Shown here: piece after piece, positions 1 to 64,000 of the stretch
Position numbering within the stretch: position 1 is the stretch's first letter
Layout: each line of letters starts with the position of its first letter
Source of the DNA: a virus
Direction: 5' to 3' (one strand)
IMG/VR virus record: IMGVR_UViG_3300032214_000801
Coordinates: 6,270 to 70,269 of that record
DNA: 64,000 nt
The notes under the pieces: generated by a model
The model's input: the letters and a program-made list of their open reading frames with translations, nothing else
Told to the model about the DNA's origin: nothing
The model's database searches: none
Position numbers and translations under genes: made by a program

Positions 1-1353
1 ACCCTCAGCGAATGGGTTTGCAACCATTCCGTAGCGAGTCTTAAATCCGATTTTTGGCTGGAAGCTGTTCTCACCAACGGCACGAACCATTTGGAGAGGA
101 ACATAAGGACAATAGAATAGTCCTGCGTCATAAGGTGAAGAACCCTTATAACCAACAACGTAGTACTGGTTTCCAGGAGTTGTGTTTCCTGAAGTCAGGT
201 TAGCTGCATAAGGATCGATATAAACACGATACTTACCTTGGAGAACACCTGCGAAGGTGTTGCCAGTGTCATCAACGGTTAGGTTAGCGTTGAGTGCAGG
301 GGTGTAATCAAGTACGCCAGCCATGGTTAGAGCTGAAGCAACGTCTGCCGAGCAGATGATGGTGTTGCCCTTGCCACGACGAGTTCTCTGAGCGATTGCG
401 TTAGCATCACGCTCAATTTGGAACAGAAGACCCTTGAACTTCTCAACACTCCAACGTCCGTTGGAATCAACGTCTAAGTCAAATACACCAGCAGTTGCAG
501 TGTTTTGAACAGCGCCTTGCTCAGCAACCTTATAGATGGTTCTGATAACTTCGCGGTTGATTTCAGCAAGAATCTCAGTTGAGAGAATGTTTGCTAATTC
601 CGCTTCAGCGTTCAGACCGTGGATTGCCTTGAGATCTTGAGCGAGTTCTAGTGAATACTCAGCTTTCAGAGCTCTTGACTTAGCGGTAACAGTGACTTTC
701 TCGATCGAGAATGCCATCTGGTTGAATGCATCTGCACCCGTACCATCAAGATTTTCAGCTTGATCAGTACGCATACCCTGACCAACGTTATATGGTGAGG
801 GGTTGGTGGTTGCAGTTCCAACTGGGTTTAGAACTGAAGGATTAGTACCTGACTGAGCAGTAGTACCGAAACCAACAGAACCATCCGAGAAACCATCGCT
901 ATTGTCGCGTCCAGCAGGTTGTCCGGAGAATGCAGAATCTACTTCGTTGTAGAATGTTTCCGTACCACTCTGGTTGGTATAGCGTGAACGCATTGCGAAG
1001 ATGAGTCCAGTAGGACCACTCATTGGTTGAACGCCTGCGATGTCATAGGCGATCAGATTAGGCATTGAACGTCTGATCAGTGAGATCAGAACGGGATCGA
1101 AACCTGCGGTAGGACCACCTGCAGAAGCGCCGCCACTGAAACCAGCATAGGTGCCGGATCCGGTGCTCATTGTTGGAGCTTCTGTAAGGAATGAACCTGA
1201 GGTTTCAAAAGAAGATTGTTCTCTGAGGAACTTTTCTTGGTTCTCTAGCAGGACTGCGGTTACAGCTCTTCTGTGCGAATCTTTGATTGAATCAAGACCC
1301 TCATAGTTGAGGAGAGGTGCCCACTTTTCCTGCAATTGCTCTGAATGGAACAT
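1..1353 (-). CDS. gp23: Major capsid protein (3' end outside window)
   Basis: Not in the ORF track. Manual translation from ATG at 1353: MFHSEQLQEKWAPLLNYEG...AVLLENQ...FLTE/APT...GFDPVLISLIRRSMPNLIAYDIAGVQPMSGPTGLIFAMRSRY, the hallmark T4-type gp23 sequence; follows gp22. Confidence 0.97.
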   Translation of the reverse strand, partial: MFHSEQLQEKWAPLLNYEGLDSIKDSHRRAVTAVLLENQEKFLREQSSFETSGSFLTEAPTMSTGSGTYAGFSGGASAGGPTAGFDPVLISLIRRSMPNLIAYDIAGVQPMSGPTGLIFAMRSRYTNQSGTETFYNEVDSAFSGQPAGRDNSDGFSDGSVGFGTTAQSGTNPSVLNPVGTATTNPSPYNVGQGMRTDQAENLDGTGADAFNQMAFSIEKVTVTAKSRALKAEYSLELAQDLKAIHGLNAEAELANILSTEILAEINREVIRTIYKVAEQGAVQNTATAGVFDLDVDSNGRWSVEKFKGLLFQIERDANAIAQRTRRGKGNTIICSADVASALTMAGVLDYTPALNANLTVDDTGNTFAGVLQGKYRVYIDPYAANLTSGNTTPGNQYYVVGYKGSSPYDAGLFYCPYVPLQMVRAVGENSFQPKIGFKTRYGMVANPFAEG

Positions 1354-1406
1354 TTGCGTTTACCTTTGTAGTGTGACTGTTTGCGTTTGAATTATATTAA
1401 ATTCAA

Positions 1407-2567
1407 TTATTTGCTAAATGATGAAAGTGTTTTCAGATAAGCAGCCATTGAACTTGAGACGGACTCATGAGCAACACTTACTCCCTCTGAAAGAGTTTCA
1501 GTCTTAGCAGATGGAGAAACTCCTCTAGATGGGAAATATGCTTCCCTTAGAGTCTCCAGTTTTTCACGATATGCTTCTTCACTTTCAAACTCAACACTTT
1601 CGGCAAGTGAAGCGAGCTTGTCTTTCTGAGTGTCTGCAAGACCTTCAGAAACTTGATCTAAGATTCCTTCTGCAACCGACTCTGCGAGACGCTTGTTTAG
1701 GGAAACGTTCTTCTCAATTTGCTCGTTGAGTTTTGTCTCCATGTCATCAAGTTTTTCTACCATACTCTCTAGTACATCATATTTCTCTTCAGGGATTGTT
1801 ACATAATGTTCTTCAAAAAGACTCTTCATTCCTTGTAGGAATGATTCAGTCATTTCGGTCTTAAGACCTTTTTCAATTACGAGTGAGTTTTCTGTAACCC
1901 ACTCATCAGAAACATACTCTAGATAGGAATCAACTCTTTCTTGAAGTACAGATTTGATTTCTTCAACTTCCTCTGCTAAAGCAATGGAATATTGCTCTTC
2001 TAGAGATTCCTTAATTTCAGAAACTTTAGTTCTTAGAGCAGCTTCAAAAATGGTTTTTGCTTTCTCTTGGAACTCTTCTGAAAGTTCTTCACCGGCAAGA
2101 AGAGCATTGACATCTTCTTCGATGTCATATGATTCTTCCATTTCCTCTTCGTCTTCTTCGTCTTCTTCTTCCTTCTTACCTTTTTTCTTGCCGCCCTCTT
2201 CTTCCTCTTCTTCTTCCTTAGCTTCGGCAACTACTTCATCTTCATCAATCTCTTCTTCGATGAAATCTTCATCGTCGAGTTCTTCTTCTTCTTTCACGCC
2301 TTTCATTGCTTCAGCAGGCTTTGCTCCCTTATTGACAACATCTCTTACTTGCTTAAGAGTTGCGCCAGGAGTCTTCAGTTTTGCTGAATCATCAGTTGAC
2401 TTATAGTTTGAAGGATCGGGTCCTCCAAGATCTTCCCACCCTGCTGTTTGACCTGGTGTTGAACCAGATAGACTTGGCATTGCGTCCGCTGCCTTTGCAT
2501 TTGCATTAACAGCGGTTTTGGATTGCTTAGTGCCTACTTCCATTTCTTGTAAATCTCCACGAGACAT
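1407..2567 (-). CDS. gp22: Prohead core scaffolding protein
   Basis: Acidic coiled-coil; LSEEFQEKAKTIFEAA and VDSYLEYV..EW motifs; lies between gp21 and gp23. Confidence 0.93.
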   Translation of the reverse strand: MSRGDLQEMEVGTKQSKTAVNANAKAADAMPSLSGSTPGQTAGWEDLGGPDPSNYKSTDDSAKLKTPGATLKQVRDVVNKGAKPAEAMKGVKEEEELDDEDFIEEEIDEDEVVAEAKEEEEEEEGGKKKGKKEEEDEEDEEEMEESYDIEEDVNALLAGEELSEEFQEKAKTIFEAALRTKVSEIKESLEEQYSIALAEEVEEIKSVLQERVDSYLEYVSDEWVTENSLVIEKGLKTEMTESFLQGMKSLFEEHYVTIPEEKYDVLESMVEKLDDMETKLNEQIEKNVSLNKRLAESVAEGILDQVSEGLADTQKDKLASLAESVEFESEEAYREKLETLREAYFPSRGVSPSAKTETLSEGVSVAHESVSSSMAAYLKTLSSFSK

Positions 2568-2622
2568 TTGAACTCTCCGATTAACCTCGAATTTAATCTA
2601 TATTTATTTATAATTTAATAAA

Positions 2623-3276
2623 TTACAGTGAATTTAAAAATTCATTGAATAATTCAATCTTATGCTCTTCTAGACGTTTTTGATCTACAAGAGTATTAAT
2701 TCTTCTTTGGGCTGCTTGTGCTACCTTTTCTCTTAGCATTCCGCCATCCCAAACCCATTCCTTTCCTTCCATGATTCCTTGAACAAAAGCATCAGGTGCA
2801 GAAGGATCTGCAACAATATCAGCAGCAGTTGCTAACATAAAGTCTTCACCAACTTCATTATAACCTTCTTTAGTTGGCTTTACCGAACCAATCCCTCTGG
2901 AAGAAACTCCCAACGTCACTCCTTCTTTAAGAAGAGACTCTGCAATTTTTCCCATGGGGGTTGAAAGAATTTGTGCCTTACCAATAAAATTATTACCTTC
3001 GCGACGAAGTGAAACAATTTTATGAGAAACGCGATCAAGATTTACTGTAGGACCATCAGGATGTCCAAGTTCTCCAAGAGCACGACCTTTATTCACATAT
3101 TGCTCAGTATATCTTTTAACTTCTCTTTCCATCACTGGAAGACGATATACTCTATTATTTCTATTTGGTTGTTCTGTTTGGAGAAAGGGACCTTGAATGT
3201 ATAGAGTTTTTTTCCCGTTTACATTCTCAGTAATAACTTCTACTGATTCAATTTCTTCGGTAATGAGTTTCATCAT
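2623..3276 (-). CDS. gp21: Prohead protease
   Basis: NRNNRVY, ALGELGHP, GVSSRGIGS and DIVADPSAPDAFV motifs of T4 gp21. Confidence 0.96.
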   Translation of the reverse strand: MMKLITEEIESVEVITENVNGKKTLYIQGPFLQTEQPNRNNRVYRLPVMEREVKRYTEQYVNKGRALGELGHPDGPTVNLDRVSHKIVSLRREGNNFIGKAQILSTPMGKIAESLLKEGVTLGVSSRGIGSVKPTKEGYNEVGEDFMLATAADIVADPSAPDAFVQGIMEGKEWVWDGGMLREKVAQAAQRRINTLVDQKRLEEHKIELFNEFLNSL

Positions 3277-3836
3277 GCCTGTCCTGAGATTTGTACTTGT
3301 TGAGCATAAACAATTCCACCACCACCTTCAGTTCTTGCAGCCAATCTGTTTGACATTGCCAGAGATGCTCCAGCAGAAGATCCTGCAGAAGAAAATGCTG
3401 TTATAATGCCACTAGAATTATAACCAAGAACTATTCTTGATTGGTAGTAACCATTTACGCCAGAAGAAGTATCTACTGAGGTAACTGGAACATGAACAAA
3501 ATTATAGTTTGAATCATTTGCCCCAGTTAACGATACATAATCCCCAACACCAAATGGTGATTGAGTTCCTTCAGCAAAATCGATAATAGTTGTAGTTCCT
3601 GTAGTTATTCCAACAACTCTATTCGATGCTTTTGTCATCGCAAGAGTTACTGAATTTCCTACAGGAATATAATAGTCTGCAGTTGTAGCAGTTGGGTTAG
3701 CTCCAATCGCTACAAATGCACCTGCAGATACAGCAGTAACTCTCATTACGTTCGATTGAACAATAAAGGAGGTTGTCATTCCCGAGGCGGCACTTATTGA
3801 GAGTGAAATGCCAGCACCAACTGGTCTATGCGCCAT
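3273..3836 (-). CDS. Hypothetical, probable virion protein
   Basis: 187-aa beta-rich ORF with its own late promoter (3861-3867), inside the head operon. Confidence 0.7.
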   Translation of the reverse strand: MAHRPVGAGISLSISAASGMTTSFIVQSNVMRVTAVSAGAFVAIGANPTATTADYYIPVGNSVTLAMTKASNRVVGITTGTTTIIDFAEGTQSPFGVGDYVSLTGANDSNYNFVHVPVTSVDTSSGVNGYYQSRIVLGYNSSGIITAFSSAGSSAGASLAMSNRLAARTEGGGGIVYAQQVQISGQA

Positions 3837-3873
3837 TATTTTTACAGTTCATTTAGTAATTATTTATTAATTT

Positions 3874-4026
3874 CTATTCTTCCTCAGAATCAAACATCGA
3901 TTGTGAAACCAAAGGACGCATTGAATCTATTTTTTCGGCAGATTTTGTGAATAATAATTCTTTAATCTTGTCGCTAATCTGAGATGGAGACTCATCAGTA
4001 GCAATCATATCTAAAAGATCATCCAT
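3874..4026 (-). CDS. Small acidic protein downstream of portal (gp67-like position)
   Basis: Manual ORF MDDLLDMIATDESPSQISDKIKELLFTKSAEKIDSMRPLVSQSMFDSEEE (50 aa); late promoter at 4054-4060. Confidence 0.7.
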   Translation of the reverse strand: MDDLLDMIATDESPSQISDKIKELLFTKSAEKIDSMRPLVSQSMFDSEEE

Positions 4027-4056
4027 TATTTTGAATATTTAAGAAACTAAAAATAT

Positions 4057-5769
4057 TTATATCATGCCCCCCTTGGGCATTTCAGCAGCTTTTCCATCTG
4101 CTTCTGTTGCTCCACCACCTTTAACACCATCAATATTTGGTTCCATTACAGGTTTCCCTAGGTCCATACCAGTAGGTTCTCCATTTTGTCCCATTCCTGG
4201 TTCAATTGGTAATCCTGTCATCGGATCAACTGGGATATTCGGATCTGGGATAGTACCATTTTTAATTTCTTTTGCAATAAGTTTATCTTGATCAACAATT
4301 TCTTCATCTGTTTGACGAAGAATTTTTCTGCGAACATAATCTTGAGAATAATATTTCCCAATGTATGGTTCTGCTTGAGCTACCATATTCAATCTTTCTG
4401 CCAATAATTCAGCATCTTTTAATTCCGCAAAATGATTGTCATAAAGGAAATCATATTGAATATGCTCATCCATCATTTGCCAATCTTCTGGCGTGATGAT
4501 ATTTTTTAGAATAAGTTGAGTTCTCAGCATATCACTAAACATTGCTGAGAATCTTTTTCTCAAACGAGCAACAAACTTACTGAACTTAACTTCATCGCGA
4601 AGAATTTCTGAAGAACGTCCAAGATTAAATCCACCTTCTCCACCAATTCTTGTTGTGGGAACATTTAAAGATCTATAGAGTTTTTCTTGGAAGTAATTAA
4701 TATCAGTAATTTCTCCTAGATTTTGTCCACCAGGAAGTGTAGAAATTTCTGTTCCTCTGCCACCTTCGCGTCTAGGAAGCCAGAAATCTTCTAACATACT
4801 CATAAATTTCTTATCATCACGAATTTCTCCAGTTGATGCATCATAAACCATCTTATTACGATAACGCATCATAACATCTCTAAGATATTGTTCTGCCTTA
4901 ACTTTAGGAAGATTGCCAACGTCAATGTAGAAAATACGACGTTCTGGAGCACGAGATAGTCTGTAGATAACAAGAGAATCTTCAATCATTCTTAGCTGAT
5001 TGAGAGATTTGATTGCTTTGTGGAGATATGATAGAGTTGATCCCTTATTTCTATCTACTAATCCAGATGTGCAGTATGTAATAGAATCTTTAGTGAATTT
5101 GATCCCACCAGTACCACCTAAAGAAGATGGATTGGTTGTAGGATATGTCATCTTTGGATTATATACAAAATATTCCTCAATTTCGGGGAATTCATAATCC
5201 ATTGGATCGTCAACGTTAACCCCAGCGAGTCTATATTGTTTTTTATCGTTTTCGGATTTTTTTTGTTGACGTACATAACGCATTTTCATTGCGTCAATGT
5301 ATCTTAATTCTTGGATTCCCTCTTGGGGATTTTTTAAATCTATTACTTTATGGTAATATAGTCTACCGTCAATATACCAATTTCTATAAATTTCGTGAGA
5401 TTTTTTATCAAAATCTAATAATTCTAAAATATATTTAAATTCTTCTCTAATCTTTTTCTTGACACTATCACTTGCATTAAGATTGGATAGTTCTATAGAT
5501 ACTGGACTATCATTTGTATCACTTACAATCGCTTCACTTACAATATCTTCAATGGCACTATCACATTCTGGGTGAAGTGCCATTTCGCGATATCTTTTAA
5601 TTAAATCAAATTCAGTTCTATAAACACCCTCAATATCAACATAGGATCCAAAAAATCCACTAGTTAAATAAAAATCAGACCCGTCCTCATTATTAGGTGG
5701 AACGGGTGATAGTGTTGAGGGGGATAAATTATCATCCTCCTCAATAGAAAAACCAAACAACTTTGCCAT
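4057..5769 (-). CDS. gp20: Portal vertex protein
   Basis: YRLSRAPERRIFYIDVGNLPK and EDFWLPRREGGRGTEI motifs, the g20 cyanophage marker. Confidence 0.98.
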   Translation of the reverse strand: MAKLFGFSIEEDDNLSPSTLSPVPPNNEDGSDFYLTSGFFGSYVDIEGVYRTEFDLIKRYREMALHPECDSAIEDIVSEAIVSDTNDSPVSIELSNLNASDSVKKKIREEFKYILELLDFDKKSHEIYRNWYIDGRLYYHKVIDLKNPQEGIQELRYIDAMKMRYVRQQKKSENDKKQYRLAGVNVDDPMDYEFPEIEEYFVYNPKMTYPTTNPSSLGGTGGIKFTKDSITYCTSGLVDRNKGSTLSYLHKAIKSLNQLRMIEDSLVIYRLSRAPERRIFYIDVGNLPKVKAEQYLRDVMMRYRNKMVYDASTGEIRDDKKFMSMLEDFWLPRREGGRGTEISTLPGGQNLGEITDINYFQEKLYRSLNVPTTRIGGEGGFNLGRSSEILRDEVKFSKFVARLRKRFSAMFSDMLRTQLILKNIITPEDWQMMDEHIQYDFLYDNHFAELKDAELLAERLNMVAQAEPYIGKYYSQDYVRRKILRQTDEEIVDQDKLIAKEIKNGTIPDPNIPVDPMTGLPIEPGMGQNGEPTGMDLGKPVMEPNIDGVKGGGATEADGKAAEMPKGGMI

Positions 5770-5807
5770 TATTAATATTGAACTTTTAGCTATTTATCTT
5801 ACTATTA

Positions 5808-6377
5808 TTAGTTCTGTCCGGAGAATGGAGTCCAGTATTGGACTTGGAATTCTACAGTAAACTCTTCAATAGTATCAGAACTGTCATAAGAAAGATCAAT
5901 TGCGGAAATATTGGTTGGGAAAATATCGTAGAATTTATACTGAGCAGCAACAGATAAATCGCCACCAAATGGAGTATTTCCAGTTGTGCTTGGATTTCTT
6001 GTAAGTTGCCTTACAGTAGCTTCCTTCATATATTCATTTGGATCTGTTGAACCACTTGCATCACCATATTGTGCAATTGATTGCATCCAACCTTCCATTG
6101 CTCTTCTAATTGCAAAATCTTCATCATTAATGACAGTTACTGTCCAAGTATCAAATGTTCTGTCGCCAGCAACTTTAAAAATTCTTCCTCTAAAAGGAAC
6201 ATCAATTGAAGCTACATTAGAAGCTGGTAATTGAGCAGCTTTACATAGAATACTAAAGTCCGAAGAACTATAGTTTCCTTGTCCACCTGGAACATCAGTT
6301 AGAATTACTTCAAAAAGATTAGGGCGGGCACCGCCCCCTCTTAATGTAGATTTAAAATCCTGGATTGTGTTTGCCAT
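5808..6377 (-). CDS. gp19: Tail tube protein
   Basis: GGARPNLF, AGDRTFDTWTVT and IEEFTVEFQ motifs. Confidence 0.95.
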   Translation of the reverse strand: MANTIQDFKSTLRGGGARPNLFEVILTDVPGGQGNYSSSDFSILCKAAQLPASNVASIDVPFRGRIFKVAGDRTFDTWTVTVINDEDFAIRRAMEGWMQSIAQYGDASGSTDPNEYMKEATVRQLTRNPSTTGNTPFGGDLSVAAQYKFYDIFPTNISAIDLSYDSSDTIEEFTVEFQVQYWTPFSGQN

Positions 6378-6408
6378 TTTTTTAATCCTCCTTTGTTTTA
6401 TCTAGAAA

Positions 6409-8589
6409 TTAAACTCTACCAGTCACTTCTTCAAACGCTACTCCAGTTCTGGTAGCAACGAATGTTAAAGTTACGTAGTTGATTGCTTTGGCTGGTTTCA
6501 GGAAGATGTCAGCTCTAAACTCATTATTATCAATAACATCGGGAGTGTTATTAGTCGAGTCGCAAACCACGTAGAACCCATATAAACCTCTCTTCGCTTG
6601 AATATCGCGAAGATATGGTTCAACAATATTCTTAAAGTTTGCTCTGGTTAATTCATCATTCAGTTCAAATAATTGCGCTTCTGCTGATCTTGCTAACGCT
6701 TGCTCAACTGTCAAGAATAAACGACGAACATTTATTCTATCAAATGCAGATGCATATCCTAATGCAGTCTTATCGCCATATAAGAGTGTTCCAATGCCAG
6801 GTTTGGTAACGATTGCATTGACTCTTACTGGATAGAGTTGATCTCTTTGTGCCTTACTTGGATTATACGCAAGTTTAATTGCATTGTTGATGATTCCTCT
6901 TTGCTGTCCAGCAGGAGAGAACCAAGGATATGCAATGATATTGGTGCGGCACATTAGTCCAGCAACGTCTGCATTACATGGAATGTAAACAAACCTGTTA
7001 TTGAATCTGTCATAAGTGTACTTATAACCACTATCAAATACTGCATATGATGAAGAGTTTAGTGGGCTGAAGTACTTGACAAGGTTAGTTGTCTGAGTAG
7101 TTGAGTTTGTTACTCCAATCAGATCTGATCTATGGGGTCCAACTACTGCAATGCAGTCTTTTCTTGACTCAGCGATAGAAATTATGAATTGTGCTTTTAC
7201 TTGAGAATCTGATTGAGTTGCACATCCAGGTCCCATAATCAAGTAATCAACTTGAATATCATCACTGTTTGCAAATAAATTATATGAGGTTGTCAGATCT
7301 CCAACTGCAGCAGTGAATCCATTAGTTGCTGAATAGTCAACACCACTAGTTAAAGTGTATGTTTTATTTCCAATTGCACTAAATGTTAGATCTTGGGAAG
7401 CTTGTCCCCAAAGTCCCTGAGCAATAGTATACTTTGTAAATCCTGCTGAGAATCCAGTTGCAACTGGAGAAGTTCCCCAATAAGTATCATCAGCATTTGA
7501 TGGATTTCCACCAGCAAAAACTTGAGATGAGAAATCTGCAAGATACTGCTTGTACCAGATTTTCTGTGGCGAATTTACAGCGGAAACTGTATCTTGAGCC
7601 TTAGAAAGTCCTACATGCTTTTCTAAGATTGTTCCCTTATTACCAGAAATTGTGCCATAATCATCAACAATCGCAATGTGCATACCATCATTTCTACCAT
7701 TTCTGTCTAAGACATACTTATTGGTAACTGGTTTTGGTGCAATCGATTTCCAGTAAATTACTGCGTTTGCCAATCCAAGAGTTTGTTGATCATACCAATC
7801 ATCTACTGCTGCTGGAGTAAACGTGCCAGCGATTCCTAAAGAACCATCAACAACTTTTACTGAACTTGAAGTTAAGAATGCGCCATAGGAATTTCCTTGT
7901 GCATAATCAATCTTCGTTTCTGTTCCTGCTGTAGAAACTCTAGATACAATTTTTACAGTAATAGAGTTTGCGTTGGTTGCAGTTGTAACTCCTGTGACGA
8001 TACCCTTTAGATATCCATCAAAAGTTCCACTTAGTCCAGGAATAGTAGCTGCTGACAATGCTGCAGTTACACCATAACCAACAACAGCTCCAATAGAAGA
8101 AGGAGTAGATGCTCCTAAACCTAAAATTTGATCTCCTAAATCGTCAATGAAACAGACTTTTAGGTTATTTGCCCAAGATCCTGGGTTCTTTGCTGCATAA
8201 GCAAAGTTTGTTGCTTCTGAATGGTTGGCACTGTAATCGTCATAATTGTCGATTCTGCCAGTACCAGTCAAAGTAGATGAAGCTGTGTTAACTCCAGCAT
8301 TAGCGTTTGCTAATGTTGTGCCAGCAGTTCTTACTACTTTAAGTACACCACCGTATGAAAGATAAGAAGCTGCGCTCATCCAATATTCATACTGAGCATC
8401 AGATGAAATTGGTTTGCCAAACGTTTCAATTAGTTGTTGCTCATTTTGAATGTCAATTGGGTAATCAACTGGTCCAATTGAGAAAGGTCCTGCAATTGCA
8501 CCAATGTTATCTAATACATTATCAGCTCTTCCTACCGTTAAATCAACCTCTCTCGTAAGTACACCGGGAGATAATTGAGGAGTCGCCAT
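6409..8589 (-). CDS. gp18: Contractile tail sheath protein
   Basis: N-terminal SPGVLTREVD; PWFSPAG, FDRINVRRLF and FELNDELTR motifs. Confidence 0.97.
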   Translation of the reverse strand: MATPQLSPGVLTREVDLTVGRADNVLDNIGAIAGPFSIGPVDYPIDIQNEQQLIETFGKPISSDAQYEYWMSAASYLSYGGVLKVVRTAGTTLANANAGVNTASSTLTGTGRIDNYDDYSANHSEATNFAYAAKNPGSWANNLKVCFIDDLGDQILGLGASTPSSIGAVVGYGVTAALSAATIPGLSGTFDGYLKGIVTGVTTATNANSITVKIVSRVSTAGTETKIDYAQGNSYGAFLTSSSVKVVDGSLGIAGTFTPAAVDDWYDQQTLGLANAVIYWKSIAPKPVTNKYVLDRNGRNDGMHIAIVDDYGTISGNKGTILEKHVGLSKAQDTVSAVNSPQKIWYKQYLADFSSQVFAGGNPSNADDTYWGTSPVATGFSAGFTKYTIAQGLWGQASQDLTFSAIGNKTYTLTSGVDYSATNGFTAAVGDLTTSYNLFANSDDIQVDYLIMGPGCATQSDSQVKAQFIISIAESRKDCIAVVGPHRSDLIGVTNSTTQTTNLVKYFSPLNSSSYAVFDSGYKYTYDRFNNRFVYIPCNADVAGLMCRTNIIAYPWFSPAGQQRGIINNAIKLAYNPSKAQRDQLYPVRVNAIVTKPGIGTLLYGDKTALGYASAFDRINVRRLFLTVEQALARSAEAQLFELNDELTRANFKNIVEPYLRDIQAKRGLYGFYVVCDSTNNTPDVIDNNEFRADIFLKPAKAINYVTLTFVATRTGVAFEEVTGRV

Positions 8590-8641
8590 GTTTTTCTCCT
8601 GAATCTCAGTTTATCTAAAAAATATTTATTAAAATCTTAAT

Positions 8642-10288
8642 TTACATATACTCCCACATGTATGATCGATCCCCATATTCGTCTAAAAACCATCTATCTC
8701 CATCATTATCAACAAAACTTTCATTATCTAATCCATCAGAAATAAATCCAAACGGTGACATGTCTTGCTCTATTTGATTTTTTTGTTCTTCATATAATCT
8801 CTTTCTTACGTCCTGATCCGTCAATTCTTTGAAATAGTCTTGTGCAACTAACCAAGCATATATTACCAAACACATTGCTAAGTCATCATTACACCCTTCT
8901 TCAGCTTCAAATGAATTGTGCTTTTGAATGAATGTTGTAAGTTCACTCATAATTTCATAATCATTGAATATGAGTTTATCTTCCTCAATCATTGTCTTCA
9001 GGTTGAGACACCCAACTTTTTTGACAGTTTTTGACATCTTAACGCCAAGTTGAGTCTTCTTTCCAGAAAATCCTTGTCCAACAATCTGTCCTGCCCTACC
9101 TCTCATAGAGCACATTAATAGATTATTATATTCCAAATCATATTGAAGAATGCTTGCTACTTGATCTCCAACATCATTGACTTCACATAAAATATATGCA
9201 CTATTATAACTCTTTGCTACATCGTAAATAATGCTTGGGAAAAGCATTGGCTTAATTTCATTATTTCTATACTTAGCAACTACTTTGTGGGGGAACTCTG
9301 TAATATCAGTTACGACAAACGCTGAGTAATCGCTCCCTACGCCCCTTGCAACGTCCACAGTGATGAGATAGTCGTGTTCTTCTATAACGTCTTGATAAAC
9401 GTCTAAACCCGCGCTACGTGTCTTAGGATGATCGTATACGAGGTTCCTGAGTTTGCTTGGTGCAATGAGGGTATCGACAGATCCTAGGAATTCGCACTCA
9501 AACTCAACTTTGAATTGCTGTTCACTAGTGTTTGCAATAGTTTGCGCTTTCCACTTCTCATCTCTACCAGGAACTTCACTCCAATGAACATCAGTGAAGA
9601 TATATTCATTTTTTCCCTTCTCAGCATCATGCCACATACGGTAGAAATGATTCATACCGTGAGGAGTTGAAACTATAATAACCTTAGTGCTTTTACCTGA
9701 AGTAATCGTGGGATATACTGATGCAAAGAATGAATCTGCAATATGATTCGGAACGAATGCAAATTCGTCCAAGAACAGAATATTGAATGACATACCCCGA
9801 ACAGCAGATGCTGATGTTGAAGCAGCCAGGATCTTAGATCCATTTTCTAGTTCAAGTGAACCCTTGTTCCAAGAAATAATGCCCTGTTGCATCCACTTGG
9901 GTAAGTTTTCATATGCAGTTTGAAGTCTATCAAGAAGTTCTCTTGCAGTTGCTGCTTTGTTTGCAAGAATACCAATATTCACATTATCGTTAAAAACTGC
10001 ATAGTGTAAAAGAAAAGATACCACAGTTGTTGACTTTCCAGTCTGTCTGGGCATCTTACAGATATTGAATCTGTGCTTGTGAAAATTATTAACTAGTTTT
10101 TCTTGAAATGGATACATCTCAAAAGGCATCAATCCGTGATCCAAAGTCACGATCTTGACATAATTTTTTGCAAAATATACCGGATCTTCTTTACATCTCA
10201 TAAACTCAAGAATTTGTTCTTGAGTGAATTCAATAGCAGTATTTGCTTTTTTTAAATTCGGATTACCAAGATAAACATCATCTGCCAT
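8642..10288 (-). CDS. gp17: Terminase large subunit
   Basis: Walker A PRQTGKST, Walker B LFLDEFAF, STPHG, RNase H-like DVARG and DDLAM. Confidence 0.98.
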   Translation of the reverse strand: MADDVYLGNPNLKKANTAIEFTQEQILEFMRCKEDPVYFAKNYVKIVTLDHGLMPFEMYPFQEKLVNNFHKHRFNICKMPRQTGKSTTVVSFLLHYAVFNDNVNIGILANKAATARELLDRLQTAYENLPKWMQQGIISWNKGSLELENGSKILAASTSASAVRGMSFNILFLDEFAFVPNHIADSFFASVYPTITSGKSTKVIIVSTPHGMNHFYRMWHDAEKGKNEYIFTDVHWSEVPGRDEKWKAQTIANTSEQQFKVEFECEFLGSVDTLIAPSKLRNLVYDHPKTRSAGLDVYQDVIEEHDYLITVDVARGVGSDYSAFVVTDITEFPHKVVAKYRNNEIKPMLFPSIIYDVAKSYNSAYILCEVNDVGDQVASILQYDLEYNNLLMCSMRGRAGQIVGQGFSGKKTQLGVKMSKTVKKVGCLNLKTMIEEDKLIFNDYEIMSELTTFIQKHNSFEAEEGCNDDLAMCLVIYAWLVAQDYFKELTDQDVRKRLYEEQKNQIEQDMSPFGFISDGLDNESFVDNDGDRWFLDEYGDRSYMWEYM

Positions 10289-10305
10289 AATAAACTCCTT
10301 TTATA

Positions 10306-12330
10306 TTAACAATTCCAAGCTCTAAGTGATTTATTGATTCTCGAATCTGGATCGTTTGCAGTCTTTGCTGAAGTTAATTTTTTCTTCATGCCTTTCATAC
10401 GAGCACAGAAAGAATCTCTGCGTGATCCACCTTCAGGTTGAGGTTTTTTTAAATCACTACCAGGATTTTCTCTTTCGTAGGATTTACGTCCTTTTTCATT
10501 TAAACCACCACTTTCAGACTTTCCCTCTTTTCTCTGCCAAGCAGCTACTTCTTCTATTTTTTCTTCTCCAATTGTTCCATTATTGAGAAGATAATTCTTT
10601 GATTTCGAATTTACAACCTGAATTAGTGGCATTCCAGGTTGAATACCAGAAACATTATATTGAAGAACTAATGCTCCTGGATACACTTTTTGAATTTCAG
10701 AAGTTACATCTTTTCTAGATGGCATTCCTACTTGTGGGAAAAACATTCTAATAGAATAAGTTTTACCTCTCCAAGAAAGAATTACTGCAATAATATTTCC
10801 AGTTTCTCCTTGAAGTCTTGTTGCCTCTTCAAGATCATTATTTGCCATAAAAGCACTCTTTGGAGATACTATTGGTTCTGGCTTAATCAAATCAATAACT
10901 TCGGCATATAATTTTCCATTTGCATCTTCAATAGTTACATCTTCTTTCATTTTCTCTGCTGCTTTGCGCTTGGCAAATTGCATGTATGATTCGCCAGGTT
11001 TTAATTTATTACTATAATCTGGAGAAGTAGATTGTCTACGATCTTCTCTAGCACGTTGGTTAGCACCAGGTCCACCTAATTTACGATCCTGTTCTGGATC
11101 TGGATGCCAGAAATCGGCACGTTCACTAACATCTTTCTTTTTATTTCCCCAGTTTGCTGCACCAACTTTACGACATTTTACAATAGCTCCAGATGCATAT
11201 GCACTTGGCCAAATTTTATATCTTGATTTTACCTTTTCCTTACATGCATCTTCATTTACAAATTCTTCAGTTGCAACATTTTTTGCCTTACCACTTCTTT
11301 CTGCGTTTGGATCTTCTCTTCTTTTTCTTTTCGCTGCTCTTTCTTCTTCTTCAGGTGACATTTCAGCCGCCATTTTAGAACTACCACACTTGGGCTTAGT
11401 AGTTTGTCCTGGCTGTTTTGCGCAAGATTTACCGGCGTATTTACCACCTAATTGAACCCATCCTGGTTTTCCATCACTCGATTTACTTTTTGAAAACCAG
11501 TCATGAAGAGAAGAATCTCCCGATTTAGTTTCTTCCCCTACAGGGACACAATTAGGAACAATCTTTTTTCCTTTCTTTTTCATGCCTTGTTGCTTATATC
11601 CAGTCCAACAAGGATCTTCTTTAATTTCTCCAAGAATTTTATCTACAAGTCTTTCTTCTTTTTTAACTTTTGGAAGTTCGGTAGTTTTTCCTAACTTTCT
11701 TTTTGCCACATCTGCCTCATTGGCATTTGATGATGTAGTTAATGCTTCAATTTTTCTTCTTTTCTTCGCTTCTTTGTGTGCAGTAGGATTTATTGTAAAC
11801 GATTCATCCATTTCTTTACTGTCAACATAATCTGCGGCAGTATCAATATAATCTGCTGCTTTTGTAATTTTTGACTGAACCCAGGCTTCTAAGTTTCCTT
11901 CACCTTTTCCAACTTTCATTTGCAATCTTTTAATTGCATCTTTCATGGTAGCAAGTTCTGAACGTGCCATTGAATATTCTTCATCTTTAACAGAAACTTT
12001 ATCCCATGCCTTTTCGCCATAAGAACATTCAGATCTTGATTCTCTTTTGTCACAAAGTGGACAATATCTTTGCTCTTCGTTAGACTCTTTTACATCTTTA
12101 AATTTTTTATGTTCTTTTTTTGCAGATGCTTCCATTTTCTTTAAACGAGTATAGTAATCTGGGATTTCATCTAAATGTTGAAGAGCAATATCCATTGCAA
12201 GAGTATGATCTTTTGTGTGCTCATGCTCAATTGGTTCTCCCATATCTAGTTGCTTTTGAATAAAAGAAACATCAAGACGATGTTTCTTTGCAATTTGTTC
12301 AACTGTTTTATGAGATTTCAATTTGGGCAT
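10306..12330 (-). CDS. Modular basic protein between gp16 and gp17; candidate internal-head polyprotein
   Basis: 674 aa made of short unrelated Lys/Arg-rich modules, most ending in [VILM]-x-E; own late promoter at 12353-12359. ORF is secure, function is inferred. Confidence 0.7.
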   Translation of the reverse strand: MPKLKSHKTVEQIAKKHRLDVSFIQKQLDMGEPIEHEHTKDHTLAMDIALQHLDEIPDYYTRLKKMEASAKKEHKKFKDVKESNEEQRYCPLCDKRESRSECSYGEKAWDKVSVKDEEYSMARSELATMKDAIKRLQMKVGKGEGNLEAWVQSKITKAADYIDTAADYVDSKEMDESFTINPTAHKEAKKRRKIEALTTSSNANEADVAKRKLGKTTELPKVKKEERLVDKILGEIKEDPCWTGYKQQGMKKKGKKIVPNCVPVGEETKSGDSSLHDWFSKSKSSDGKPGWVQLGGKYAGKSCAKQPGQTTKPKCGSSKMAAEMSPEEEERAAKRKRREDPNAERSGKAKNVATEEFVNEDACKEKVKSRYKIWPSAYASGAIVKCRKVGAANWGNKKKDVSERADFWHPDPEQDRKLGGPGANQRAREDRRQSTSPDYSNKLKPGESYMQFAKRKAAEKMKEDVTIEDANGKLYAEVIDLIKPEPIVSPKSAFMANNDLEEATRLQGETGNIIAVILSWRGKTYSIRMFFPQVGMPSRKDVTSEIQKVYPGALVLQYNVSGIQPGMPLIQVVNSKSKNYLLNNGTIGEEKIEEVAAWQRKEGKSESGGLNEKGRKSYERENPGSDLKKPQPEGGSRRDSFCARMKGMKKKLTSAKTANDPDSRINKSLRAWNC

Positions 12331-12358
12331 TGAACTACACTAAATCTTTTTATATTTA

Positions 12359-12793
12359 TCAACCTTGGCTGTCTTGGGTTTGTTGCTTCAATAATTTTGC
12401 AAGTTCTGCTGTAGAACCCACAAAAAGTGCATTTGTTACATTAGTGGGACCTTTAATATGCCTTTCTTCTTCAACATCTTTTAACTTTTTTTGAAGATCC
12501 ATTAACTTATCGGTTGCATCTGCAACATTCTTGATTAATTGTCCGGCAACTTCGTATGCTCTAGGCATTTCACTTTCCTGAGCTAATTCGAGAATGCCAT
12601 TTATTGCCTCTTGTCCTTTTTCAATTAATGAATACAAGTTTCCTCGTGTATATTCATAATCTTTTTTTATATCGTCTATTGGGGCTTTGATCTCTTCAAT
12701 TTTTTCAATAATTTTTTCTGAGTCTGTTTGTACTATTTCGCTGGAAACATTGAATGCTTCGTTTAATCCGTCGAATTTTTTTGTCATTTTCAT
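12359..12793 (-). CDS. gp16: Terminase small subunit
   Basis: DYEYTRGNL, PRAYEVAGQLIK and FVGSTAEL motifs. Confidence 0.93.
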   Translation of the reverse strand: MKMTKKFDGLNEAFNVSSEIVQTDSEKIIEKIEEIKAPIDDIKKDYEYTRGNLYSLIEKGQEAINGILELAQESEMPRAYEVAGQLIKNVADATDKLMDLQKKLKDVEEERHIKGPTNVTNALFVGSTAELAKLLKQQTQDSQG

Positions 12794-13791
12794 GAGATAG
12801 ATCCACTAAATCCAAAGTCATCGCCTTCTTGTACCAATTGATTGTCGGCTTCTGTAATTGATTTTATTTCTGCCCCAGCAAGATGTGATGTAATCGTAGT
12901 ATTATCCTTTCCGCGTTCAACAGTAAGAATATTGCCATTCTTTGACTTTACAAATACTTCTTCCCCTTCAATATCCAAATAAGTCTTTGCTAAGATTGAT
13001 CCCGAATCATTGACTTGAATTATAGTATCTGATATTGTAATATCCTTAGAAAGGTTTGTTACAACAATTCCAGTATAATTCTGTATTGCTCTTGGTTCTG
13101 AGGAGTAAACAACTTCCCTAGTCGTTGAAGATGATGGTTCTCCAGAAGAAATACTGACAGTAGATTTTTTGATAATATCTTTTGTTGCAGTAGAAACTGG
13201 ACCAAACAAATATGTTTTTGCAGTAAATCTTAGAGTATAAACTAATGTTCTTCTTGTAGTAAAATCTCCTTCATAATCATCCATCATAGTTATATTTTCT
13301 AGGATTATCGGTATATCCCTCTTTTCATCAATCTCATTAATCAATTCGATTGACATATTGTATGAAGGTTGAAAATATGGCAAAATTTGTTCAACTACTT
13401 GCAAAACATCATCATTCAATTTTGACATTATTGACAATTCAAAATTAATATTATATGGAACAGGCATATATGCCTTTTTAGTTTGAGTTCCATCTGATGA
13501 AGATTTTGAAAGAAAAGTCTGAGTCGTAGTAACTTTTCTTGTCGCATCATATTGTATACCAGTCATTTCAAATGACATTCTTGGAAGAGTCATTTGAACT
13601 GGCTTACTTAGATCTGGCGATTGCTCTAAGCGAGCCAAAAATTTCTGAGTGGGTCCATATGCCAAAGGTACTTTTATTACGCTTACAACTTCACCGGAAT
13701 TATTTGTATGCTTAATGGATATATTGTTGAATAAAGATCCAAATCCAATAATAGTTCTTCTAAAAATTTCGTGATAAAAATACTCAAACAT
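12790..13791 (-). CDS. gp15: Tail sheath stabiliser/terminator with C-terminal extension
   Basis: YFYHEIFRRTIIGFGSLFN, VPLAYGP, LPRMSFE and EQILPYFQP motifs. Confidence 0.93.
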   Translation of the reverse strand: MFEYFYHEIFRRTIIGFGSLFNNISIKHTNNSGEVVSVIKVPLAYGPTQKFLARLEQSPDLSKPVQMTLPRMSFEMTGIQYDATRKVTTTQTFLSKSSSDGTQTKKAYMPVPYNINFELSIMSKLNDDVLQVVEQILPYFQPSYNMSIELINEIDEKRDIPIILENITMMDDYEGDFTTRRTLVYTLRFTAKTYLFGPVSTATKDIIKKSTVSISSGEPSSSTTREVVYSSEPRAIQNYTGIVVTNLSKDITISDTIIQVNDSGSILAKTYLDIEGEEVFVKSKNGNILTVERGKDNTTITSHLAGAEIKSITEADNQLVQEGDDFGFSGSIS

Positions 13792-13834
13792 AGTATTGGT
13801 ACTTTTTAGTATTACTATTTAACAGTTTTACTAA

Positions 13835-15256
13835 CTAGGGCATTCCAAATGGATTTTTTTCTGAGAAATCTACAATTTTATCTGCCTCTAGTTCTATATC
13901 ACTATTATCCGCATATCCATCTGCGATTGGATCATCATTCACTGAATTTAACATGTAGTATGCGCTAGAAGCTGCTCCTACAATATTTTCTCCAACTAGG
14001 AATTCTCCACTGACAGTAGAAACTTCCAATCTATTATTGATAGCACTCCAGGATTTTACTCTTGCAGTTGTACCACTTATTGATCCAGTTACAACTTCAT
14101 TAAATTGATAAGTTCCAGTGCCAGTTAGATTTGGATTTACAATTCTTACGGTTGGTGTTTGCGTATAACCAAGTCCTGCATTTGTAATTCTGATAGCGGT
14201 TATTGATCCTGCAGCACTTATTACCGCAGTTCCCGTTGCAGAGACAATACCAACACCAGTGAAGATTACATTCGGAGAAGTTGAATATCCAGATCCTCCA
14301 TTTGTAATCGTAACAATACCAATTATTCCATTTCCTATTGAAGCTGTAGCAGCGGCACCAGATCCCCCTCCACCAATAAATCTAACTCCTGGTGGAGAAG
14401 TGTAACCAAAACCAGGATTTATTAGTGATACACTTTGAACCGATCTTGCATTTGGATTTACATTATCATTACATACAACGATCCCGCCAATCATCGTTGC
14501 AGTGCCTATTCCACTTATTCCACCAATTGGAGCGGATGAAATTCCAACTTTGGGGGTTGAGGTATATCCTCCTCCTCGGTTAGTAACTGTTATGAGTCTA
14601 ATACCACCATTGATAAGTCCTGTAACTGCTGTTGCAGTTACTCCGGCGCCAATAAGAGTTAATGTCTGAGTAACTCCAACGGATCCAATTTCACTTCCAG
14701 TTCCATCTTCATTTGTTCCATCTATTGCATCATCAACATCAGGATATCCTGTATCAATGACTTCATCTTCATATCTGAAAAGTTCACATCTTAGTTCGTA
14801 AGTGTAGTTCTTTAATAATTGATAAAAAGGTTTTTCGTGTTCGACATATTTGATTTCAAATACACGTTTACCAAGGGGAAAATATATTAAATCTCCTTCT
14901 TTTGGGCGATTTGAAATTTTAATATAACTTTTTGCTTGTATTAGTGGTGTGATATATGTTGAAAATCTTTCCTTAGAAATTACTAAGACTAATTCATTTA
15001 ATGCTTGAATACCAAATTTTGATAAAATCGTTGGATTGTCTCCATATCCCTCATATGATCCCAAATATGCTTCAATTGGATATGCATCATCAAATAAAGA
15101 TTCAATAACTTCTTTTATAACTGTTTTTTCTGTTACATACTTTCTTGGTAAGTAATATACTTCAACACCATACATTTTGATCTGTTCATTGATCAGATCT
15201 TGTACTAAATTTTGTTCTCCGCTACTTCCTTGTAGAAAAAATGGGTTAAGTGACAT
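13835..15256 (-). CDS. gp14: Neck protein with Gly-rich repeat insertion
   Basis: YGVEVYYLPR, PKEGDLIYFP and FEIKYVEHEKPFYQL motifs; C-terminal DFSEKNPFG. Confidence 0.92.
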   Translation of the reverse strand: MSLNPFFLQGSSGEQNLVQDLINEQIKMYGVEVYYLPRKYVTEKTVIKEVIESLFDDAYPIEAYLGSYEGYGDNPTILSKFGIQALNELVLVISKERFSTYITPLIQAKSYIKISNRPKEGDLIYFPLGKRVFEIKYVEHEKPFYQLLKNYTYELRCELFRYEDEVIDTGYPDVDDAIDGTNEDGTGSEIGSVGVTQTLTLIGAGVTATAVTGLINGGIRLITVTNRGGGYTSTPKVGISSAPIGGISGIGTATMIGGIVVCNDNVNPNARSVQSVSLINPGFGYTSPPGVRFIGGGGSGAAATASIGNGIIGIVTITNGGSGYSTSPNVIFTGVGIVSATGTAVISAAGSITAIRITNAGLGYTQTPTVRIVNPNLTGTGTYQFNEVVTGSISGTTARVKSWSAINNRLEVSTVSGEFLVGENIVGAASSAYYMLNSVNDDPIADGYADNSDIELEADKIVDFSEKNPFGMP

Positions 15257-15260
15257 TGGA

Positions 15261-16103
15261 TTAACCTATCATATCTAAAGGTGGTAATTCATAAGTATTT
15301 GACATCTTCTCCATCAAGATATCAATTTCTCTTTGCGCATCATCAAATAATTGTCTTCCATTTAACTCAACTCCTCCAGGAAGTTTTACACCTTGGAATT
15401 TAATTAAATTTTGTCCCCATTGACGTTTAATTAGTGATGTTAAATACGGCTTTATAAATGAATCATTCCAAACTCTAGAATAATCATTTGGATTTAAAAC
15501 TGAATAGCAATCAATAATAAAGAAACTTCCTTCATTAACAGCAGCCCAATCAATATCCAAATATAATCTATCTTGTCTTTTATTAAATCTAATCTGCTTT
15601 TGAGTGGTAAGTAAAAAATCCAAATCTTCTAAGTATGTCTTTACCATTGCATAACTTAGGATTTCAGTTGCTCCCCAGTAGTAAACATCGTTTAAGAACA
15701 ACTGATACTTCACACTAAACATATTGTGAGTGATTGAATTTGCTCCATCGTAATGGAAAATTTTATTAACTCCAATTACTGATGGCGGAACTTGCAAATA
15801 ATTACTATTTTCATAATAATTGAAAGTTACTGCAGTTCCAACTATATTGGTATTTACTGAAGTAGTTGAGATGCCAACCCCATTGGCAGGTCTCCCTCTT
15901 CCTCTATCAATATCATCTTGAGTTACTTTGTATTTGAAAAATGTTGGATATACGCCATCAAAATGCCTTTCTTGGAAAAACTGAACAGCATCATCCACTA
16001 GATCATCAATTTGCTCATCTGCAACGTTGATTTCTAAAACAGGATACCCTAATTTTCTCTTGCAATAATCTATTAATTCTTGCCTAGTAGATGGTTGAGC
16101 CAT
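15261..16103 (-). CDS. gp13: Neck protein
   Basis: LGYPVLEINV and QWGQNLIKFQGVKLPGGVELNG motifs. Confidence 0.95.
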   Translation of the reverse strand: MAQPSTRQELIDYCKRKLGYPVLEINVADEQIDDLVDDAVQFFQERHFDGVYPTFFKYKVTQDDIDRGRGRPANGVGISTTSVNTNIVGTAVTFNYYENSNYLQVPPSVIGVNKIFHYDGANSITHNMFSVKYQLFLNDVYYWGATEILSYAMVKTYLEDLDFLLTTQKQIRFNKRQDRLYLDIDWAAVNEGSFFIIDCYSVLNPNDYSRVWNDSFIKPYLTSLIKRQWGQNLIKFQGVKLPGGVELNGRQLFDDAQREIDILMEKMSNTYELPPLDMIG

Positions 16104-16126
16104 TTATACTATCCACTTTAAAATAT

Positions 16127-16306
16127 TTATGAATTAATCTTTATTAGATCTTTAACAACTTCTTGCTGCTTTAAATACAGCTTCATATATGCCTTTGCAA
16201 TATTTCTAATAGACTCTATTTCTTCAATAGAGTCTATTTCAATGCATACTTTTTGGTATTCAAAACTTTTTGATAAATCTTCTAGTACGATGTCATTTGG
16301 ATCCAT
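16127..16306 (-). CDS. 59-aa helical protein, possibly NblA-like
   Basis: Manual ORF below the track cutoff: MDPNDIVLEDLSKSFEYQKVCIEIDSIEEIESIRNIAKAYMKLYLKQQEVVKDLIKINS; GGAG RBS 8 nt upstream; fills the gap before the gp13 promoter. NblA identity is inferred. Confidence 0.6.
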   Translation of the reverse strand: MDPNDIVLEDLSKSFEYQKVCIEIDSIEEIESIRNIAKAYMKLYLKQQEVVKDLIKINS

Positions 16307-16520
16307 TAATTAAACTCCGTAGTAAATTTTTAATTTCATCAATATCACCTTTCATACTAGCAAGATCCTCTTCAAAGTTTTGTATTTTTTGATTCTCTTT
16401 ATCTTTTGCCTCCTTTCTTTTGAGATACTCATTATATTCAGCCATATTAGTATTGATAATTGAGTTATTTTTTGGATCTCTAACTAAATTTGAGTATCCT
16501 TCAACTTTAATATATGTCAT
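16293..16520 (-). CDS. Small hypothetical coiled-coil protein
   Basis: 75 aa; start overlaps the stop of the upstream giant gene. Confidence 0.75.
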   Translation of the reverse strand: MTYIKVEGYSNLVRDPKNNSIINTNMAEYNEYLKRKEAKDKENQKIQNFEEDLASMKGDIDEIKNLLRSLINGSK

Positions 16521-19500
16521 TATGCAAGAGCGATGACTTTCAGATCTCTAATTCTTGGAGGATATGCTTGATTCGTTGATGTAAGAACAATCTTAATTCT
16601 ATAAGAATTAAAACTTGGTAAATTATTAATGGTAAACTTATATTCCTTAAACTCAAGAGTTGGCGAAGAAAACCCTAGAGAAGATGATGGAGGAATATAT
16701 GAATCTGGTTTGCCATTATTGTTGGCAGCACTAATAATTTGTTTGTTGCTATCCAAGTTATCCCATCCTGGGAAAGGAATGAAAATAGGATCAAAGTTCT
16801 GTTTATTGTCAATTGCATAGAATGCACGGATGTCCGAATAAACATTCATATGTCCATCAAGAATTACTTGAATAGAAGTTGCTGGATTAATCAAATTAGT
16901 TTCTTTAGAAACATATTGGCATGATGTTGGATCCAAATCAATAGAATTCACTCTCTTATCAGTTGCATAATTTGTAATAGGACTATCAATTCTATTTGAT
17001 GTCAGAATTACATTTGTTCTCTCTAGATCAATTACTGGACTTACTTTAGAGTCTAAAGATGAGAGGATAAGTCTCATATTAAATGACTTATTATCTGGCA
17101 GGTTATTTAACTTATAGTACTCATTTACTTGGGAACAAATAATGCGGGTACTATCCAAATAATTCGATTCATTCAGAGATACGAATTCGTATCCATTGTC
17201 AACATATGCAAGTTCATTTCCATTAATACTTCTACCAGTAATAGTTCTTATTTCTGCATCAATGTTGGTGCTTCTCACTGTCATATTTTGAATCATTGGA
17301 GTGATGATTTCATATGGCATATTCTGAGTTGCAAAGACATTGGATCCACCAGTTGTCTTAGTTTCGTTGAAATATAATTTGGGGAAACTTAAACCATCAG
17401 ATCTTCCAACTCCACTTGTAGAAGACATGTCAATTGGTAATGTATAAGAATCGAATGTGATTGGAGTGTTACCTGTATAATTTCCGAGATAATGAATCTT
17501 ATTGATTCTTCTCAGAGAAACTCCACTAAGTTCATATTTGGAAACTGGTGTTCCAGGTGCATGATTCTTAGGAGTAGTTCCATCAATACCTCTTGTAATA
17601 ATTCCTCCAAGTTGGTTTCCATAAGATGAAGTATAAGAAATGATTTCATCTCCAACTAAAGCATAACCAACATTGGTAGTTCCAATTCCAATATTTTCAA
17701 AAGTATTGAAGAGATTGATACTTTGAACTGACAATGGAGCTACAGAGTCACTCTTATATTCAAGAATTAATTGAGTTGATGCAGAGTCTGATTGTACTCC
17801 TTCAATTCTTACATAGTTGTCACTAAAATACATTCCATGATTTCTATGATTTACATTGATTGATTTGCCATCAGCTAGGACAGAAATTCTATTAATCGTT
17901 ACATTACCACCAACAGCGGCATTTAGATCTGTAACTAAACCAACTCTATTGATAAATCTTACAGTTGCACCAACACCAACATTGAAATCTCCCTGAACAT
18001 TATCAAGAACTAGTTCATTTGTGCTAGCAATAGAAACAACAGATAATCTCAAATCTTTTCCTTCTGGAGAAGAACCTAATTTGGTTACACTCAGAACATC
18101 GCCTGCTTGATAACCACTTCCACCATTTGAAATAGTCGCTGCTACTGCAACACCATTTGTAACGGTAATATTTGCCGTCGCATTTACACCAGATCCAGTT
18201 ATTGAGGTTAGTGCAACTCCAGCAAAGGTATATGATCCTCCCATCGTGAATGATGGAGTATATCCTATTCCTGGATTGACAATAGAAAGTGTAGAGAATG
18301 CAGAACCTGCACTTCCAACATAATTTCCGCGAGCATTACTATTTCCTTGCAGTACTGTGGCACCAACTAGTAGATTTGGATCTACAACCGTTGCACCAAG
18401 TCCAACTCTAAGTCTTCTTGAATTGGTAGCAATACTATCTGGAAGTAAATTTGCAATTTGATTATTGCCTTTCGATAAAGGAGGATTTCTAAGATCAAGC
18501 GTTCCATTCAGTAAGAAATCTGCTCTATACAATACGAATTTCAAATCTTCCCATTGACTTGGATCCCAAGTAGATGCATTTTGAGATTTAAATAGTGATC
18601 CAAGGTAAGGTTGGGTTGAAATATACTCTCTAGTAGTGATATCATTTTCTCCAACTCTAGAAATAAAGACATTATATGCTGAAGAGTTTGATAATAAAAC
18701 AATTGCATATTCTTTTTGCCCTTCTAAGTAAACTGGAGCCTCAAAAACAAATGTAGTTGCAACAGATCCGTCATCAGATAGATTTACTTGACTTGGACGT
18801 AAAACAATTTCTGAAAATGGAAGTATCTTAGTAGTGGGAGTTCCCAATTCAACAGTTCTAATTTGAAGAGTAACCGGAACGTTGGTAGTATCTTTGGTTT
18901 TAAAGAAAATATCACACTTTGATAAGAAGATGCCGGCTGGTTCCTCAACAAAGAATGATTCTGCTAGTGGATCGTAGTATCCAACTAAAACTCTACTTGA
19001 AGTACTTGAAACTACATTTGAAGATACTAATGCACTAGTCGTTTGAGATGCGGCTCTTGATTCTGTTGTACTTTGAACTTCAACACGGGCATTCCTTACT
19101 GCAAGAATATTTTCTTGCACAACTTCAATTGTTCCTTGGGATGTAAATCTTTCTTCAGCAAACGTAGTGGAAGTTGGTTTGCTGTTTGAAGTATTATTGA
19201 TTAAAGTAAATACCTTTTGTCCGGCAAGGAATCTTGGGAAACCAACAACATCCGGTGGAATAAAGAAACTACCTCTAACTTCTGCAGCAATATCTGAAAG
19301 CAATCTAACACTAGTGATTCTAGCTTGAGCTTTACTTGTCTGCCCAACAAGGATCATATCCTGCGCAACCCATCCAGAATATTCTCCTTGTGGTTGATTT
19401 GAAAGCGAGAACAAGTCAACATTCAAGATAGTGGATGTTGAAGAATATGTGCTTGGTAGAGTTCCTGCAGTGTATGGATTTTGTGGATAAGTTAATATTG

Positions 19501-22500
19501 GTGAATTATATGGACCTTCTGCATGATTTGATGTTGCTACTCTGAAGGTTATGCCTGGTACAGATTGCTGCCAATTGATACCAGTTCCTGTTGCTGGAGA
19601 TCTTCCAACAACATTTTCGCCAACTTGGAAAACTCCGGAAATCATTTGAATTTCTAAGAGTTTCGGTGTGCAGAATCTTGTTACGTTGATTCCGTCAAAG
19701 AATGCATATAACTCAGTTGATGGCTTAACTCTCTTACCTGTCCAAGTTATATTACGTGATCTCATATATGGAATAAGATCACGACTTACTGTTCTATCGC
19801 CAAGTGAAGTTCTGTCGATTTGTTCTACAACTGATGTTCTAGTATTTGTCCTAGTTGAAGTTCCAGTTAAAGTTGTAGTTCTTGTAGTATCTCTCCTAGT
19901 AGTTACTGTTTGAGTTCCCCAAACTGGTAGAATCCCTCCACCAGTTGAACCTTGCCACGCACCGCCACTAGTAGTAGTTCTTGTTGATGAAGTATCTACA
20001 AAACTAGATCCCGTCCAAATAGTCTGCCAAGATCCCCATACTGTTGGTGCAAGTCCTGTTTGAGGATCTACTCCAAATCTTCTTGAGGCATCTGCCATTA
20101 CTGTTGCATAATTACCTTCGGCATTAATTGTTCTTGCCTCGATTCTTTGAGTAGAAACCCAAGTATCTGAAGATGGAGTAAGTTCAAGTGTTCCTTGCCA
20201 GAAAGTAATAACGAAAGGAGTTACATTTTCGGTTCTAGTTGCAAATCTTTGAGCCAACCATTCAACTTCTGAATAGTCGAGAGTTACAATATCCTTATTT
20301 TTTCTTACATTAATTCCTGTTGGAGCAGTATATTGTAAATCTGGCTTTTGCTCAGAAGAAACAAATTGTCCGATTGAACTTCCAATAGAAGTTACAGAAG
20401 CTGCGGTTATATCTAAAGAATTTGTAAAGTGAGAAGCTCTTAATTCATTAGTCTTTGGATCAATACTATTTTTGAATATAACTCCATTTTCTTGAGAATC
20501 TAAAGATGTAAAGTTATCGACAAAGAATCCGGATTTAAATTTATTTAATCCGTCATTATCAGGAATAAATAGATTTTCTGTTTTTGTTTCTAATAATGAA
20601 AGCGCAGTATAATATTCTAAATTTTGAATTCTAGTTTCTAATTTTCTGATATCAGACATCTGATATCTCTTATATTCTAAGAAATTGAAACTTACATCTG
20701 ATATATTATACAGGTATGCTGGAATACTTACTGATGCAATTTCTATAGCATCGTCAACTAAAATAGGTCTTTCAGGATTTTCTGATGGAGTTCCATATTT
20801 TACTTGGAAAACTCCATCTTTTGTGAGGAAAATTCTATCTATTCTTGGGAGATAGAATGAATAATCAACAACAATATCTTCATCAGAAGCTAGAATGTTT
20901 GAAGAAGAATTTCCGTTCTGAGTAAATACTCTTCCATAAAATTCTAGGGGAGATCTTATTCCTTCGTTTACACTATAATCTGAAACTCTAGGTCTAATAT
21001 CGATGATATCACCGTTACTTACCCCATCAAAGAATTGAATATCTTTTTTATAATCAAAGTTTCTATATGAATTTACTGTTGTAATATCCCCATCATCGGA
21101 TCCATCATAATATCCATTTGAAAAATATGCTTTTAGTTTTCTAACAGGTGATAGAGAATCTGATTTTCTCTTAATGTATCCATAATCATAGAAAAACTTA
21201 TTTTGTCCAATTCCGTAGACATAATTTCCAGAAATATTTTTACTTGGAGTATCAAGAGTTCTAATTACGCATTGAACTCCACTTTCCAAACAGTTAATAG
21301 TTTCACCTTCTCTAAATGAAAGTTCATTCTTCATTAGGAATGAAATAGTCGAATCATCTATTAACTCCGCTACAATAGCGGAAGCATTACTACTTTGCCC
21401 AACTATAGTTTCTCCAATTACCAAATCTGTGGTTTGTCCACTTGAACCGTTGATTGCAGAAAATACTGCTGTTGGTGCAGATGGAACTGTATCATCATAG
21501 GATTCAAAAATTCCATGAAGTTCTATAATATCAGCACTGTTTAAGGAGATTATTTCATCCTGAACTCTTGTGCCATAAGGATATGCTCCGTATGCTAGTC
21601 CATCATTAGTTGTTGTTGATCCAATTCCAGAAGATGAATACTTGGATTTATCGATAATAATACTTGAAACTCTATCTTTTCTCTTTATTTTCTCTTTAAC
21701 GTTAATTTTTTTCAATGTTGCAACTAAAGTTGCTCCAGTATCATTGGAACCAAGTCCATAGATTTGAAGTTCGCTTCCACCATTTGTGATTTCGAACTTA
21801 TCTGATGTCAGTACCTCATAATTGCCATCAGATCTTACAAGAGTGTATCTTTCCTCATCAAATGGTAAAAATGTCTCATTTGTTTGTGCAACTACGGTTG
21901 TTGAAAGACGATTTCCTGCAATATTGACTTTATATGTCTTTCTGATTACTAAAGATGCTCCACTTAAATTAACTGAAGCAATATTTCTCTTTGGAAGTCT
22001 TGTGTAGAAGCTATTGTCAGATGAAGAATCTAATTTGCTTTCAATAATTTGGAGATTTGATACTGTAGTCGTTGCTGTTGGTAATGTTGACGAATTAATT
22101 CCTGCAACTGATTGAATTGAAGCAATTTCAACAGATGTTTTACCAACACTTACAACTTTTGCATAAATTTTATTTGGATAATTTAAGTCAGTATATGAAA
22201 CTAGATTAGTATTTGCTACTAATGATCCTGGGAATTGAGCATTTGCCGCAATTACTGTGCTTGTGTTTAGAACATAGCTGATACTTACACCAGCTCCTAT
22301 AGGCATTGCAGAAACATTTGTAAATGTAACAGCAGTACCTGAAACTATTGAGGATGTATTTAAGAAAGTTACAGCTGCCCCAACTGATGCTGTGTATGGG
22401 GTTGTAAATCCTACTCCAATTGTTACGAATGTGTTGCCAATCGATGCTACAGGAACATATGTCAGTGCAATACCAACTCCAGATCCTACACTGATAGAAC

Positions 22501-24793
22501 TTCCAATAGAAATTCCTGCAGTTGATCCAATAAAGATATTGGTATCTCCAGCATTTAATGGATATGTTAACGTTGTTCTAAGAACAGCACCTGAAGTAAA
22601 TGCTGCTCCAACAATTACATAAGTATTTCCAACAGAAACAATTGGACGATCTCTAAATTCTGCTTGAGATCCTACAGTAATTGAACTTCCTATTGCAACA
22701 CCAACATCAGTTAATGATGCTCCAACTCTTGTTGGGTTAACAAAAATGACAGTGCTTCCGTGAGAAGTTTGGAATCCAATTGTAGAACTTAAAGTTGTTC
22801 CTGGAGCAGTAAATGCTGCTCCAATATTGACATATGGAACAAGAGTTCCTGAAGATCCTATGGTTACCCCAATACCAGTAATGGGTACATTAACAACAGA
22901 AACTCCAGCTCCGATTGATAAAGAACTTCCGATAGATATTCCAGCAGTATCAGTTAAAAATATTGTTTGGAAGCCAACAGGAACAGTATCTTTAATTGAT
23001 GTATTGATGAAGGTAATATTTCTAAAATACTTTGATGGAGATACGGTTGCAAGTCCAACGTTAAATTTGTTTGATTGAATAACATCTGCAGTAAATGTTG
23101 ATCCAATTCCAACAATACCATATACTGATTTTATATCAGAAATCTGATACGCAGTAACTGCAACTGCAACTCTTGTATTTTCTATTCCATCAAAAATAAA
23201 TGATTCATTTGGAACGAATCCGCCAGAAACTTGATATAGAGTAATAAGCTTTCCGTTTGATACAGAATCTTTAAGGAATCCAGTTGCACCGCTATTGTTG
23301 CCTTCAACAAAGGTTGGAGCACTCAGTGTGATTGGTTCGTTTAAAGTTACTTCACAAGTTGTTTGAATATCAAATAAAGAAAGATCCCACTGATTTAAGT
23401 TTGGATTATTAGAATCGTAAGAACCAGATTCTAAGGCAAAATCATATACTCTAGCTACGCCAATTTCTTTTCCTGGAGCAATTGTAGATGCAACTCCAGG
23501 AAGTCTTGTATCCCCTATTCTAGAATCTCTTAGACTTAAGATATAAGTATTTCCAATACCAATTTGAGGAGATCCGTAAATTCTATTTAATTTTAGAGTT
23601 GAACCAGTACTATAAACTACGCTTTGATCCGATAAGTTTTGCGTAGTTCTTGTTTTGGGAAACTCCAGTACAGTATCAGTAGGGTTTTCTACTTCATATC
23701 CACGAATAATTGCTTTTCCGGGAGAAACTTTGTAAATTGCAAGATTTTCATTAGGAACATTTCCACTTGCTGTCAATTCTCCAGAACTATAAATTCCTTG
23801 ATTTCCTACGAAATCATTTAAGGATTCTTTAGCTTCAATGGAATATGGTTTGATATAATAATCACCCATTTCATTCCAAGTTCTTCTTGCAAGTTCTTCG
23901 GTTATTACCGTAGAATCATTTGTTTTCTTGGAAGTTAGAACTCCGTTTCTAACAGTTGCGAGTTCAATAAAATTGGCATCATTAAAATCATCTATTGCCT
24001 TTTTATAAAGAGATACTGATATTGAAAGTCTATCTGCTCCTGGAGCAGCATAGTTTGTAAATCCTTGTGCATTATCATTTAAAGCTTCATCAATATCAGC
24101 ATTTACAATTGTTTCACTAATATAAAGTCCTATTCTATAGGTTGGTTTGTTTGTATATTGATCAAGTATTAAAGTTTCGTCACTTACAGATATAAATTGC
24201 CCTCTAATGAAGTAAACTCCATTAGAAATTGAGAATGAAGATCCAAGAGCAGTTGATTCAAATGGAATTGTTGTTGCAAATGGACTACCTGCAGCAATTG
24301 TAGTATTTCCCAATAACCCTGAGGTTATCTCAGAATTTGTTATTAATGTCTCGCCATCTAAAAATGACTTACTTGAATTATCTTGAGTCGATGATGTCAA
24401 GTATTGAATATAAACGGTTGCAGATCCTTTTTCGGATTCAGTTGATAATAAAGAATTAATTACAATTGCGGAAACGCCAGAAGTTTGTCCAACAATTTTT
24501 ACCCCATTCAATTCCTTAATATAAGAATCTACAGGAATACCTAGATATGAATTACTTAACTGGATGCAATCATACGCCCCATTGTATGCAAAATTACCTG
24601 GGATAACTTTTGCACCCTCTTTATAAATTGACAGTCCAAACTTTTCAATTTGATTTTGAAGAATGGACTGTAATGTAGTTAATTCCCTTGCCTGGACAGG
24701 ATATCCGGGTTTAAATAATACCTTATAGTAATCACTATTCGAATTAAAATCGTCAAAATATGGTGATACGTTAAGGTTTGTTTGTTGGGGCAT
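16520..24793 (-). CDS. Giant virion structural protein (DUF4815/VrlC-like, baseplate/tail associated)
   Basis: 2757 aa; N-terminal PYFDDF...VLFKPGYPVQARELTTLQSILQNQIE, APGADRL, LEYYTALSLLE and FKSGFFVDNF motifs. Confidence 0.85.
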   Translation of the reverse strand: MPQQTNLNVSPYFDDFNSNSDYYKVLFKPGYPVQARELTTLQSILQNQIEKFGLSIYKEGAKVIPGNFAYNGAYDCIQLSNSYLGIPVDSYIKELNGVKIVGQTSGVSAIVINSLLSTESEKGSATVYIQYLTSSTQDNSSKSFLDGETLITNSEITSGLLGNTTIAAGSPFATTIPFESTALGSSFSISNGVYFIRGQFISVSDETLILDQYTNKPTYRIGLYISETIVNADIDEALNDNAQGFTNYAAPGADRLSISVSLYKKAIDDFNDANFIELATVRNGVLTSKKTNDSTVITEELARRTWNEMGDYYIKPYSIEAKESLNDFVGNQGIYSSGELTASGNVPNENLAIYKVSPGKAIIRGYEVENPTDTVLEFPKTRTTQNLSDQSVVYSTGSTLKLNRIYGSPQIGIGNTYILSLRDSRIGDTRLPGVASTIAPGKEIGVARVYDFALESGSYDSNNPNLNQWDLSLFDIQTTCEVTLNEPITLSAPTFVEGNNSGATGFLKDSVSNGKLITLYQVSGGFVPNESFIFDGIENTRVAVAVTAYQISDIKSVYGIVGIGSTFTADVIQSNKFNVGLATVSPSKYFRNITFINTSIKDTVPVGFQTIFLTDTAGISIGSSLSIGAGVSVVNVPITGIGVTIGSSGTLVPYVNIGAAFTAPGTTLSSTIGFQTSHGSTVIFVNPTRVGASLTDVGVAIGSSITVGSQAEFRDRPIVSVGNTYVIVGAAFTSGAVLRTTLTYPLNAGDTNIFIGSTAGISIGSSISVGSGVGIALTYVPVASIGNTFVTIGVGFTTPYTASVGAAVTFLNTSSIVSGTAVTFTNVSAMPIGAGVSISYVLNTSTVIAANAQFPGSLVANTNLVSYTDLNYPNKIYAKVVSVGKTSVEIASIQSVAGINSSTLPTATTTVSNLQIIESKLDSSSDNSFYTRLPKRNIASVNLSGASLVIRKTYKVNIAGNRLSTTVVAQTNETFLPFDEERYTLVRSDGNYEVLTSDKFEITNGGSELQIYGLGSNDTGATLVATLKKINVKEKIKRKDRVSSIIIDKSKYSSSGIGSTTTNDGLAYGAYPYGTRVQDEIISLNSADIIELHGIFESYDDTVPSAPTAVFSAINGSSGQTTDLVIGETIVGQSSNASAIVAELIDDSTISFLMKNELSFREGETINCLESGVQCVIRTLDTPSKNISGNYVYGIGQNKFFYDYGYIKRKSDSLSPVRKLKAYFSNGYYDGSDDGDITTVNSYRNFDYKKDIQFFDGVSNGDIIDIRPRVSDYSVNEGIRSPLEFYGRVFTQNGNSSSNILASDEDIVVDYSFYLPRIDRIFLTKDGVFQVKYGTPSENPERPILVDDAIEIASVSIPAYLYNISDVSFNFLEYKRYQMSDIRKLETRIQNLEYYTALSLLETKTENLFIPDNDGLNKFKSGFFVDNFTSLDSQENGVIFKNSIDPKTNELRASHFTNSLDITAASVTSIGSSIGQFVSSEQKPDLQYTAPTGINVRKNKDIVTLDYSEVEWLAQRFATRTENVTPFVITFWQGTLELTPSSDTWVSTQRIEARTINAEGNYATVMADASRRFGVDPQTGLAPTVWGSWQTIWTGSSFVDTSSTRTTTSGGAWQGSTGGGILPVWGTQTVTTRRDTTRTTTLTGTSTRTNTRTSVVEQIDRTSLGDRTVSRDLIPYMRSRNITWTGKRVKPSTELYAFFDGINVTRFCTPKLLEIQMISGVFQVGENVVGRSPATGTGINWQQSVPGITFRVATSNHAEGPYNSPILTYPQNPYTAGTLPSTYSSTSTILNVDLFSLSNQPQGEYSGWVAQDMILVGQTSKAQARITSVRLLSDIAAEVRGSFFIPPDVVGFPRFLAGQKVFTLINNTSNSKPTSTTFAEERFTSQGTIEVVQENILAVRNARVEVQSTTESRAASQTTSALVSSNVVSSTSSRVLVGYYDPLAESFFVEEPAGIFLSKCDIFFKTKDTTNVPVTLQIRTVELGTPTTKILPFSEIVLRPSQVNLSDDGSVATTFVFEAPVYLEGQKEYAIVLLSNSSAYNVFISRVGENDITTREYISTQPYLGSLFKSQNASTWDPSQWEDLKFVLYRADFLLNGTLDLRNPPLSKGNNQIANLLPDSIATNSRRLRVGLGATVVDPNLLVGATVLQGNSNARGNYVGSAGSAFSTLSIVNPGIGYTPSFTMGGSYTFAGVALTSITGSGVNATANITVTNGVAVAATISNGGSGYQAGDVLSVTKLGSSPEGKDLRLSVVSIASTNELVLDNVQGDFNVGVGATVRFINRVGLVTDLNAAVGGNVTINRISVLADGKSINVNHRNHGMYFSDNYVRIEGVQSDSASTQLILEYKSDSVAPLSVQSINLFNTFENIGIGTTNVGYALVGDEIISYTSSYGNQLGGIITRGIDGTTPKNHAPGTPVSKYELSGVSLRRINKIHYLGNYTGNTPITFDSYTLPIDMSSTSGVGRSDGLSFPKLYFNETKTTGGSNVFATQNMPYEIITPMIQNMTVRSTNIDAEIRTITGRSINGNELAYVDNGYEFVSLNESNYLDSTRIICSQVNEYYKLNNLPDNKSFNMRLILSSLDSKVSPVIDLERTNVILTSNRIDSPITNYATDKRVNSIDLDPTSCQYVSKETNLINPATSIQVILDGHMNVYSDIRAFYAIDNKQNFDPIFIPFPGWDNLDSNKQIISAANNNGKPDSYIPPSSSLGFSSPTLEFKEYKFTINNLPSFNSYRIKIVLTSTNQAYPPRIRDLKVIALA

Positions 24794-24799
24794 GACCGT

Positions 24800-26347
24800 T
24801 TAGAATTGCAAAATGACTTTAATATCTTCTTTTTGGTTTGCAGATCTTGTGATCGCAGGTCTGTTATCAATATAAATCATATTTCCAGTATACTTTTGTA
24901 CTTCTGGATCTGATATACCACTACTAAATGATTGTCCGAGGTAGTAGGTTCTATTATTTATTACGGTAGAAATACCACTAAAACTATTATCAATAGATAA
25001 AATAGAGGTTCCTCCATTGACAAATAGTGAACCATCAACGGAAGGAGATCCTGTAAACTCTACCAAATCATATCCATATGCAGTAACTGATTGCCCAGTT
25101 CCGACAGTATTAAATCCTGCAAGGGTTTTATCTTGCCAATATTTTAAAACTCCAGTTACTTGATTGTAACTTATTACTTTTCCAGAAGCAGTAACTCCAG
25201 TTCCAACAGTTTGTGTGATTAAACTATCTGGAGTGAATGAAGTTGTACTATATCCAGCACCAACCAATTTCAGAGCATATACTCCACTTGCCTTATCGTA
25301 AGTTAAAAGTGATCCTCCAGGAACTTGGGGATTTTCAACTATTCCAATTCTGGCAATCTGATTTCCTGTAATAAAATCTGGATTTTCTACATCATTTTCA
25401 ATTCTGGAATATAGAAGAACATTATATGCACCAAGTTCTCTATAGATATCCTTACCATGTCCTCCTTTTGGAGGAATAATAACGTCAAACGTTGGTGTAG
25501 TTGTACCCGTAGGAACATTGCCAGAAATTAAATCAACATTACCATACGTATATCCAGATCCTTGATTTGATACTGTGATTGATTCTACTTGTTGATCATT
25601 ATCAACAACAATAGTACATTCTGCTCCGGATCCATTTCCTTTAATGGGAACTCTTGTATATGTTCTGTTCGCTGTTCCTACACCAACACCTCTATTAGTA
25701 ACTGTTACAATTTTAATTCCACCATCAACAGCATTATCTCTTACGGGAGCAACATCTGCATTTGTTTCCCAATTAGTTGGGACTGGCATGTACTCTGTTG
25801 AATCAAATTTAATCAAATCTCCTGGCTTAATCGTATAAAGATACTTCCAAACATATCCATCTCCACTACTGCCGGCAGATCTTGGCTCTAAGTCAGTAAA
25901 AGTTGGCTCATCTAGAGAAGGCTTTCCATTTGGAGTTTCGGGAGTTGTTCCATTTTCAAGGCAGATATAAACTCTATAGTCACTATTCAATATGAAGTAT
26001 GAGGAAGAGTATAAATTGGTTGATCCAGAAACTTTGGCAGTATTTGAACGACTGTAATCATGTCTGTACATGTCATAGGTTGTTCCAGAGTTCCATACTC
26101 TTTTGGGAACAACTTGCCTTACATCATTGGCATTAATTTTTTTGAGAGCTATAATAGAATCCCAACAATCAGCTTCCTCAAGAAAACTATCTCTTGGTGC
26201 AGGAGGATTTGTATCCCAATCCGATTGAATTGTATACGGATTTGGTAACCCAATAAACGTATAATAACTGTTATTAGAAGAAGTAACGCCAGATATAAAA
26301 TTCTTTGCGTTTAATATTCTAATTTGATCTGTTATAATTGCTGCCAT
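24800..26347 (-). CDS. gp8: Baseplate wedge subunit
   Basis: YDMYRHDY, YRVYICLEN and DGYVWKYLY motifs; C-terminal YIDNRPAITRSANQKEDIKVILQF. Confidence 0.9.
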   Translation of the reverse strand: MAAIITDQIRILNAKNFISGVTSSNNSYYTFIGLPNPYTIQSDWDTNPPAPRDSFLEEADCWDSIIALKKINANDVRQVVPKRVWNSGTTYDMYRHDYSRSNTAKVSGSTNLYSSSYFILNSDYRVYICLENGTTPETPNGKPSLDEPTFTDLEPRSAGSSGDGYVWKYLYTIKPGDLIKFDSTEYMPVPTNWETNADVAPVRDNAVDGGIKIVTVTNRGVGVGTANRTYTRVPIKGNGSGAECTIVVDNDQQVESITVSNQGSGYTYGNVDLISGNVPTGTTTPTFDVIIPPKGGHGKDIYRELGAYNVLLYSRIENDVENPDFITGNQIARIGIVENPQVPGGSLLTYDKASGVYALKLVGAGYSTTSFTPDSLITQTVGTGVTASGKVISYNQVTGVLKYWQDKTLAGFNTVGTGQSVTAYGYDLVEFTGSPSVDGSLFVNGGTSILSIDNSFSGISTVINNRTYYLGQSFSSGISDPEVQKYTGNMIYIDNRPAITRSANQKEDIKVILQF

Positions 26348-26367
26348 CTTAGGGATTTTTTATCTAT

Positions 26368-27717
26368 TTATTGAGTTACTCCAATACCAGCATTTCTGGA
26401 GAGTAGAGTTGATTTCCAACGACTACCTCTGAGTGGAATGCAAGTACTATTATTATTCATAATGTTGAGTGTAAGTGTATTGGTATTTACAGATCCATTT
26501 TCCAAAAATACTGATATTTTTGCATAATGTGTCGCGTTGTTAAGAGTTAATGACAATCCAGTGCTTGTCAGTGCTGATCCAACAGCAGTTATCATTTGTG
26601 GAGCTGCTGGAGTATTAGTGGAAACCCCTGTAACTGGCGTTGTAGTGATAATTGCATTAATTGATGCAGGAGCAGTTGGTGTAGAAAGAGTAAATGTGGT
26701 TACGCCAGTAGTTCCTTTTGTGAAATAAAGATCAAAATCTATCTCATAGTCACCATTTCCCACAAGAGGAATTAATCCCGGATCAAAGAAGTTTGTTGCC
26801 ACTCCTGGTTGCCCAGTTGCTGCAAGAATTTGTCTATTAGATTCTAAACGGAATAAATTTGTAACTGGAATAAATCCTCTTCCTCCAGTTGTAACACCTG
26901 TAGCATAGTATGATTGTCCATCATATTCTACTGCACCTAAAGTTCCATTACCAGTTAGTAATGTTCCTGTGCTAAATTGAAAAGCTGGAATTGTGTTGGT
27001 GCCAGATCCTGCAACATATCCATTTGCAGTTATAATACCAGTTACTTCAAAATGTCCATTAGTAATAGTTGTTCCTGATCCAACAGAAGAAACCCCAGTA
27101 ATATTTGCGTGAGTTCCTCTAATAGTGGATAACGTAGAGATTCCTGTATAATTTAAATCCGTTCCTTGAAGTGAAGAAAGTGTTGAAATACCAGAAACAC
27201 TTAATATTGTACTTTGAAAAGATCTGCATGTAGCAAATCCAAGAGTGCTAATTCCAGGAACATTTAATCCTGTGGTAACTCCAGCTAGAGAGAGGTTAGT
27301 TATTATTGCGTTAGAAAGAGTTGAGACTCCAGCAACATTTAAATCGGTAAATGTGTTTGGTGCATTTGAAACTGCAGATTCAATAGTTGCAGTTGTTGTA
27401 GCATCAAGAGAAGAAATATTTTTTAACTGTCCACCAGAACTTACTATTTCCGTTGATCCAAGTTTATAAGAAGTTGCACTCAAATCACCCAATACTTGAA
27501 ATTTTGATGTTGGATTTGTAGATCCAACACCGACATTAAAAGTAGTTGCAGAAATGCCAATAACAGTGCGTCCAAATCCAACCGACAAAGTTGTATTTGG
27601 ACCTAAAGCACCATATACTTCAGTAAAATTTGCATTAATCTTATCAGCACCATCTCTTAAACTATCACCTGCTCCATCATTTGGAGCAGAACCTGTATTA
27701 ATTATTAATTTTGACAT
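26368..27717 (-). CDS. Baseplate/tail-fibre-associated protein with gp9/gp10-like N-terminus
   Basis: N-terminal INTGSAPNDGAGDSLRDGADKINANFTEVY attachment motif, followed by GIST-type repeats. Confidence 0.7.
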   Translation of the reverse strand: MSKLIINTGSAPNDGAGDSLRDGADKINANFTEVYGALGPNTTLSVGFGRTVIGISATTFNVGVGSTNPTSKFQVLGDLSATSYKLGSTEIVSSGGQLKNISSLDATTTATIESAVSNAPNTFTDLNVAGVSTLSNAIITNLSLAGVTTGLNVPGISTLGFATCRSFQSTILSVSGISTLSSLQGTDLNYTGISTLSTIRGTHANITGVSSVGSGTTITNGHFEVTGIITANGYVAGSGTNTIPAFQFSTGTLLTGNGTLGAVEYDGQSYYATGVTTGGRGFIPVTNLFRLESNRQILAATGQPGVATNFFDPGLIPLVGNGDYEIDFDLYFTKGTTGVTTFTLSTPTAPASINAIITTTPVTGVSTNTPAAPQMITAVGSALTSTGLSLTLNNATHYAKISVFLENGSVNTNTLTLNIMNNNSTCIPLRGSRWKSTLLSRNAGIGVTQ

Positions 27718-27751
27718 TCTCTCTCAAAAATTTGGGGGGCATTTGTAATAT

Positions 27752-30700
27752 TTATGTCTTGTAGTTTCTATATTTGAGTGGGTTTGTTCTGGTTACAAGA
27801 GCAGAAGTCTTAATTCCAGTAATTCCATTCTGATTATAGAAATTAAATGGCTCAATTGGTACAAATGATGAAACTGGAATTCTACCCCAACTAAAGTTTC
27901 CGATTTCATTAATTATTTCAGCATCAAATGTCATTCTTGTGGAATCAAATGTTATTGATGACGAATCAAATGTTCTAGATCTGAAATCATAATTATTAAA
28001 CGTGTTTACACTAACAACAACTTCTTTGGTGTAAATATTGCCAAATCCAATAATATTCGTTAAAGCAGTTGATGAAGAAACTACTTGATACACATTGTCA
28101 ATGAAAGTTGTTCCTACTCCAACTACAGAACCATCAGATCTTAGTGACTTAATTGAGGTATTAAAACCTAAATTAGAATCCGATAATACGAAATAATCAC
28201 CTTGAGAGATTTGGCTAATTGTAATTGCAGCTCCAACAATTGCATCACTTCTTAGTACAGAATCGGGTGGAATATAGAAGTTAAATTTAAGAGCTGTCGA
28301 TGCAATTCCAACTACAGAAGTACTTGCAATGCCAACTATCATTCCAAAATCTCCTTGATAAGAGATATTTGAAAGTTTCTTAATATTAATTTCTGGAGAT
28401 TCTATTAGAACTACAGGTGGATTTGTAAATGTATATCCAGTTCCTGCATTTGAGATTGTGATAGTTGTAACTATACCAGAACTTATTGAAGAAGTTGCAG
28501 TAGCAGTTGTTCCTAATCCAACAATAGTTTCCGATCCATTTACATATGTTGTAGCAGGATTTGAAACACCAAATCCTAAAGGATTTCCAATTTTAACTAC
28601 AGGAGAATTAACGTATCCATATCCACCATTTGAGATAACGATTGCACTAATTGTTCCTGCAGCAGATACAACTGCTGTAGCAGCAGCAGAAACTTTCTCT
28701 TCTTGAGAATACATTGTGACATTATTTTGGAAATTCAATGAAATCTTATTCTCATTATATGGATCGAAGAAAGATTTAACGCTTTCTATGTAAATGGTTG
28801 TAGTTCCAGCACTTACTGTTTGAATAACATTAGTTGCAGGATAAATCAAAGGTTCATATAAATCTCTATCCTTTGCAATTTCCTTTTCATTAACAATCTT
28901 ATCTTCAGTTTGTCTGCACCAAGTTACTGGTCTTGTTAGGGTTTCATCTGTAGTATTTCCAGGTCCAAAATAAACGTTTGTGTCAACTGTATTGATAGAG
29001 GTGACATCTATAACAGAGCGATAGTCTTCCTGTAAGAAACTTGATTGTCCCAAATAAGAATCGTATCCAATAGTCAGTTCATCTCCAATCTTAACACTTT
29101 CAATAATATCTTTGTCTATAACGTCAATGGATCCAGTTCCTTTATAGAATAGGAGCTTCATTGTGTATCCAGATTTAGGAGGTTCTGTAAATGTTATTAC
29201 ACTACCACCATCAAATTCATAAGCTTCACCTGGAATTTGTAATATGTTGTTGACAAACAATAGTAGAGTTGACTTAATATCAATTTTAGAACCCTTAGAT
29301 GCTCTGATTGATAATATTTCACCATTTGACTTAATTTGGAATTTTCTTCTTATTCCATCAAACAAATCAGCAAAATCATCCAATACTTGCAATTCTCCAA
29401 TAGACCACCCAGAGAATTTGTCTCTATAAGTTGAATCTATAGTTAATGAGAATTCTTTAAAGTTTGCACTTGAAGTTGTTGGTATTCCTGTCGTTCCACC
29501 GACTAAAACAGTTAGAACTTCTCCTTGTCCGTACCCGTATCCAAGATTATTCAGAGTAAAATCAATTACACTAGATCCTTGTCCAACTACTATATCTACG
29601 GTTGCGGATGATCCGTTTCCAGATGATATTGAAGAATAGACTAGAGGAACGTTTGAATATGATAATGGAGAATCAAAAATTACATGTGGTGGATTTGTTG
29701 AGGTATATCCAGTTCCTGGATTTGTAACTGCAACACTTACTACATGTCCATTGGTTATGTTTGCAGTTCCAACGTAGAATATGTTAGGAGTTTCTAAAGA
29801 TGAAGTTGTGACACCAACTCTTACTGTTTGAATTCCTGCCCTGTACCCAGATCCAGTATTTCCAACACTAATTGATTGAATGGTTCCTGCAATAGAAACA
29901 ATCGCTGTTCCTCCAGCAGATACTAGAGGCTGGTATCCAAATCCAGAAGTTGATCCAACAGATATGATGATGCCACCTATGGGAACGGAACCAACATTTG
30001 GATCGTATGATACTGAAGATGCAGTTCCTGTAAATGTAATAGAAGTGATACCACTATTTTCAGATAGTGTATAATCATATGATAATCCAGGACCCTGGAA
30101 AATATCATTAACCAGAACGATTGCATTTTCTGTTGCAATTCCAGTTATATTTGATTTATTTGATCTAATACTGAATAATTTCTTCTCACTATCAAATTCC
30201 GAAGAAATATCATCAAAAATATAATTGTTGTAGTATGCCTCAAGTGATGTACCTGGATAAGCGGATCTTAAGAAGGTTCTTCCATGGAATTTGGATCTTG
30301 TTGTAATTCCAACATAATCTCTTTGATCTGGAGGATTTGTTGGTGCGCCTATAGGAATATTTCCATAAGGTGCCTCAACAAAATTGAGTTTATTGCCAAC
30401 AATATTGTAAGTTCCAGTAACCTTTGTGATAGGTGATCCTGTAGAGTGTCCAACAACATCAGATCCCATCCAAGGTCTCTGAACAAGAACTGCATTGGTA
30501 CTTCCAATACCAACACCTCTAATTCTCATTATTTCATCATCAATTTTAATTAGATCACCCCCAAAGAAAGAAGTAATTCCACTAAAATAAAGAAGATCGT
30601 CTGAAATAAATGCATTCTTAGAAAGGCTTGAAGTTATAGCCGTTCCAACAATTGGAGATTGAATAATATTGTCAAGGCATATAATTACTTTTGAATTTTG

Positions 30701-33700
30701 TTTTTTGGAAGTGAAGAAATGCGTTCCGATTCCAGAAACCAGATCAAAGGTATTTGGATCAACGTTTAAAGAATCCTCTGCAGTTGCTGCGAGTTTAAGT
30801 TGAGTTTCATTTAATTTTACAACAAAAACCGAGGATGGTAATTTATTTGTGATTCCGATTCCAGTAATTGTAGTAGTACCAATACCTATAGCTAGAGATG
30901 TACCTGCACCAGGATTTGTATAAACCAATTCTTCTCCGGTAACAAAGAAGTGGTTTGGTAGATTTATAACATTTGCGGCATAGTCAATGTTCGTTTGAGT
31001 ATCAAAACTCTTTTCAAAAATTGGTATTGATCTATATGTGAGATCAAATTCCCTCTTAACGTCTGTTATTGAGGATCTATATAATCCATATCTTGTTTCT
31101 ATAGAAGCATTTCCTAAGTTAATGAGAGACTCAAGTGGACTTGTTTCAACAAATTTGAGGGCATTTGCAAATATCCTTACTTCAACATCCGTATTTGGTA
31201 CTGGAGTAAATGTTAATTGTGCATCAGTTCCAGAAAGATTTACTCCAAAGGTTCCAAGCCCAGAATTAGTTTGTAAATCGGCATACTCTACATAATATGA
31301 TTCAGAATCATTAATTATACTTGAAATTTCAGATGAATACACATCTCCAGTATTTTTATCTGTTACCTGTGTGATATAATATGCCCCACCATATAGATTT
31401 GAAAATGTTGCTACAACATTTTCTGTTGGTGTTGCGGAAGATGCAATAGAAATATAATTTGACTGCAATCTTGCATATTGTAGATCATATGTTCCAATTC
31501 CTGATGTATTGGTATTGCCTATTGCAATGTTCAAACTATTTGAAGTTACTCCAATTCCAGAATATGGAATAAAGTCAATATTAAAATTAGATCCAGAAAT
31601 ATATGGATAGAATGTACCTATTGATCCACTAGAATAGAAGCTTAAACTATTGTTGTTTAATCCACCATACTCCAAGAACTCAATCTGAGATCCTTTTCTT
31701 ATAGCATTATATTCCGTAAAATAGTGTTCTCCATTATCGCCAATAACATTAACAATTCCTTTAACTGAAGTAAATGATGATGCAATACTTACAACATTGC
31801 AAGGAGATCCTACAGATGCCGAGTTTGATCCAGTAACAATTTTAACTACATCACCAAAATCTCTTGATCCTATACCAGATACTGCATCGGTTAAATTGAA
31901 AAATAGGCACGTAACGTCAAAATCGTCATACTCGTAATTCGTTGGATAGAAATTAATAACACCATCAGTTCCATCAACAACAAAATCAAATGTTCCCATA
32001 TCATAAGATGATTCCACTCTTGCATATTGGTTCATATACGAGAAGTACTCATCCTTTAAGAGATCCAACATTATAAGTTGTCTTTGATTTACATATCTCT
32101 TATCTCTAATTAAAGCTATAATCTTCTTAGAAGTAACACCCTGAACACTGAATCTTGCAACCTCACCAAATCTTGTGACTCTAGGATTACTATTAAATTG
32201 ATCACTAATATCATCAATCAAGAGAACTCTGTTTCCAACAGATTCAGAATAATCGGTTAGTACTCTGTTTACAAATATAATTTCATCAGAAATAATTTTA
32301 CCGTCAACATTTAGTACATTTTCTCTAACAATGTCATAGTCAGAAACACAATTTATATCAACAACAGAGTCTATATTTACAATAACCTCCACACCTGGAG
32401 AATTTGATGGAATCTCAACAACCATAGATTCTTGATCATAATATGGTAAAGTAGATTCCATTTGCAAATCTGCAAACTTTTTAAATCCTGCTGTGTGATT
32501 TAATGTGCTTACAACATCTTCCCATGTATTAAAGTCTATTTTAGATTTCAATGAATATGAGAAGGTTTGATAATACTCATTATCAGGTATTCTTTGAAGA
32601 ATATCATTAAGGAATCCAGTCTCATTTTCCCAACCATTTCTAATCTTCGAATAATAATTTAATCCATATTGCGAATTAAATTCTTCAATAGAATTGATTT
32701 GGGCAAGAGATCCAGATATTAATCCTTTAACAATTGTTCCAGCATAAACTTTATCAACAGTACTAACCTTAAGAGTTCCTGTTTTATTATCCCAATTTTG
32801 AACAACACCTGTCATAGATGTTGAAGCTACTGAAACTATTGGTTCTCCATTATAAAAATCTGTGGGTTTAACACTGACAGAGAATTGTGGAAGATTTTTC
32901 TCCGCAATGATTTTTCCTGATGAGTTTGCTGGATCAAAAGTTCCAGGAATTTCTCCTTCCTTTAAAAATCCATCTAAACTAAATGTTACGATTCCAATTC
33001 CACCTCTATTCTCAGCTACTGACAATATCTTGAAGAATTCATATCCATAATTTGAGGAATTATATCCTATACCAGTAGATCCAACTCCAACGCTAACATT
33101 TTCAATTAAAACTTTATCGTTAGCTGAGAATGGGAATGACTGCTCGGTACTAAATCCAACAGAAAGTGTTACTGCTGCAGTTTTGTTTGTAGAGTTATAT
33201 CTTATTGTGGAAATCCCCACTCCATTTGAATTCTGAATTGGAATTATTTTTGGAGTTGTGTTGTTTATTCCATTTGTATTCTTGAGTATGGTAACTTTAC
33301 CATCGCCAAGATTATAACGAAGATCGACTTCTGGAACAACTTTATTAGTTTTTCCATCCAAAAGAATTAATTTTGGCGATACCGTATATCCTCTACCAAA
33401 GGAGGTTACTCCAATGTTTTCAATAGTTGCAAACGATTCAATAGTGCAAATTTGAGGTAATTTTGTTGTTGGACTTAAAGTTGAATCTGATGGAAAATCA
33501 AATCCAATATTTTCTATTGTTGTTGTTTTGAGATTACCGATAGACTTACTATAAGCCTTTAATACTGCTCCAGTTCCATTTTCTGTTGTTAAGACAGTTG
33601 ATATTCCTGGCAATGAATAATAATTATTTCCACCACTCTTAATTAATAATCCACTAATTGCTCCAGATGCATATGTTGATTCAGTTTCATACTTAATTGT

Positions 33701-36700
33701 GGAAGTAGAAGAAATATATGAAGAAGATTCTGGAATTACTGATAAGTTATATGTAAACGATGAATTTGATTGAGTTGTAATTACATGCTTTCCATTATAC
33801 AAACTTGGAATTAAATTGATCTCATTGTTTGATGGTACAAAATTGTCAATTAGTATTTCTTTTTTCTCAACAGTAGCTAGAAATTCATTGACTAAATCTA
33901 GTTTGTAGTATAGTTTTTCTGGTAGATATTTGTTAGCAGTAAGTACAACTCTAGCATCGGTTCCTATTCCGACAGTTCCATATCTTTTAATTTCAAACTG
34001 TCTATCTGTTTGAGTAGATTCAAATTTCTTGGTAAAATTAGAATCGGTATAGAAATTAAGTTCAAAGATTGGGAATCTTTGAGATTGATTGGAAACTGAC
34101 AGTGAACTATCTGAAAGATCAAAAGTAACCGTAGAATCTCTATATAACTCCAATCTCGGATTTACAGCAGATAGAGTTCCATCAAATCCCGATGTAATCT
34201 TAACTGGGGTTGGCAGTAAACTTACTGATTCCTCATATGAAGTTGCTAACTTAAATTTATCAGTATTGACAAAAATTACATAATAAATTCCGTTATTAGA
34301 TAATCCATAACTTGTTCCTACACAAGTATGAATAATCTTTTGTCCATTATAAAATCCATGATTATCAATTGTAATTTCGGATGTTTGAGTATTAATTCCA
34401 GAAGCAACAAAATTCTTTGGATTTACTAATAATCTTCTATTATAATCATTATATCTTATAGCAAATGATGTTGTTATCGCTGGATTTACATCAATGAAAA
34501 CTTCATCGTTGTTCTTTAGTCCATGTGTTTGTGCTGTAGAAACAGTTACAAGATTTCTTTGGATTGATCCACTTACAACATTTGGATATAGTGTCTTAAA
34601 GCTATGATATACACCTGTTCCAATTCCAGTTAGATATAGGGTTGAATCTGTTCTAGTTGTTAGAGCTATTCCAGAGAAACTTCCATTTGTACCAATACCC
34701 AATCTTACTGTAGATATTCCTACTAGATTTTCGTCAATTTTTGAAATATAAAGAATTGATTTGTCTTCTAGTAATCTAGAATTGACAGTATTGGTGGAAA
34801 TTCCAATAGAACTACCACCATTTACACTATAAACAACAGCATCTCCAGTATTTAAGTTGTGATTTGGAATATAGATTGATTTTAATGGAATGTACTGTTG
34901 AGTTTTTGCTGCACCTGCATTTGATATGAAAACAGTAGTGCCAACACCAACAATACCTAAACCAAGAGATTCTGATGGATTAAAATAAAATTCTCTGTTA
35001 AAGGTATAATTAAATGTTGTATTGTATCCTACGTTAATAGAAAGTTTTCTTTGAATTTGATATGCTGAACTTGTGTTAGTATGAGCAGAAGAAATGTTAT
35101 TAAATGCTCTTAGAACTCTAATTCTAGAAGATCTCTTATCAATGTTTAAAACTTTTACTTGCTCACTACCAATACCGATAATATCATTTTCGCGAATGGT
35201 TGGGTAATTTAGATTTCCAGAAATATTGAAATACGTTACTATTCCAGTAACTCCTGCTGTTCCAACACCAGAATTTAAGATGTATCTTTCTCCAGTAGAT
35301 ATTCCTACAGAATAAGATCCTCTTAGAAGAGAAGATGTTGTACTTAATCCAGAAACTGTAATAATATCCTTATTTGAGTAATTATGTGGAGTTGGGGAAA
35401 ATACTACAAAATTGCCGTTCCCATCATATGGATAAAATTCTACCCCAGAAACTACGCTTGAAGCAACACTTACAGAATTTACATCCTTTCCACCTATTCT
35501 AGAAACTCTTACATCAGCACCAGCTCCTCCAGTATTTGATTCTAAGAATATTAGTTTGTCTCCAATCTTATAATTATTGCCTCCAGTAACAATCCCAACC
35601 TTCTCAATAATACCTGGAGAAGCATACTTGATGCGGGATTTTTGATTTAAGTTAGTTGGTATGTTAATATAATCATATTCACTTGTGTTACTTGTTAAAT
35701 TGTAAAAATGAGTATTTCTTATCCAATTTGTATTATTCAAATCAATATCATTTTGATTTGAATTTTTTCTAAAGTTAATTGGATTTGGTTTTGCTTGATA
35801 ATTTTTACCAATTAAATATGGGAATACTGGCTTTTTATATCCATTAAAATTGCCAATAGATTCTGCACTGGAATTTAAAGTTGAAAAATAAGCGTAAGTC
35901 CCATTTGGATATTCTGGTGTTACGCAATATCTTCCATTGTTTTCATCAAGAGTTGCTTCATCGCCAGTTTTTTCATAAACATAATCTTCGATAAAGAATT
36001 CTTCTGGGAAGATGTTTGTGGAAGGTCTTCCTGCAGACAATTTAATTTTGTAACCAGACTTCATCTGGGTTACTGATCCACCAGTCTTTAGAGAATATCC
36101 ATATGGACCGTAGATAGGATATCCATCGTATGACCATCCAATGATTGGTGAGTGATCAATAGAATTGATTTCAGTATTACCAAATTTCTTAAGATCTGGG
36201 TTGCTGTAAAGAACTCTTCCAGATTGATCTGAAGAATATGTTATTTCTCTAAGTTTTCTTGGAGCATATAGATGAACATATTGCAATCCATAATTTTCAT
36301 TCAATCCAGCAACAGTAACTCCATCATCTCCAGAAAGTCTTGATTGATACTTTCTGAATAGGTTTGCAGTCCAAGATTTGATGCTTGACTTAAATTCTGC
36401 TCCTAGTCCAGGAACAATGACGTTAATAAATGTTGTCCCCCTTCCATACCCGATTCCACCTTCAACAACTTTAATTGATTTGATTTGTCCATTCTCAATG
36501 ATCGGTGTTAATACTGCTCCTCTACCTTCACCAATAATCTGTAAGTTTGGTGGGGCATAATAATAACTACCTGCAACATTAACTAGAACTTCTATTATTT
36601 GTCCTTCTGCAGAAATAATCGGTGTTAATTGTGCATTTGCGCCATTTAAAAGATTAAACTCTGGATCTTTATAGAAATTGAGAACTTCTTCGGATCCATA

Positions 36701-39700
36701 TCTAGAACCGCTATTGGTTAAATGTATTGAAGTGATTTCTCCTCTAAAAATTGGTTGAACTTTAGATTTAAAATCATCCTGAGGGAGAGATGAAACTCCA
36801 ACAGTTCCAATTACTTCTACAGAAATGTCTGGATAGTTGAATACATGAGTTCCAACTCCAACAGAACTTAGGTTTACAAATTGTCCTGTTTTATAGTAAT
36901 AATCAAGGTTCCCTGTGCTTAATCCAACTAACGACAATCTAAAAGAATCATTGTCAACTTTAGTAACATAATATTCTGTATTTGCAGTAAGTCCAGAAAT
37001 TGGAGATCCATCGACAGTATACTTTACGATTTCTCCAGAGTTATATCCATGATTTGAGATCTTAACAATATTGGAAGCAGTATTGATTCCTGCAGTAGCA
37101 GATGTTCTCTTTTTATTCTCATATCCATATCCAGAATCTGTTACAATAATGGAATCAATTACTGTCTTATTATTGAAAGATTCTAGAGAATGATTTCCTA
37201 CACTGTAACCCAACAGAGAAATGGTATTAATTCCCAATATTGCATCATTTTCATTTAAGTGCAGCTTAACAGTATATGCGTCTATAACGTTAACGTTATA
37301 TCTTGCATCAGTGGTTAATCCTGAAATAGATGCTTGTCCATCTGTTCTATAGACTACAATTTCACCATTTCTAAATTTGTGGTATGTGGTAAATCCAATT
37401 GTAGAAATATCTGTTCCAACACCAATCAAATTTGCATTAGCATTTGAGTTGAATGTTACCTTATGCTCTATTGCTTTTAGTCTTGCTTCTGCTTTTGCCC
37501 CAACTCCGTTTCCACCAGTAATTCTAATGATAGGAGTATCGACATAATCAAATCCACGATCTATTAATCTAATTTCCTTTAAATTACCAAGAACGGAACA
37601 ATAGCCAGTAGCTCCAGTTCCCACAGCATCTGAAATGCTTAGAATTGGTGGAGTTATGATATCGTAATTTTGTCCGCCAGATACTACATTTACCTTTTCA
37701 ATTGGACCATAATAAAGAGTGTCTGAACCTTTATAATTTAAAATTTCAACGCCATTAATTAATATTCCAGTTTTACCTGGATCAGTTTCATATACTGTTC
37801 CATCACTGAAAGGTGGAGCAATTTCTCTTAAAAGATTCTGTGTAGTTAAAGTCTTCCCTTTTGTCTTATATGGTTCTATTCTGTTATTTGTAACACTAAC
37901 AACCGAATCAGTTGTTAGATAAATGCCATTAAAAATATTTGATCTGCTTCTTGCAAATTTGACATTATTTTCATCTACTCTTTTTACAAAATAAAGTCCT
38001 TCTTCAAATTTTGATCCCAGAGAACTAACAACAGATGTTACTTCAGATTCTACTCCATTTTCATCTGGAACTATGGAAATTTGTTTTTCTGGGGTATAAT
38101 AGACTGCATCTCCACTATAGAATCCATGATCAACACTTGGGGAGATATTAAAGGTGTCTCCATCAAAGGTGCCAGAAAATGTTACTGAATTGTCAGTTAC
38201 ATTGAGAGACTGATTGCTATAATAAGGAATAGATGACGAAGCTACTAATAGTTTTTCTTCATCTCTGTAAACATTTTGAACATTAGTATTCAGATAGGAA
38301 AGATCTGAGAAGAAAGGAGAGTTAACCTTTAGTGGTTTTCTTGTCGCAGTATAGTTTGTAGTTAACGACAGAGATCCCTGTCCTTTAACTAAGATGACAT
38401 ATTCTCCCAAGATATCAACTACTGAAGATGTTGATTCTTCTCCGAAACTTGATCTAAATGTAATCTTATCTCCAGTTTTAAAGATATGAGGATCCGAGAA
38501 AGTAATCGAGTAGCTATTATCGGAAGTATCAACTACTTCGATTGACTTTACATGATAAGTTGGGCAAATATTTAATGACCAATTATTTGAAAATCTATCT
38601 CTAAAATTGCCACCTAAGGTTTCAATTAAAATATGATCATCTTTATTGAGTCCATAGGTATTACTCGAAATATTAAAGTTATCAATTACTGAAGTAATTC
38701 TAACTGTAATTACTTCATTGGGGTTATTGATAGAATAACCATACGCATAAGTATTAATTCCAACAGGAGTTTTGTCGGTAATTAATTGTTCAATAGTGCT
38801 GCAGCCAAAAAATTGACTCAGAGACTTTGAAGTATATTTGACAATACCAACAGTACCATCTTCATAAGCAACTGACAATTCTCCACTATTGGGGAACCTT
38901 ACAGTAGAATCTACGTCAATTGTAGTTGAACCAGGATATATGTTACCAATTATTTTGGTGTATGGATGAACTGTAAAGTCTCCATAAATTGATCCACTAA
39001 CACTAATATCTCTATTGTAGTTTGCATCAAAGCTTAGTTTGTAATAATTTGCTGTCGATAGTCCAGTTACAATCTTTTCAACTTTTCCTACAGGAGCATA
39101 AGCCTTTTGAATATCTCCGTATTGATTCTGGAAAAGGGTTTCATTGACTAGATCATAGGGATTTCCAGATATAGATTCTACAACTACATCTTTGGTAAGT
39201 TGATATCTGGCATCCGATGGACGAATTAGTTTTTCTTTTGGCTTGATTACATCAACTTCTTCATTATAAAGTCCTTTGAAAAGAATTTTAAAGGAACTAT
39301 CTGTTCCTCTGCTGCCATAAAAATCTTTTAGCTGCTTTATAAATGTAGCTTGATTTAGGGAAGAATAAAAATCTCTTCCCTCAAAACCAGGAGCTATTTG
39401 CTTTTTAAACTTTTTAAGGAATTCTTTTACGAAAAGAACGCTTAAATTTTCTACTACTGTTCCTGAAATATGATCTTCTGAGTTTGAATCGGAAAATACA
39501 AGCTCCTCTGGTTTGTTTGGACTTGTAAATGAAGTGATTCCACTAAAGCCTCTGATACAACCAGAAAAAGCAGTAGATGATTTGGAAGTATATGTGATGA
39601 GTTCATCGTCAATTCTAAGGAGTCCATATGCCTCTGGAAACCCATCAGTATTGTCAACTGGTATCTCAGTGTCAGAAAAGGTAATATCAGAGGTTAGAGA

Positions 39701-39901
39701 CGCACTACTTGAATATTGAGTAAGAGTATCTAATTTATTATAGTCACTTAGGTTCTCAAGAATATCAATTGATCCACCATAATATTCTTGAGATTTGTAA
39801 TATTCAGAAAGAAATTCTAATGCTAATGGGGATTCTTCCCCAACGTATGCTGGTAGCTGACTCTTTACGACGATATTAAAGGGTACTCTTTTCTCTGACA
39901 T
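27752..39901 (-). CDS. gp7: Baseplate wedge initiator, very large cyanophage form
   Basis: 4049 aa; FLSEYY, KDFYGSRGT..SFKILFK, YYQTFSYSLKS and HTAGFKKF motifs; internal HSPIIGWSYDGYPIYGP (YHYH-like) segment; follows gp6. Confidence 0.85.
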   Translation of the reverse strand: MSEKRVPFNIVVKSQLPAYVGEESPLALEFLSEYYKSQEYYGGSIDILENLSDYNKLDTLTQYSSSASLTSDITFSDTEIPVDNTDGFPEAYGLLRIDDELITYTSKSSTAFSGCIRGFSGITSFTSPNKPEELVFSDSNSEDHISGTVVENLSVLFVKEFLKKFKKQIAPGFEGRDFYSSLNQATFIKQLKDFYGSRGTDSSFKILFKGLYNEEVDVIKPKEKLIRPSDARYQLTKDVVVESISGNPYDLVNETLFQNQYGDIQKAYAPVGKVEKIVTGLSTANYYKLSFDANYNRDISVSGSIYGDFTVHPYTKIIGNIYPGSTTIDVDSTVRFPNSGELSVAYEDGTVGIVKYTSKSLSQFFGCSTIEQLITDKTPVGINTYAYGYSINNPNEVITVRITSVIDNFNISSNTYGLNKDDHILIETLGGNFRDRFSNNWSLNICPTYHVKSIEVVDTSDNSYSITFSDPHIFKTGDKITFRSSFGEESTSSVVDILGEYVILVKGQGSLSLTTNYTATRKPLKVNSPFFSDLSYLNTNVQNVYRDEEKLLVASSSIPYYSNQSLNVTDNSVTFSGTFDGDTFNISPSVDHGFYSGDAVYYTPEKQISIVPDENGVESEVTSVVSSLGSKFEEGLYFVKRVDENNVKFARSRSNIFNGIYLTTDSVVSVTNNRIEPYKTKGKTLTTQNLLREIAPPFSDGTVYETDPGKTGILINGVEILNYKGSDTLYYGPIEKVNVVSGGQNYDIITPPILSISDAVGTGATGYCSVLGNLKEIRLIDRGFDYVDTPIIRITGGNGVGAKAEARLKAIEHKVTFNSNANANLIGVGTDISTIGFTTYHKFRNGEIVVYRTDGQASISGLTTDARYNVNVIDAYTVKLHLNENDAILGINTISLLGYSVGNHSLESFNNKTVIDSIIVTDSGYGYENKKRTSATAGINTASNIVKISNHGYNSGEIVKYTVDGSPISGLTANTEYYVTKVDNDSFRLSLVGLSTGNLDYYYKTGQFVNLSSVGVGTHVFNYPDISVEVIGTVGVSSLPQDDFKSKVQPIFRGEITSIHLTNSGSRYGSEEVLNFYKDPEFNLLNGANAQLTPIISAEGQIIEVLVNVAGSYYYAPPNLQIIGEGRGAVLTPIIENGQIKSIKVVEGGIGYGRGTTFINVIVPGLGAEFKSSIKSWTANLFRKYQSRLSGDDGVTVAGLNENYGLQYVHLYAPRKLREITYSSDQSGRVLYSNPDLKKFGNTEINSIDHSPIIGWSYDGYPIYGPYGYSLKTGGSVTQMKSGYKIKLSAGRPSTNIFPEEFFIEDYVYEKTGDEATLDENNGRYCVTPEYPNGTYAYFSTLNSSAESIGNFNGYKKPVFPYLIGKNYQAKPNPINFRKNSNQNDIDLNNTNWIRNTHFYNLTSNTSEYDYINIPTNLNQKSRIKYASPGIIEKVGIVTGGNNYKIGDKLIFLESNTGGAGADVRVSRIGGKDVNSVSVASSVVSGVEFYPYDGNGNFVVFSPTPHNYSNKDIITVSGLSTTSSLLRGSYSVGISTGERYILNSGVGTAGVTGIVTYFNISGNLNYPTIRENDIIGIGSEQVKVLNIDKRSSRIRVLRAFNNISSAHTNTSSAYQIQRKLSINVGYNTTFNYTFNREFYFNPSESLGLGIVGVGTTVFISNAGAAKTQQYIPLKSIYIPNHNLNTGDAVVYSVNGGSSIGISTNTVNSRLLEDKSILYISKIDENLVGISTVRLGIGTNGSFSGIALTTRTDSTLYLTGIGTGVYHSFKTLYPNVVSGSIQRNLVTVSTAQTHGLKNNDEVFIDVNPAITTSFAIRYNDYNRRLLVNPKNFVASGINTQTSEITIDNHGFYNGQKIIHTCVGTSYGLSNNGIYYVIFVNTDKFKLATSYEESVSLLPTPVKITSGFDGTLSAVNPRLELYRDSTVTFDLSDSSLSVSNQSQRFPIFELNFYTDSNFTKKFESTQTDRQFEIKRYGTVGIGTDARVVLTANKYLPEKLYYKLDLVNEFLATVEKKEILIDNFVPSNNEINLIPSLYNGKHVITTQSNSSFTYNLSVIPESSSYISSTSTIKYETESTYASGAISGLLIKSGGNNYYSLPGISTVLTTENGTGAVLKAYSKSIGNLKTTTIENIGFDFPSDSTLSPTTKLPQICTIESFATIENIGVTSFGRGYTVSPKLILLDGKTNKVVPEVDLRYNLGDGKVTILKNTNGINNTTPKIIPIQNSNGVGISTIRYNSTNKTAAVTLSVGFSTEQSFPFSANDKVLIENVSVGVGSTGIGYNSSNYGYEFFKILSVAENRGGIGIVTFSLDGFLKEGEIPGTFDPANSSGKIIAEKNLPQFSVSVKPTDFYNGEPIVSVASTSMTGVVQNWDNKTGTLKVSTVDKVYAGTIVKGLISGSLAQINSIEEFNSQYGLNYYSKIRNGWENETGFLNDILQRIPDNEYYQTFSYSLKSKIDFNTWEDVVSTLNHTAGFKKFADLQMESTLPYYDQESMVVEIPSNSPGVEVIVNIDSVVDINCVSDYDIVRENVLNVDGKIISDEIIFVNRVLTDYSESVGNRVLLIDDISDQFNSNPRVTRFGEVARFSVQGVTSKKIIALIRDKRYVNQRQLIMLDLLKDEYFSYMNQYARVESSYDMGTFDFVVDGTDGVINFYPTNYEYDDFDVTCLFFNLTDAVSGIGSRDFGDVVKIVTGSNSASVGSPCNVVSIASSFTSVKGIVNVIGDNGEHYFTEYNAIRKGSQIEFLEYGGLNNNSLSFYSSGSIGTFYPYISGSNFNIDFIPYSGIGVTSNSLNIAIGNTNTSGIGTYDLQYARLQSNYISIASSATPTENVVATFSNLYGGAYYITQVTDKNTGDVYSSEISSIINDSESYYVEYADLQTNSGLGTFGVNLSGTDAQLTFTPVPNTDVEVRIFANALKFVETSPLESLINLGNASIETRYGLYRSSITDVKREFDLTYRSIPIFEKSFDTQTNIDYAANVINLPNHFFVTGEELVYTNPGAGTSLAIGIGTTTITGIGITNKLPSSVFVVKLNETQLKLAATAEDSLNVDPNTFDLVSGIGTHFFTSKKQNSKVIICLDNIIQSPIVGTAITSSLSKNAFISDDLLYFSGITSFFGGDLIKIDDEIMRIRGVGIGSTNAVLVQRPWMGSDVVGHSTGSPITKVTGTYNIVGNKLNFVEAPYGNIPIGAPTNPPDQRDYVGITTRSKFHGRTFLRSAYPGTSLEAYYNNYIFDDISSEFDSEKKLFSIRSNKSNITGIATENAIVLVNDIFQGPGLSYDYTLSENSGITSITFTGTASSVSYDPNVGSVPIGGIIISVGSTSGFGYQPLVSAGGTAIVSIAGTIQSISVGNTGSGYRAGIQTVRVGVTTSSLETPNIFYVGTANITNGHVVSVAVTNPGTGYTSTNPPHVIFDSPLSYSNVPLVYSSISSGNGSSATVDIVVGQGSSVIDFTLNNLGYGYGQGEVLTVLVGGTTGIPTTSSANFKEFSLTIDSTYRDKFSGWSIGELQVLDDFADLFDGIRRKFQIKSNGEILSIRASKGSKIDIKSTLLLFVNNILQIPGEAYEFDGGSVITFTEPPKSGYTMKLLFYKGTGSIDVIDKDIIESVKIGDELTIGYDSYLGQSSFLQEDYRSVIDVTSINTVDTNVYFGPGNTTDETLTRPVTWCRQTEDKIVNEKEIAKDRDLYEPLIYPATNVIQTVSAGTTTIYIESVKSFFDPYNENKISLNFQNNVTMYSQEEKVSAAATAVVSAAGTISAIVISNGGYGYVNSPVVKIGNPLGFGVSNPATTYVNGSETIVGLGTTATATSSISSGIVTTITISNAGTGYTFTNPPVVLIESPEINIKKLSNISYQGDFGMIVGIASTSVVGIASTALKFNFYIPPDSVLRSDAIVGAAITISQISQGDYFVLSDSNLGFNTSIKSLRSDGSVVGVGTTFIDNVYQVVSSSTALTNIIGFGNIYTKEVVVSVNTFNNYDFRSRTFDSSSITFDSTRMTFDAEIINEIGNFSWGRIPVSSFVPIEPFNFYNQNGITGIKTSALVTRTNPLKYRNYKT

Positions 39902-39902
39902 T

Positions 39903-41828
39903 TTATGCTCTTACTAAAATCCCATTTTTGTAGCTTGACGATGTAATATAGGTGGTTCCAGATGGATCAGCTCCAGAAGAAATTCTATCCGCAACCATTT
40001 CAAATGTACTCATACTTATATCTAGTTGTAAATAAAGATCCTGTAATCCAATAACATCATTTGACTGAGGAACTACAGAGATTTCTATTGTTGGTTGTCC
40101 ATTTTTTTCTGGAGCAGATATAACATTAACTGGATTTAACGTGATAATTCCATTAACGTAATCAATTTTTCCCACATTTCTTTGTAAAATTGATACATCA
40201 GTTGATAATGGAGAATCTACAGTAAAGAAGAATATTGATCCAGTATTCTGATTAGTATCTGGGAAATCACCCAGATAGACAGTGGAATTAAATCCTGCAA
40301 TGTTAAATCCAGTAGATTTGATATTGTATCCATTTGGATTTTTAATGTGGAATTTATTTCCAAATCCAATTTGATATTCTGCAAAACTATTTAAGACAAC
40401 TCTCAAATCTCTTCTCATCTGAATTTTTGTGATGTTTGAAGTGATTGAGTCGTGACTATCATCAATAGTTTTCAAAAACTTACTGTATTTGAATCTTGCA
40501 CCATACTTATTCAGTTCAGAAGATTCTGCATATTTTGTAATATTACCTTGAACAACTGAAGATACGTATGAAGAACTAGGAGAAAGGTTCGTATTATAGT
40601 AAACCTGTGATTCTGCTTCAATATAAAGGTATTTTAGATCAAGAATCTCAGGAACAATTCCTGCTACGCTATATTTTTTAAGATCTCTACGAATATTATC
40701 TTTTACAATATTGGGTAAGAAATCTCCAGTCTTGGGTTTAATACTAATAAACACCTTTCCATATTGTGGAGGAACAACTTCTTCTCCACCAAAGACGGAG
40801 ATTGATTCTGTTTCTGGATAGATTTTTGCAGGAATCAGTGTTTCATAGTCATTCGTAGTAACTGCTCTATTCTGTGATGCGTAGATACGGGGAGCATATT
40901 TTTTAACGGATTCTACTGATTCGATCATCTCACCACCTTTAGATGAGATATCGGTGGTAATCAGAGATATACCAGAAGTTACAACATATTCTTCGCCATT
41001 TCTTGTATATACAAGTCTTCCACTAAATGAGAATCTATCAATACCATTAGCACTATCGCCATGATTTATGAGATAAGATACTTCAATATAATTACCATCT
41101 TCCAGTTTCTTACCAAAGATGTCATCTCCAAAAATCAATTCATATCTTTCATCATCAACTTCTTGAATGAAATATACTTTAGATTGTCCGTTAATATCAA
41201 ACAAACTATCTTGAAGATTATATTTAACTGAGATATTAGAATTTGCGCTACTTCTTACTAAGACTTTAATCTGATCAGAATCAACCCCAGAGTTATTTAA
41301 AACGAATCTCTGATTTGGTTGTCTGGAGGTATAGGTAAAGAATTGATCAATAACATTACCTTCATAGACTCTGATGTTTGAAAATAATGCAATATTATCA
41401 ACAACAGGAACAGTAATATCATCTAAGATTGAAAAGACATATGATGAGTTTCCAAACTGTGCTGCAGTTGCGGCTACAATTCCTTTTTGTAAAGTGATTG
41501 TAGATGGTGTTGGAAAAATATCTGTAGTATCTACAAAGAATGTTACAGTTGCAGATGCTGCTTTCTTGGAACGAGGTACATAGCCAATATTTCTTGCTAG
41601 AGAAACAACATTCTCCCTTAGAGTCGCACTATCAATGAAGATTTCATTCGTAACCATGTTGGCATTATACGACGTAATATACGTGTTATATGCCAATAGA
41701 TCTAAAATCGTCGAAAGATTCGATCCTTCAAAATCATAATCTGTGAAATTTGAGTTAGATTTTAAATAATCACGGAGCGTTGCCTTGATTTGATCAAAAT
41801 CTAAACTTGTGAAATTTTGTAATGCCAT
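39903..41828 (-). CDS. gp6: Baseplate wedge subunit
   Basis: LDFDQIK, FTDYDFEGS, DSATLRENVVSLAR and QNRAVTTNDY motifs. Confidence 0.96.
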   Translation of the reverse strand: MALQNFTSLDFDQIKATLRDYLKSNSNFTDYDFEGSNLSTILDLLAYNTYITSYNANMVTNEIFIDSATLRENVVSLARNIGYVPRSKKAASATVTFFVDTTDIFPTPSTITLQKGIVAATAAQFGNSSYVFSILDDITVPVVDNIALFSNIRVYEGNVIDQFFTYTSRQPNQRFVLNNSGVDSDQIKVLVRSSANSNISVKYNLQDSLFDINGQSKVYFIQEVDDERYELIFGDDIFGKKLEDGNYIEVSYLINHGDSANGIDRFSFSGRLVYTRNGEEYVVTSGISLITTDISSKGGEMIESVESVKKYAPRIYASQNRAVTTNDYETLIPAKIYPETESISVFGGEEVVPPQYGKVFISIKPKTGDFLPNIVKDNIRRDLKKYSVAGIVPEILDLKYLYIEAESQVYYNTNLSPSSSYVSSVVQGNITKYAESSELNKYGARFKYSKFLKTIDDSHDSITSNITKIQMRRDLRVVLNSFAEYQIGFGNKFHIKNPNGYNIKSTGFNIAGFNSTVYLGDFPDTNQNTGSIFFFTVDSPLSTDVSILQRNVGKIDYVNGIITLNPVNVISAPEKNGQPTIEISVVPQSNDVIGLQDLYLQLDISMSTFEMVADRISSGADPSGTTYITSSSYKNGILVRA

Positions 41829-42230
41829 TTATCTTGTGGGAAGAAGAGCAAACTCTAGCTGTTGCGGAGGAATATTCGCTCCAATAATCTCATATTGTAC
41901 AATTACGTTAAAATTATAATCGTCATACTGTGGTTCCACAGTTATATCAATTAATTTAACTCTTGGTTCATAATTTTCAATTGAATTTTTGATTTCGTCC
42001 CGTATTGCGAGTGCAGAAAAATCATCTATATTCTCAAAAAGAGATGCAGAAATATTAGATCCAAAATTTGGATTAAAAAATTTCTCTCCAGGAAGGGTAA
42101 ATACAATATTTCTTACTGAACGAGCAATTGCATTCGCATCTTTAATGCCAATCAAGTCATTATTCAGGGGATTATCCTGAAATGACATGCTCAGATCTCT
42201 AAAACCTTGACTTACCCTTTCTAAAGGCAT
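41829..42230 (-). CDS. gp25: Baseplate wedge subunit
   Basis: AIARSVRNIVFT.PGEKFFNPNFGS and IENYEPRV motifs. Confidence 0.94.
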   Translation of the reverse strand: MPLERVSQGFRDLSMSFQDNPLNNDLIGIKDANAIARSVRNIVFTLPGEKFFNPNFGSNISASLFENIDDFSALAIRDEIKNSIENYEPRVKLIDITVEPQYDDYNFNVIVQYEIIGANIPPQQLEFALLPTR

Positions 42231-42270
42231 TTAAATGATTGAAATATAATAATTATAACTTATTTATTCA

Positions 42271-42513
42271 CTATCTTTTAGATTCATAAATTGGTTCTGT
42301 ACCATATTCCCAGTCATCATAGTCTTCATCATTGCGAATTCTTTCATGAATTTCATTTTGATGATAGAAATCATGCTTTTTGGGAGTAATATTATCATTT
42401 GCAATCTCACGAAGCATTGATCTACTGTCAATAGAACCGTAATCGGTTGCTAATTTGTCTGTTCCCCACATTTGGTGCATGTAGTCTGAACTACGATCCG
42501 AAGGTTTTCCCAT
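42271..42513 (-). CDS. Hypothetical acidic protein
   Basis: 80-aa ORF with CAGGAG RBS. Confidence 0.75.
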   Translation of the reverse strand: MGKPSDRSSDYMHQMWGTDKLATDYGSIDSRSMLREIANDNITPKKHDFYHQNEIHERIRNDEDYDDWEYGTEPIYESKR

Positions 42514-43165
42514 TTTGCTCTCCTGATTTAGTAAAATCAGAACTTTTTACGGGGTTGCTATCCCGTGAATCAATATAAAATCCTCTTCTCAAGTAGTCTT
42601 CATCTTTAATAAAGGTAAAATTATCTATCTCCTTAATCTTTTCTCCTTTCCAAACTGGAATTGCAACAGAATTACCATAGCGAAAGTCTGGATTTCTGCG
42701 AAAGTGTACTTCAATGAGTTTATTGCCAATGAATTCACAGTTAATCCACTCATAGTTTCCTTTCAAATTATTTAAAATCTCTGGAAACTTTATCTTTCTT
42801 TGAATTTTAGTCCACTTCTTCCATTTATACAATGGATGATTACAATCTCTTTCACCTAGAATTACAAGTTCTGCATTCTTCTGATAAAAGTCTACACTTA
42901 TATGTTCACCTTTAAAGCGTTGACACCAAAATTCTGATGGATGAAAGTGATCAGTACAATTCCAAATCCATTCGATACGAGAAAAACGTCCCATGCCCAA
43001 TAGATTAATTGATGGACGGACTACATAATGATCTGGAAAGGGAACGGGACACCCTACAGCGCCACACAGATACCCCAGACGGCGCGATAGAAACAACTTG
43101 TTATATACCCATAAATCCTCATCATGTATCGAATTCCATTCATCATAAGAATCTAAATGATACAT
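42491..43165 (-). CDS. ATP-grasp-like protein
   Basis: YVVRP...GMG, FWCQRFKGEHISVD and NCEFIGNKLIEVHFR follow the ATP-grasp motif order. Confidence 0.55.
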   Translation of the reverse strand: MYHLDSYDEWNSIHDEDLWVYNKLFLSRRLGYLCGAVGCPVPFPDHYVVRPSINLLGMGRFSRIEWIWNCTDHFHPSEFWCQRFKGEHISVDFYQKNAELVILGERDCNHPLYKWKKWTKIQRKIKFPEILNNLKGNYEWINCEFIGNKLIEVHFRRNPDFRYGNSVAIPVWKGEKIKEIDNFTFIKDEDYLRRGFYIDSRDSNPVKSSDFTKSGEQNGKTFGS

Positions 43166-43199
43166 ACCAATTTCTGTATGTCTATTATATCTAGATACA

Positions 43200-43226
43200 A
43201 AAAAAGGGAACTCTAAGGTTCCCTTT
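43200..43226 (-). terminator. Rho-independent terminator
   Basis: AAAGGGAAC-6nt-GTTCCCTTT hairpin with a U-tract on the minus strand. Confidence 0.8.
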
Positions 43227-43234
43227 ACTCTTAT

Positions 43235-43378
43235 TTACCGTGTACCTTGTCCCCGATACTTTTTCTTACGTCCATTGCGAGATGTCGCTGAGAGTAAAGT
43301 ACGAGCAGAACGTCCCTGACGAGTTTTCTTAGGCGCTCCTGATTGAAACTCAACCTTACTCGATCCACCTTTTGCCAT
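43235..43378 (-). CDS. 47-aa Arg/Lys/Gly-rich peptide
   Basis: Manual ORF MAKGGSSKVEFQSGAPKKTRQGRSARTLLSATSRNGRKKKYRGQGTR; GGAGG RBS. Confidence 0.7.
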   Translation of the reverse strand: MAKGGSSKVEFQSGAPKKTRQGRSARTLLSATSRNGRKKKYRGQGTR

Positions 43379-43379
43379 T

Positions 43380-43532
43380 TTAAAGTTCCTCCACTACAAA
43401 TTCATTTAGATCAATCTTTTCTCCTTCATAAAACTTCTCAGAGAAGTCTTGAAGAACCTCAGTACATTCTTCTGCACTGAGGTGTTTATAAATTCTACGT
43501 CCCTTATATAAGATATCGTAGTACTTACTCAT
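43380..43532 (-). CDS. Small hypothetical protein
   Basis: Manual ORF MSKYYDILYKGRRIYKHLSAEECTEVLQDFSEKFYEGEKIDLNEFVVEEL, tightly packed between neighbours. Confidence 0.7.
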   Translation of the reverse strand: MSKYYDILYKGRRIYKHLSAEECTEVLQDFSEKFYEGEKIDLNEFVVEEL

Positions 43533-43533
43533 A

Positions 43534-44304
43534 TCAGATAATACGAGTCTTTTCGTGTCCTACGCGAATCCGAGGATCACACCAGATCTCAAATCCTTTC
43601 TCAATGGCATCAAGACAGAATGAAACGTCTTCACCACACATATCTTGTACTGCACCAGATTCAAAGACTTGCATCTTTGGAGCGAACCAAGGATATTCGA
43701 GATTCTCAAAGACACCCTTCTTAATCAGAACCCAACCAAAACCAGTGTAATCAACCGTGAAAGGCTTACGGCGCTTATCCATGGTTTCTAGAGTTTCATG
43801 ATTCATGACTCCACCATTCTTGCGGAAGTCATCTTCCTCTAGCCAATGAGCGACAGAGGTTGTGTGTCCATCTTCCGTGCAATACCAACCAGCAGTGATC
43901 TCACGCTCTGTACCATCTTCGGAAAGTGCAAGATCACACAGTTGCCAGAACTTGGATGTATCAAAGACAATATCGCTGTCAATCCATAGTTGATAATCGT
44001 AATTCAGTTTACCATCCCAGGGAATCTGTTTAGGTCCACGTAGTACGTTTGCCCCCAGACATTTGCATCGGGCAAAGTTTACCATGGAGGAATAGTCTTG
44101 AGAAATCTGAATTGCCATTCCGTTCTGAACAAGATCAAAACAGAGTTGTACGAAATTCTTCAGGAAAATGAAAGAACAACCACGTCCAGGTAGACAGAAT
44201 ACAATTGTCTTACCTTTCATTCTCTCACGAATACTATCGTAATTCCAATCTTCAGTTGGCGCTTTTTTAGGCGCCACAGTTTTTACAGTAAATCCTTTTG
44301 CCAT
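43534..44304 (-). CDS. GT-A fold glycosyltransferase-like protein
   Basis: WIDSDI (DxD), TGFGWVLIKKGVFE, GEDVSFC and VGHEK motifs. Confidence 0.75.
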   Translation of the reverse strand: MAKGFTVKTVAPKKAPTEDWNYDSIRERMKGKTIVFCLPGRGCSFIFLKNFVQLCFDLVQNGMAIQISQDYSSMVNFARCKCLGANVLRGPKQIPWDGKLNYDYQLWIDSDIVFDTSKFWQLCDLALSEDGTEREITAGWYCTEDGHTTSVAHWLEEDDFRKNGGVMNHETLETMDKRRKPFTVDYTGFGWVLIKKGVFENLEYPWFAPKMQVFESGAVQDMCGEDVSFCLDAIEKGFEIWCDPRIRVGHEKTRII

Positions 44305-44328
44305 AAGTTGAATAACTCTTCAATGTCA

Positions 44329-44357
44329 ATTTTAGCGTTTTATTTAGTGCAAGTCAA
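44329..44357 (-). promoter_or_regulatory. sigma70-type promoter overlapping a late promoter
   Basis: TTGACT-17bp-TAAAAT, with CTAAATA inside the spacer. Confidence 0.65.
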
Positions 44358-44365
44358 GTCAATGG

Positions 44366-44596
44366 TTAGTGTGATGAATCTCTGATTGTTTGCTTAGATG
44401 TTACTAATTCCTCAAAGGATAAGTCCTCTACTTTATAATCAGTCTTCATTAACCCTACCATATTCTTCAAAGTACTCCAAGTCGCTTGGAATTCCTCCTC
44501 TTTAATCGAATGAAATAAACATCGATCCTTTGCATATATGTGATATATTTTTTCCATGGGGGAATAAAAAACTTCCGGAAATTTTTTCAGTAACAT
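44366..44596 (-). CDS. Hypothetical protein (likely starts at internal MEKIYH)
   Basis: ORF track; same strand as neighbours. Confidence 0.65.
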   Translation of the reverse strand: MLLKKFPEVFYSPMEKIYHIYAKDRCLFHSIKEEEFQATWSTLKNMVGLMKTDYKVEDLSFEELVTSKQTIRDSSH

Positions 44597-44949
44597 TTCA
44601 TTTTGTTACTTCCTTATATATCACAACTTATTTTTTTCTTTTTTTCAGATACTCCTTTTTTTGTGCCTCCTAGTACCTCCGGAAAAATTTTATGAGATTG
44701 ATATAGAGATCGCGTTTTGTCACCTCTGTAGGTTAGGGACTTATCGATTTTTATAAACGCAACGCCCGCTTATAACAATAACGCCCCAATCGCAAACACT
44801 GCCTATTTACTATACTTAACGAATACGATTACAAGGTATAAAGAATAACTGTCAAATCACTGTGTAATACTAATAAACAACACATTTAGTTTATGAAATA
44901 CTTAAGGACGGGGAGAAAGAATAACTCACTCCCCGCACAGTAAGCTACA

Positions 44950-45117
44950 TCAGAACGCGACTTCTTCCAGAGTAGGCATGTTCATAGCGACTGCATGTTG
45001 CACAAAGTCGTTGATGTTTTCCTGCTCAATGTCACTCACGATTGCATCCAGGAGGGACAGAAGTTCGGTGCCAGTGTTACCTTGAGCAAGCAGAGCGAGA
45101 GCAACAGCGTTAGACAT
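44950..45117 (-). CDS. Small early protein
   Basis: Manual ORF MSNAVALALLAQGNTGTELLSLLDAIVSDIEQENINDFVQHAVAMNMPTLEEVAF, followed by a CGGGGAG/CTCCCCG hairpin near 44909-44935. Confidence 0.65.
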   Translation of the reverse strand: MSNAVALALLAQGNTGTELLSLLDAIVSDIEQENINDFVQHAVAMNMPTLEEVAF

Positions 45118-45185
45118 AATCACGAAGAAAGAGTAAAGAACTGTGAGGTGTGAGTAGTTTAGAGTCTTACTCAGGACTGTTTGTG

Positions 45186-45503
45186 TCAGTTAAGGCGCAT
45201 TCCAGAGAAGAAAGGAATCGTGCCGAATTGATTAGAACTAAAGAACCACTGTCCTGCTTTCTGAAACACACGCTCACCATCAATTCCGTGAGCGAAAAGA
45301 ATAGCGTTCAGGCGCGACTTTGTGGTGTTTGTTTGATGCTTACCGTCGAACAGTTGTACAAAGTCCTCACCGATAGTTGCGATCTGATTACCATGCAGAA
45401 ACACACGGGAGATCTTACCTTCGGAGACAACTTCAGTGTTGCCACTCTTCCAATTGAGAGCTTCGTTGATAGCTTCGTTCATCAGGGATTCGATCTTGCG
45501 CAT
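45186..45503 (-). CDS. Early hypothetical protein
   Basis: 105 aa; first gene downstream of the palindromic promoter copy at 45573; VFLHGNQIA...TNTTKSRLNAIL. Confidence 0.8.
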   Translation of the reverse strand: MRKIESLMNEAINEALNWKSGNTEVVSEGKISRVFLHGNQIATIGEDFVQLFDGKHQTNTTKSRLNAILFAHGIDGERVFQKAGQWFFSSNQFGTIPFFSGMRLN

Positions 45504-45642
45504 GGTTCGGATCGCGGTGGTGTTCCTTTGACTCTCTTAATATACACGATTCAGATCCCTGTGCTCATTTACTGTGCCACTTATACTTGTGGCACATGGT
45601 ATCAACAATCAGCGCAACTCACAGCACGTTCGTTATACTAAC

Positions 45643-45816
45643 TCACCATCTATCAGGTGTACTTAGATCCTCAACATATGCTGTCACCTTCTCTGCAGGT
45701 TCTAGCTGAAAGACTTTCTCCCAATCTAAGTTGTGAGGATCGAAGTCTCCCAAAACATCAAGTTCCAGAGTGATCCTATACTTTTGACGCATTGCCTGAT
45801 GATACGCAACTGACAT
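45643..45816 (-). CDS. Small hypothetical protein
   Basis: Manual ORF MSVAYHQAMRQKYRITLELDVLGDFDPHNLDWEKVFQLEPAEKVTAYVEDLSTPDRW; GGAG RBS and sigma70 promoter upstream. Confidence 0.75.
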   Translation of the reverse strand: MSVAYHQAMRQKYRITLELDVLGDFDPHNLDWEKVFQLEPAEKVTAYVEDLSTPDRW

Positions 45817-45843
45817 AAGTTTGCTCCGTTGTGTTGTGTGGAT

Positions 45844-45872
45844 ACTCTAGGATACTGTGGTGTGAATGTCAA
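45844..45872 (-). promoter_or_regulatory. sigma70-type promoter (leftward)
   Basis: TTGACA-17bp-TAGAGT on the minus strand. Confidence 0.75.
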
Positions 45873-45945
45873 GTTCTTGGTGGGTATTTATGCGGGGTTG
45901 GGGTGGTTTTTTGCGGGATCTGTGAGGATTTTGTGACTCTGGGGG

Positions 45946-45974
45946 TTGACAATTTGCGTTCCTTAGTGTATGCT
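45946..45974 (+). promoter_or_regulatory. sigma70-type promoter (rightward, opposite to all genes)
   Basis: TTGACA-17bp-TATGCT on the plus strand, pointing into the tandem repeats. Confidence 0.75.
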
Positions 45975-45986
45975 CGCTAAGATAAC

Positions 45987-46106
45987 AAGACTCTGGTGCA
46001 TTTAAAAGACTCTGGTGCATTTAAAAGACTCTGGCACATTTAAAAGACTCTCGAAGGTTTATAAGGTATTAAACACATTTAAAAGACTCTGGTACATTTA
46101 AAAGAC
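45987..46106. repeat. 19-bp tandem iteron-like repeats (AAGACTCTGGYRCATTTAA)
   Basis: Core CATTTAAAAGAC at 45999, 46018, 46037, 46076 and 46095 (spacing 19, 19, 39, 19). Confidence 0.92.
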
Positions 46107-46225
46107 ATTAAACACCTTATTGAGAATAACAATCAATAAGAGAAACAAATCACTAATATATGTTTTTAATTACATTTATTAATCGATTTAATATCATTTT
46201 ATCGTTATATTGTATTAAAAACAAT

Positions 46226-46253
46226 AAAAAAGAGAGGTTTTATCCTCTCTCTT
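46226..46253 (-). terminator. Rho-independent terminator
   Basis: AGAGAGG-TTTTAT-CCTCTCT hairpin with a U-tract on the minus strand; ends the 46.3-47.1 kb unit. Confidence 0.75.
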
Positions 46254-46261
46254 AGTATTCA

Positions 46262-46730
46262 TCAGAACGTTGGAACTTTCACATCATCTGAATACTTATC
46301 AGCATATAATCCTGCTAATTGTACTGATGACATTGGCACTGGTGTTTCATTATACTTGTATAAACGGTGATTGTCATAAGTGAACCATTCATACTCTTTT
46401 GATTGTAGATTTGATGCAATGCAGTATGTTGTCATTGTTGTTCAGAGTGAAGAATGTCTAGCATATGTTGGTAATACTGATCTGCTTCAACCTCACACTG
46501 ATGAGATTCATTAGGATCTTCTACCACATATTGTTTCATCTCCAGAGAGTTAATTACATCCTTGAGAAGATCAGTCAACTCTTCAATCTTCATTGCATCA
46601 GTCATGCAAGTTCAGCAGGTGATCCACAAGAACGATAGAATTCTACCATTCGTTTTGCTTCATCTAATGTAGAGAATGTTTGTGTTCTCCACTGTTGTTG
46701 GTAAGGAGTGAAGTAGCGAATGGTGAACAT
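46262..46730 (-). CDS. Three coupled small ORFs (46602-46730, 46432-46605, 46262-46435)
   Basis: Manual translations MFTIRYFTPYQQQW..., MTDAMKIEELTDLL... and MTTYCIASNLQSK...; joined by ATGA start/stop overlaps. Confidence 0.7.
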
Positions 46731-46765
46731 TGTTTTTTGTTTGGTGAGTTTAATGAATTGTGAAA

Positions 46766-47053
46766 TCAGACAGTTTCAATATCACCGTGCTTCAGGGCAC
46801 GATTAAACTCATATCCCCAAGATGTTGCATTGCGAGCTTCATCATCATTCAGAAGATCATTCCAGCGCATAGCAGCACCATCATCCTCAAAACTATAACG
46901 ATAAACCTTCTCGGGATTGTTGTTAAAAATTACCAGCAAATCACTGGTGTTCTCATTGTTTGTCACCACAGCAAGTTTAGCAATTGCGCTGGACTTTACA
47001 CGATAACCAAGAGAAGAAGTGGGAGAAGTGAAAGGGTGAAGAGTTGCAGTCAT
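46766..47053 (-). CDS. KTSC-domain-like protein
   Basis: VKSSAI...LLVIF...VYRY...SWGYEFNRALK matches the KTSC pattern. Confidence 0.6.
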   Translation of the reverse strand: MTATLHPFTSPTSSLGYRVKSSAIAKLAVVTNNENTSDLLVIFNNNPEKVYRYSFEDDGAAMRWNDLLNDDEARNATSWGYEFNRALKHGDIETV

Positions 47054-47111
47054 TTGTTTGGTGTCGTTTCTTGACTCTTTAAGAATACAGGTTTTTGAAT
47101 GCTTTGGAGAT

Positions 47112-48117
47112 TTAGTGTGCCACTTGTACTTGTGTCACATATTGTTGTTCACGGCGCTTTAATTCTTTGATAAGAAGATCAAGATACTCATCACCTTCTT
47201 TGTTGTTAAGCAATGCTGCATCTGCAATCTCAAATGAAATATCAGATCCAGAAAGTTTGGTGAGTTCTTGTTCTGAATAGAATCCGTAATCAGTCATTTT
47301 AGTAAGCAATTTGTTGAAGTTTAGCAAGAAGTTCGGACGTGAACTTTTCTACAATTGGTTCCTCCATATCATCTCCACGATATAATTCATCCTCATATTG
47401 ATAAACAAGTTCTTCATCAATTGTCATCAGATTCTCAAGCAATTGTTCAATGCTCCGAATCAATTGTGTTTGTTCCATATCAACCACCACCATACACATG
47501 ATCAACCAAACCAGCAGGATGATTCACACCTTCGATAACAGTGAACTTTGCATACTTATCAAACTCTTCAGCATAATACTCGCAGAACTGTGCGATAAAG
47601 AACTCACGGCACTGTTCTTTAGATTCAGCAGCAATCACAACCATGCCACTGGTATAATCAGTCAGAACGTTGTTGATGATGTAGAGATTCACAGTTCGAT
47701 GCTCCAATCAGAATCAGAATTGAGATTAACCCAGAAAAAGTTCTTTCCGTTCAGTGATCGTAGAAAGACACAATCACCTTTGCTCTGTTCAATAATGCAC
47801 TCAGATTCTGATTCCATTAGGTTACAGAATCTGTTCTTTGCTTTCTTAGACTTTGGAGAAACAAAAGCAGTGTTCATGACTCAAAAGTGTGCTTCGGAGT
47901 AATCAAGTTGATCAGTGTACTTTGCGATAGCATCGTAACACTTTGCTTTCATTTGATCATCGTTGGTTTTAATGTAACCAGCGAGAAACTCAAAAGAATA
48001 CTTAATGCGCTGCTCAGGAGTGATCTTGGCGAGTTGCTGTTGCTTACGCTCTTGGTAGGAGTTGTAAGCAAACATTTCACGATCTTCCACGCTCATGTTG
48101 TGAAATTGGCGTTGCAT
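47112..48117 (-). CDS. Early unit of five small hypothetical ORFs (47881-48117, 47689-47877, 47480-47707, 47299-47478, 47112-47297)
   Basis: Tightly packed ORFs downstream of the promoter copy at 48178; starts trimmed to ATGs downstream of the -10 box. Confidence 0.7.
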
Positions 48118-48206
48118 GTGCTTGGGATCTCTTGAACTTCTTAAGAATACACGATCTGGAGTGCTGTGCTCTTTTAGTGTGCCACTTCTACATCTGTCAC
48201 ATCGTA

Positions 48207-49165
48207 TCATTCTTCCAACAACTCTGGATTATATTCTTTCACCTCTTCAATCAGTTCCTCATCAGTGTATGGCATAAGATTGTCTTTCAAAGTGTCATAA
48301 ACGAAACACTCCATTGTCTTCATATCCATCCCATCTAGGATTTGCTGAGCATAATCAGCGATGAGTTGTTCGCGGTTGAATGTCATTTTGCTTGTGGGAT
48401 TAGGAAGGGAAATCATTTCTTGAGAAAGTTTTTGAAGAAATCAAGTATCAGAATCACACCAAAGACTTGCAGATAGGTGACACTCAAACCAATCAGAAAG
48501 TGCAGAATTGCATACAGCACGCCTGCAACGATTGCAGTTGCAATCAGACTACCAATCAGTTTGCCAAATGCTTCACCAATCAAACCTGCTACTTCCACAA
48601 TTTGTTTTTGTTTTTCGGGAGAGATTGTCATTGATTTCATTTGCAGTAGTTGGTGTTAATTTGGCAGAAACTGTCTGCTTGCTGTTCTTGATACTCATTC
48701 ACGGTTGCATATGCTGCATTACCGATGCGAAGTCCAAGAGCAAGAGTAACAATCAAGAATGCAATTCGCATCAGACTTCATCCCTCATTTCAGTGAGTTT
48801 TTCAAGAATTGCATAGAGATCTTCACCAATGGTTGCTGTCATTGCACAGATGTCACACATCTCAAGAACTGCCATAAGTGCATCGAGTTCTTCAAATGTA
48901 AGAGTAGTTTTAGTCATCAAACTGCACCTTGCATAATGTTGTACTCTTGCACCAGATCAATGTTATCACCCGTGATCAGGTAATCCATTGCGAGACGCTC
49001 ATCAATTTCACGCTGTGCATCTTTCTTAGAAAGACATTTGCGGGAGATTGTATCAACACCCTTCCAAGATAGAACCTTGAGAGTGTAATCAGAACAATCC
49101 TCAATAGGATAGAAACCTACCAGCATTGTACCGTCTTTGGACTGGAGAGTAGGAAACTCGATCAT
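48207..49165 (-). CDS. Early unit of five small ORFs (48917-49165, 48771-48917, 48637-48771, 48413-48640 membrane, 48207-48416)
   Basis: Overlapping start/stop codons downstream of the promoter copy at 49225; 48413-48640 has two hydrophobic segments. Confidence 0.7.
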
Positions 49166-49265
49166 TGGGGGAAATCCCTTGAACTTCTTTAGAATACACG
49201 ATTTTGGAGCAGGAAACCAGAGAGTGTGCCAGAGATCCAACTGGCACACACCTTCTTAGTTTATA

Positions 49266-49718
49266 TCAAGCAGCATACAAGTATCCACCTGCCCAATCAC
49301 AATTCTCAAAAACATATTCACGATCTTTGATCAATCGCAGATCATAACGTACACCCTTTGCAGGAGACTTCCAGGATGCAGATTTATACATTTCACCAGT
49401 CTGCTTGTCAATGAAGCAGTGAACAGAACGCGAAGAACCACCATCAATCATCACAACTTTGTGATATTTTTTGCCAGTTTCAATCACATAATCAATGTCA
49501 CACTTGCCAGATTTGAGTTCATCAATCTTCATAGCGTGATATGTTGCAGAAGAATCACTATCAGCAAGTGTAAATGAACGCTGATGCCCACGAATAGAAT
49601 ACTGGACAAAATTGTGCTTCAGTGCTTCAATCAGCATCTGAGTGTACTTTGCAACATTATCAGCGATTTGCTGTTTTGCTTGTTGCTGAGCAGGAAAATC
49701 AACGAAAGCAGTAGTCAT
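49266..49718 (-). CDS. Phage early hypothetical protein
   Basis: 150 aa; SVHCFIDK..G.MYKSASWKSPAKGVRY; own promoter copy at 49778. Confidence 0.8.
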   Translation of the reverse strand: MTTAFVDFPAQQQAKQQIADNVAKYTQMLIEALKHNFVQYSIRGHQRSFTLADSDSSATYHAMKIDELKSGKCDIDYVIETGKKYHKVVMIDGGSSRSVHCFIDKQTGEMYKSASWKSPAKGVRYDLRLIKDREYVFENCDWAGGYLYAA

Positions 49719-49816
49719 TTGCGTGAATTGCTTTGACTTTTTAAGAATACATCATTTTGAGCACCGTGCTCATTTACTGTGACAGTTCTACAGGTGGCAC
49801 ATGATGTAAAGCAAAA

Positions 49817-50122
49817 TTAGGATTTACGAGTTCCAAAGTACCACAGAATACCAATTATGATTGCAGCAGGTATGACATAATACCACCAAGTTACAACTGC
49901 AGCAAACAAAATCACAATACCAACTAAAAGTGCGCTTCCATCTGAACTTTCACTGCTGGATGAGTTGCTGCTTCCACGAACCTCGCGCAAGTTGCTAATT
50001 TGCTCTGCACCGTAGATTCTTTTTAGTTGTTCTTTTGCACCGTTCAGTGTATTTGATTGTACTTCAAGATCTTGATAACCACTTGAAGATCCCAACCAAC
50101 ACTTTGCCCGCCAAGTTGCCAT
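49817..50122 (-). CDS. Membrane protein
   Basis: Soluble N-terminal domain, Ser linker, C-terminal hydrophobic hairpin. Confidence 0.75.
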   Translation of the reverse strand: MATWRAKCWLGSSSGYQDLEVQSNTLNGAKEQLKRIYGAEQISNLREVRGSSNSSSSESSDGSALLVGIVILFAAVVTWWYYVIPAAIIIGILWYFGTRKS

Positions 50123-50156
50123 GATGTTTAATTACAGTTGCATGTGGTAGTGTAGA

Positions 50157-50590
50157 TCACCAAGTTCCACGCTGAACGTGAATCTTACGAATCTCAGTGT
50201 AAAGAAACTGTTTCAATTTCTTGTCTTCAGTGTTATCAAAAGCGTAATGAAGTCGTGCCAGATACTCATCAGGTGTGGCACATTTGATAGTTTCTTTGTT
50301 ACTCATTCCAATCTCATTAAGTGTAGAACCTGCAGAAACCTTATTCCTGCCGAAATTACCAGAAACCCTACCTTCTGTGCGAAGTTTAGGTTTAATCTTG
50401 GAGAGGTTAGATGCACTGAATTCATACTTCATTTGATATTCAGATAAGGTTGATTGTAAATCATGTGATCAAGAATTATGCCAATCTTCAGGCGATAAGT
50501 CTCATCATAGTTCTTGGAACATTCTTCATATGCCTCGTAGAGTTTAGTATAAAGAGTGTCCCAGTGTTGTTGACTGATAGTGTTAGTCAT
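50157..50590 (-). CDS. Two small hypothetical ORFs (50429-50590, 50157-50432)
   Basis: ATGA-coupled; downstream of the promoter copy at 50650. Confidence 0.7.
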
Positions 50591-50668
50591 GCGTGGTTTG
50601 ACTCAACAAAGACAGTATAAGGGTGCTGTGGGCGATTCTGGAGCGTCTGGTGGACACCTAGAGAAGTG

Positions 50669-50905
50669 TCACCACAAGTCAGATTCAATCACTTGAGAGA
50701 ACACAACTCCAATACTCTTGCAGAATTGTTCTGCAATCTCTTCAAGTGTAACACTACGATCATCTTCCAATTCATCACCATCCACGCAAAACTCTACCAT
50801 TTCAAAACCATTGGGAATCCAAGAAGTAGAATCAGTGGGGAGAAAGAACTCTACACCAACTTCAACGAAAGTAGGATTAGTGGTGGACTGAATGAAGGAA
50901 GTCAT
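50669..50905 (-). CDS. Acidic early protein
   Basis: 78 aa; lies between promoter copies at 50966 and 50650. Confidence 0.7.
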   Translation of the reverse strand: MTSFIQSTTNPTFVEVGVEFFLPTDSTSWIPNGFEMVEFCVDGDELEDDRSVTLEEIAEQFCKSIGVVFSQVIESDLW

Positions 50906-50977
50906 TTGGTGTTGTTTGTCTCAACAGAACTACAATACACCAATCAGAGCGCGGTGCTCATACCTTGTGACAGTTAA

Positions 50978-51448
50978 TCAAATGTCACTGTTGCTATTAT
51001 GAGCAAGTTTATTTGCTCTTTTCTGCTGTGCGCGATAATGTGTTGTCATAGCATCAGATCTTGCTTGTGCAGTATCACGATCTGCAACTGTTTTTGCAGT
51101 TTTGCGAATCTTATTTGCTCTTTGTCTATCTTTAGCACTTTGAGACTGACTTAAACGATCTGCCTTGTTAAGTGATTTTTCTTCGCCAGTTTTTCCTGAA
51201 TACTTAAAATTACCAGCATCACGGGCAAATGGAACTTTTGCTTCAGCGATTGACATAAACTCTTCAAAAGTTCTCTGTCTTGGATTGTAGTATGGATTCA
51301 CATCCGATTTGTATTGTGCGCCACCAACATTCTTGCCAAGGTGCTTCTCTTGTCTTCTCTTCTTCTCAAGTTCATACTGTTTCTTTGCACTTCCTGGTTT
51401 AGGTACAGGTTTGCCAGTGATTCCAATTACAGTTTGATCTTTTGCCAT
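50978..51448 (-). CDS. Basic late-expressed protein, candidate internal head protein
   Basis: Late promoter at 51469-51475; internal RTFEEFMSIAE resembles the T4 capsid-targeting sequence. Confidence 0.65.
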   Translation of the reverse strand: MAKDQTVIGITGKPVPKPGSAKKQYELEKKRRQEKHLGKNVGGAQYKSDVNPYYNPRQRTFEEFMSIAEAKVPFARDAGNFKYSGKTGEEKSLNKADRLSQSQSAKDRQRANKIRKTAKTVADRDTAQARSDAMTTHYRAQQKRANKLAHNSNSDI

Positions 51449-51476
51449 TTTACAAACTCTTTTTTGAGTATTTATT

Positions 51477-51496
51477 AAAAAACCCCCTTGCGGGGG
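51477..51496 (-). terminator. Rho-independent terminator
   Basis: CCCCC-TTGC-GGGGG hairpin followed by a U-tract on the minus strand. Confidence 0.8.
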
Positions 51497-51503
51497 TGGA
51501 GAA

Positions 51504-52406
51504 TCACCAGGATTTGGTGAGATTGAAATTATTGTATGAGAACTCTTCCCTATTCACGATCTTATAACTTCCAAACTCATTGTGCATTACAAATCCTTCA
51601 TGATCTGCAATTTTTCCATCAATCTGACATGTAATATCAGTATCGGATTCAATATAGAAGAACATATCCATCTTGATAGACTCTACCAACTTCCACAATC
51701 GCATGAGGTTGATGTCAACATCACAATTTTCTGCAATTTCATGCTCGTCCACCTCCTTACCCTCGCGGATGTAAGAATTGATGACTTTTTTGAGTTCCTT
51801 TGCTTGTTTATCATTCACGAAGGTGCAAAGTGTACTCATTTGACGCGCAAACTTGCAGAAATCTACAATATCATCACGATGAGGACAGATCTCTGCTTCT
51901 GGTTGCACAAACTTACAATATTTTGTGCTTTGCAGTTTCTTCATCAATGGAGCAGCAACCATGTTGCGCAGATCATCATCACCATAGTAAAAAGTATGTG
52001 GTGCAATGATGATGTTTTGGCGAATCACCTCATCAAACTGGTAAGTGATCGTGTTGGGGCAATAAGTATCATCACCGCCAACACCGATAAAATCACCTTG
52101 AATGACACCATTGATGCGAGGTAGATTATCAAAGCAAGTATGCAGAATGTCTGCAACTTTACCTTCATGGTTTGCATCAATTTCTTCATGAGAATGATTG
52201 ATCTTAATTTTGATTTTGTTGAAGACAGATTTAGTGCCTACAAACCATTTTCCATTTGCAGGATTAGTACCCCAAACAATAGCAGGAGCACCATCAATTT
52301 TCACACTGACATTAGAATCTGCACAAAACCAATCAAGAACTGAAAGATCACCAGTCAGCACTAGATCTTCAGGATGGTTCAAGTGAAGGTTTTTAGTCAT
52401 TATCAA
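51504..52406 (-). CDS. ATP-dependent ligase/nucleotidyltransferase-like protein (DUF6267-like)
   Basis: Motif I SVKIDG, motif III-like IQGDF, motif IV HEGFV, motif V YKIV. Confidence 0.65.
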   Translation of the reverse strand: MIMTKNLHLNHPEDLVLTGDLSVLDWFCADSNVSVKIDGAPAIVWGTNPANGKWFVGTKSVFNKIKIKINHSHEEIDANHEGKVADILHTCFDNLPRINGVIQGDFIGVGGDDTYCPNTITYQFDEVIRQNIIIAPHTFYYGDDDLRNMVAAPLMKKLQSTKYCKFVQPEAEICPHRDDIVDFCKFARQMSTLCTFVNDKQAKELKKVINSYIREGKEVDEHEIAENCDVDINLMRLWKLVESIKMDMFFYIESDTDITCQIDGKIADHEGFVMHNEFGSYKIVNREEFSYNNFNLTKSW

Positions 52407-52618
52407 GGAGTGATTTCGTTTGCTTTGTCGTATGCTGCGCGAGAACCTACAAAAACTTGTTTTGTATCGTAGAAGTAACGAACTCGCTCACGACGGGCAG
52501 CAATAAGAATATCATATTGCTCCTGTTGACTGTTAGTGAACTTGAAATCTTGCTTACGCCAAGCATCTTTCAGTTCGTTGAGATGAGGCAGAACGTTTAC
52601 AGTTTCAGACATGATCAA
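52403..52618 (-). CDS. Hypothetical protein
   Basis: 71 aa, overlapping both neighbours. Confidence 0.7.
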   Translation of the reverse strand: MIMSETVNVLPHLNELKDAWRKQDFKFTNSQQEQYDILIAARRERVRYFYDTKQVFVGSRAAYDKANEITP

Positions 52619-52752
52619 TAATCGTAGTTAGAGTTCAAATAGTTGTTGAAAGATTTTGAATCATCTTCCTCATCAAAGAGTCCTTCATTCATCTCTTCGA
52701 CAAAATCAAAGGAAGAAAACTCTTCAACCTGAACGTCATCAAAATGATCCAT
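52615..52752 (-). CDS. 45-aa very acidic early peptide
   Basis: Manual ORF MDHFDDVQVEEFSSFDFVEEMNEGLFDEEDDSKSFNNYLNSNYDY; GAGG RBS; first gene after the promoter copy at 52812. Confidence 0.7.
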   Translation of the reverse strand: MDHFDDVQVEEFSSFDFVEEMNEGLFDEEDDSKSFNNYLNSNYDY

Positions 52753-52818
52753 GGGTGTTCCTCAACTGAACAAATGTAGTGTAGACGATTTTGAAGGGAA
52801 ATCAAGAATGCTGTGCCA

Positions 52819-53022
52819 CTATTGCAACTGGCACAATGCACTCAAACGATTGCGAATTTCAATCATATTTTCTTGATCCAATTCATCAACACAATCAACT
52901 GGAGCAAACTCTTCCAGATTTACAGTTCCATCAGCAAAAATGGGAGAAAAATACAGTTCATCTCCATGTTCTTGAGATAGAGTATAAACACAACCGTGAT
53001 TGGGAACAGTCAGAAAAATCAT
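52819..53022 (-). CDS. Acidic early protein
   Basis: MIFLTVPNHGCVYTLSQEHGDELYFSPI...; lies between promoter copies at 53080 and 52812. Confidence 0.7.
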   Translation of the reverse strand: MIFLTVPNHGCVYTLSQEHGDELYFSPIFADGTVNLEEFAPVDCVDELDQENMIEIRNRLSALCQLQ

Positions 53023-53103
53023 GAGAAATCTCAGGAACAAATGTAATATACAGGAGATCTGGGTGCTTGTGTCAGATCAGTGTGCGGTTTGCGAACTGTC
53101 CAC

Positions 53104-53502
53104 TCAGCGACTCATAATTGATTTTATCCTAGCTTTCTTTGCTGCTAATTCTGCACCTGCTTCGTGCTCCATCTCTCCATGCGCCTGACGGATTTGCATA
53201 CCTTTCCAACGTGCAGATTGTCTTGCAACTTGCTTGCTATACTCAGTTGGTTGCATTGTTGGATGTTGCTCTTCAATCTTCTTTGCTTTCTTGATTGCTT
53301 TACCACCAATTCCACCTTGCTTATCAAGCATTTTGGTTATTTTCTTTGCTGACTTGATTGGTGTTTTCTTTGGTTTATCATCTCTCTTGAGAGTATAAGT
53401 TTTCACACCATCTTTTTCTTGATAAGTTCCAGGAACTGCATAGGGAGGATCATTTGATTTCTTCCCTTCACAAATAGTACAAAACTCTCTAAATGTTAAC
53501 AT
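53104..53502 (-). CDS. Candidate internal head protein with capsid-targeting leader
   Basis: N-terminal MLTFREFCTICE (compare T4 IPIII MKTYQEFIAE); Lys-rich; late promoter at 53522-53528. Confidence 0.7.
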   Translation of the reverse strand: MLTFREFCTICEGKKSNDPPYAVPGTYQEKDGVKTYTLKRDDKPKKTPIKSAKKITKMLDKQGGIGGKAIKKAKKIEEQHPTMQPTEYSKQVARQSARWKGMQIRQAHGEMEHEAGAELAAKKARIKSIMSR

Positions 53503-53524
53503 GTTACTTATACTTTTTAGATAT

Positions 53525-54946
53525 TTATTTTACAAATATCTTTATATCTTTTGCACCTTGCTTCTCTATCACACTCTGCCAGAAAGCAGCATCATCAATT
53601 GTAAGAAAAGTTGCTGTTTGTTTAGAGTAACCCTTCTTTTTGGGATGGAGATACTGTACTAGGTACTTCATGGGGATTTTCAATAAAGATTTCAATTTGT
53701 GTATTATCATTCCAGTGTCTAATCACACCTGCAACGATAAAGCAGTTTGTAATCAAATAAGTAGCAAAAATCACGGTGCGAATGACTGCAACCGTGTCGC
53801 TTTCTTTATCACATTTGGATGCTTTCTCTCCGATGGACTTTGCCCACCATCGCCACCAGTTACTATTCTTCTTCATTTTCCATCTGCAAAAACAACTTGA
53901 TTGAAATCAGATTGATAGACAACTACACGAACATCTTGTGAGCGATGAGAACCTTTACTGACAAGAATTGAAATAGATTTTTCAGATGTAAATGCCACTA
54001 CTCCAGAAACAGTTTTGTAAATCACTTCTGTGCCTTCAGTAAAGATCATAAAAAGAATTCCTCCAATCCTTGATATTTAATGGGCATGGAAGTCCAGCAA
54101 CGAGTATCACTGAGTTTTACTTCTTTGCCAACTGTGGTACTATTTACAGGACTAAAGAACTGGCACTTTTTGTAGTTGTAGAATCCCCAGATGGTACGGG
54201 TAGGTTTTCCGTTATTGTAATCAAACTGGCGGTGGCAACGCAACCAAATAGAAAACACATTACGCTTGAACTCTTCAACTTCATAAGAATATCCTTTTGG
54301 TGCTTTATGCTTGAATTGAGGAATTAGATCCACTGAGAGGTTCATCATCAATACAAAGTGAAAGGTATTCTGGGTAAATTGTAGCAGCAATGTACTGTGC
54401 CAGATCTCGCGTAGATGCTACTACATCAACTGATACATTAATACTATTTGGCACATCATCTGGAGCATCTTGTAGTGGCAGTTCTAATTCAACACGCCAC
54501 ACTCGCCCAGAACGAAGATGAACATCATAATCAATATGCAAATCAGCAGTCATAATCACGCTCAGTAGACAGCAGAGTAATCATAGTTTTGAGTTTAGCA
54601 ATTTCTTGCTCTTGCTCTTCAATTTTATCTTGAAGACGCTGGATTTGTGTTTGATACTGTTCTTTCAAATCAAAAAGCATTTTGTTTGAGTGTGCAACGT
54701 TGTGTGTCATAATCAGGTGGTAAAAGAATCAACAATTCGGGAAACTTCTTCATCTACCAAAGCAAATCGAAGAGACTTGACTACGTTTGACATAATCAAA
54801 TTATCGTAATCGCTGTCATAAGAAATACCACTATCACGGAGAATATCGTGGCATTCTTGATCATTCTCTGCAATGACACTGATAGTTCCACCATACTCAG
54901 AAGAAGGAAAAGGAACCCAGAAATCAACCAAATACAAATACTTCAT
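53525..54946 (-). CDS. Operon of about seven small hypothetical ORFs
   Basis: Track ORFs ending at 54713, 54305, 54046, 53622 and 53525, plus manual ORFs 54543-54710 and 53873-54049; driven by the sigma70 promoter at 54970-54998. Confidence 0.65.
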
Positions 54947-54969
54947 CGTCTGTTGTAAATTACCTCTCT

Positions 54970-54998
54970 AGTTTAGTTGTTGTTGTCGTCTTCGTCAA
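54970..54998 (-). promoter_or_regulatory. sigma70-type promoter
   Basis: TTGACG-17bp-TAAACT followed by a GAGG RBS. Confidence 0.7.
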
Positions 54999-55602
54999 GT
55001 GTGTTTTGATCAGCGGCAAGAATAAGTGCCACTCCCATAGTTGCAAGAACTCCAAGAGCAAACCCAGCAATGAATACCATCAGTAGAACTCGGCAAGGTA
55101 GTATTCTACAGTGATTTCCATTTCACTCGCTGCTGCTTCAATTTCTTTCCAAAATTCCTGTGCAGTTTTCTCTTGTTCTGCTTTTTTGATCAGATTTTTG
55201 ATGCGTTGGGAAATCATCGTTGTTGCTCCTTTTGTTGAGTGTAAACTTCATCAAACCAACGATTTAGAATGTTTTCGCAGGTTTGATATTCTTTGCCATT
55301 CAATGCTGCCTTGTGCATTTGCCAATACCTGACAGCATGAAAGATAATTTTCTTCTCTTCAGGTGTCAAATCGTCTTTCATCATTGTGTCTAATCACTTT
55401 GAAATAATATGTAAGTAATCCTACCACAAGTGCAGTGATTAACAAGTAAAGTACAATACCAACAGAAAGTGTCATTTTTGTTGTTGTTTTGCGGTTTCTT
55501 GATAATATGCTTTATACATTGCATCATCACGTTGAATACAAAAGATGTTCCAACCAATGATAGCAACAAAACCAATCAGTCCTGCGGCAAGATACTTACG
55601 GT

Positions 55603-56010
55603 TCATTTGTTCATTTGCAGAGTAGGGACAGGCATTCCACCTTCAGTGGGAACATAGATGGTAACATTACCTTTGTTGGAACCTTCTTCCAGTCCAGTGA
55701 TATACAGATACTGAAGATACTCACGGTTATCTTTCAGCGAATCACCGATGATTTGGTTTGCTTTAGCAACACCTTGAGCACGGATGATTTCAGCATCAGC
55801 AAGTTGTTGTGCCGAATCTTTCTTTGCTTGTGCTTCAAGAACTGCAACCTGTCGGGTATATTCTGCCTTTTGCAGTTCTGCTTTACCCGCAAGAGATTGT
55901 TGCCATACATTGTAGAGTGGTCCACCAAAGAATAGCAGAGCAACGACAACTACAAACCCACCACCAATAACAATGGCAACAGGGGTATTAGGATCATTGT
56001 AACGTGTCAT
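55603..56010 (-). CDS. Membrane protein with SPFH/band-7-like C-terminal coiled coil
   Basis: N-terminal TM helix; AEIIRAQGVAKANQII...YLQYLYI...TIYVPTE; lacks the SPFH core. Confidence 0.65.
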   Translation of the reverse strand: MTRYNDPNTPVAIVIGGGFVVVVALLFFGGPLYNVWQQSLAGKAELQKAEYTRQVAVLEAQAKKDSAQQLADAEIIRAQGVAKANQIIGDSLKDNREYLQYLYITGLEEGSNKGNVTIYVPTEGGMPVPTLQMNK

Positions 56011-56198
56011 TTAGAAGAACCTCCAGTGTTTTTGAAAATAGCATTAGCAAGGAAGATGATAGCAAAGTTCTGCCAGAATGACAGACTTACTCCAAACCAC
56101 GATAGAATCAGTCCAAGCAACCACGCTTCAAAGAATAATCCAGCAACAGCAAGGACAATAACAAAAAAGGCAACACCAAAAGCAGTAGAAGTTTTCAT
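56007..56198 (-). CDS. Small membrane protein
   Basis: 63 aa, mostly hydrophobic. Confidence 0.7.
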   Translation of the reverse strand: MKTSTAFGVAFFVIVLAVAGLFFEAWLLGLILSWFGVSLSFWQNFAIIFLANAIFKNTGGSSK

Positions 56199-56201
56199 AG
56201 T

Positions 56202-56594
56202 TCAAACAGCAAGGGCACCAGAGGGAATTTCAACAACTTCAGGGAGTTTAGCATCATCAAACTGATTCATATCATAGCACACCCACTTATTGTAGCGAGT
56301 GAACAAGTATGCAAACTCTTCGTTATTTTCACCAAGAAGATAATCATCAATCAGAGTATCATCAAGGCGAGGAGGGCAGTTATCACCACGCTGAGAGTAA
56401 TACTCAGGTGCTTTATTTTCTGCCCAGCAGGTGCTCATGTCACCACCATCAATCAGTTCAGCGGCAAGTTCTTTGCTATTGTAGTGAGTGTTCAGAATAC
56501 GACCCAACCATTCGGGATAACCATCCCAGTGGTGGTAAGCAGAAAGAATAGAACCATCAGAGAGTTCAATACCAATGCGTGAGCGGGTTGCCAT
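56202..56594 (-). CDS. Phage hypothetical protein (YxHWDGYP motif)
   Basis: MATRSRIG...YHHWDGYPEWLG...EEFAYLF; first gene after the promoter copy at 56653. Confidence 0.8.
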   Translation of the reverse strand: MATRSRIGIELSDGSILSAYHHWDGYPEWLGRILNTHYNSKELAAELIDGGDMSTCWAENKAPEYYSQRGDNCPPRLDDTLIDDYLLGENNEEFAYLFTRYNKWVCYDMNQFDDAKLPEVVEIPSGALAV

Positions 56595-56615
56595 GTGTTT
56601 TGATTGATTACCTTG

Positions 56616-57467
56616 TTAGGATAGGGCATCGAGCAGGGGATTGGCAGAAACAGTGGACGGTTCTTCAACTGTCACATGCTGGGCAATGCGACGATTGCAG
56701 ACATCAAAATAGGTTTCGTCAATTTCAAAACCAACATATTTTCTGTTTGTCTCAATGCAACAAACAGCAGTGGTTCCTGCTCCCATGAAAGGATCAAGAA
56801 CTAAATCATCTTCATTGCTCCAAGTGAGAATGTGATCTTTTGCAAGTGCTTCGGGAAAAATAGCAGGATGTTCAAATGCTGCATCATCTTTGGATGAATA
56901 ATTCTTTCCAGTGTTATACTTCCAGATATTATTGCGAGGACTAAACTCTGGAATGGGTTTGATGTTACGTTCAACCAAAGAACCATCTTTGGTGCGAATT
57001 GTACCCTTTCCAAAATGAGTATAACCTGCCCAACGATTTGGTTTATCGCAAAGGAGATTTGCAGTCTTTGGTTTTGTTTTCTTTGATAAGACAAACATAT
57101 ACTCAAAGACTTGAGAATAGCGATTGCCATCTCTACGAGCAGGAAATGGACTACCATTCTTCTCATAGATCATGGTATCGTGCAAAACAAATCCAAGATC
57201 CATAAAATGTAGACACTGACGAAAACTGCTGCCAGTTTCGCCACCCTTTACTGTAGCATCTCCAACAACCCATACAACAACTCCACCGATTTTCATAACT
57301 CGATAAAGTTGTTCTGCAACTCCTTTGAAAGTCTCAAAGTTCCAGGAAGAACTATCATTGTAGGATCGAAGATTATCATATGGAGGAGAAGTCACGCACA
57401 TGTCGATGACTTCATCCTCCAGAGTCTTCATTCCTTCAATACAATTTGAAAGAATAATTTGATTCAT
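56616..57467 (-). CDS. DNA amino-methyltransferase, beta class (likely N4-cytosine)
   Basis: Motif IV TSPPY near the N-terminus, HPAIFP, and motif I DPFMGAGTT near the C-terminus. Confidence 0.93.
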   Translation of the reverse strand: MNQIILSNCIEGMKTLEDEVIDMCVTSPPYDNLRSYNDSSSWNFETFKGVAEQLYRVMKIGGVVVWVVGDATVKGGETGSSFRQCLHFMDLGFVLHDTMIYEKNGSPFPARRDGNRYSQVFEYMFVLSKKTKPKTANLLCDKPNRWAGYTHFGKGTIRTKDGSLVERNIKPIPEFSPRNNIWKYNTGKNYSSKDDAAFEHPAIFPEALAKDHILTWSNEDDLVLDPFMGAGTTAVCCIETNRKYVGFEIDETYFDVCNRRIAQHVTVEEPSTVSANPLLDALS

Positions 57468-58117
57468 GCGGCAGGTTCAAACTGAAGGTATTTACCGTTA
57501 CGATTGGGAATGCGGAAGTTACCCCATGCAACTTGTTCTTTCACTTTATCATAATCATCCACAGAAATCAAGAGTGAAGTGCGTGAATTGGATTTAGTTG
57601 CACTACCACGACGAATGAAATTGAGATTATCAAACACACCAATGAAGATTTCATCAATCAAATTGACTTGTGCTGAAGTAACTTGAAAGACATTAGCATT
57701 TTCATTGATGCCATATTTGACACCAATAAAATCAATTACATCATCCTCTTTTTTTGAAGCATGAGTAGAACCAGTCCATGAATTGGTGCCACTGGTTCCT
57801 TTAATTTCCCAAATTACATCTTCGATTGTCACATCACCTGAAGATGTACGATCTTTTTTAACATTAAACTTATCTGCAAGAGTGCAAGTAAGAACTGACT
57901 CAAGAATGCGTCCAAGATAAACAAAAACTTCATTGCGATCTTCTGAACCAAGTTCAGAAAACTTGATTTGATCGGTATCAATGACTTTTTTTGCAAGTTC
58001 TCGGTTGAGATTGCGAAGAATTGGACAATAACCAATTTCTTCATTCAATTCACCAAGAATTGATTTTGCAATCTTAGGATCAGCAAAGAAATCGCGAATG
58101 TCAGTAGAAAGAGTCAT
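57464..58117 (-). CDS. Putative PD-(D/E)xK endonuclease, candidate cognate restriction enzyme
   Basis: Helix GRILE then SGD-x7-WEIK; ATGA-coupled to the MTase. Confidence 0.6.
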   Translation of the reverse strand: MTLSTDIRDFFADPKIAKSILGELNEEIGYCPILRNLNRELAKKVIDTDQIKFSELGSEDRNEVFVYLGRILESVLTCTLADKFNVKKDRTSSGDVTIEDVIWEIKGTSGTNSWTGSTHASKKEDDVIDFIGVKYGINENANVFQVTSAQVNLIDEIFIGVFDNLNFIRRGSATKSNSRTSLLISVDDYDKVKEQVAWGNFRIPNRNGKYLQFEPAA

Positions 58118-58164
58118 GGGAAGTGGTTGACTACAGATTAAAGATAAAAGGGAATTGGAGCGTG

Positions 58165-58338
58165 CTAGATGAACACTGTGCCAGTTTTTGGATTGGCACG
58201 GTGTTCCTTGATAAACTTTTGTGCTTGCAATACTGTACTCACATCAATTAGTTGTTCACCATTGTAGATGACAACTAACCTCTTTTTGCCCCAAGGTACA
58301 GCAGCATATCCATCTTTAGTTTCAAATCCTTCTTTCAT
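58165..58338 (-). CDS. Small hypothetical protein
   Basis: Manual ORF MKEGFETKDGYAAVPWGKKRLVVIYNGEQL...; ATGA-coupled to the helicase. Confidence 0.7.
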   Translation of the reverse strand: MKEGFETKDGYAAVPWGKKRLVVIYNGEQLIDVSTVLQAQKFIKEHRANPKTGTVFI

Positions 58339-59555
58339 CGTTTAATCACCGAAATTGCAGGTTCACCTTGTTGAAATACAGTATCAACAACATTTTGGAT
58401 CTTTTTGGCAGTGCTAATGCCAACAGAACTGAAGGTAGGAATAATCACAAGTCCATATGACTTATGATAGTCTTCCAATCGTCCTGGTGTCAAATCACCA
58501 GAGCGAAGTCGTGTAGCATCCTTGTGATGCAATCGCACCACACGTCCAATCGTTTGGCAAATACCAATGGCATCCATAGATCGCATAAAGATTACTGCTT
58601 CCAGTCCAGATACATTGATACCTTCAGATAGGATAGAATAGTGAAGCAGCACAAACTTCTTAGAGTCATCCTTACTCCAATCGTGAAGAGTATCAAAGAA
58701 CTGCTCACGATTTACCTTCTTACCATCAATAATTGCACCAGTCTTGGATGTAATCACCATCCAAGAGTATCCTCGATCCTCTAGTTCCCGACAGAAATCG
58801 GTTTGAGAGATCAGACTGGTGATTTGTTTGGTTGCTTTAGCGCAAATAAGAACCTTAGAAACTCCTGCTTCATCAATGCTTTCTATCAGATGATTACAGT
58901 CGCGTTCAAATACATTGACACTACTCAAAGATACTTGCTTTGCAACAATCTTAGGTGGGATAATGTATCCTTCATTCACCATTCGTGGCGCAGGAACATT
59001 TGCAATGATGTTGCCATAAACCTGAGAGTTGTTCATTCCAGGTTTCTTGGGAGTGGAAGAATACTTTGGAGTTGCAGTATAGAAATAGCAGCGATCTGCA
59101 TGTTGACTGAAGTATTCAGTGGCAACATAGAAGTTCTTTTGCACACTGTTATGTGCTTCATCAAAGTGAATCGTATCAACCTTGATTCCAGACTCCATAA
59201 TTTTATGGAGAGAATGATAGGTTGTAAAGATCAATTGATGTTTGTATGCACGACGACACCAGTTATAGATTTCGGAAGGTTTGGTGGTGCTGAAGTGATG
59301 AGTTTCTCCACTATGAACATGGAGAACAGCAACAGTATCAATATGCTCAAGATACTCAGAAGAGAGTTGATTCGCAAGCAAGATGCGAGGAGCAACAACT
59401 ACAACAGTCTGTGGAGTCTCTTTTAGAAACTCACGGATAGTATCACCAATACCTACAAGAGTCTTACCTGCACCTGTCGTTGCGCAGATAATACCTTTAG
59501 GATGAATCTCAGTCGCATCAAGACATTCCTTTTGGTGATCGCGAAAAGAAATCAT
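58335..59555 (-). CDS. Superfamily 2 (ResIII-like) DExH helicase
   Basis: Q-motif FRDHQ, TGAGKT, DEAH, TATP, LSEGIN and QTIGRVVR motifs. Confidence 0.92.
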   Translation of the reverse strand: MISFRDHQKECLDATEIHPKGIICATTGAGKTLVGIGDTIREFLKETPQTVVVVAPRILLANQLSSEYLEHIDTVAVLHVHSGETHHFSTTKPSEIYNWCRRAYKHQLIFTTYHSLHKIMESGIKVDTIHFDEAHNSVQKNFYVATEYFSQHADRCYFYTATPKYSSTPKKPGMNNSQVYGNIIANVPAPRMVNEGYIIPPKIVAKQVSLSSVNVFERDCNHLIESIDEAGVSKVLICAKATKQITSLISQTDFCRELEDRGYSWMVITSKTGAIIDGKKVNREQFFDTLHDWSKDDSKKFVLLHYSILSEGINVSGLEAVIFMRSMDAIGICQTIGRVVRLHHKDATRLRSGDLTPGRLEDYHKSYGLVIIPTFSSVGISTAKKIQNVVDTVFQQGEPAISVIKR

Positions 59556-59622
59556 GAATTAAGAATCAATGTAGTAATAATACCAGGGATCTGGTGCTGT
59601 GGCAAGTCAGTGTGCCAGTTGT

Positions 59623-59778
59623 TCAGGTGTCTTCAATATAATTCCACTCAATGATTCCAGGATTATCAGCAGGAATTTTATCTACAGCATGTCCAAAACT
59701 ATCTGCTTCGCAATTAAACTCAAAGATTTCTCCATCTTCATCTAAGTCAGATTGTGTATAGAAGATTTTAAATTTCAT
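59623..59778 (-). CDS. Small acidic protein
   Basis: Manual ORF MKFKIFYTQSDLDEDGEIFEFNCEADSFGHAVDKIPADNPGIIEWNYIEDT; TTGACA-17bp-TAGTTT promoter at 59802-59830. Confidence 0.6.
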   Translation of the reverse strand: MKFKIFYTQSDLDEDGEIFEFNCEADSFGHAVDKIPADNPGIIEWNYIEDT

Positions 59779-59833
59779 TGCTACTATTTTACTACTCTTC
59801 TAAACTACCATAAACAATTTCATTTGTCAAGAA

Positions 59834-61669
59834 TTAGTTACCAACCTTAACATATCTTGGAGTTTTGAGATTTTCTGCATAGATGTCATCCATCTTAAAT
59901 CTTGTACCTTTAAAAGTAATAAATCCTCTACCTGTAGCAAGCGAGTATAATGATAAGATCATTTTCTTTTTAAGAATCTTTTTAATTTGCATATTGTGTT
60001 TTGCAAAGATATAACCGAATTCAGCATTACTCAAAATTGCATATGATTTTTGTATTTTCCCTACTGCTTTCTTCATTATAGTGTCAGTTTCTTTTTTATC
60101 TTTTGCCTTGCTTGCTTGTGATATTAAACTATTCATTTCATTAAGTGTAGTATTTTTTAACGACACAAACTTGCCCATACTATTACCTTTTGAAAGGTAC
60201 TTAGTATATTCTTCATAAAATTCTTCTATAATTTTCAAATATATTGTTTCAATGGACTCATATTTTGCTTGATAATATCTCTGAGCGGCAGATGTTTTTG
60301 TTTTTGCTTTTGCAATCAACGCACCTGTTAAAACTTGAGTCTTACCATTTTCAACAGAAACAACAGCACCTATTTTTCCTTGAGTTGTTCCCAACATCTT
60401 AGAAATTACTTTTTCATAATTACCAGAAGCAAAAATTGTTTTGTCGATACTTGAGAATTTTAAACTACTTGATATATTGCGATCTCTATAAACCTCATTT
60501 GATCCACTAAATCCATTACTCTTACATGCCTCATTGAAATAATATTCTCTTTTCTTAGAAAGATTTGAAAAGAGAGTTTTGAGTTGTGGAAATTCATCTG
60601 AAAGATCTTCAAATCTTGTTATAGTTGTTCCACCTTCATGATAACCACCCGCTTTGTCTGGTTGAAAATAAAAATTATTACCTGCACCAAAATTAGTGAA
60701 GATTTTATATGGTTTTTCATTACCTTTATAATTGAAAGTGTATTTTACTTCCAATCTATCATTTGTAGTGAATTTAATGTTATCATCTAATGTTATAAAT
60801 TCGTCTATTGCCCTTTCAAATTCTGGAAATTTAACATTACCTTCTTTTGCTAATTTGAGAAGTAGTCCGACAAATTTTAAAAATTCATCATCTGATGTTT
60901 CATCTGGAACATTTCCACTGCTATGAAACGAAAATGGAACTCTAGAAACATCATCTGGAACTGGAGATAATTTCTTTAATGAAACTCCAATAACATCTTT
61001 TGATTCATAAAGAGAATTCATTACTCTAGTATATTTTGCAACAGTCAAATAAGATTTTGATATAACAGTTCCTTTGTATTTTAAAATATCTCTTTCATTA
61101 GTCAACTCACTTAAAGCATTTTTAACAGATTTAAGTTCAGTTTTTACAGCATCTGCATTTTCTATTAGTTGCAAAAATTTTGTTAATACTGAATGATTGT
61201 TTCTTGGACATAAAAATATGTCAGAGATATTCAATTTATCAGGATTCAAATTTGCAATAATTCCGCTACTTTTTCCAGTCCTAAATTTATATAATTTTGC
61301 AATTGCTGACGCCGCTTTTGTTTTTAATATCTCACCAATATTTCCAGACACACCATGTTTATTAACTCCCTTAGTGTTAGCACCAACCCCACAAAAAATA
61401 TATTTTGATAAGTCCAAATTTAATCTTTCACGAATTGCAAGAGCAGTCATGTAAGATCCTTTTACCCATTCTTCTTCATTTTTAAATCTTTTCTGAAATG
61501 CACCACTGGTTGTAACTTCCAATTGGCAGACATTTTTAACTTTATTCCAATCTTGTCCTGGTGACTGAATAAAATTATAAAAATCTTCATATGTTGCTTG
61601 AGGATAAAACGACAAATATCCCAAAGCAACACATGCAAGATCTTCATTTTGTTTGGTAGTATCTGCCAT
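59834..61669 (-). CDS. 611-aa basic protein, possible divergent PD-(D/E)xK nuclease
   Basis: QNE helix, NISDIFL and IGVSLKK; late promoter CTAAATA at 61684-61690; AT-rich. Confidence 0.5.
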   Translation of the reverse strand: MADTTKQNEDLACVALGYLSFYPQATYEDFYNFIQSPGQDWNKVKNVCQLEVTTSGAFQKRFKNEEEWVKGSYMTALAIRERLNLDLSKYIFCGVGANTKGVNKHGVSGNIGEILKTKAASAIAKLYKFRTGKSSGIIANLNPDKLNISDIFLCPRNNHSVLTKFLQLIENADAVKTELKSVKNALSELTNERDILKYKGTVISKSYLTVAKYTRVMNSLYESKDVIGVSLKKLSPVPDDVSRVPFSFHSSGNVPDETSDDEFLKFVGLLLKLAKEGNVKFPEFERAIDEFITLDDNIKFTTNDRLEVKYTFNYKGNEKPYKIFTNFGAGNNFYFQPDKAGGYHEGGTTITRFEDLSDEFPQLKTLFSNLSKKREYYFNEACKSNGFSGSNEVYRDRNISSSLKFSSIDKTIFASGNYEKVISKMLGTTQGKIGAVVSVENGKTQVLTGALIAKAKTKTSAAQRYYQAKYESIETIYLKIIEEFYEEYTKYLSKGNSMGKFVSLKNTTLNEMNSLISQASKAKDKKETDTIMKKAVGKIQKSYAILSNAEFGYIFAKHNMQIKKILKKKMILSLYSLATGRGFITFKGTRFKMDDIYAENLKTPRYVKVGN

Positions 61670-61690
61670 AACTCTTTTTCAAGTATTTAG

Positions 61691-61720
61691 AAAAAAAGAG
61701 AGGCATTTCTGCCTCTCTTC
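61691..61720 (-). terminator. Rho-independent terminator
   Basis: AAGAGAGGCA-TTTC-TGCCTCTCTT hairpin plus a U-tract on the minus strand. Confidence 0.85.
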
Positions 61721-61721
61721 T

Positions 61722-61886
61722 TCAACCTCCCTTTTCCCTCAGACTTCGCACAAGATACTCAGTAAAAGTTTCCATTTTTTCTGGAACAACTTGAGCAATG
61801 TCATGATTGATTGCATTCTTAAGGGCAACCATTTCATTAAACTCCGAGTCGGTGAGTTTATCGGTGTTTTTTGATGGAAGAGTCAT
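61722..61886 (-). CDS. Small hypothetical protein
   Basis: Manual ORF MTLPSKNTDKLTDSEFNEMVALKNAINHDIAQVVPEKMETFTEYLVRSLREKGG, ending at the terminator. Confidence 0.65.
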   Translation of the reverse strand: MTLPSKNTDKLTDSEFNEMVALKNAINHDIAQVVPEKMETFTEYLVRSLREKGG

Positions 61887-62161
61887 AATTTTCAGGTATT
61901 GTGTTGCTATCCTAACATCTTATCTATCAAAGTGGGGACTTCTTAAGAATGTCTTTGGATTTGAATATTAAAACTCACTTCTCCTTCTAGGGATTTTCAT
62001 CTCGGTTTTGTAAAAACAATAATCTGGCAGACTTACCTTTTGTTCATTAAAATAAGTACAAAGCATTGCAACATCTGGTGGATACTTGTGCGATCTCATA
62101 TTGTCATGCAAAGTATTAAAATGGCAAAAGATATTATATCCACATATGACAATTTCAAACA

Positions 62162-62659
62162 TTAACAGTCATCCATTCCCAGTGGTTGTGATACCTTACG
62201 CAGAAGATAAGAACCATCACCATGTTCAACCCACTCCACTTGATCTCCTTCTTTCAGATTTGCTGCATCTAGAAGATCATCAGGAAACTCAACATAACAA
62301 TCGCCAGTTAGTCCATCAAGTTGAACAGGAAGAGACCACTTTACAACTTTATCTTTGCTGGGAGAATATTCTAAATCACTATGTCCCCAAGGTGGCATAG
62401 AAGGTTCATAATATTCCCTTTCACTCATTACATCATCATACAAATCATCAAAATTTACAGGACGATGACCATTTAGAAGTTCAAGAAGTTCAGAACATCG
62501 TTCTGTATGACTTTTGTAAATATAATATTCTTCTTGAATCACTTCCTTAATTACATCATAAATTTCCTGCGGTGTTGCTTCGCTACAGGAAATTGCATCG
62601 TGCAACCAATTCTCTAGATTTTCAAGAGAATATTTTTTATAATCAAAGTCCATAATCAA
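62162..62659 (-). CDS. Protein with C-terminal AbrB/MazE-type DNA-binding domain
   Basis: YVEFPDDLLDAANLKEGDQVEW...YLLRK swapped-hairpin signature. Confidence 0.7.
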   Translation of the reverse strand: MIMDFDYKKYSLENLENWLHDAISCSEATPQEIYDVIKEVIQEEYYIYKSHTERCSELLELLNGHRPVNFDDLYDDVMSEREYYEPSMPPWGHSDLEYSPSKDKVVKWSLPVQLDGLTGDCYVEFPDDLLDAANLKEGDQVEWVEHGDGSYLLRKVSQPLGMDDC

Positions 62660-62767
62660 TCTCTGGGTTTTGGTTTAGAACATTCAAGACAGTAGTAAGA
62701 GAAACCACTGCGGAAGAATTTTACCACTTGAAAGTGGTTATTGTCAAGTGGTTTCTCTTCACCACAA

Positions 62768-62977
62768 TTAGAGCACTTTCGTAGTTCCGATGCCTGAGTT
62801 TCCCCAGATGCGTCTTTCTTTTTTACGGAGTTTCTTAAGTTCTCGGTAAAGTTCCTTGATTTGTTGATAAGCATCTTCTGGTGAGATTTTATCCGCAATT
62901 TCAAGTCCTGCAATGAGTCCAACTTTATCACCAAATCTTGCGAGTGCTCTTTCATATTCAGTAAGGTTTTCATACAT
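62768..62977 (-). CDS. Small helical protein resembling a conserved cyanobacterial family
   Basis: LE..DKISPEDAYQQIKELYRELKK pattern, recognised from memory. Confidence 0.6.
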   Translation of the reverse strand: MYENLTEYERALARFGDKVGLIAGLEIADKISPEDAYQQIKELYRELKKLRKKERRIWGNSGIGTTKVL

Positions 62978-63900
62978 TAGAGATGCTCCACAGTATAATC
63001 GGAATTATCATCAAAGTTTAGCACTGGAGTAGAAAGCATGTCAATCCTTGCCTCTAATGAGTTAGAGATTTCATACATTGCATTGATGCTGGAAATATTT
63101 TCTCTTTCCAGTTCTTCGATTCTACTAAGATTGATAATATTATCCCTTTCAAGAGTTTCAATTCTTTCTTTAAGTTGATTGATTTTATCAACAATGCACT
63201 CTTGATTGTCGTTTACTTGATAATGTCTTAGAAAGTCATCAATCCATCTAAACATCAGATTAGCCCCACTTCTTTTAGATATTCTCTATATCGCATAAAT
63301 CCCCCAAGACGAACTGGACGATTTAAACTCCAGCAACATTGTTGATAGGAATTAAACTCAAACCACGGAGTTGTCGGATCCAGTGTTGGGAACTGGTTGT
63401 TGCTCGTGTAGCTGTTTAATTGCTTCCAAAACTTCAGGTGTTTCATCCCATTCAAAAATTGTGCCAGATTTGGTTTCATATGTACGGATAGTCATAGTTT
63501 TTTAAAACAAACAGAGTTAAATTTGCCATAAACTCCTCTTAGATAGAGTTTAGTGTGCCAGGTATGGACTTCTACCTTTTCAATGTAATAGACTGCACCT
63601 TCTATAAGAAGTTTGGATGGATCATCATTACTTCCCCAATTATTTTGTTCAGGTGAGCATTCAAGATAAATTACCCTATCACCTTTGTTAAAGTTTGCCA
63701 TCTACAATAGAAGAATAAGTCACTCCACTATCATTTATAGAACCTTCTTGTTTCCATTTTAAATAGCATCTTGTAGCCCTGACACATTCTTCTTCAGTCA
63801 ATGAGGTGATGATGTTAGTGCCATCTTCATAGTGAGATTGCCAAGTTCCCCAGCGTTTTTGCTCCACATAGAAGCAATCATCAATCAGTTGTTTTTTCAT
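62977..63900 (-). CDS. Four small hypothetical ORFs (63688-63900, 63492-63701, 63255-63479, 62977-63255)
   Basis: ORF track; tightly packed on the coding strand. Confidence 0.65.
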
Positions 63901-64000
63901 TCATTAAACTCAATTGGCGTTCAAATTCATATTTTAGTGGTAGGAGATGAGAAGACATAAACCCCTCATACATATTGCCTTCTACAAGTTTAGCAATATT

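Follow-up and report, generated by a model that had tools for sequence, protein, structure and literature searches.

A candidate head-cargo polyprotein of shuffled mini-modules between the terminase genes of a T4-like cyanomyovirus

The textbook example of proteins that are packaged with phage DNA, then injected so as to disarm the host, is the set of internal proteins of phage T4. T4-like cyanophages are among the most abundant marine viruses; to our knowledge, no counterpart of the T4 internal proteins has been recognised in those of Prochlorococcus and Synechococcus. According to a review of T4 (PMC9026906), the prohead protease gp21 cuts after L/I-x-E, with Asp at P1 blocking processing, and the propeptide of the major capsid protein gp23 is 65 residues long. 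Here we describe a cyanophage gene that, judged by comparative sequence analysis, we favour as encoding a head-cargo polyprotein, a precursor that would be loaded into the prohead and cut by gp21 at its junctions into retained mini-proteins.

The analysed window comprises 64,000 nt of the virus record IMGVR_UViG_3300032214_000801 (positions 6,270 to 70,269), the genome of a T4-like cyanomyovirus. The 674-aa ORF (75.9 kDa, pI 9.3) splits gp16 from gp17, as the initial annotation had stated; the small terminase gene ends 28 nt upstream of it and the large terminase gene lies 17 nt downstream (Table 1). A longer N-terminus is ruled out by an in-frame TAG four codons upstream of the start. The T4 late promoter TATAAATA matched twice in the window, compared with 5.7 matches expected by chance, and never directly upstream of this gene, where the closest late-promoter-like sequence, GATAAATA, has one mismatch. 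By homology the protein belongs to T4-GC119, the cyanomyovirus gene cluster of Sullivan et al. 2010; its relative SSM1_115 of S-SM1 is annotated T4-LIKE GC: 119, and relatives in this cluster share the gp16-gp17 position. The family is very large, with 9,953 matching clusters (50% identity clustering, E <=0.001). One genome comparison lists it in 15 of 16 cyanomyoviruses, and its annotations read only hypothetical or virion protein.

Table 1. Positions in the window of the multi-module gene, its predicted pieces and related head and packaging genes; arrows mark predicted cuts.
Feature	Coordinates	Strand	Evidence
gp23 major capsid protein, known-type substrate, GSFLTE58↓A59	1..1353 (runs off window)	-	Pfam Gp23 E 2.3e-146
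gp21 prohead protease, proposed processing enzyme	2623..3276	-	Pfam Peptidase_S77 E 3.3e-34
gp17 large terminase, downstream neighbour	8642..10288	-	Pfam Terminase_6N + Terminase_6C
Whole gene, putative modular precursor, T4-GC119 family	10306..12330	-	BLASTP to S-SM1 SSM1_115 3e-107, S-SCSM1 ORF29 1e-80, S-SM2 SSM2_109 4e-76
Piece 1, aa 1-82, M1 = DUF5661, ends DVKE82↓S	12085..12330	-	Pfam DUF5661 aa 11-67, E 1.5e-13
Piece 2, aa 83-176, M2 (CxxC...C mini-module) + helical M3, acidic, ends EMDE176↓S	11803..12084	-	C90/C93/C102 invariant; homology ends aa 173-177
Piece 3, aa 177-238, M4 (rare module), ends EIKE238↓D	11617..11802	-	occupancy 0-30% in 120 nearest homologs; 24 homology starts at aa 238
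Piece 4, aa 239-266, M5 (CW..NCVP beta-hairpin, Cys pair), ends VGE266↓E	11533..11616	-	pLDDT 77, two strands
Piece 5, aa 267-360, M6 (KSGDSSLHDWF..GWV..C..KC), ends FVNE360↓D	11251..11532	-	free-standing forms share start
Piece 6, aa 361-403, M7 (SAYASG..KC), ends DVSE403↓R	11122..11250	-	homology ends aa 399-403; weak DUF5872 match
Piece 7, aa 404-463, M8 (DFWHPDP; rare), ends KMKE463↓D	10942..11121	-	aa 401-462 absent in 41/120 nearest homologs
Piece 8, aa 464-502, M9 (acidic mini-module), ends DLEE502↓A	10825..10941	-	E502 invariant; homology starts aa 497-501
Piece 9, aa 503-594, M10 (beta-beta-alpha-beta domain), ends KIEE594↓V	10549..10824	-	pLDDT 83-94 in M10-M11 model
Piece 10, aa 595-674, M11 = DUF6321, helical, ends ..SLRAWNC	10309..10548	-	Pfam DUF6321 E 5e-21
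gp16 small terminase, upstream neighbour	12359..12793	-	PHROG 445, E 3e-56

The protein resolves into about 11 modules, and the 11 corresponding HMMs occur in more than 60 orders among 246 relatives, including the isolates S-SCSM1, S-SM2 and S-SM1, which carry the same modules in other arrangements. Together with the free-standing forms described below, this shuffling bears out the earlier proposal that the modules are independent units. Pfam recognised only DUF5661 (51.3 bits, gathering cut-off 27) and DUF6321 (75.6 bits, cut-off 28.5) in the whole protein, and searches with seven sub-pieces at E up to 10 returned only a sub-threshold DUF5872 match (aa 361-397; 19.6 bits against a cut-off of 27.5, E 0.0014). 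Exactly aa 238-265 (M5) are missing in 27 homologs, and homology boundaries cluster at aa 79-85, around the end of piece 1. A 60-sequence alignment shows C90, C93, C102, C642 and C674 without variation, and conservation of at least 90% at both C315 and E82.

The junctions between modules carry a hydrophobic-x-Glu (phi-x-E) motif far more often than chance would give. Homology boundaries defined independently of the sites named in the initial annotation, and not drawn by the analyst, numbered 529 starts and 486 ends in 146 diverse representatives. Fully 53.5% of the starts fell within -2 to +4 residues of a phi-x-E Glu, compared with 13.8% when positions were drawn at random and 26.9% when Glu subsets were, and none of 2000 random sets of either kind reached the observed share; the ends behaved alike (50.8%, against 15.9% for random positions, 0/2000, and 25.0% for random Glu subsets, p 0.0115). 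Module boundaries of homologs thus coincide with x-E sites above chance. In 350 non-redundant inter-module linkers from 390 proteins, phi-x-E occurred 340 times against 172.7 +/- 10.4 expected (z 16), at least one V/I/L/M/F-x-E was present in 270 linkers against 137.6 expected (reached in 0/500 shuffles), and module cores were depleted of the motif (654 versus 939 +/- 30), although these shuffle statistics overstate independence, because the sites were known when the cores were delimited and the sequences share ancestry. Restricting the count to 50%-identity representatives preserved the enrichment (235 versus 126.1, z 11.8; motif in 193 of 259 linkers). The control motifs phi-x-D (53 versus 57) and phi-x-Q (26 versus 25) stayed at expectation, and phi-x-K and phi-E were depleted. 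When all residue pairs at spacings of 1-4 were scanned in the linkers, VxE, IxE and LxE ranked within the top four (z 6.8-6.9), with MxE at z 5.2 and E-A at z 5.8; at 296 sites, P1' was Ala in 28%, Gly in 11% and Ser in 11%. The linker motif, V/I/L-x-E with Glu and no enrichment of Asp, therefore matches the specificity of T4 gp21. Its frequency differs by context, from 14/14 upstream of M8, 100 of 107 non-redundant contexts upstream of M5 and 79/84 upstream of M10 to 25/46 upstream of M3 and 19/42 upstream of M9.

The 674-aa protein itself has a gp21-type site, hydrophobic-x-Glu, at nine junctions; the M2/M3 border (aa 113-116) is without phi-x-E. All nine motifs and the Cys motifs cited in the initial annotation are present, with the Glu residues at positions 82, 176, 238, 266/267, 360, 403, 463, 502 and 594, and each of the nine lies within an AlphaFold stretch of pLDDT <50. 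Several parts of that first description needed qualification. The sites had been likened to those of T4, and all are indeed hydrophobic-x-Glu, but only three of the nine follow the strict L/I-x-E rule, and Val is the commonest P3 residue in the family logo. The modules had been called basic, which fits eight of the ten predicted pieces (pI 8.8-10.1) but not the other two (pI 4.1 and 4.9). The comparison of x-E frequency with background was likewise divided: the raw counts in this protein are those of chance ([LIVMF]-x-E, 14 versus 11.9 in shuffles, reached by a fraction of 0.29; [LI]-x-E, 7 versus 5.9, reached by 0.38), whereas placement at homology boundaries is non-random. Overall, the protein contains 11 Cys, 132 K+R and 103 D+E. 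The whole-protein AlphaFold model has a mean pLDDT of 52.3, with 352 of 674 residues below 50, and is therefore usable only to tell order from disorder. In a separate M10-M11 model, the linker at aa 575-593 has pLDDT <50. Foldseek against the PDB gave a best E of 0.17 for this model (4njc_E) and nothing at E <=0.001, a wide VIA search returned no Z >=5, and an ESM Atlas search returned the family's own clusters only. Similarities of M10 to RNA polymerase epsilon (6wvk_E; VIA Z 4.8, rmsd 2.4, 54 aligned) and to T7 Gp2 (Z 4.2, rmsd 3.9, 53 aligned) were, like the Foldseek match to 4njc_E, below the level that the tool treats as meaningful.

A leader of the type MKTFQEFILE↓A/S, a near-copy of the T4 capsid-targeting decapeptide, stands at the N-terminus of 35 of 390 relatives and is absent in 355; the T4 sequences, which we checked, begin MKTYQEFIAE↓A in both IPII and IPIII. 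The 674-aa protein starts with MPKLKSHKTV (DUF5661) and has no such N-terminal decapeptide. The window contained no convincing leader-bearing ORF. In the 70-kb genome the one candidate was a loose MRKIESLMNE↓A at 45186..45503, and no other gene there was found to hold these modules. Leader copies also occur inside relatives (15 distinct), 12 of them directly before DUF6321.

Free-standing versions of the modules agree with the predicted cuts. Free-standing or N-terminal forms of M6 start MSKSGDSSL or MATKSGD, in agreement with the predicted post-cut start, and in 107 of 177 internal contexts the P1 Glu lies six residues ahead of the point where the M6 HMM begins. DUF6321 stands alone as ORFs of 81-101 aa in seven small phages; three of these ORFs start MAK(T/S)PAW(Q/T)RKEGK, matching the predicted piece start VAAWQRKEGK. 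In S-SCSM1, ORF30 holds M10 by itself, preceded by the leader MKTFKQFMSE. Modules are therefore seen both alone and reordered in relatives, the two outcomes that a module-by-module search had been suggested to look for. Among all ORFs around the podophage DUF6321 genes, the module HMMs matched DUF6321 only, so the adjacent tiny ORFs are not recognisable copies of other modules.

The internal leader-like linkers make a history of gene fusion real, and it could be argued that the product is an uncut multi-domain virion protein, its junction motifs being leader relics from that fusion or a by-product of Glu/Lys-rich helical linkers. We consider this unlikely. Relics should decay, yet phi-x-E is kept in at least half of the linkers in 61 of 73 module-pair types, and most junctions have phi-x-E alone, with no whole leader; the specificity for Glu over Asp, the small P1' residues and the depletion within modules also speak against relics. 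In favour of the uncut reading are the chance-level count in the 674-aa protein and a proteomic detection of relatives that is compatible with cut or uncut protein.

The same phage encodes a Peptidase_S77 protease that shares 42% identity with T4 gp21 across 149 aa (E 6e-32), and the FLTE↓A site reported earlier in its gp23 is present, GSFLTEA being identical to T4 and aligned with T4 E65↓A66. Across ten genomes searched for S77 only, Peptidase_S77 was found in 3/3 multi-module cyanomyoviruses and 0/7 small phages with free-standing DUF6321. Relatives have also been associated with virions: a supplement sheet of PMC3037559 has 'YES' for T4-GC119 under 'Existence of Proteomic Data?', and S-SCSM1 ORF29 bears the GenBank product name 'virion protein', the S-SCSM1 genome paper having identified 45 virion proteins by mass spectrometry. 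This virion evidence is at the level of the particle, without distinction of head from tail or of full-length from cut protein. The leaders on relatives, the S77 protease with the conserved gp23 site and the virion evidence for relatives together link the family to the head. The open literature yielded no papers on DUF6321 or DUF5661 and no description of this family as a prohead-protease polyprotein or a cyanophage internal protein; capsid targeting sequence combined with cyanophage led only to the T4 review, which mentions cyanophage in a reference title (PMC9026906).

A head link would also suit a gp21-cut assembly or size-determining core component like T4 gp22, gp67 and gp68, whose fragments mostly leave the head. 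Its appeal is that gp21 cleavage of the T4 core proteins yields several pieces each, most of which leave the particle, as the T4 review describes (PMC9026906), that rows of a supplement sheet of PMC3037559 show cyanophages without recognised gp67/gp68, and that the gene lies within the head and packaging block. We nonetheless judge it quite unlikely, as the family is reported in mature virions, its hypervariable shuffled module content is unlike an assembly scaffold, its modules look folded in the predictions and have Cys pairs, and they stand free in phages with other assembly systems. A role outside the head, as an accessory of the tail or neck or as a packaging helper that binds DNA, is very improbable despite the basic composition, the location between terS and terL and the free-standing DUF6321 ORFs near tail or terminase genes in some small phages, since relatives carry the T4 capsid-targeting leader, DUF6321 ORFs adjoin capsid or scaffold genes in P-SCSP1c, S-CBP4 and DSL-LC04, and the gp16-gp17 gap is described as a hypervariable insertion spot (PMC3037559), so that gene position says little.

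The polyprotein reading put forward in the initial annotation thus holds for the shuffled modules, the site-bearing junctions and the head links of the family, but the 674-aa protein has no N-terminal leader of its own. On sequence grounds, the precursor probably enters the capsid and is cut up into mini-proteins, and we infer the loading, the cuts, the retention of the pieces and their later roles as follows. A 76-kDa precursor, built from some ten autonomous mini-modules of 3-11 kDa of which eight are basic, would be incorporated into the prohead. There gp21, a serine protease of the T4 type, would cleave behind the Glu of V/I/L/M-x-E at module junctions, setting free small proteins that would remain in the DNA-filled head. 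Because relatives shuffle, add, drop and un-fuse the same modules, the cargo set would differ from phage to phage. A further extension is doubtful: that a combinatorial cocktail of head mini-proteins evolved by fusing and un-fusing leader-bearing internal-protein genes, with the T4 leader kept inside as a cleavable linker; that the C-terminal DUF6321 can replace the N-terminal leader as a loading device; and that the pieces are ejected along with the DNA and serve in host takeover or anti-defence, M10 perhaps having a Gp2/epsilon-like RNA-polymerase-binding fold. If true, cyanophages would gain a hypervariable arsenal of injected proteins, bacterial viruses would offer an example of a polyprotein strategy based on the capsid maturation protease, and a concrete evolutionary route would lead from tandem leader-bearing genes to one fused gene with the leaders kept as linkers.

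Among known systems close to this one, T4 IPI, IPII, IPIII and Alt are likewise small, mostly basic proteins of a T4-type phage. Relatives of the gene carry leaders nearly identical to MKTYQEFIAE of T4, the predicted cut is likewise after phi-x-Glu by a homologous S77 protease, and the gene set is described in the T4 review as highly variable between related phages (PMC9026906). Each T4 internal protein has its own gene and a single N-terminal cut, whereas here some ten units are joined in one chain and most junctions bear a site; the 674-aa protein also differs in its missing N-terminal leader, its lack of sequence similarity to the mature internal proteins and the predominance of Val at P3. 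The core proteins gp22, gp67 and gp68 are single polypeptides with several L/I-x-E sites cut by gp21 (PMC9026906), as proposed here, but they are assembly proteins whose fragments are mostly expelled, rather than shuffled collections of folded modules with Cys pairs. In the giant phages phiKZ and SPN3US, inner-body proteins and ejected head proteins undergo multiple x-x-Glu cuts by a diverged gp21 homologue in the account of the same review (PMC9026906); these are large proteins with removed propeptide regions rather than strings of mini-modules, and the likeness is by description. Polyvalent proteins (Iyer et al. 2017, PMC5512222), a paper in which the words cyanophage and Synechococcus are absent, similarly place many domains in one packaged polypeptide with proposed processing and delivery with DNA. 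They carry enzymatic or anti-restriction domains and a presumed embedded metallopeptidase, whereas Pfam searches of the whole 674-aa protein and seven pieces found no embedded peptidase (MPTase or Hint) and no enzymatic or anti-restriction domains, and the prohead protease is predicted to act in trans. Eukaryotic RNA virus polyproteins, in which one product is cut at short consensus sites into functional units, are an analogy only; their proteases are of another class without homology, and the cutting proposed here would take place inside the assembling capsid.

The gene in question, a member of the T4-GC119 family, lies among the late structural genes of a T4-like cyanomyovirus whose closest isolates at the DNA level are Synechococcus and Prochlorococcus myoviruses (Kyanoviridae). 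These genes are all on the minus strand, in the order gp23 (running off the window), gp22, gp21, a DUF7243 ORF, gp20, gp19, gp18, gp17/terL, the gene in question, gp16/terS, gp15, gp14, and gp13, which bears out the initial annotation of a 674-aa late gene splitting gp16 from gp17. An in-frame stop four codons 5' of the start excludes a longer N-terminus, and Pfam recognised nothing in the protein besides two end domains, DUF5661 (aa 11-67, E 1.5e-13) and DUF6321 (aa 603-672, E 5e-21). The DUF7243 ORF occupies the place that gp67 and gp68 hold in T4, and a Ser/Thr/Gly/Val-rich ORF downstream of gp13 and two small ORFs presumably encodes a baseplate or fibre protein. Exact TATAAATA boxes, which resemble T4 late promoters, occur only twice in the window, one just upstream of gp22 and the other at the end of gp20; because this is fewer than expected by chance, they prove nothing.

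Coordinates of the features discussed, in the window or in the phage named
Feature	Source	Position	Strand	Remarks
Gene in question	window	10306..12330	-	674 aa, 75.9 kDa, pI 9.3; K+R 132, D+E 103, Cys 11
Module M10	window	10549..10824	-	aa 503-594
DUF7243 ORF	window	3273..3836	-	187 aa, between gp20 and gp21
Large ORF	window	16520..24793	-	2,757 aa
TATAAATA box	window	2605..2612	-
TATAAATA box	window	4054..4061	-
Small ORF	window	45186..45503	-	105 aa, start MRKIESLMNE↓A
SSM2_109	S-SM2	3701..5827		family member
DUF6321 ORF	Synechococcus phage MinM2	2507..2752		free-standing, MAKSPAWTRKEGK...
DUF6321 ORF	Synechococcus phage S-CBP4	about 2425..2704		unannotated

Among the scored candidates, 8,000 of 8,000 sequences of 370-1180 aa and 7,998 of 8,000 of 30-369 aa matched the family, as did 9,953 clusters at 50% identity (E ≤0.001; 641 at ≤1e-30). 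The family corresponds to T4-GC119, a gene cluster from Sullivan et al. 2010; their supplement sheet (PMC3037559) lists it for 15 of 16 cyanomyovirus genomes, the genes being 276-2,985 nt long. Eleven module cores (M1 to M11, from DUF5661 to DUF6321) were cut from the protein and turned into one HMM each, revealing more than 60 different module orders among 246 relatives, and BLAST placed the modules in other orders in three isolates (S-SCSM1 ORF29, S-SM2 SSM2_109, and S-SM1 SSM1_115), as anticipated for a chain of shufflable modules. Large indels relative to the 120 nearest homologs have their edges at aa 79-85, 177-181, 238-240, 263-267, 357-360, 397-401, 459-464, 475-501, and 590-593, positions at which alignment occupancy also changes stepwise. 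Stand-alone copies (M6, M10, DUF6321), reordering, and boundaries near hydrophobic-x-Glu (φ-x-E; φ, V/I/L/M/F) were all seen in related phages. SSM2_109 carries an extra module, absent from our protein, between SVKE↓S and IDIEE↓G (↓, predicted cut), following the same junction rule, and members of some family clusters carry DUF192 (Atlas listing).

Every junction motif and Cys pair listed in the initial annotation was found in the 674-aa protein. Its total of 14 φ-x-E motifs is nevertheless not enriched over the shuffled background (11.9); with this count as the sole test the observation would fail, and the non-random feature is the position of the motifs. Residues with AlphaFold pLDDT <50 (352 of 674) contain all nine Glu cited as junctions and 12 of the 14 φ-x-E Glu. 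Linkers of 3-40 aa between module cores were collected across the family, removing those at least 60% alike within one module pair. In all 390 proteins, 350 linkers from 73 module pairs held 340 motifs versus 172.7 ± 10.4 in shuffles (z 16), and 270 linkers held at least one versus 137.6 expected, a value reached by 0 of 500 shuffles; in 146 representatives at ≤50% identity, 259 linkers held 235 versus 126.1 (z 11.8), with at least one in 193. The motif was present in at least half of the linkers for 61 of the 73 module-pair types and was depleted within module cores (654 versus 939 ± 30). As expected of a Glu-specific site, neither φ-x-D (53 versus 57) nor φ-x-Q (26 versus 25) was enriched in linkers, and φ-x-K and φ-E were depleted. 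An unbiased scan of the linkers, covering every residue pair spaced 1-4 apart, ranked VxE, IxE, and LxE within the top four, with MxE and E-A close behind. At 296 sites, P3 was V (35%), I (28%), L (19%), M (12%), or F (6%), and P1' included A (28%), G (11%), and S (11%); T4 gp21 is described as cleaving after L/I-x-E, with Asp at P1 stopping processing (PMC9026906). Because the module cores had been drawn with the proposed sites known, the test was repeated with boundaries defined independently, as the edges of local HMMER matches of the full-length protein to the 146 representatives. Match starts (n=529) adjoined a φ-x-E Glu in 53.5% of cases; the share was 13.8% when positions were drawn at random and 26.9% when sets of Glu were drawn at random from the protein itself (0 of 2000 for both). 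Match ends (n=486) did so in 50.8% of cases versus 15.9% and 25.0% (p 0.0115 for Glu subsets). The proposal that modules mostly end in hydrophobic-x-Glu holds; the architecture is modular and shuffled, and the motif at its junctions is non-random, specific for Glu, and in agreement with the T4 protease logo.

The protease and its conserved known site are both present in this phage: gp21 matches Peptidase_S77 (E 3.3e-34; 42% identity to T4 gp21), and gp23 contains, as initially noted, the matching FLTE↓A within GSFLTEA, letter-identical to T4, with E58↓A59 aligned to T4 E65↓A66 (the T4 gp23 propeptide has 65 residues; PMC9026906). The T4 capsid-targeting sequence is given as the first ten residues of IPIII (PMC9026906), and ipII and ipIII translated from NC_000866 both start MKTYQEFIAE↓A. 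T4-type leaders also occur in the family, 35 of 390 members starting with a near-copy (MKTFQEFILE↓A/S, MKTFSQFLLE↓A, MKTLKEFITE↓N, etc.) directly followed by a module. Small ORFs beside family genes start similarly, S-SCSM1 ORF30 with MKTFKQFMSE↓S and then a free-standing M10, and S-SM2 ORF108 with MKTLKQFLKE↓T. The 105-aa ORF of the window, whose start loosely resembles such a leader and ends in φ-x-E↓A, may encode a further head-targeted small protein. Internal leader copies lacking Met (K-S/T-F-x-x-F-M/V-x-E↓A) were found in 15 distinct linkers, 12 of them directly before DUF6321, and point to a past joining of leader-bearing genes that used to be separate. An uncut virion protein of several domains, its motifs surviving as relics, would also fit such a history, but we consider it unlikely. 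M6 begins MSKSGDSSL, MATKSGD, or MNENKSGDSSL at true N-termini and reads ..ELQE↓ASKSGDSSL internally, with Glu at a fixed distance before it in 107 of 177 internal contexts. Free-standing DUF6321 ORFs of 81-101 aa occur in seven small phages, three starting MAK(T/S)PAW(Q/T)RKEGK, and the junction in our protein, KIEE↓VAAWQRKEGK, is similar; the predicted cut products of M6 and DUF6321 start where natural proteins start. A Peptidase_S77 gene was present in 0 of these 7 small phages versus 3 of 3 cyanomyoviruses with multi-module proteins. The MinM2 ORF carries the annotation 'RecA-like recombination protein', seemingly in error, and that of S-CBP4 lies between hli and the next annotated gene, in the interval from the scaffold to the major-capsid gene.

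We consider it probable that the protein is a polyprotein whose precursor would enter the prohead, be cut by gp21 at the module junctions, and leave pieces that stay and may then affect DNA or the host. Of these steps loading is the weakest, as our protein lacks an N-terminal leader, and so do 355 of the 390 relatives. Among proteins lacking DUF6321, 27 of 77 have a leader, versus 8 of 303 among those containing it, a hint that DUF6321 might serve for loading in place of the leader, although most of the 27 belong to one clade that dominates the counts. Virion association of relatives is reported through a supplement flag and a product name: the supplement sheet (PMC3037559) answers 'Existence of Proteomic Data?' with YES for T4-GC119, and S-SCSM1 ORF29, a homolog (E 1e-80), carries the GenBank product 'virion protein' in a phage for which 45 proteins were reported by mass spectrometry of CsCl-purified particles (PMC9602691). 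A core-like assembly protein, cut and then expelled, seems quite improbable beside these reports. A role outside the head seems very improbable.

Nine predicted cuts would yield ten pieces of 3.1-10.8 kDa, small as initially proposed and mostly basic (eight at pI 8.8-10.1), but two are acidic (pI 4.1 and 4.9); DNA binding is suggested by charge alone. AlphaFold modelled the whole protein as beads on a string (mean pLDDT 52.3). When M10-M11 was modelled by itself (mean pLDDT 76.7), a confidently predicted beta-beta-alpha-beta domain was joined to a helical DUF6321 by a linker (aa 575-593) that is disordered. Searches of the M10-M11 model against solved structures gave no convincing match (best Foldseek E 0.17; best VIA Z 4.8, with 54 residues aligned at rmsd 2.4). 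For M10 the highest-ranking structures, weak and below significance (Foldseek E 0.17; VIA Z 4.2-4.8), were RNA polymerase epsilon/YkzG and T7 Gp2 (Z 4.2, rmsd 3.9, 53 aligned), only a lead toward a possible host-RNA-polymerase-binding piece.

No description of this family as such was found in the open literature; subscription papers and further supplements may hold more. In its proposed working mode our protein resembles the T4 internal proteins and Alt (leader plus gp21), but it has no leader and no similarity to the mature proteins and is not a member of that group. T4 gp22, gp67, and gp68 are alike in receiving several cuts per chain, as predicted here, but our protein is not one of that family either. 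The polyvalent proteins described by Iyer et al. 2017 (PMC5512222) embody a similar idea, although our protein has none of the domains described there and no embedded peptidase.
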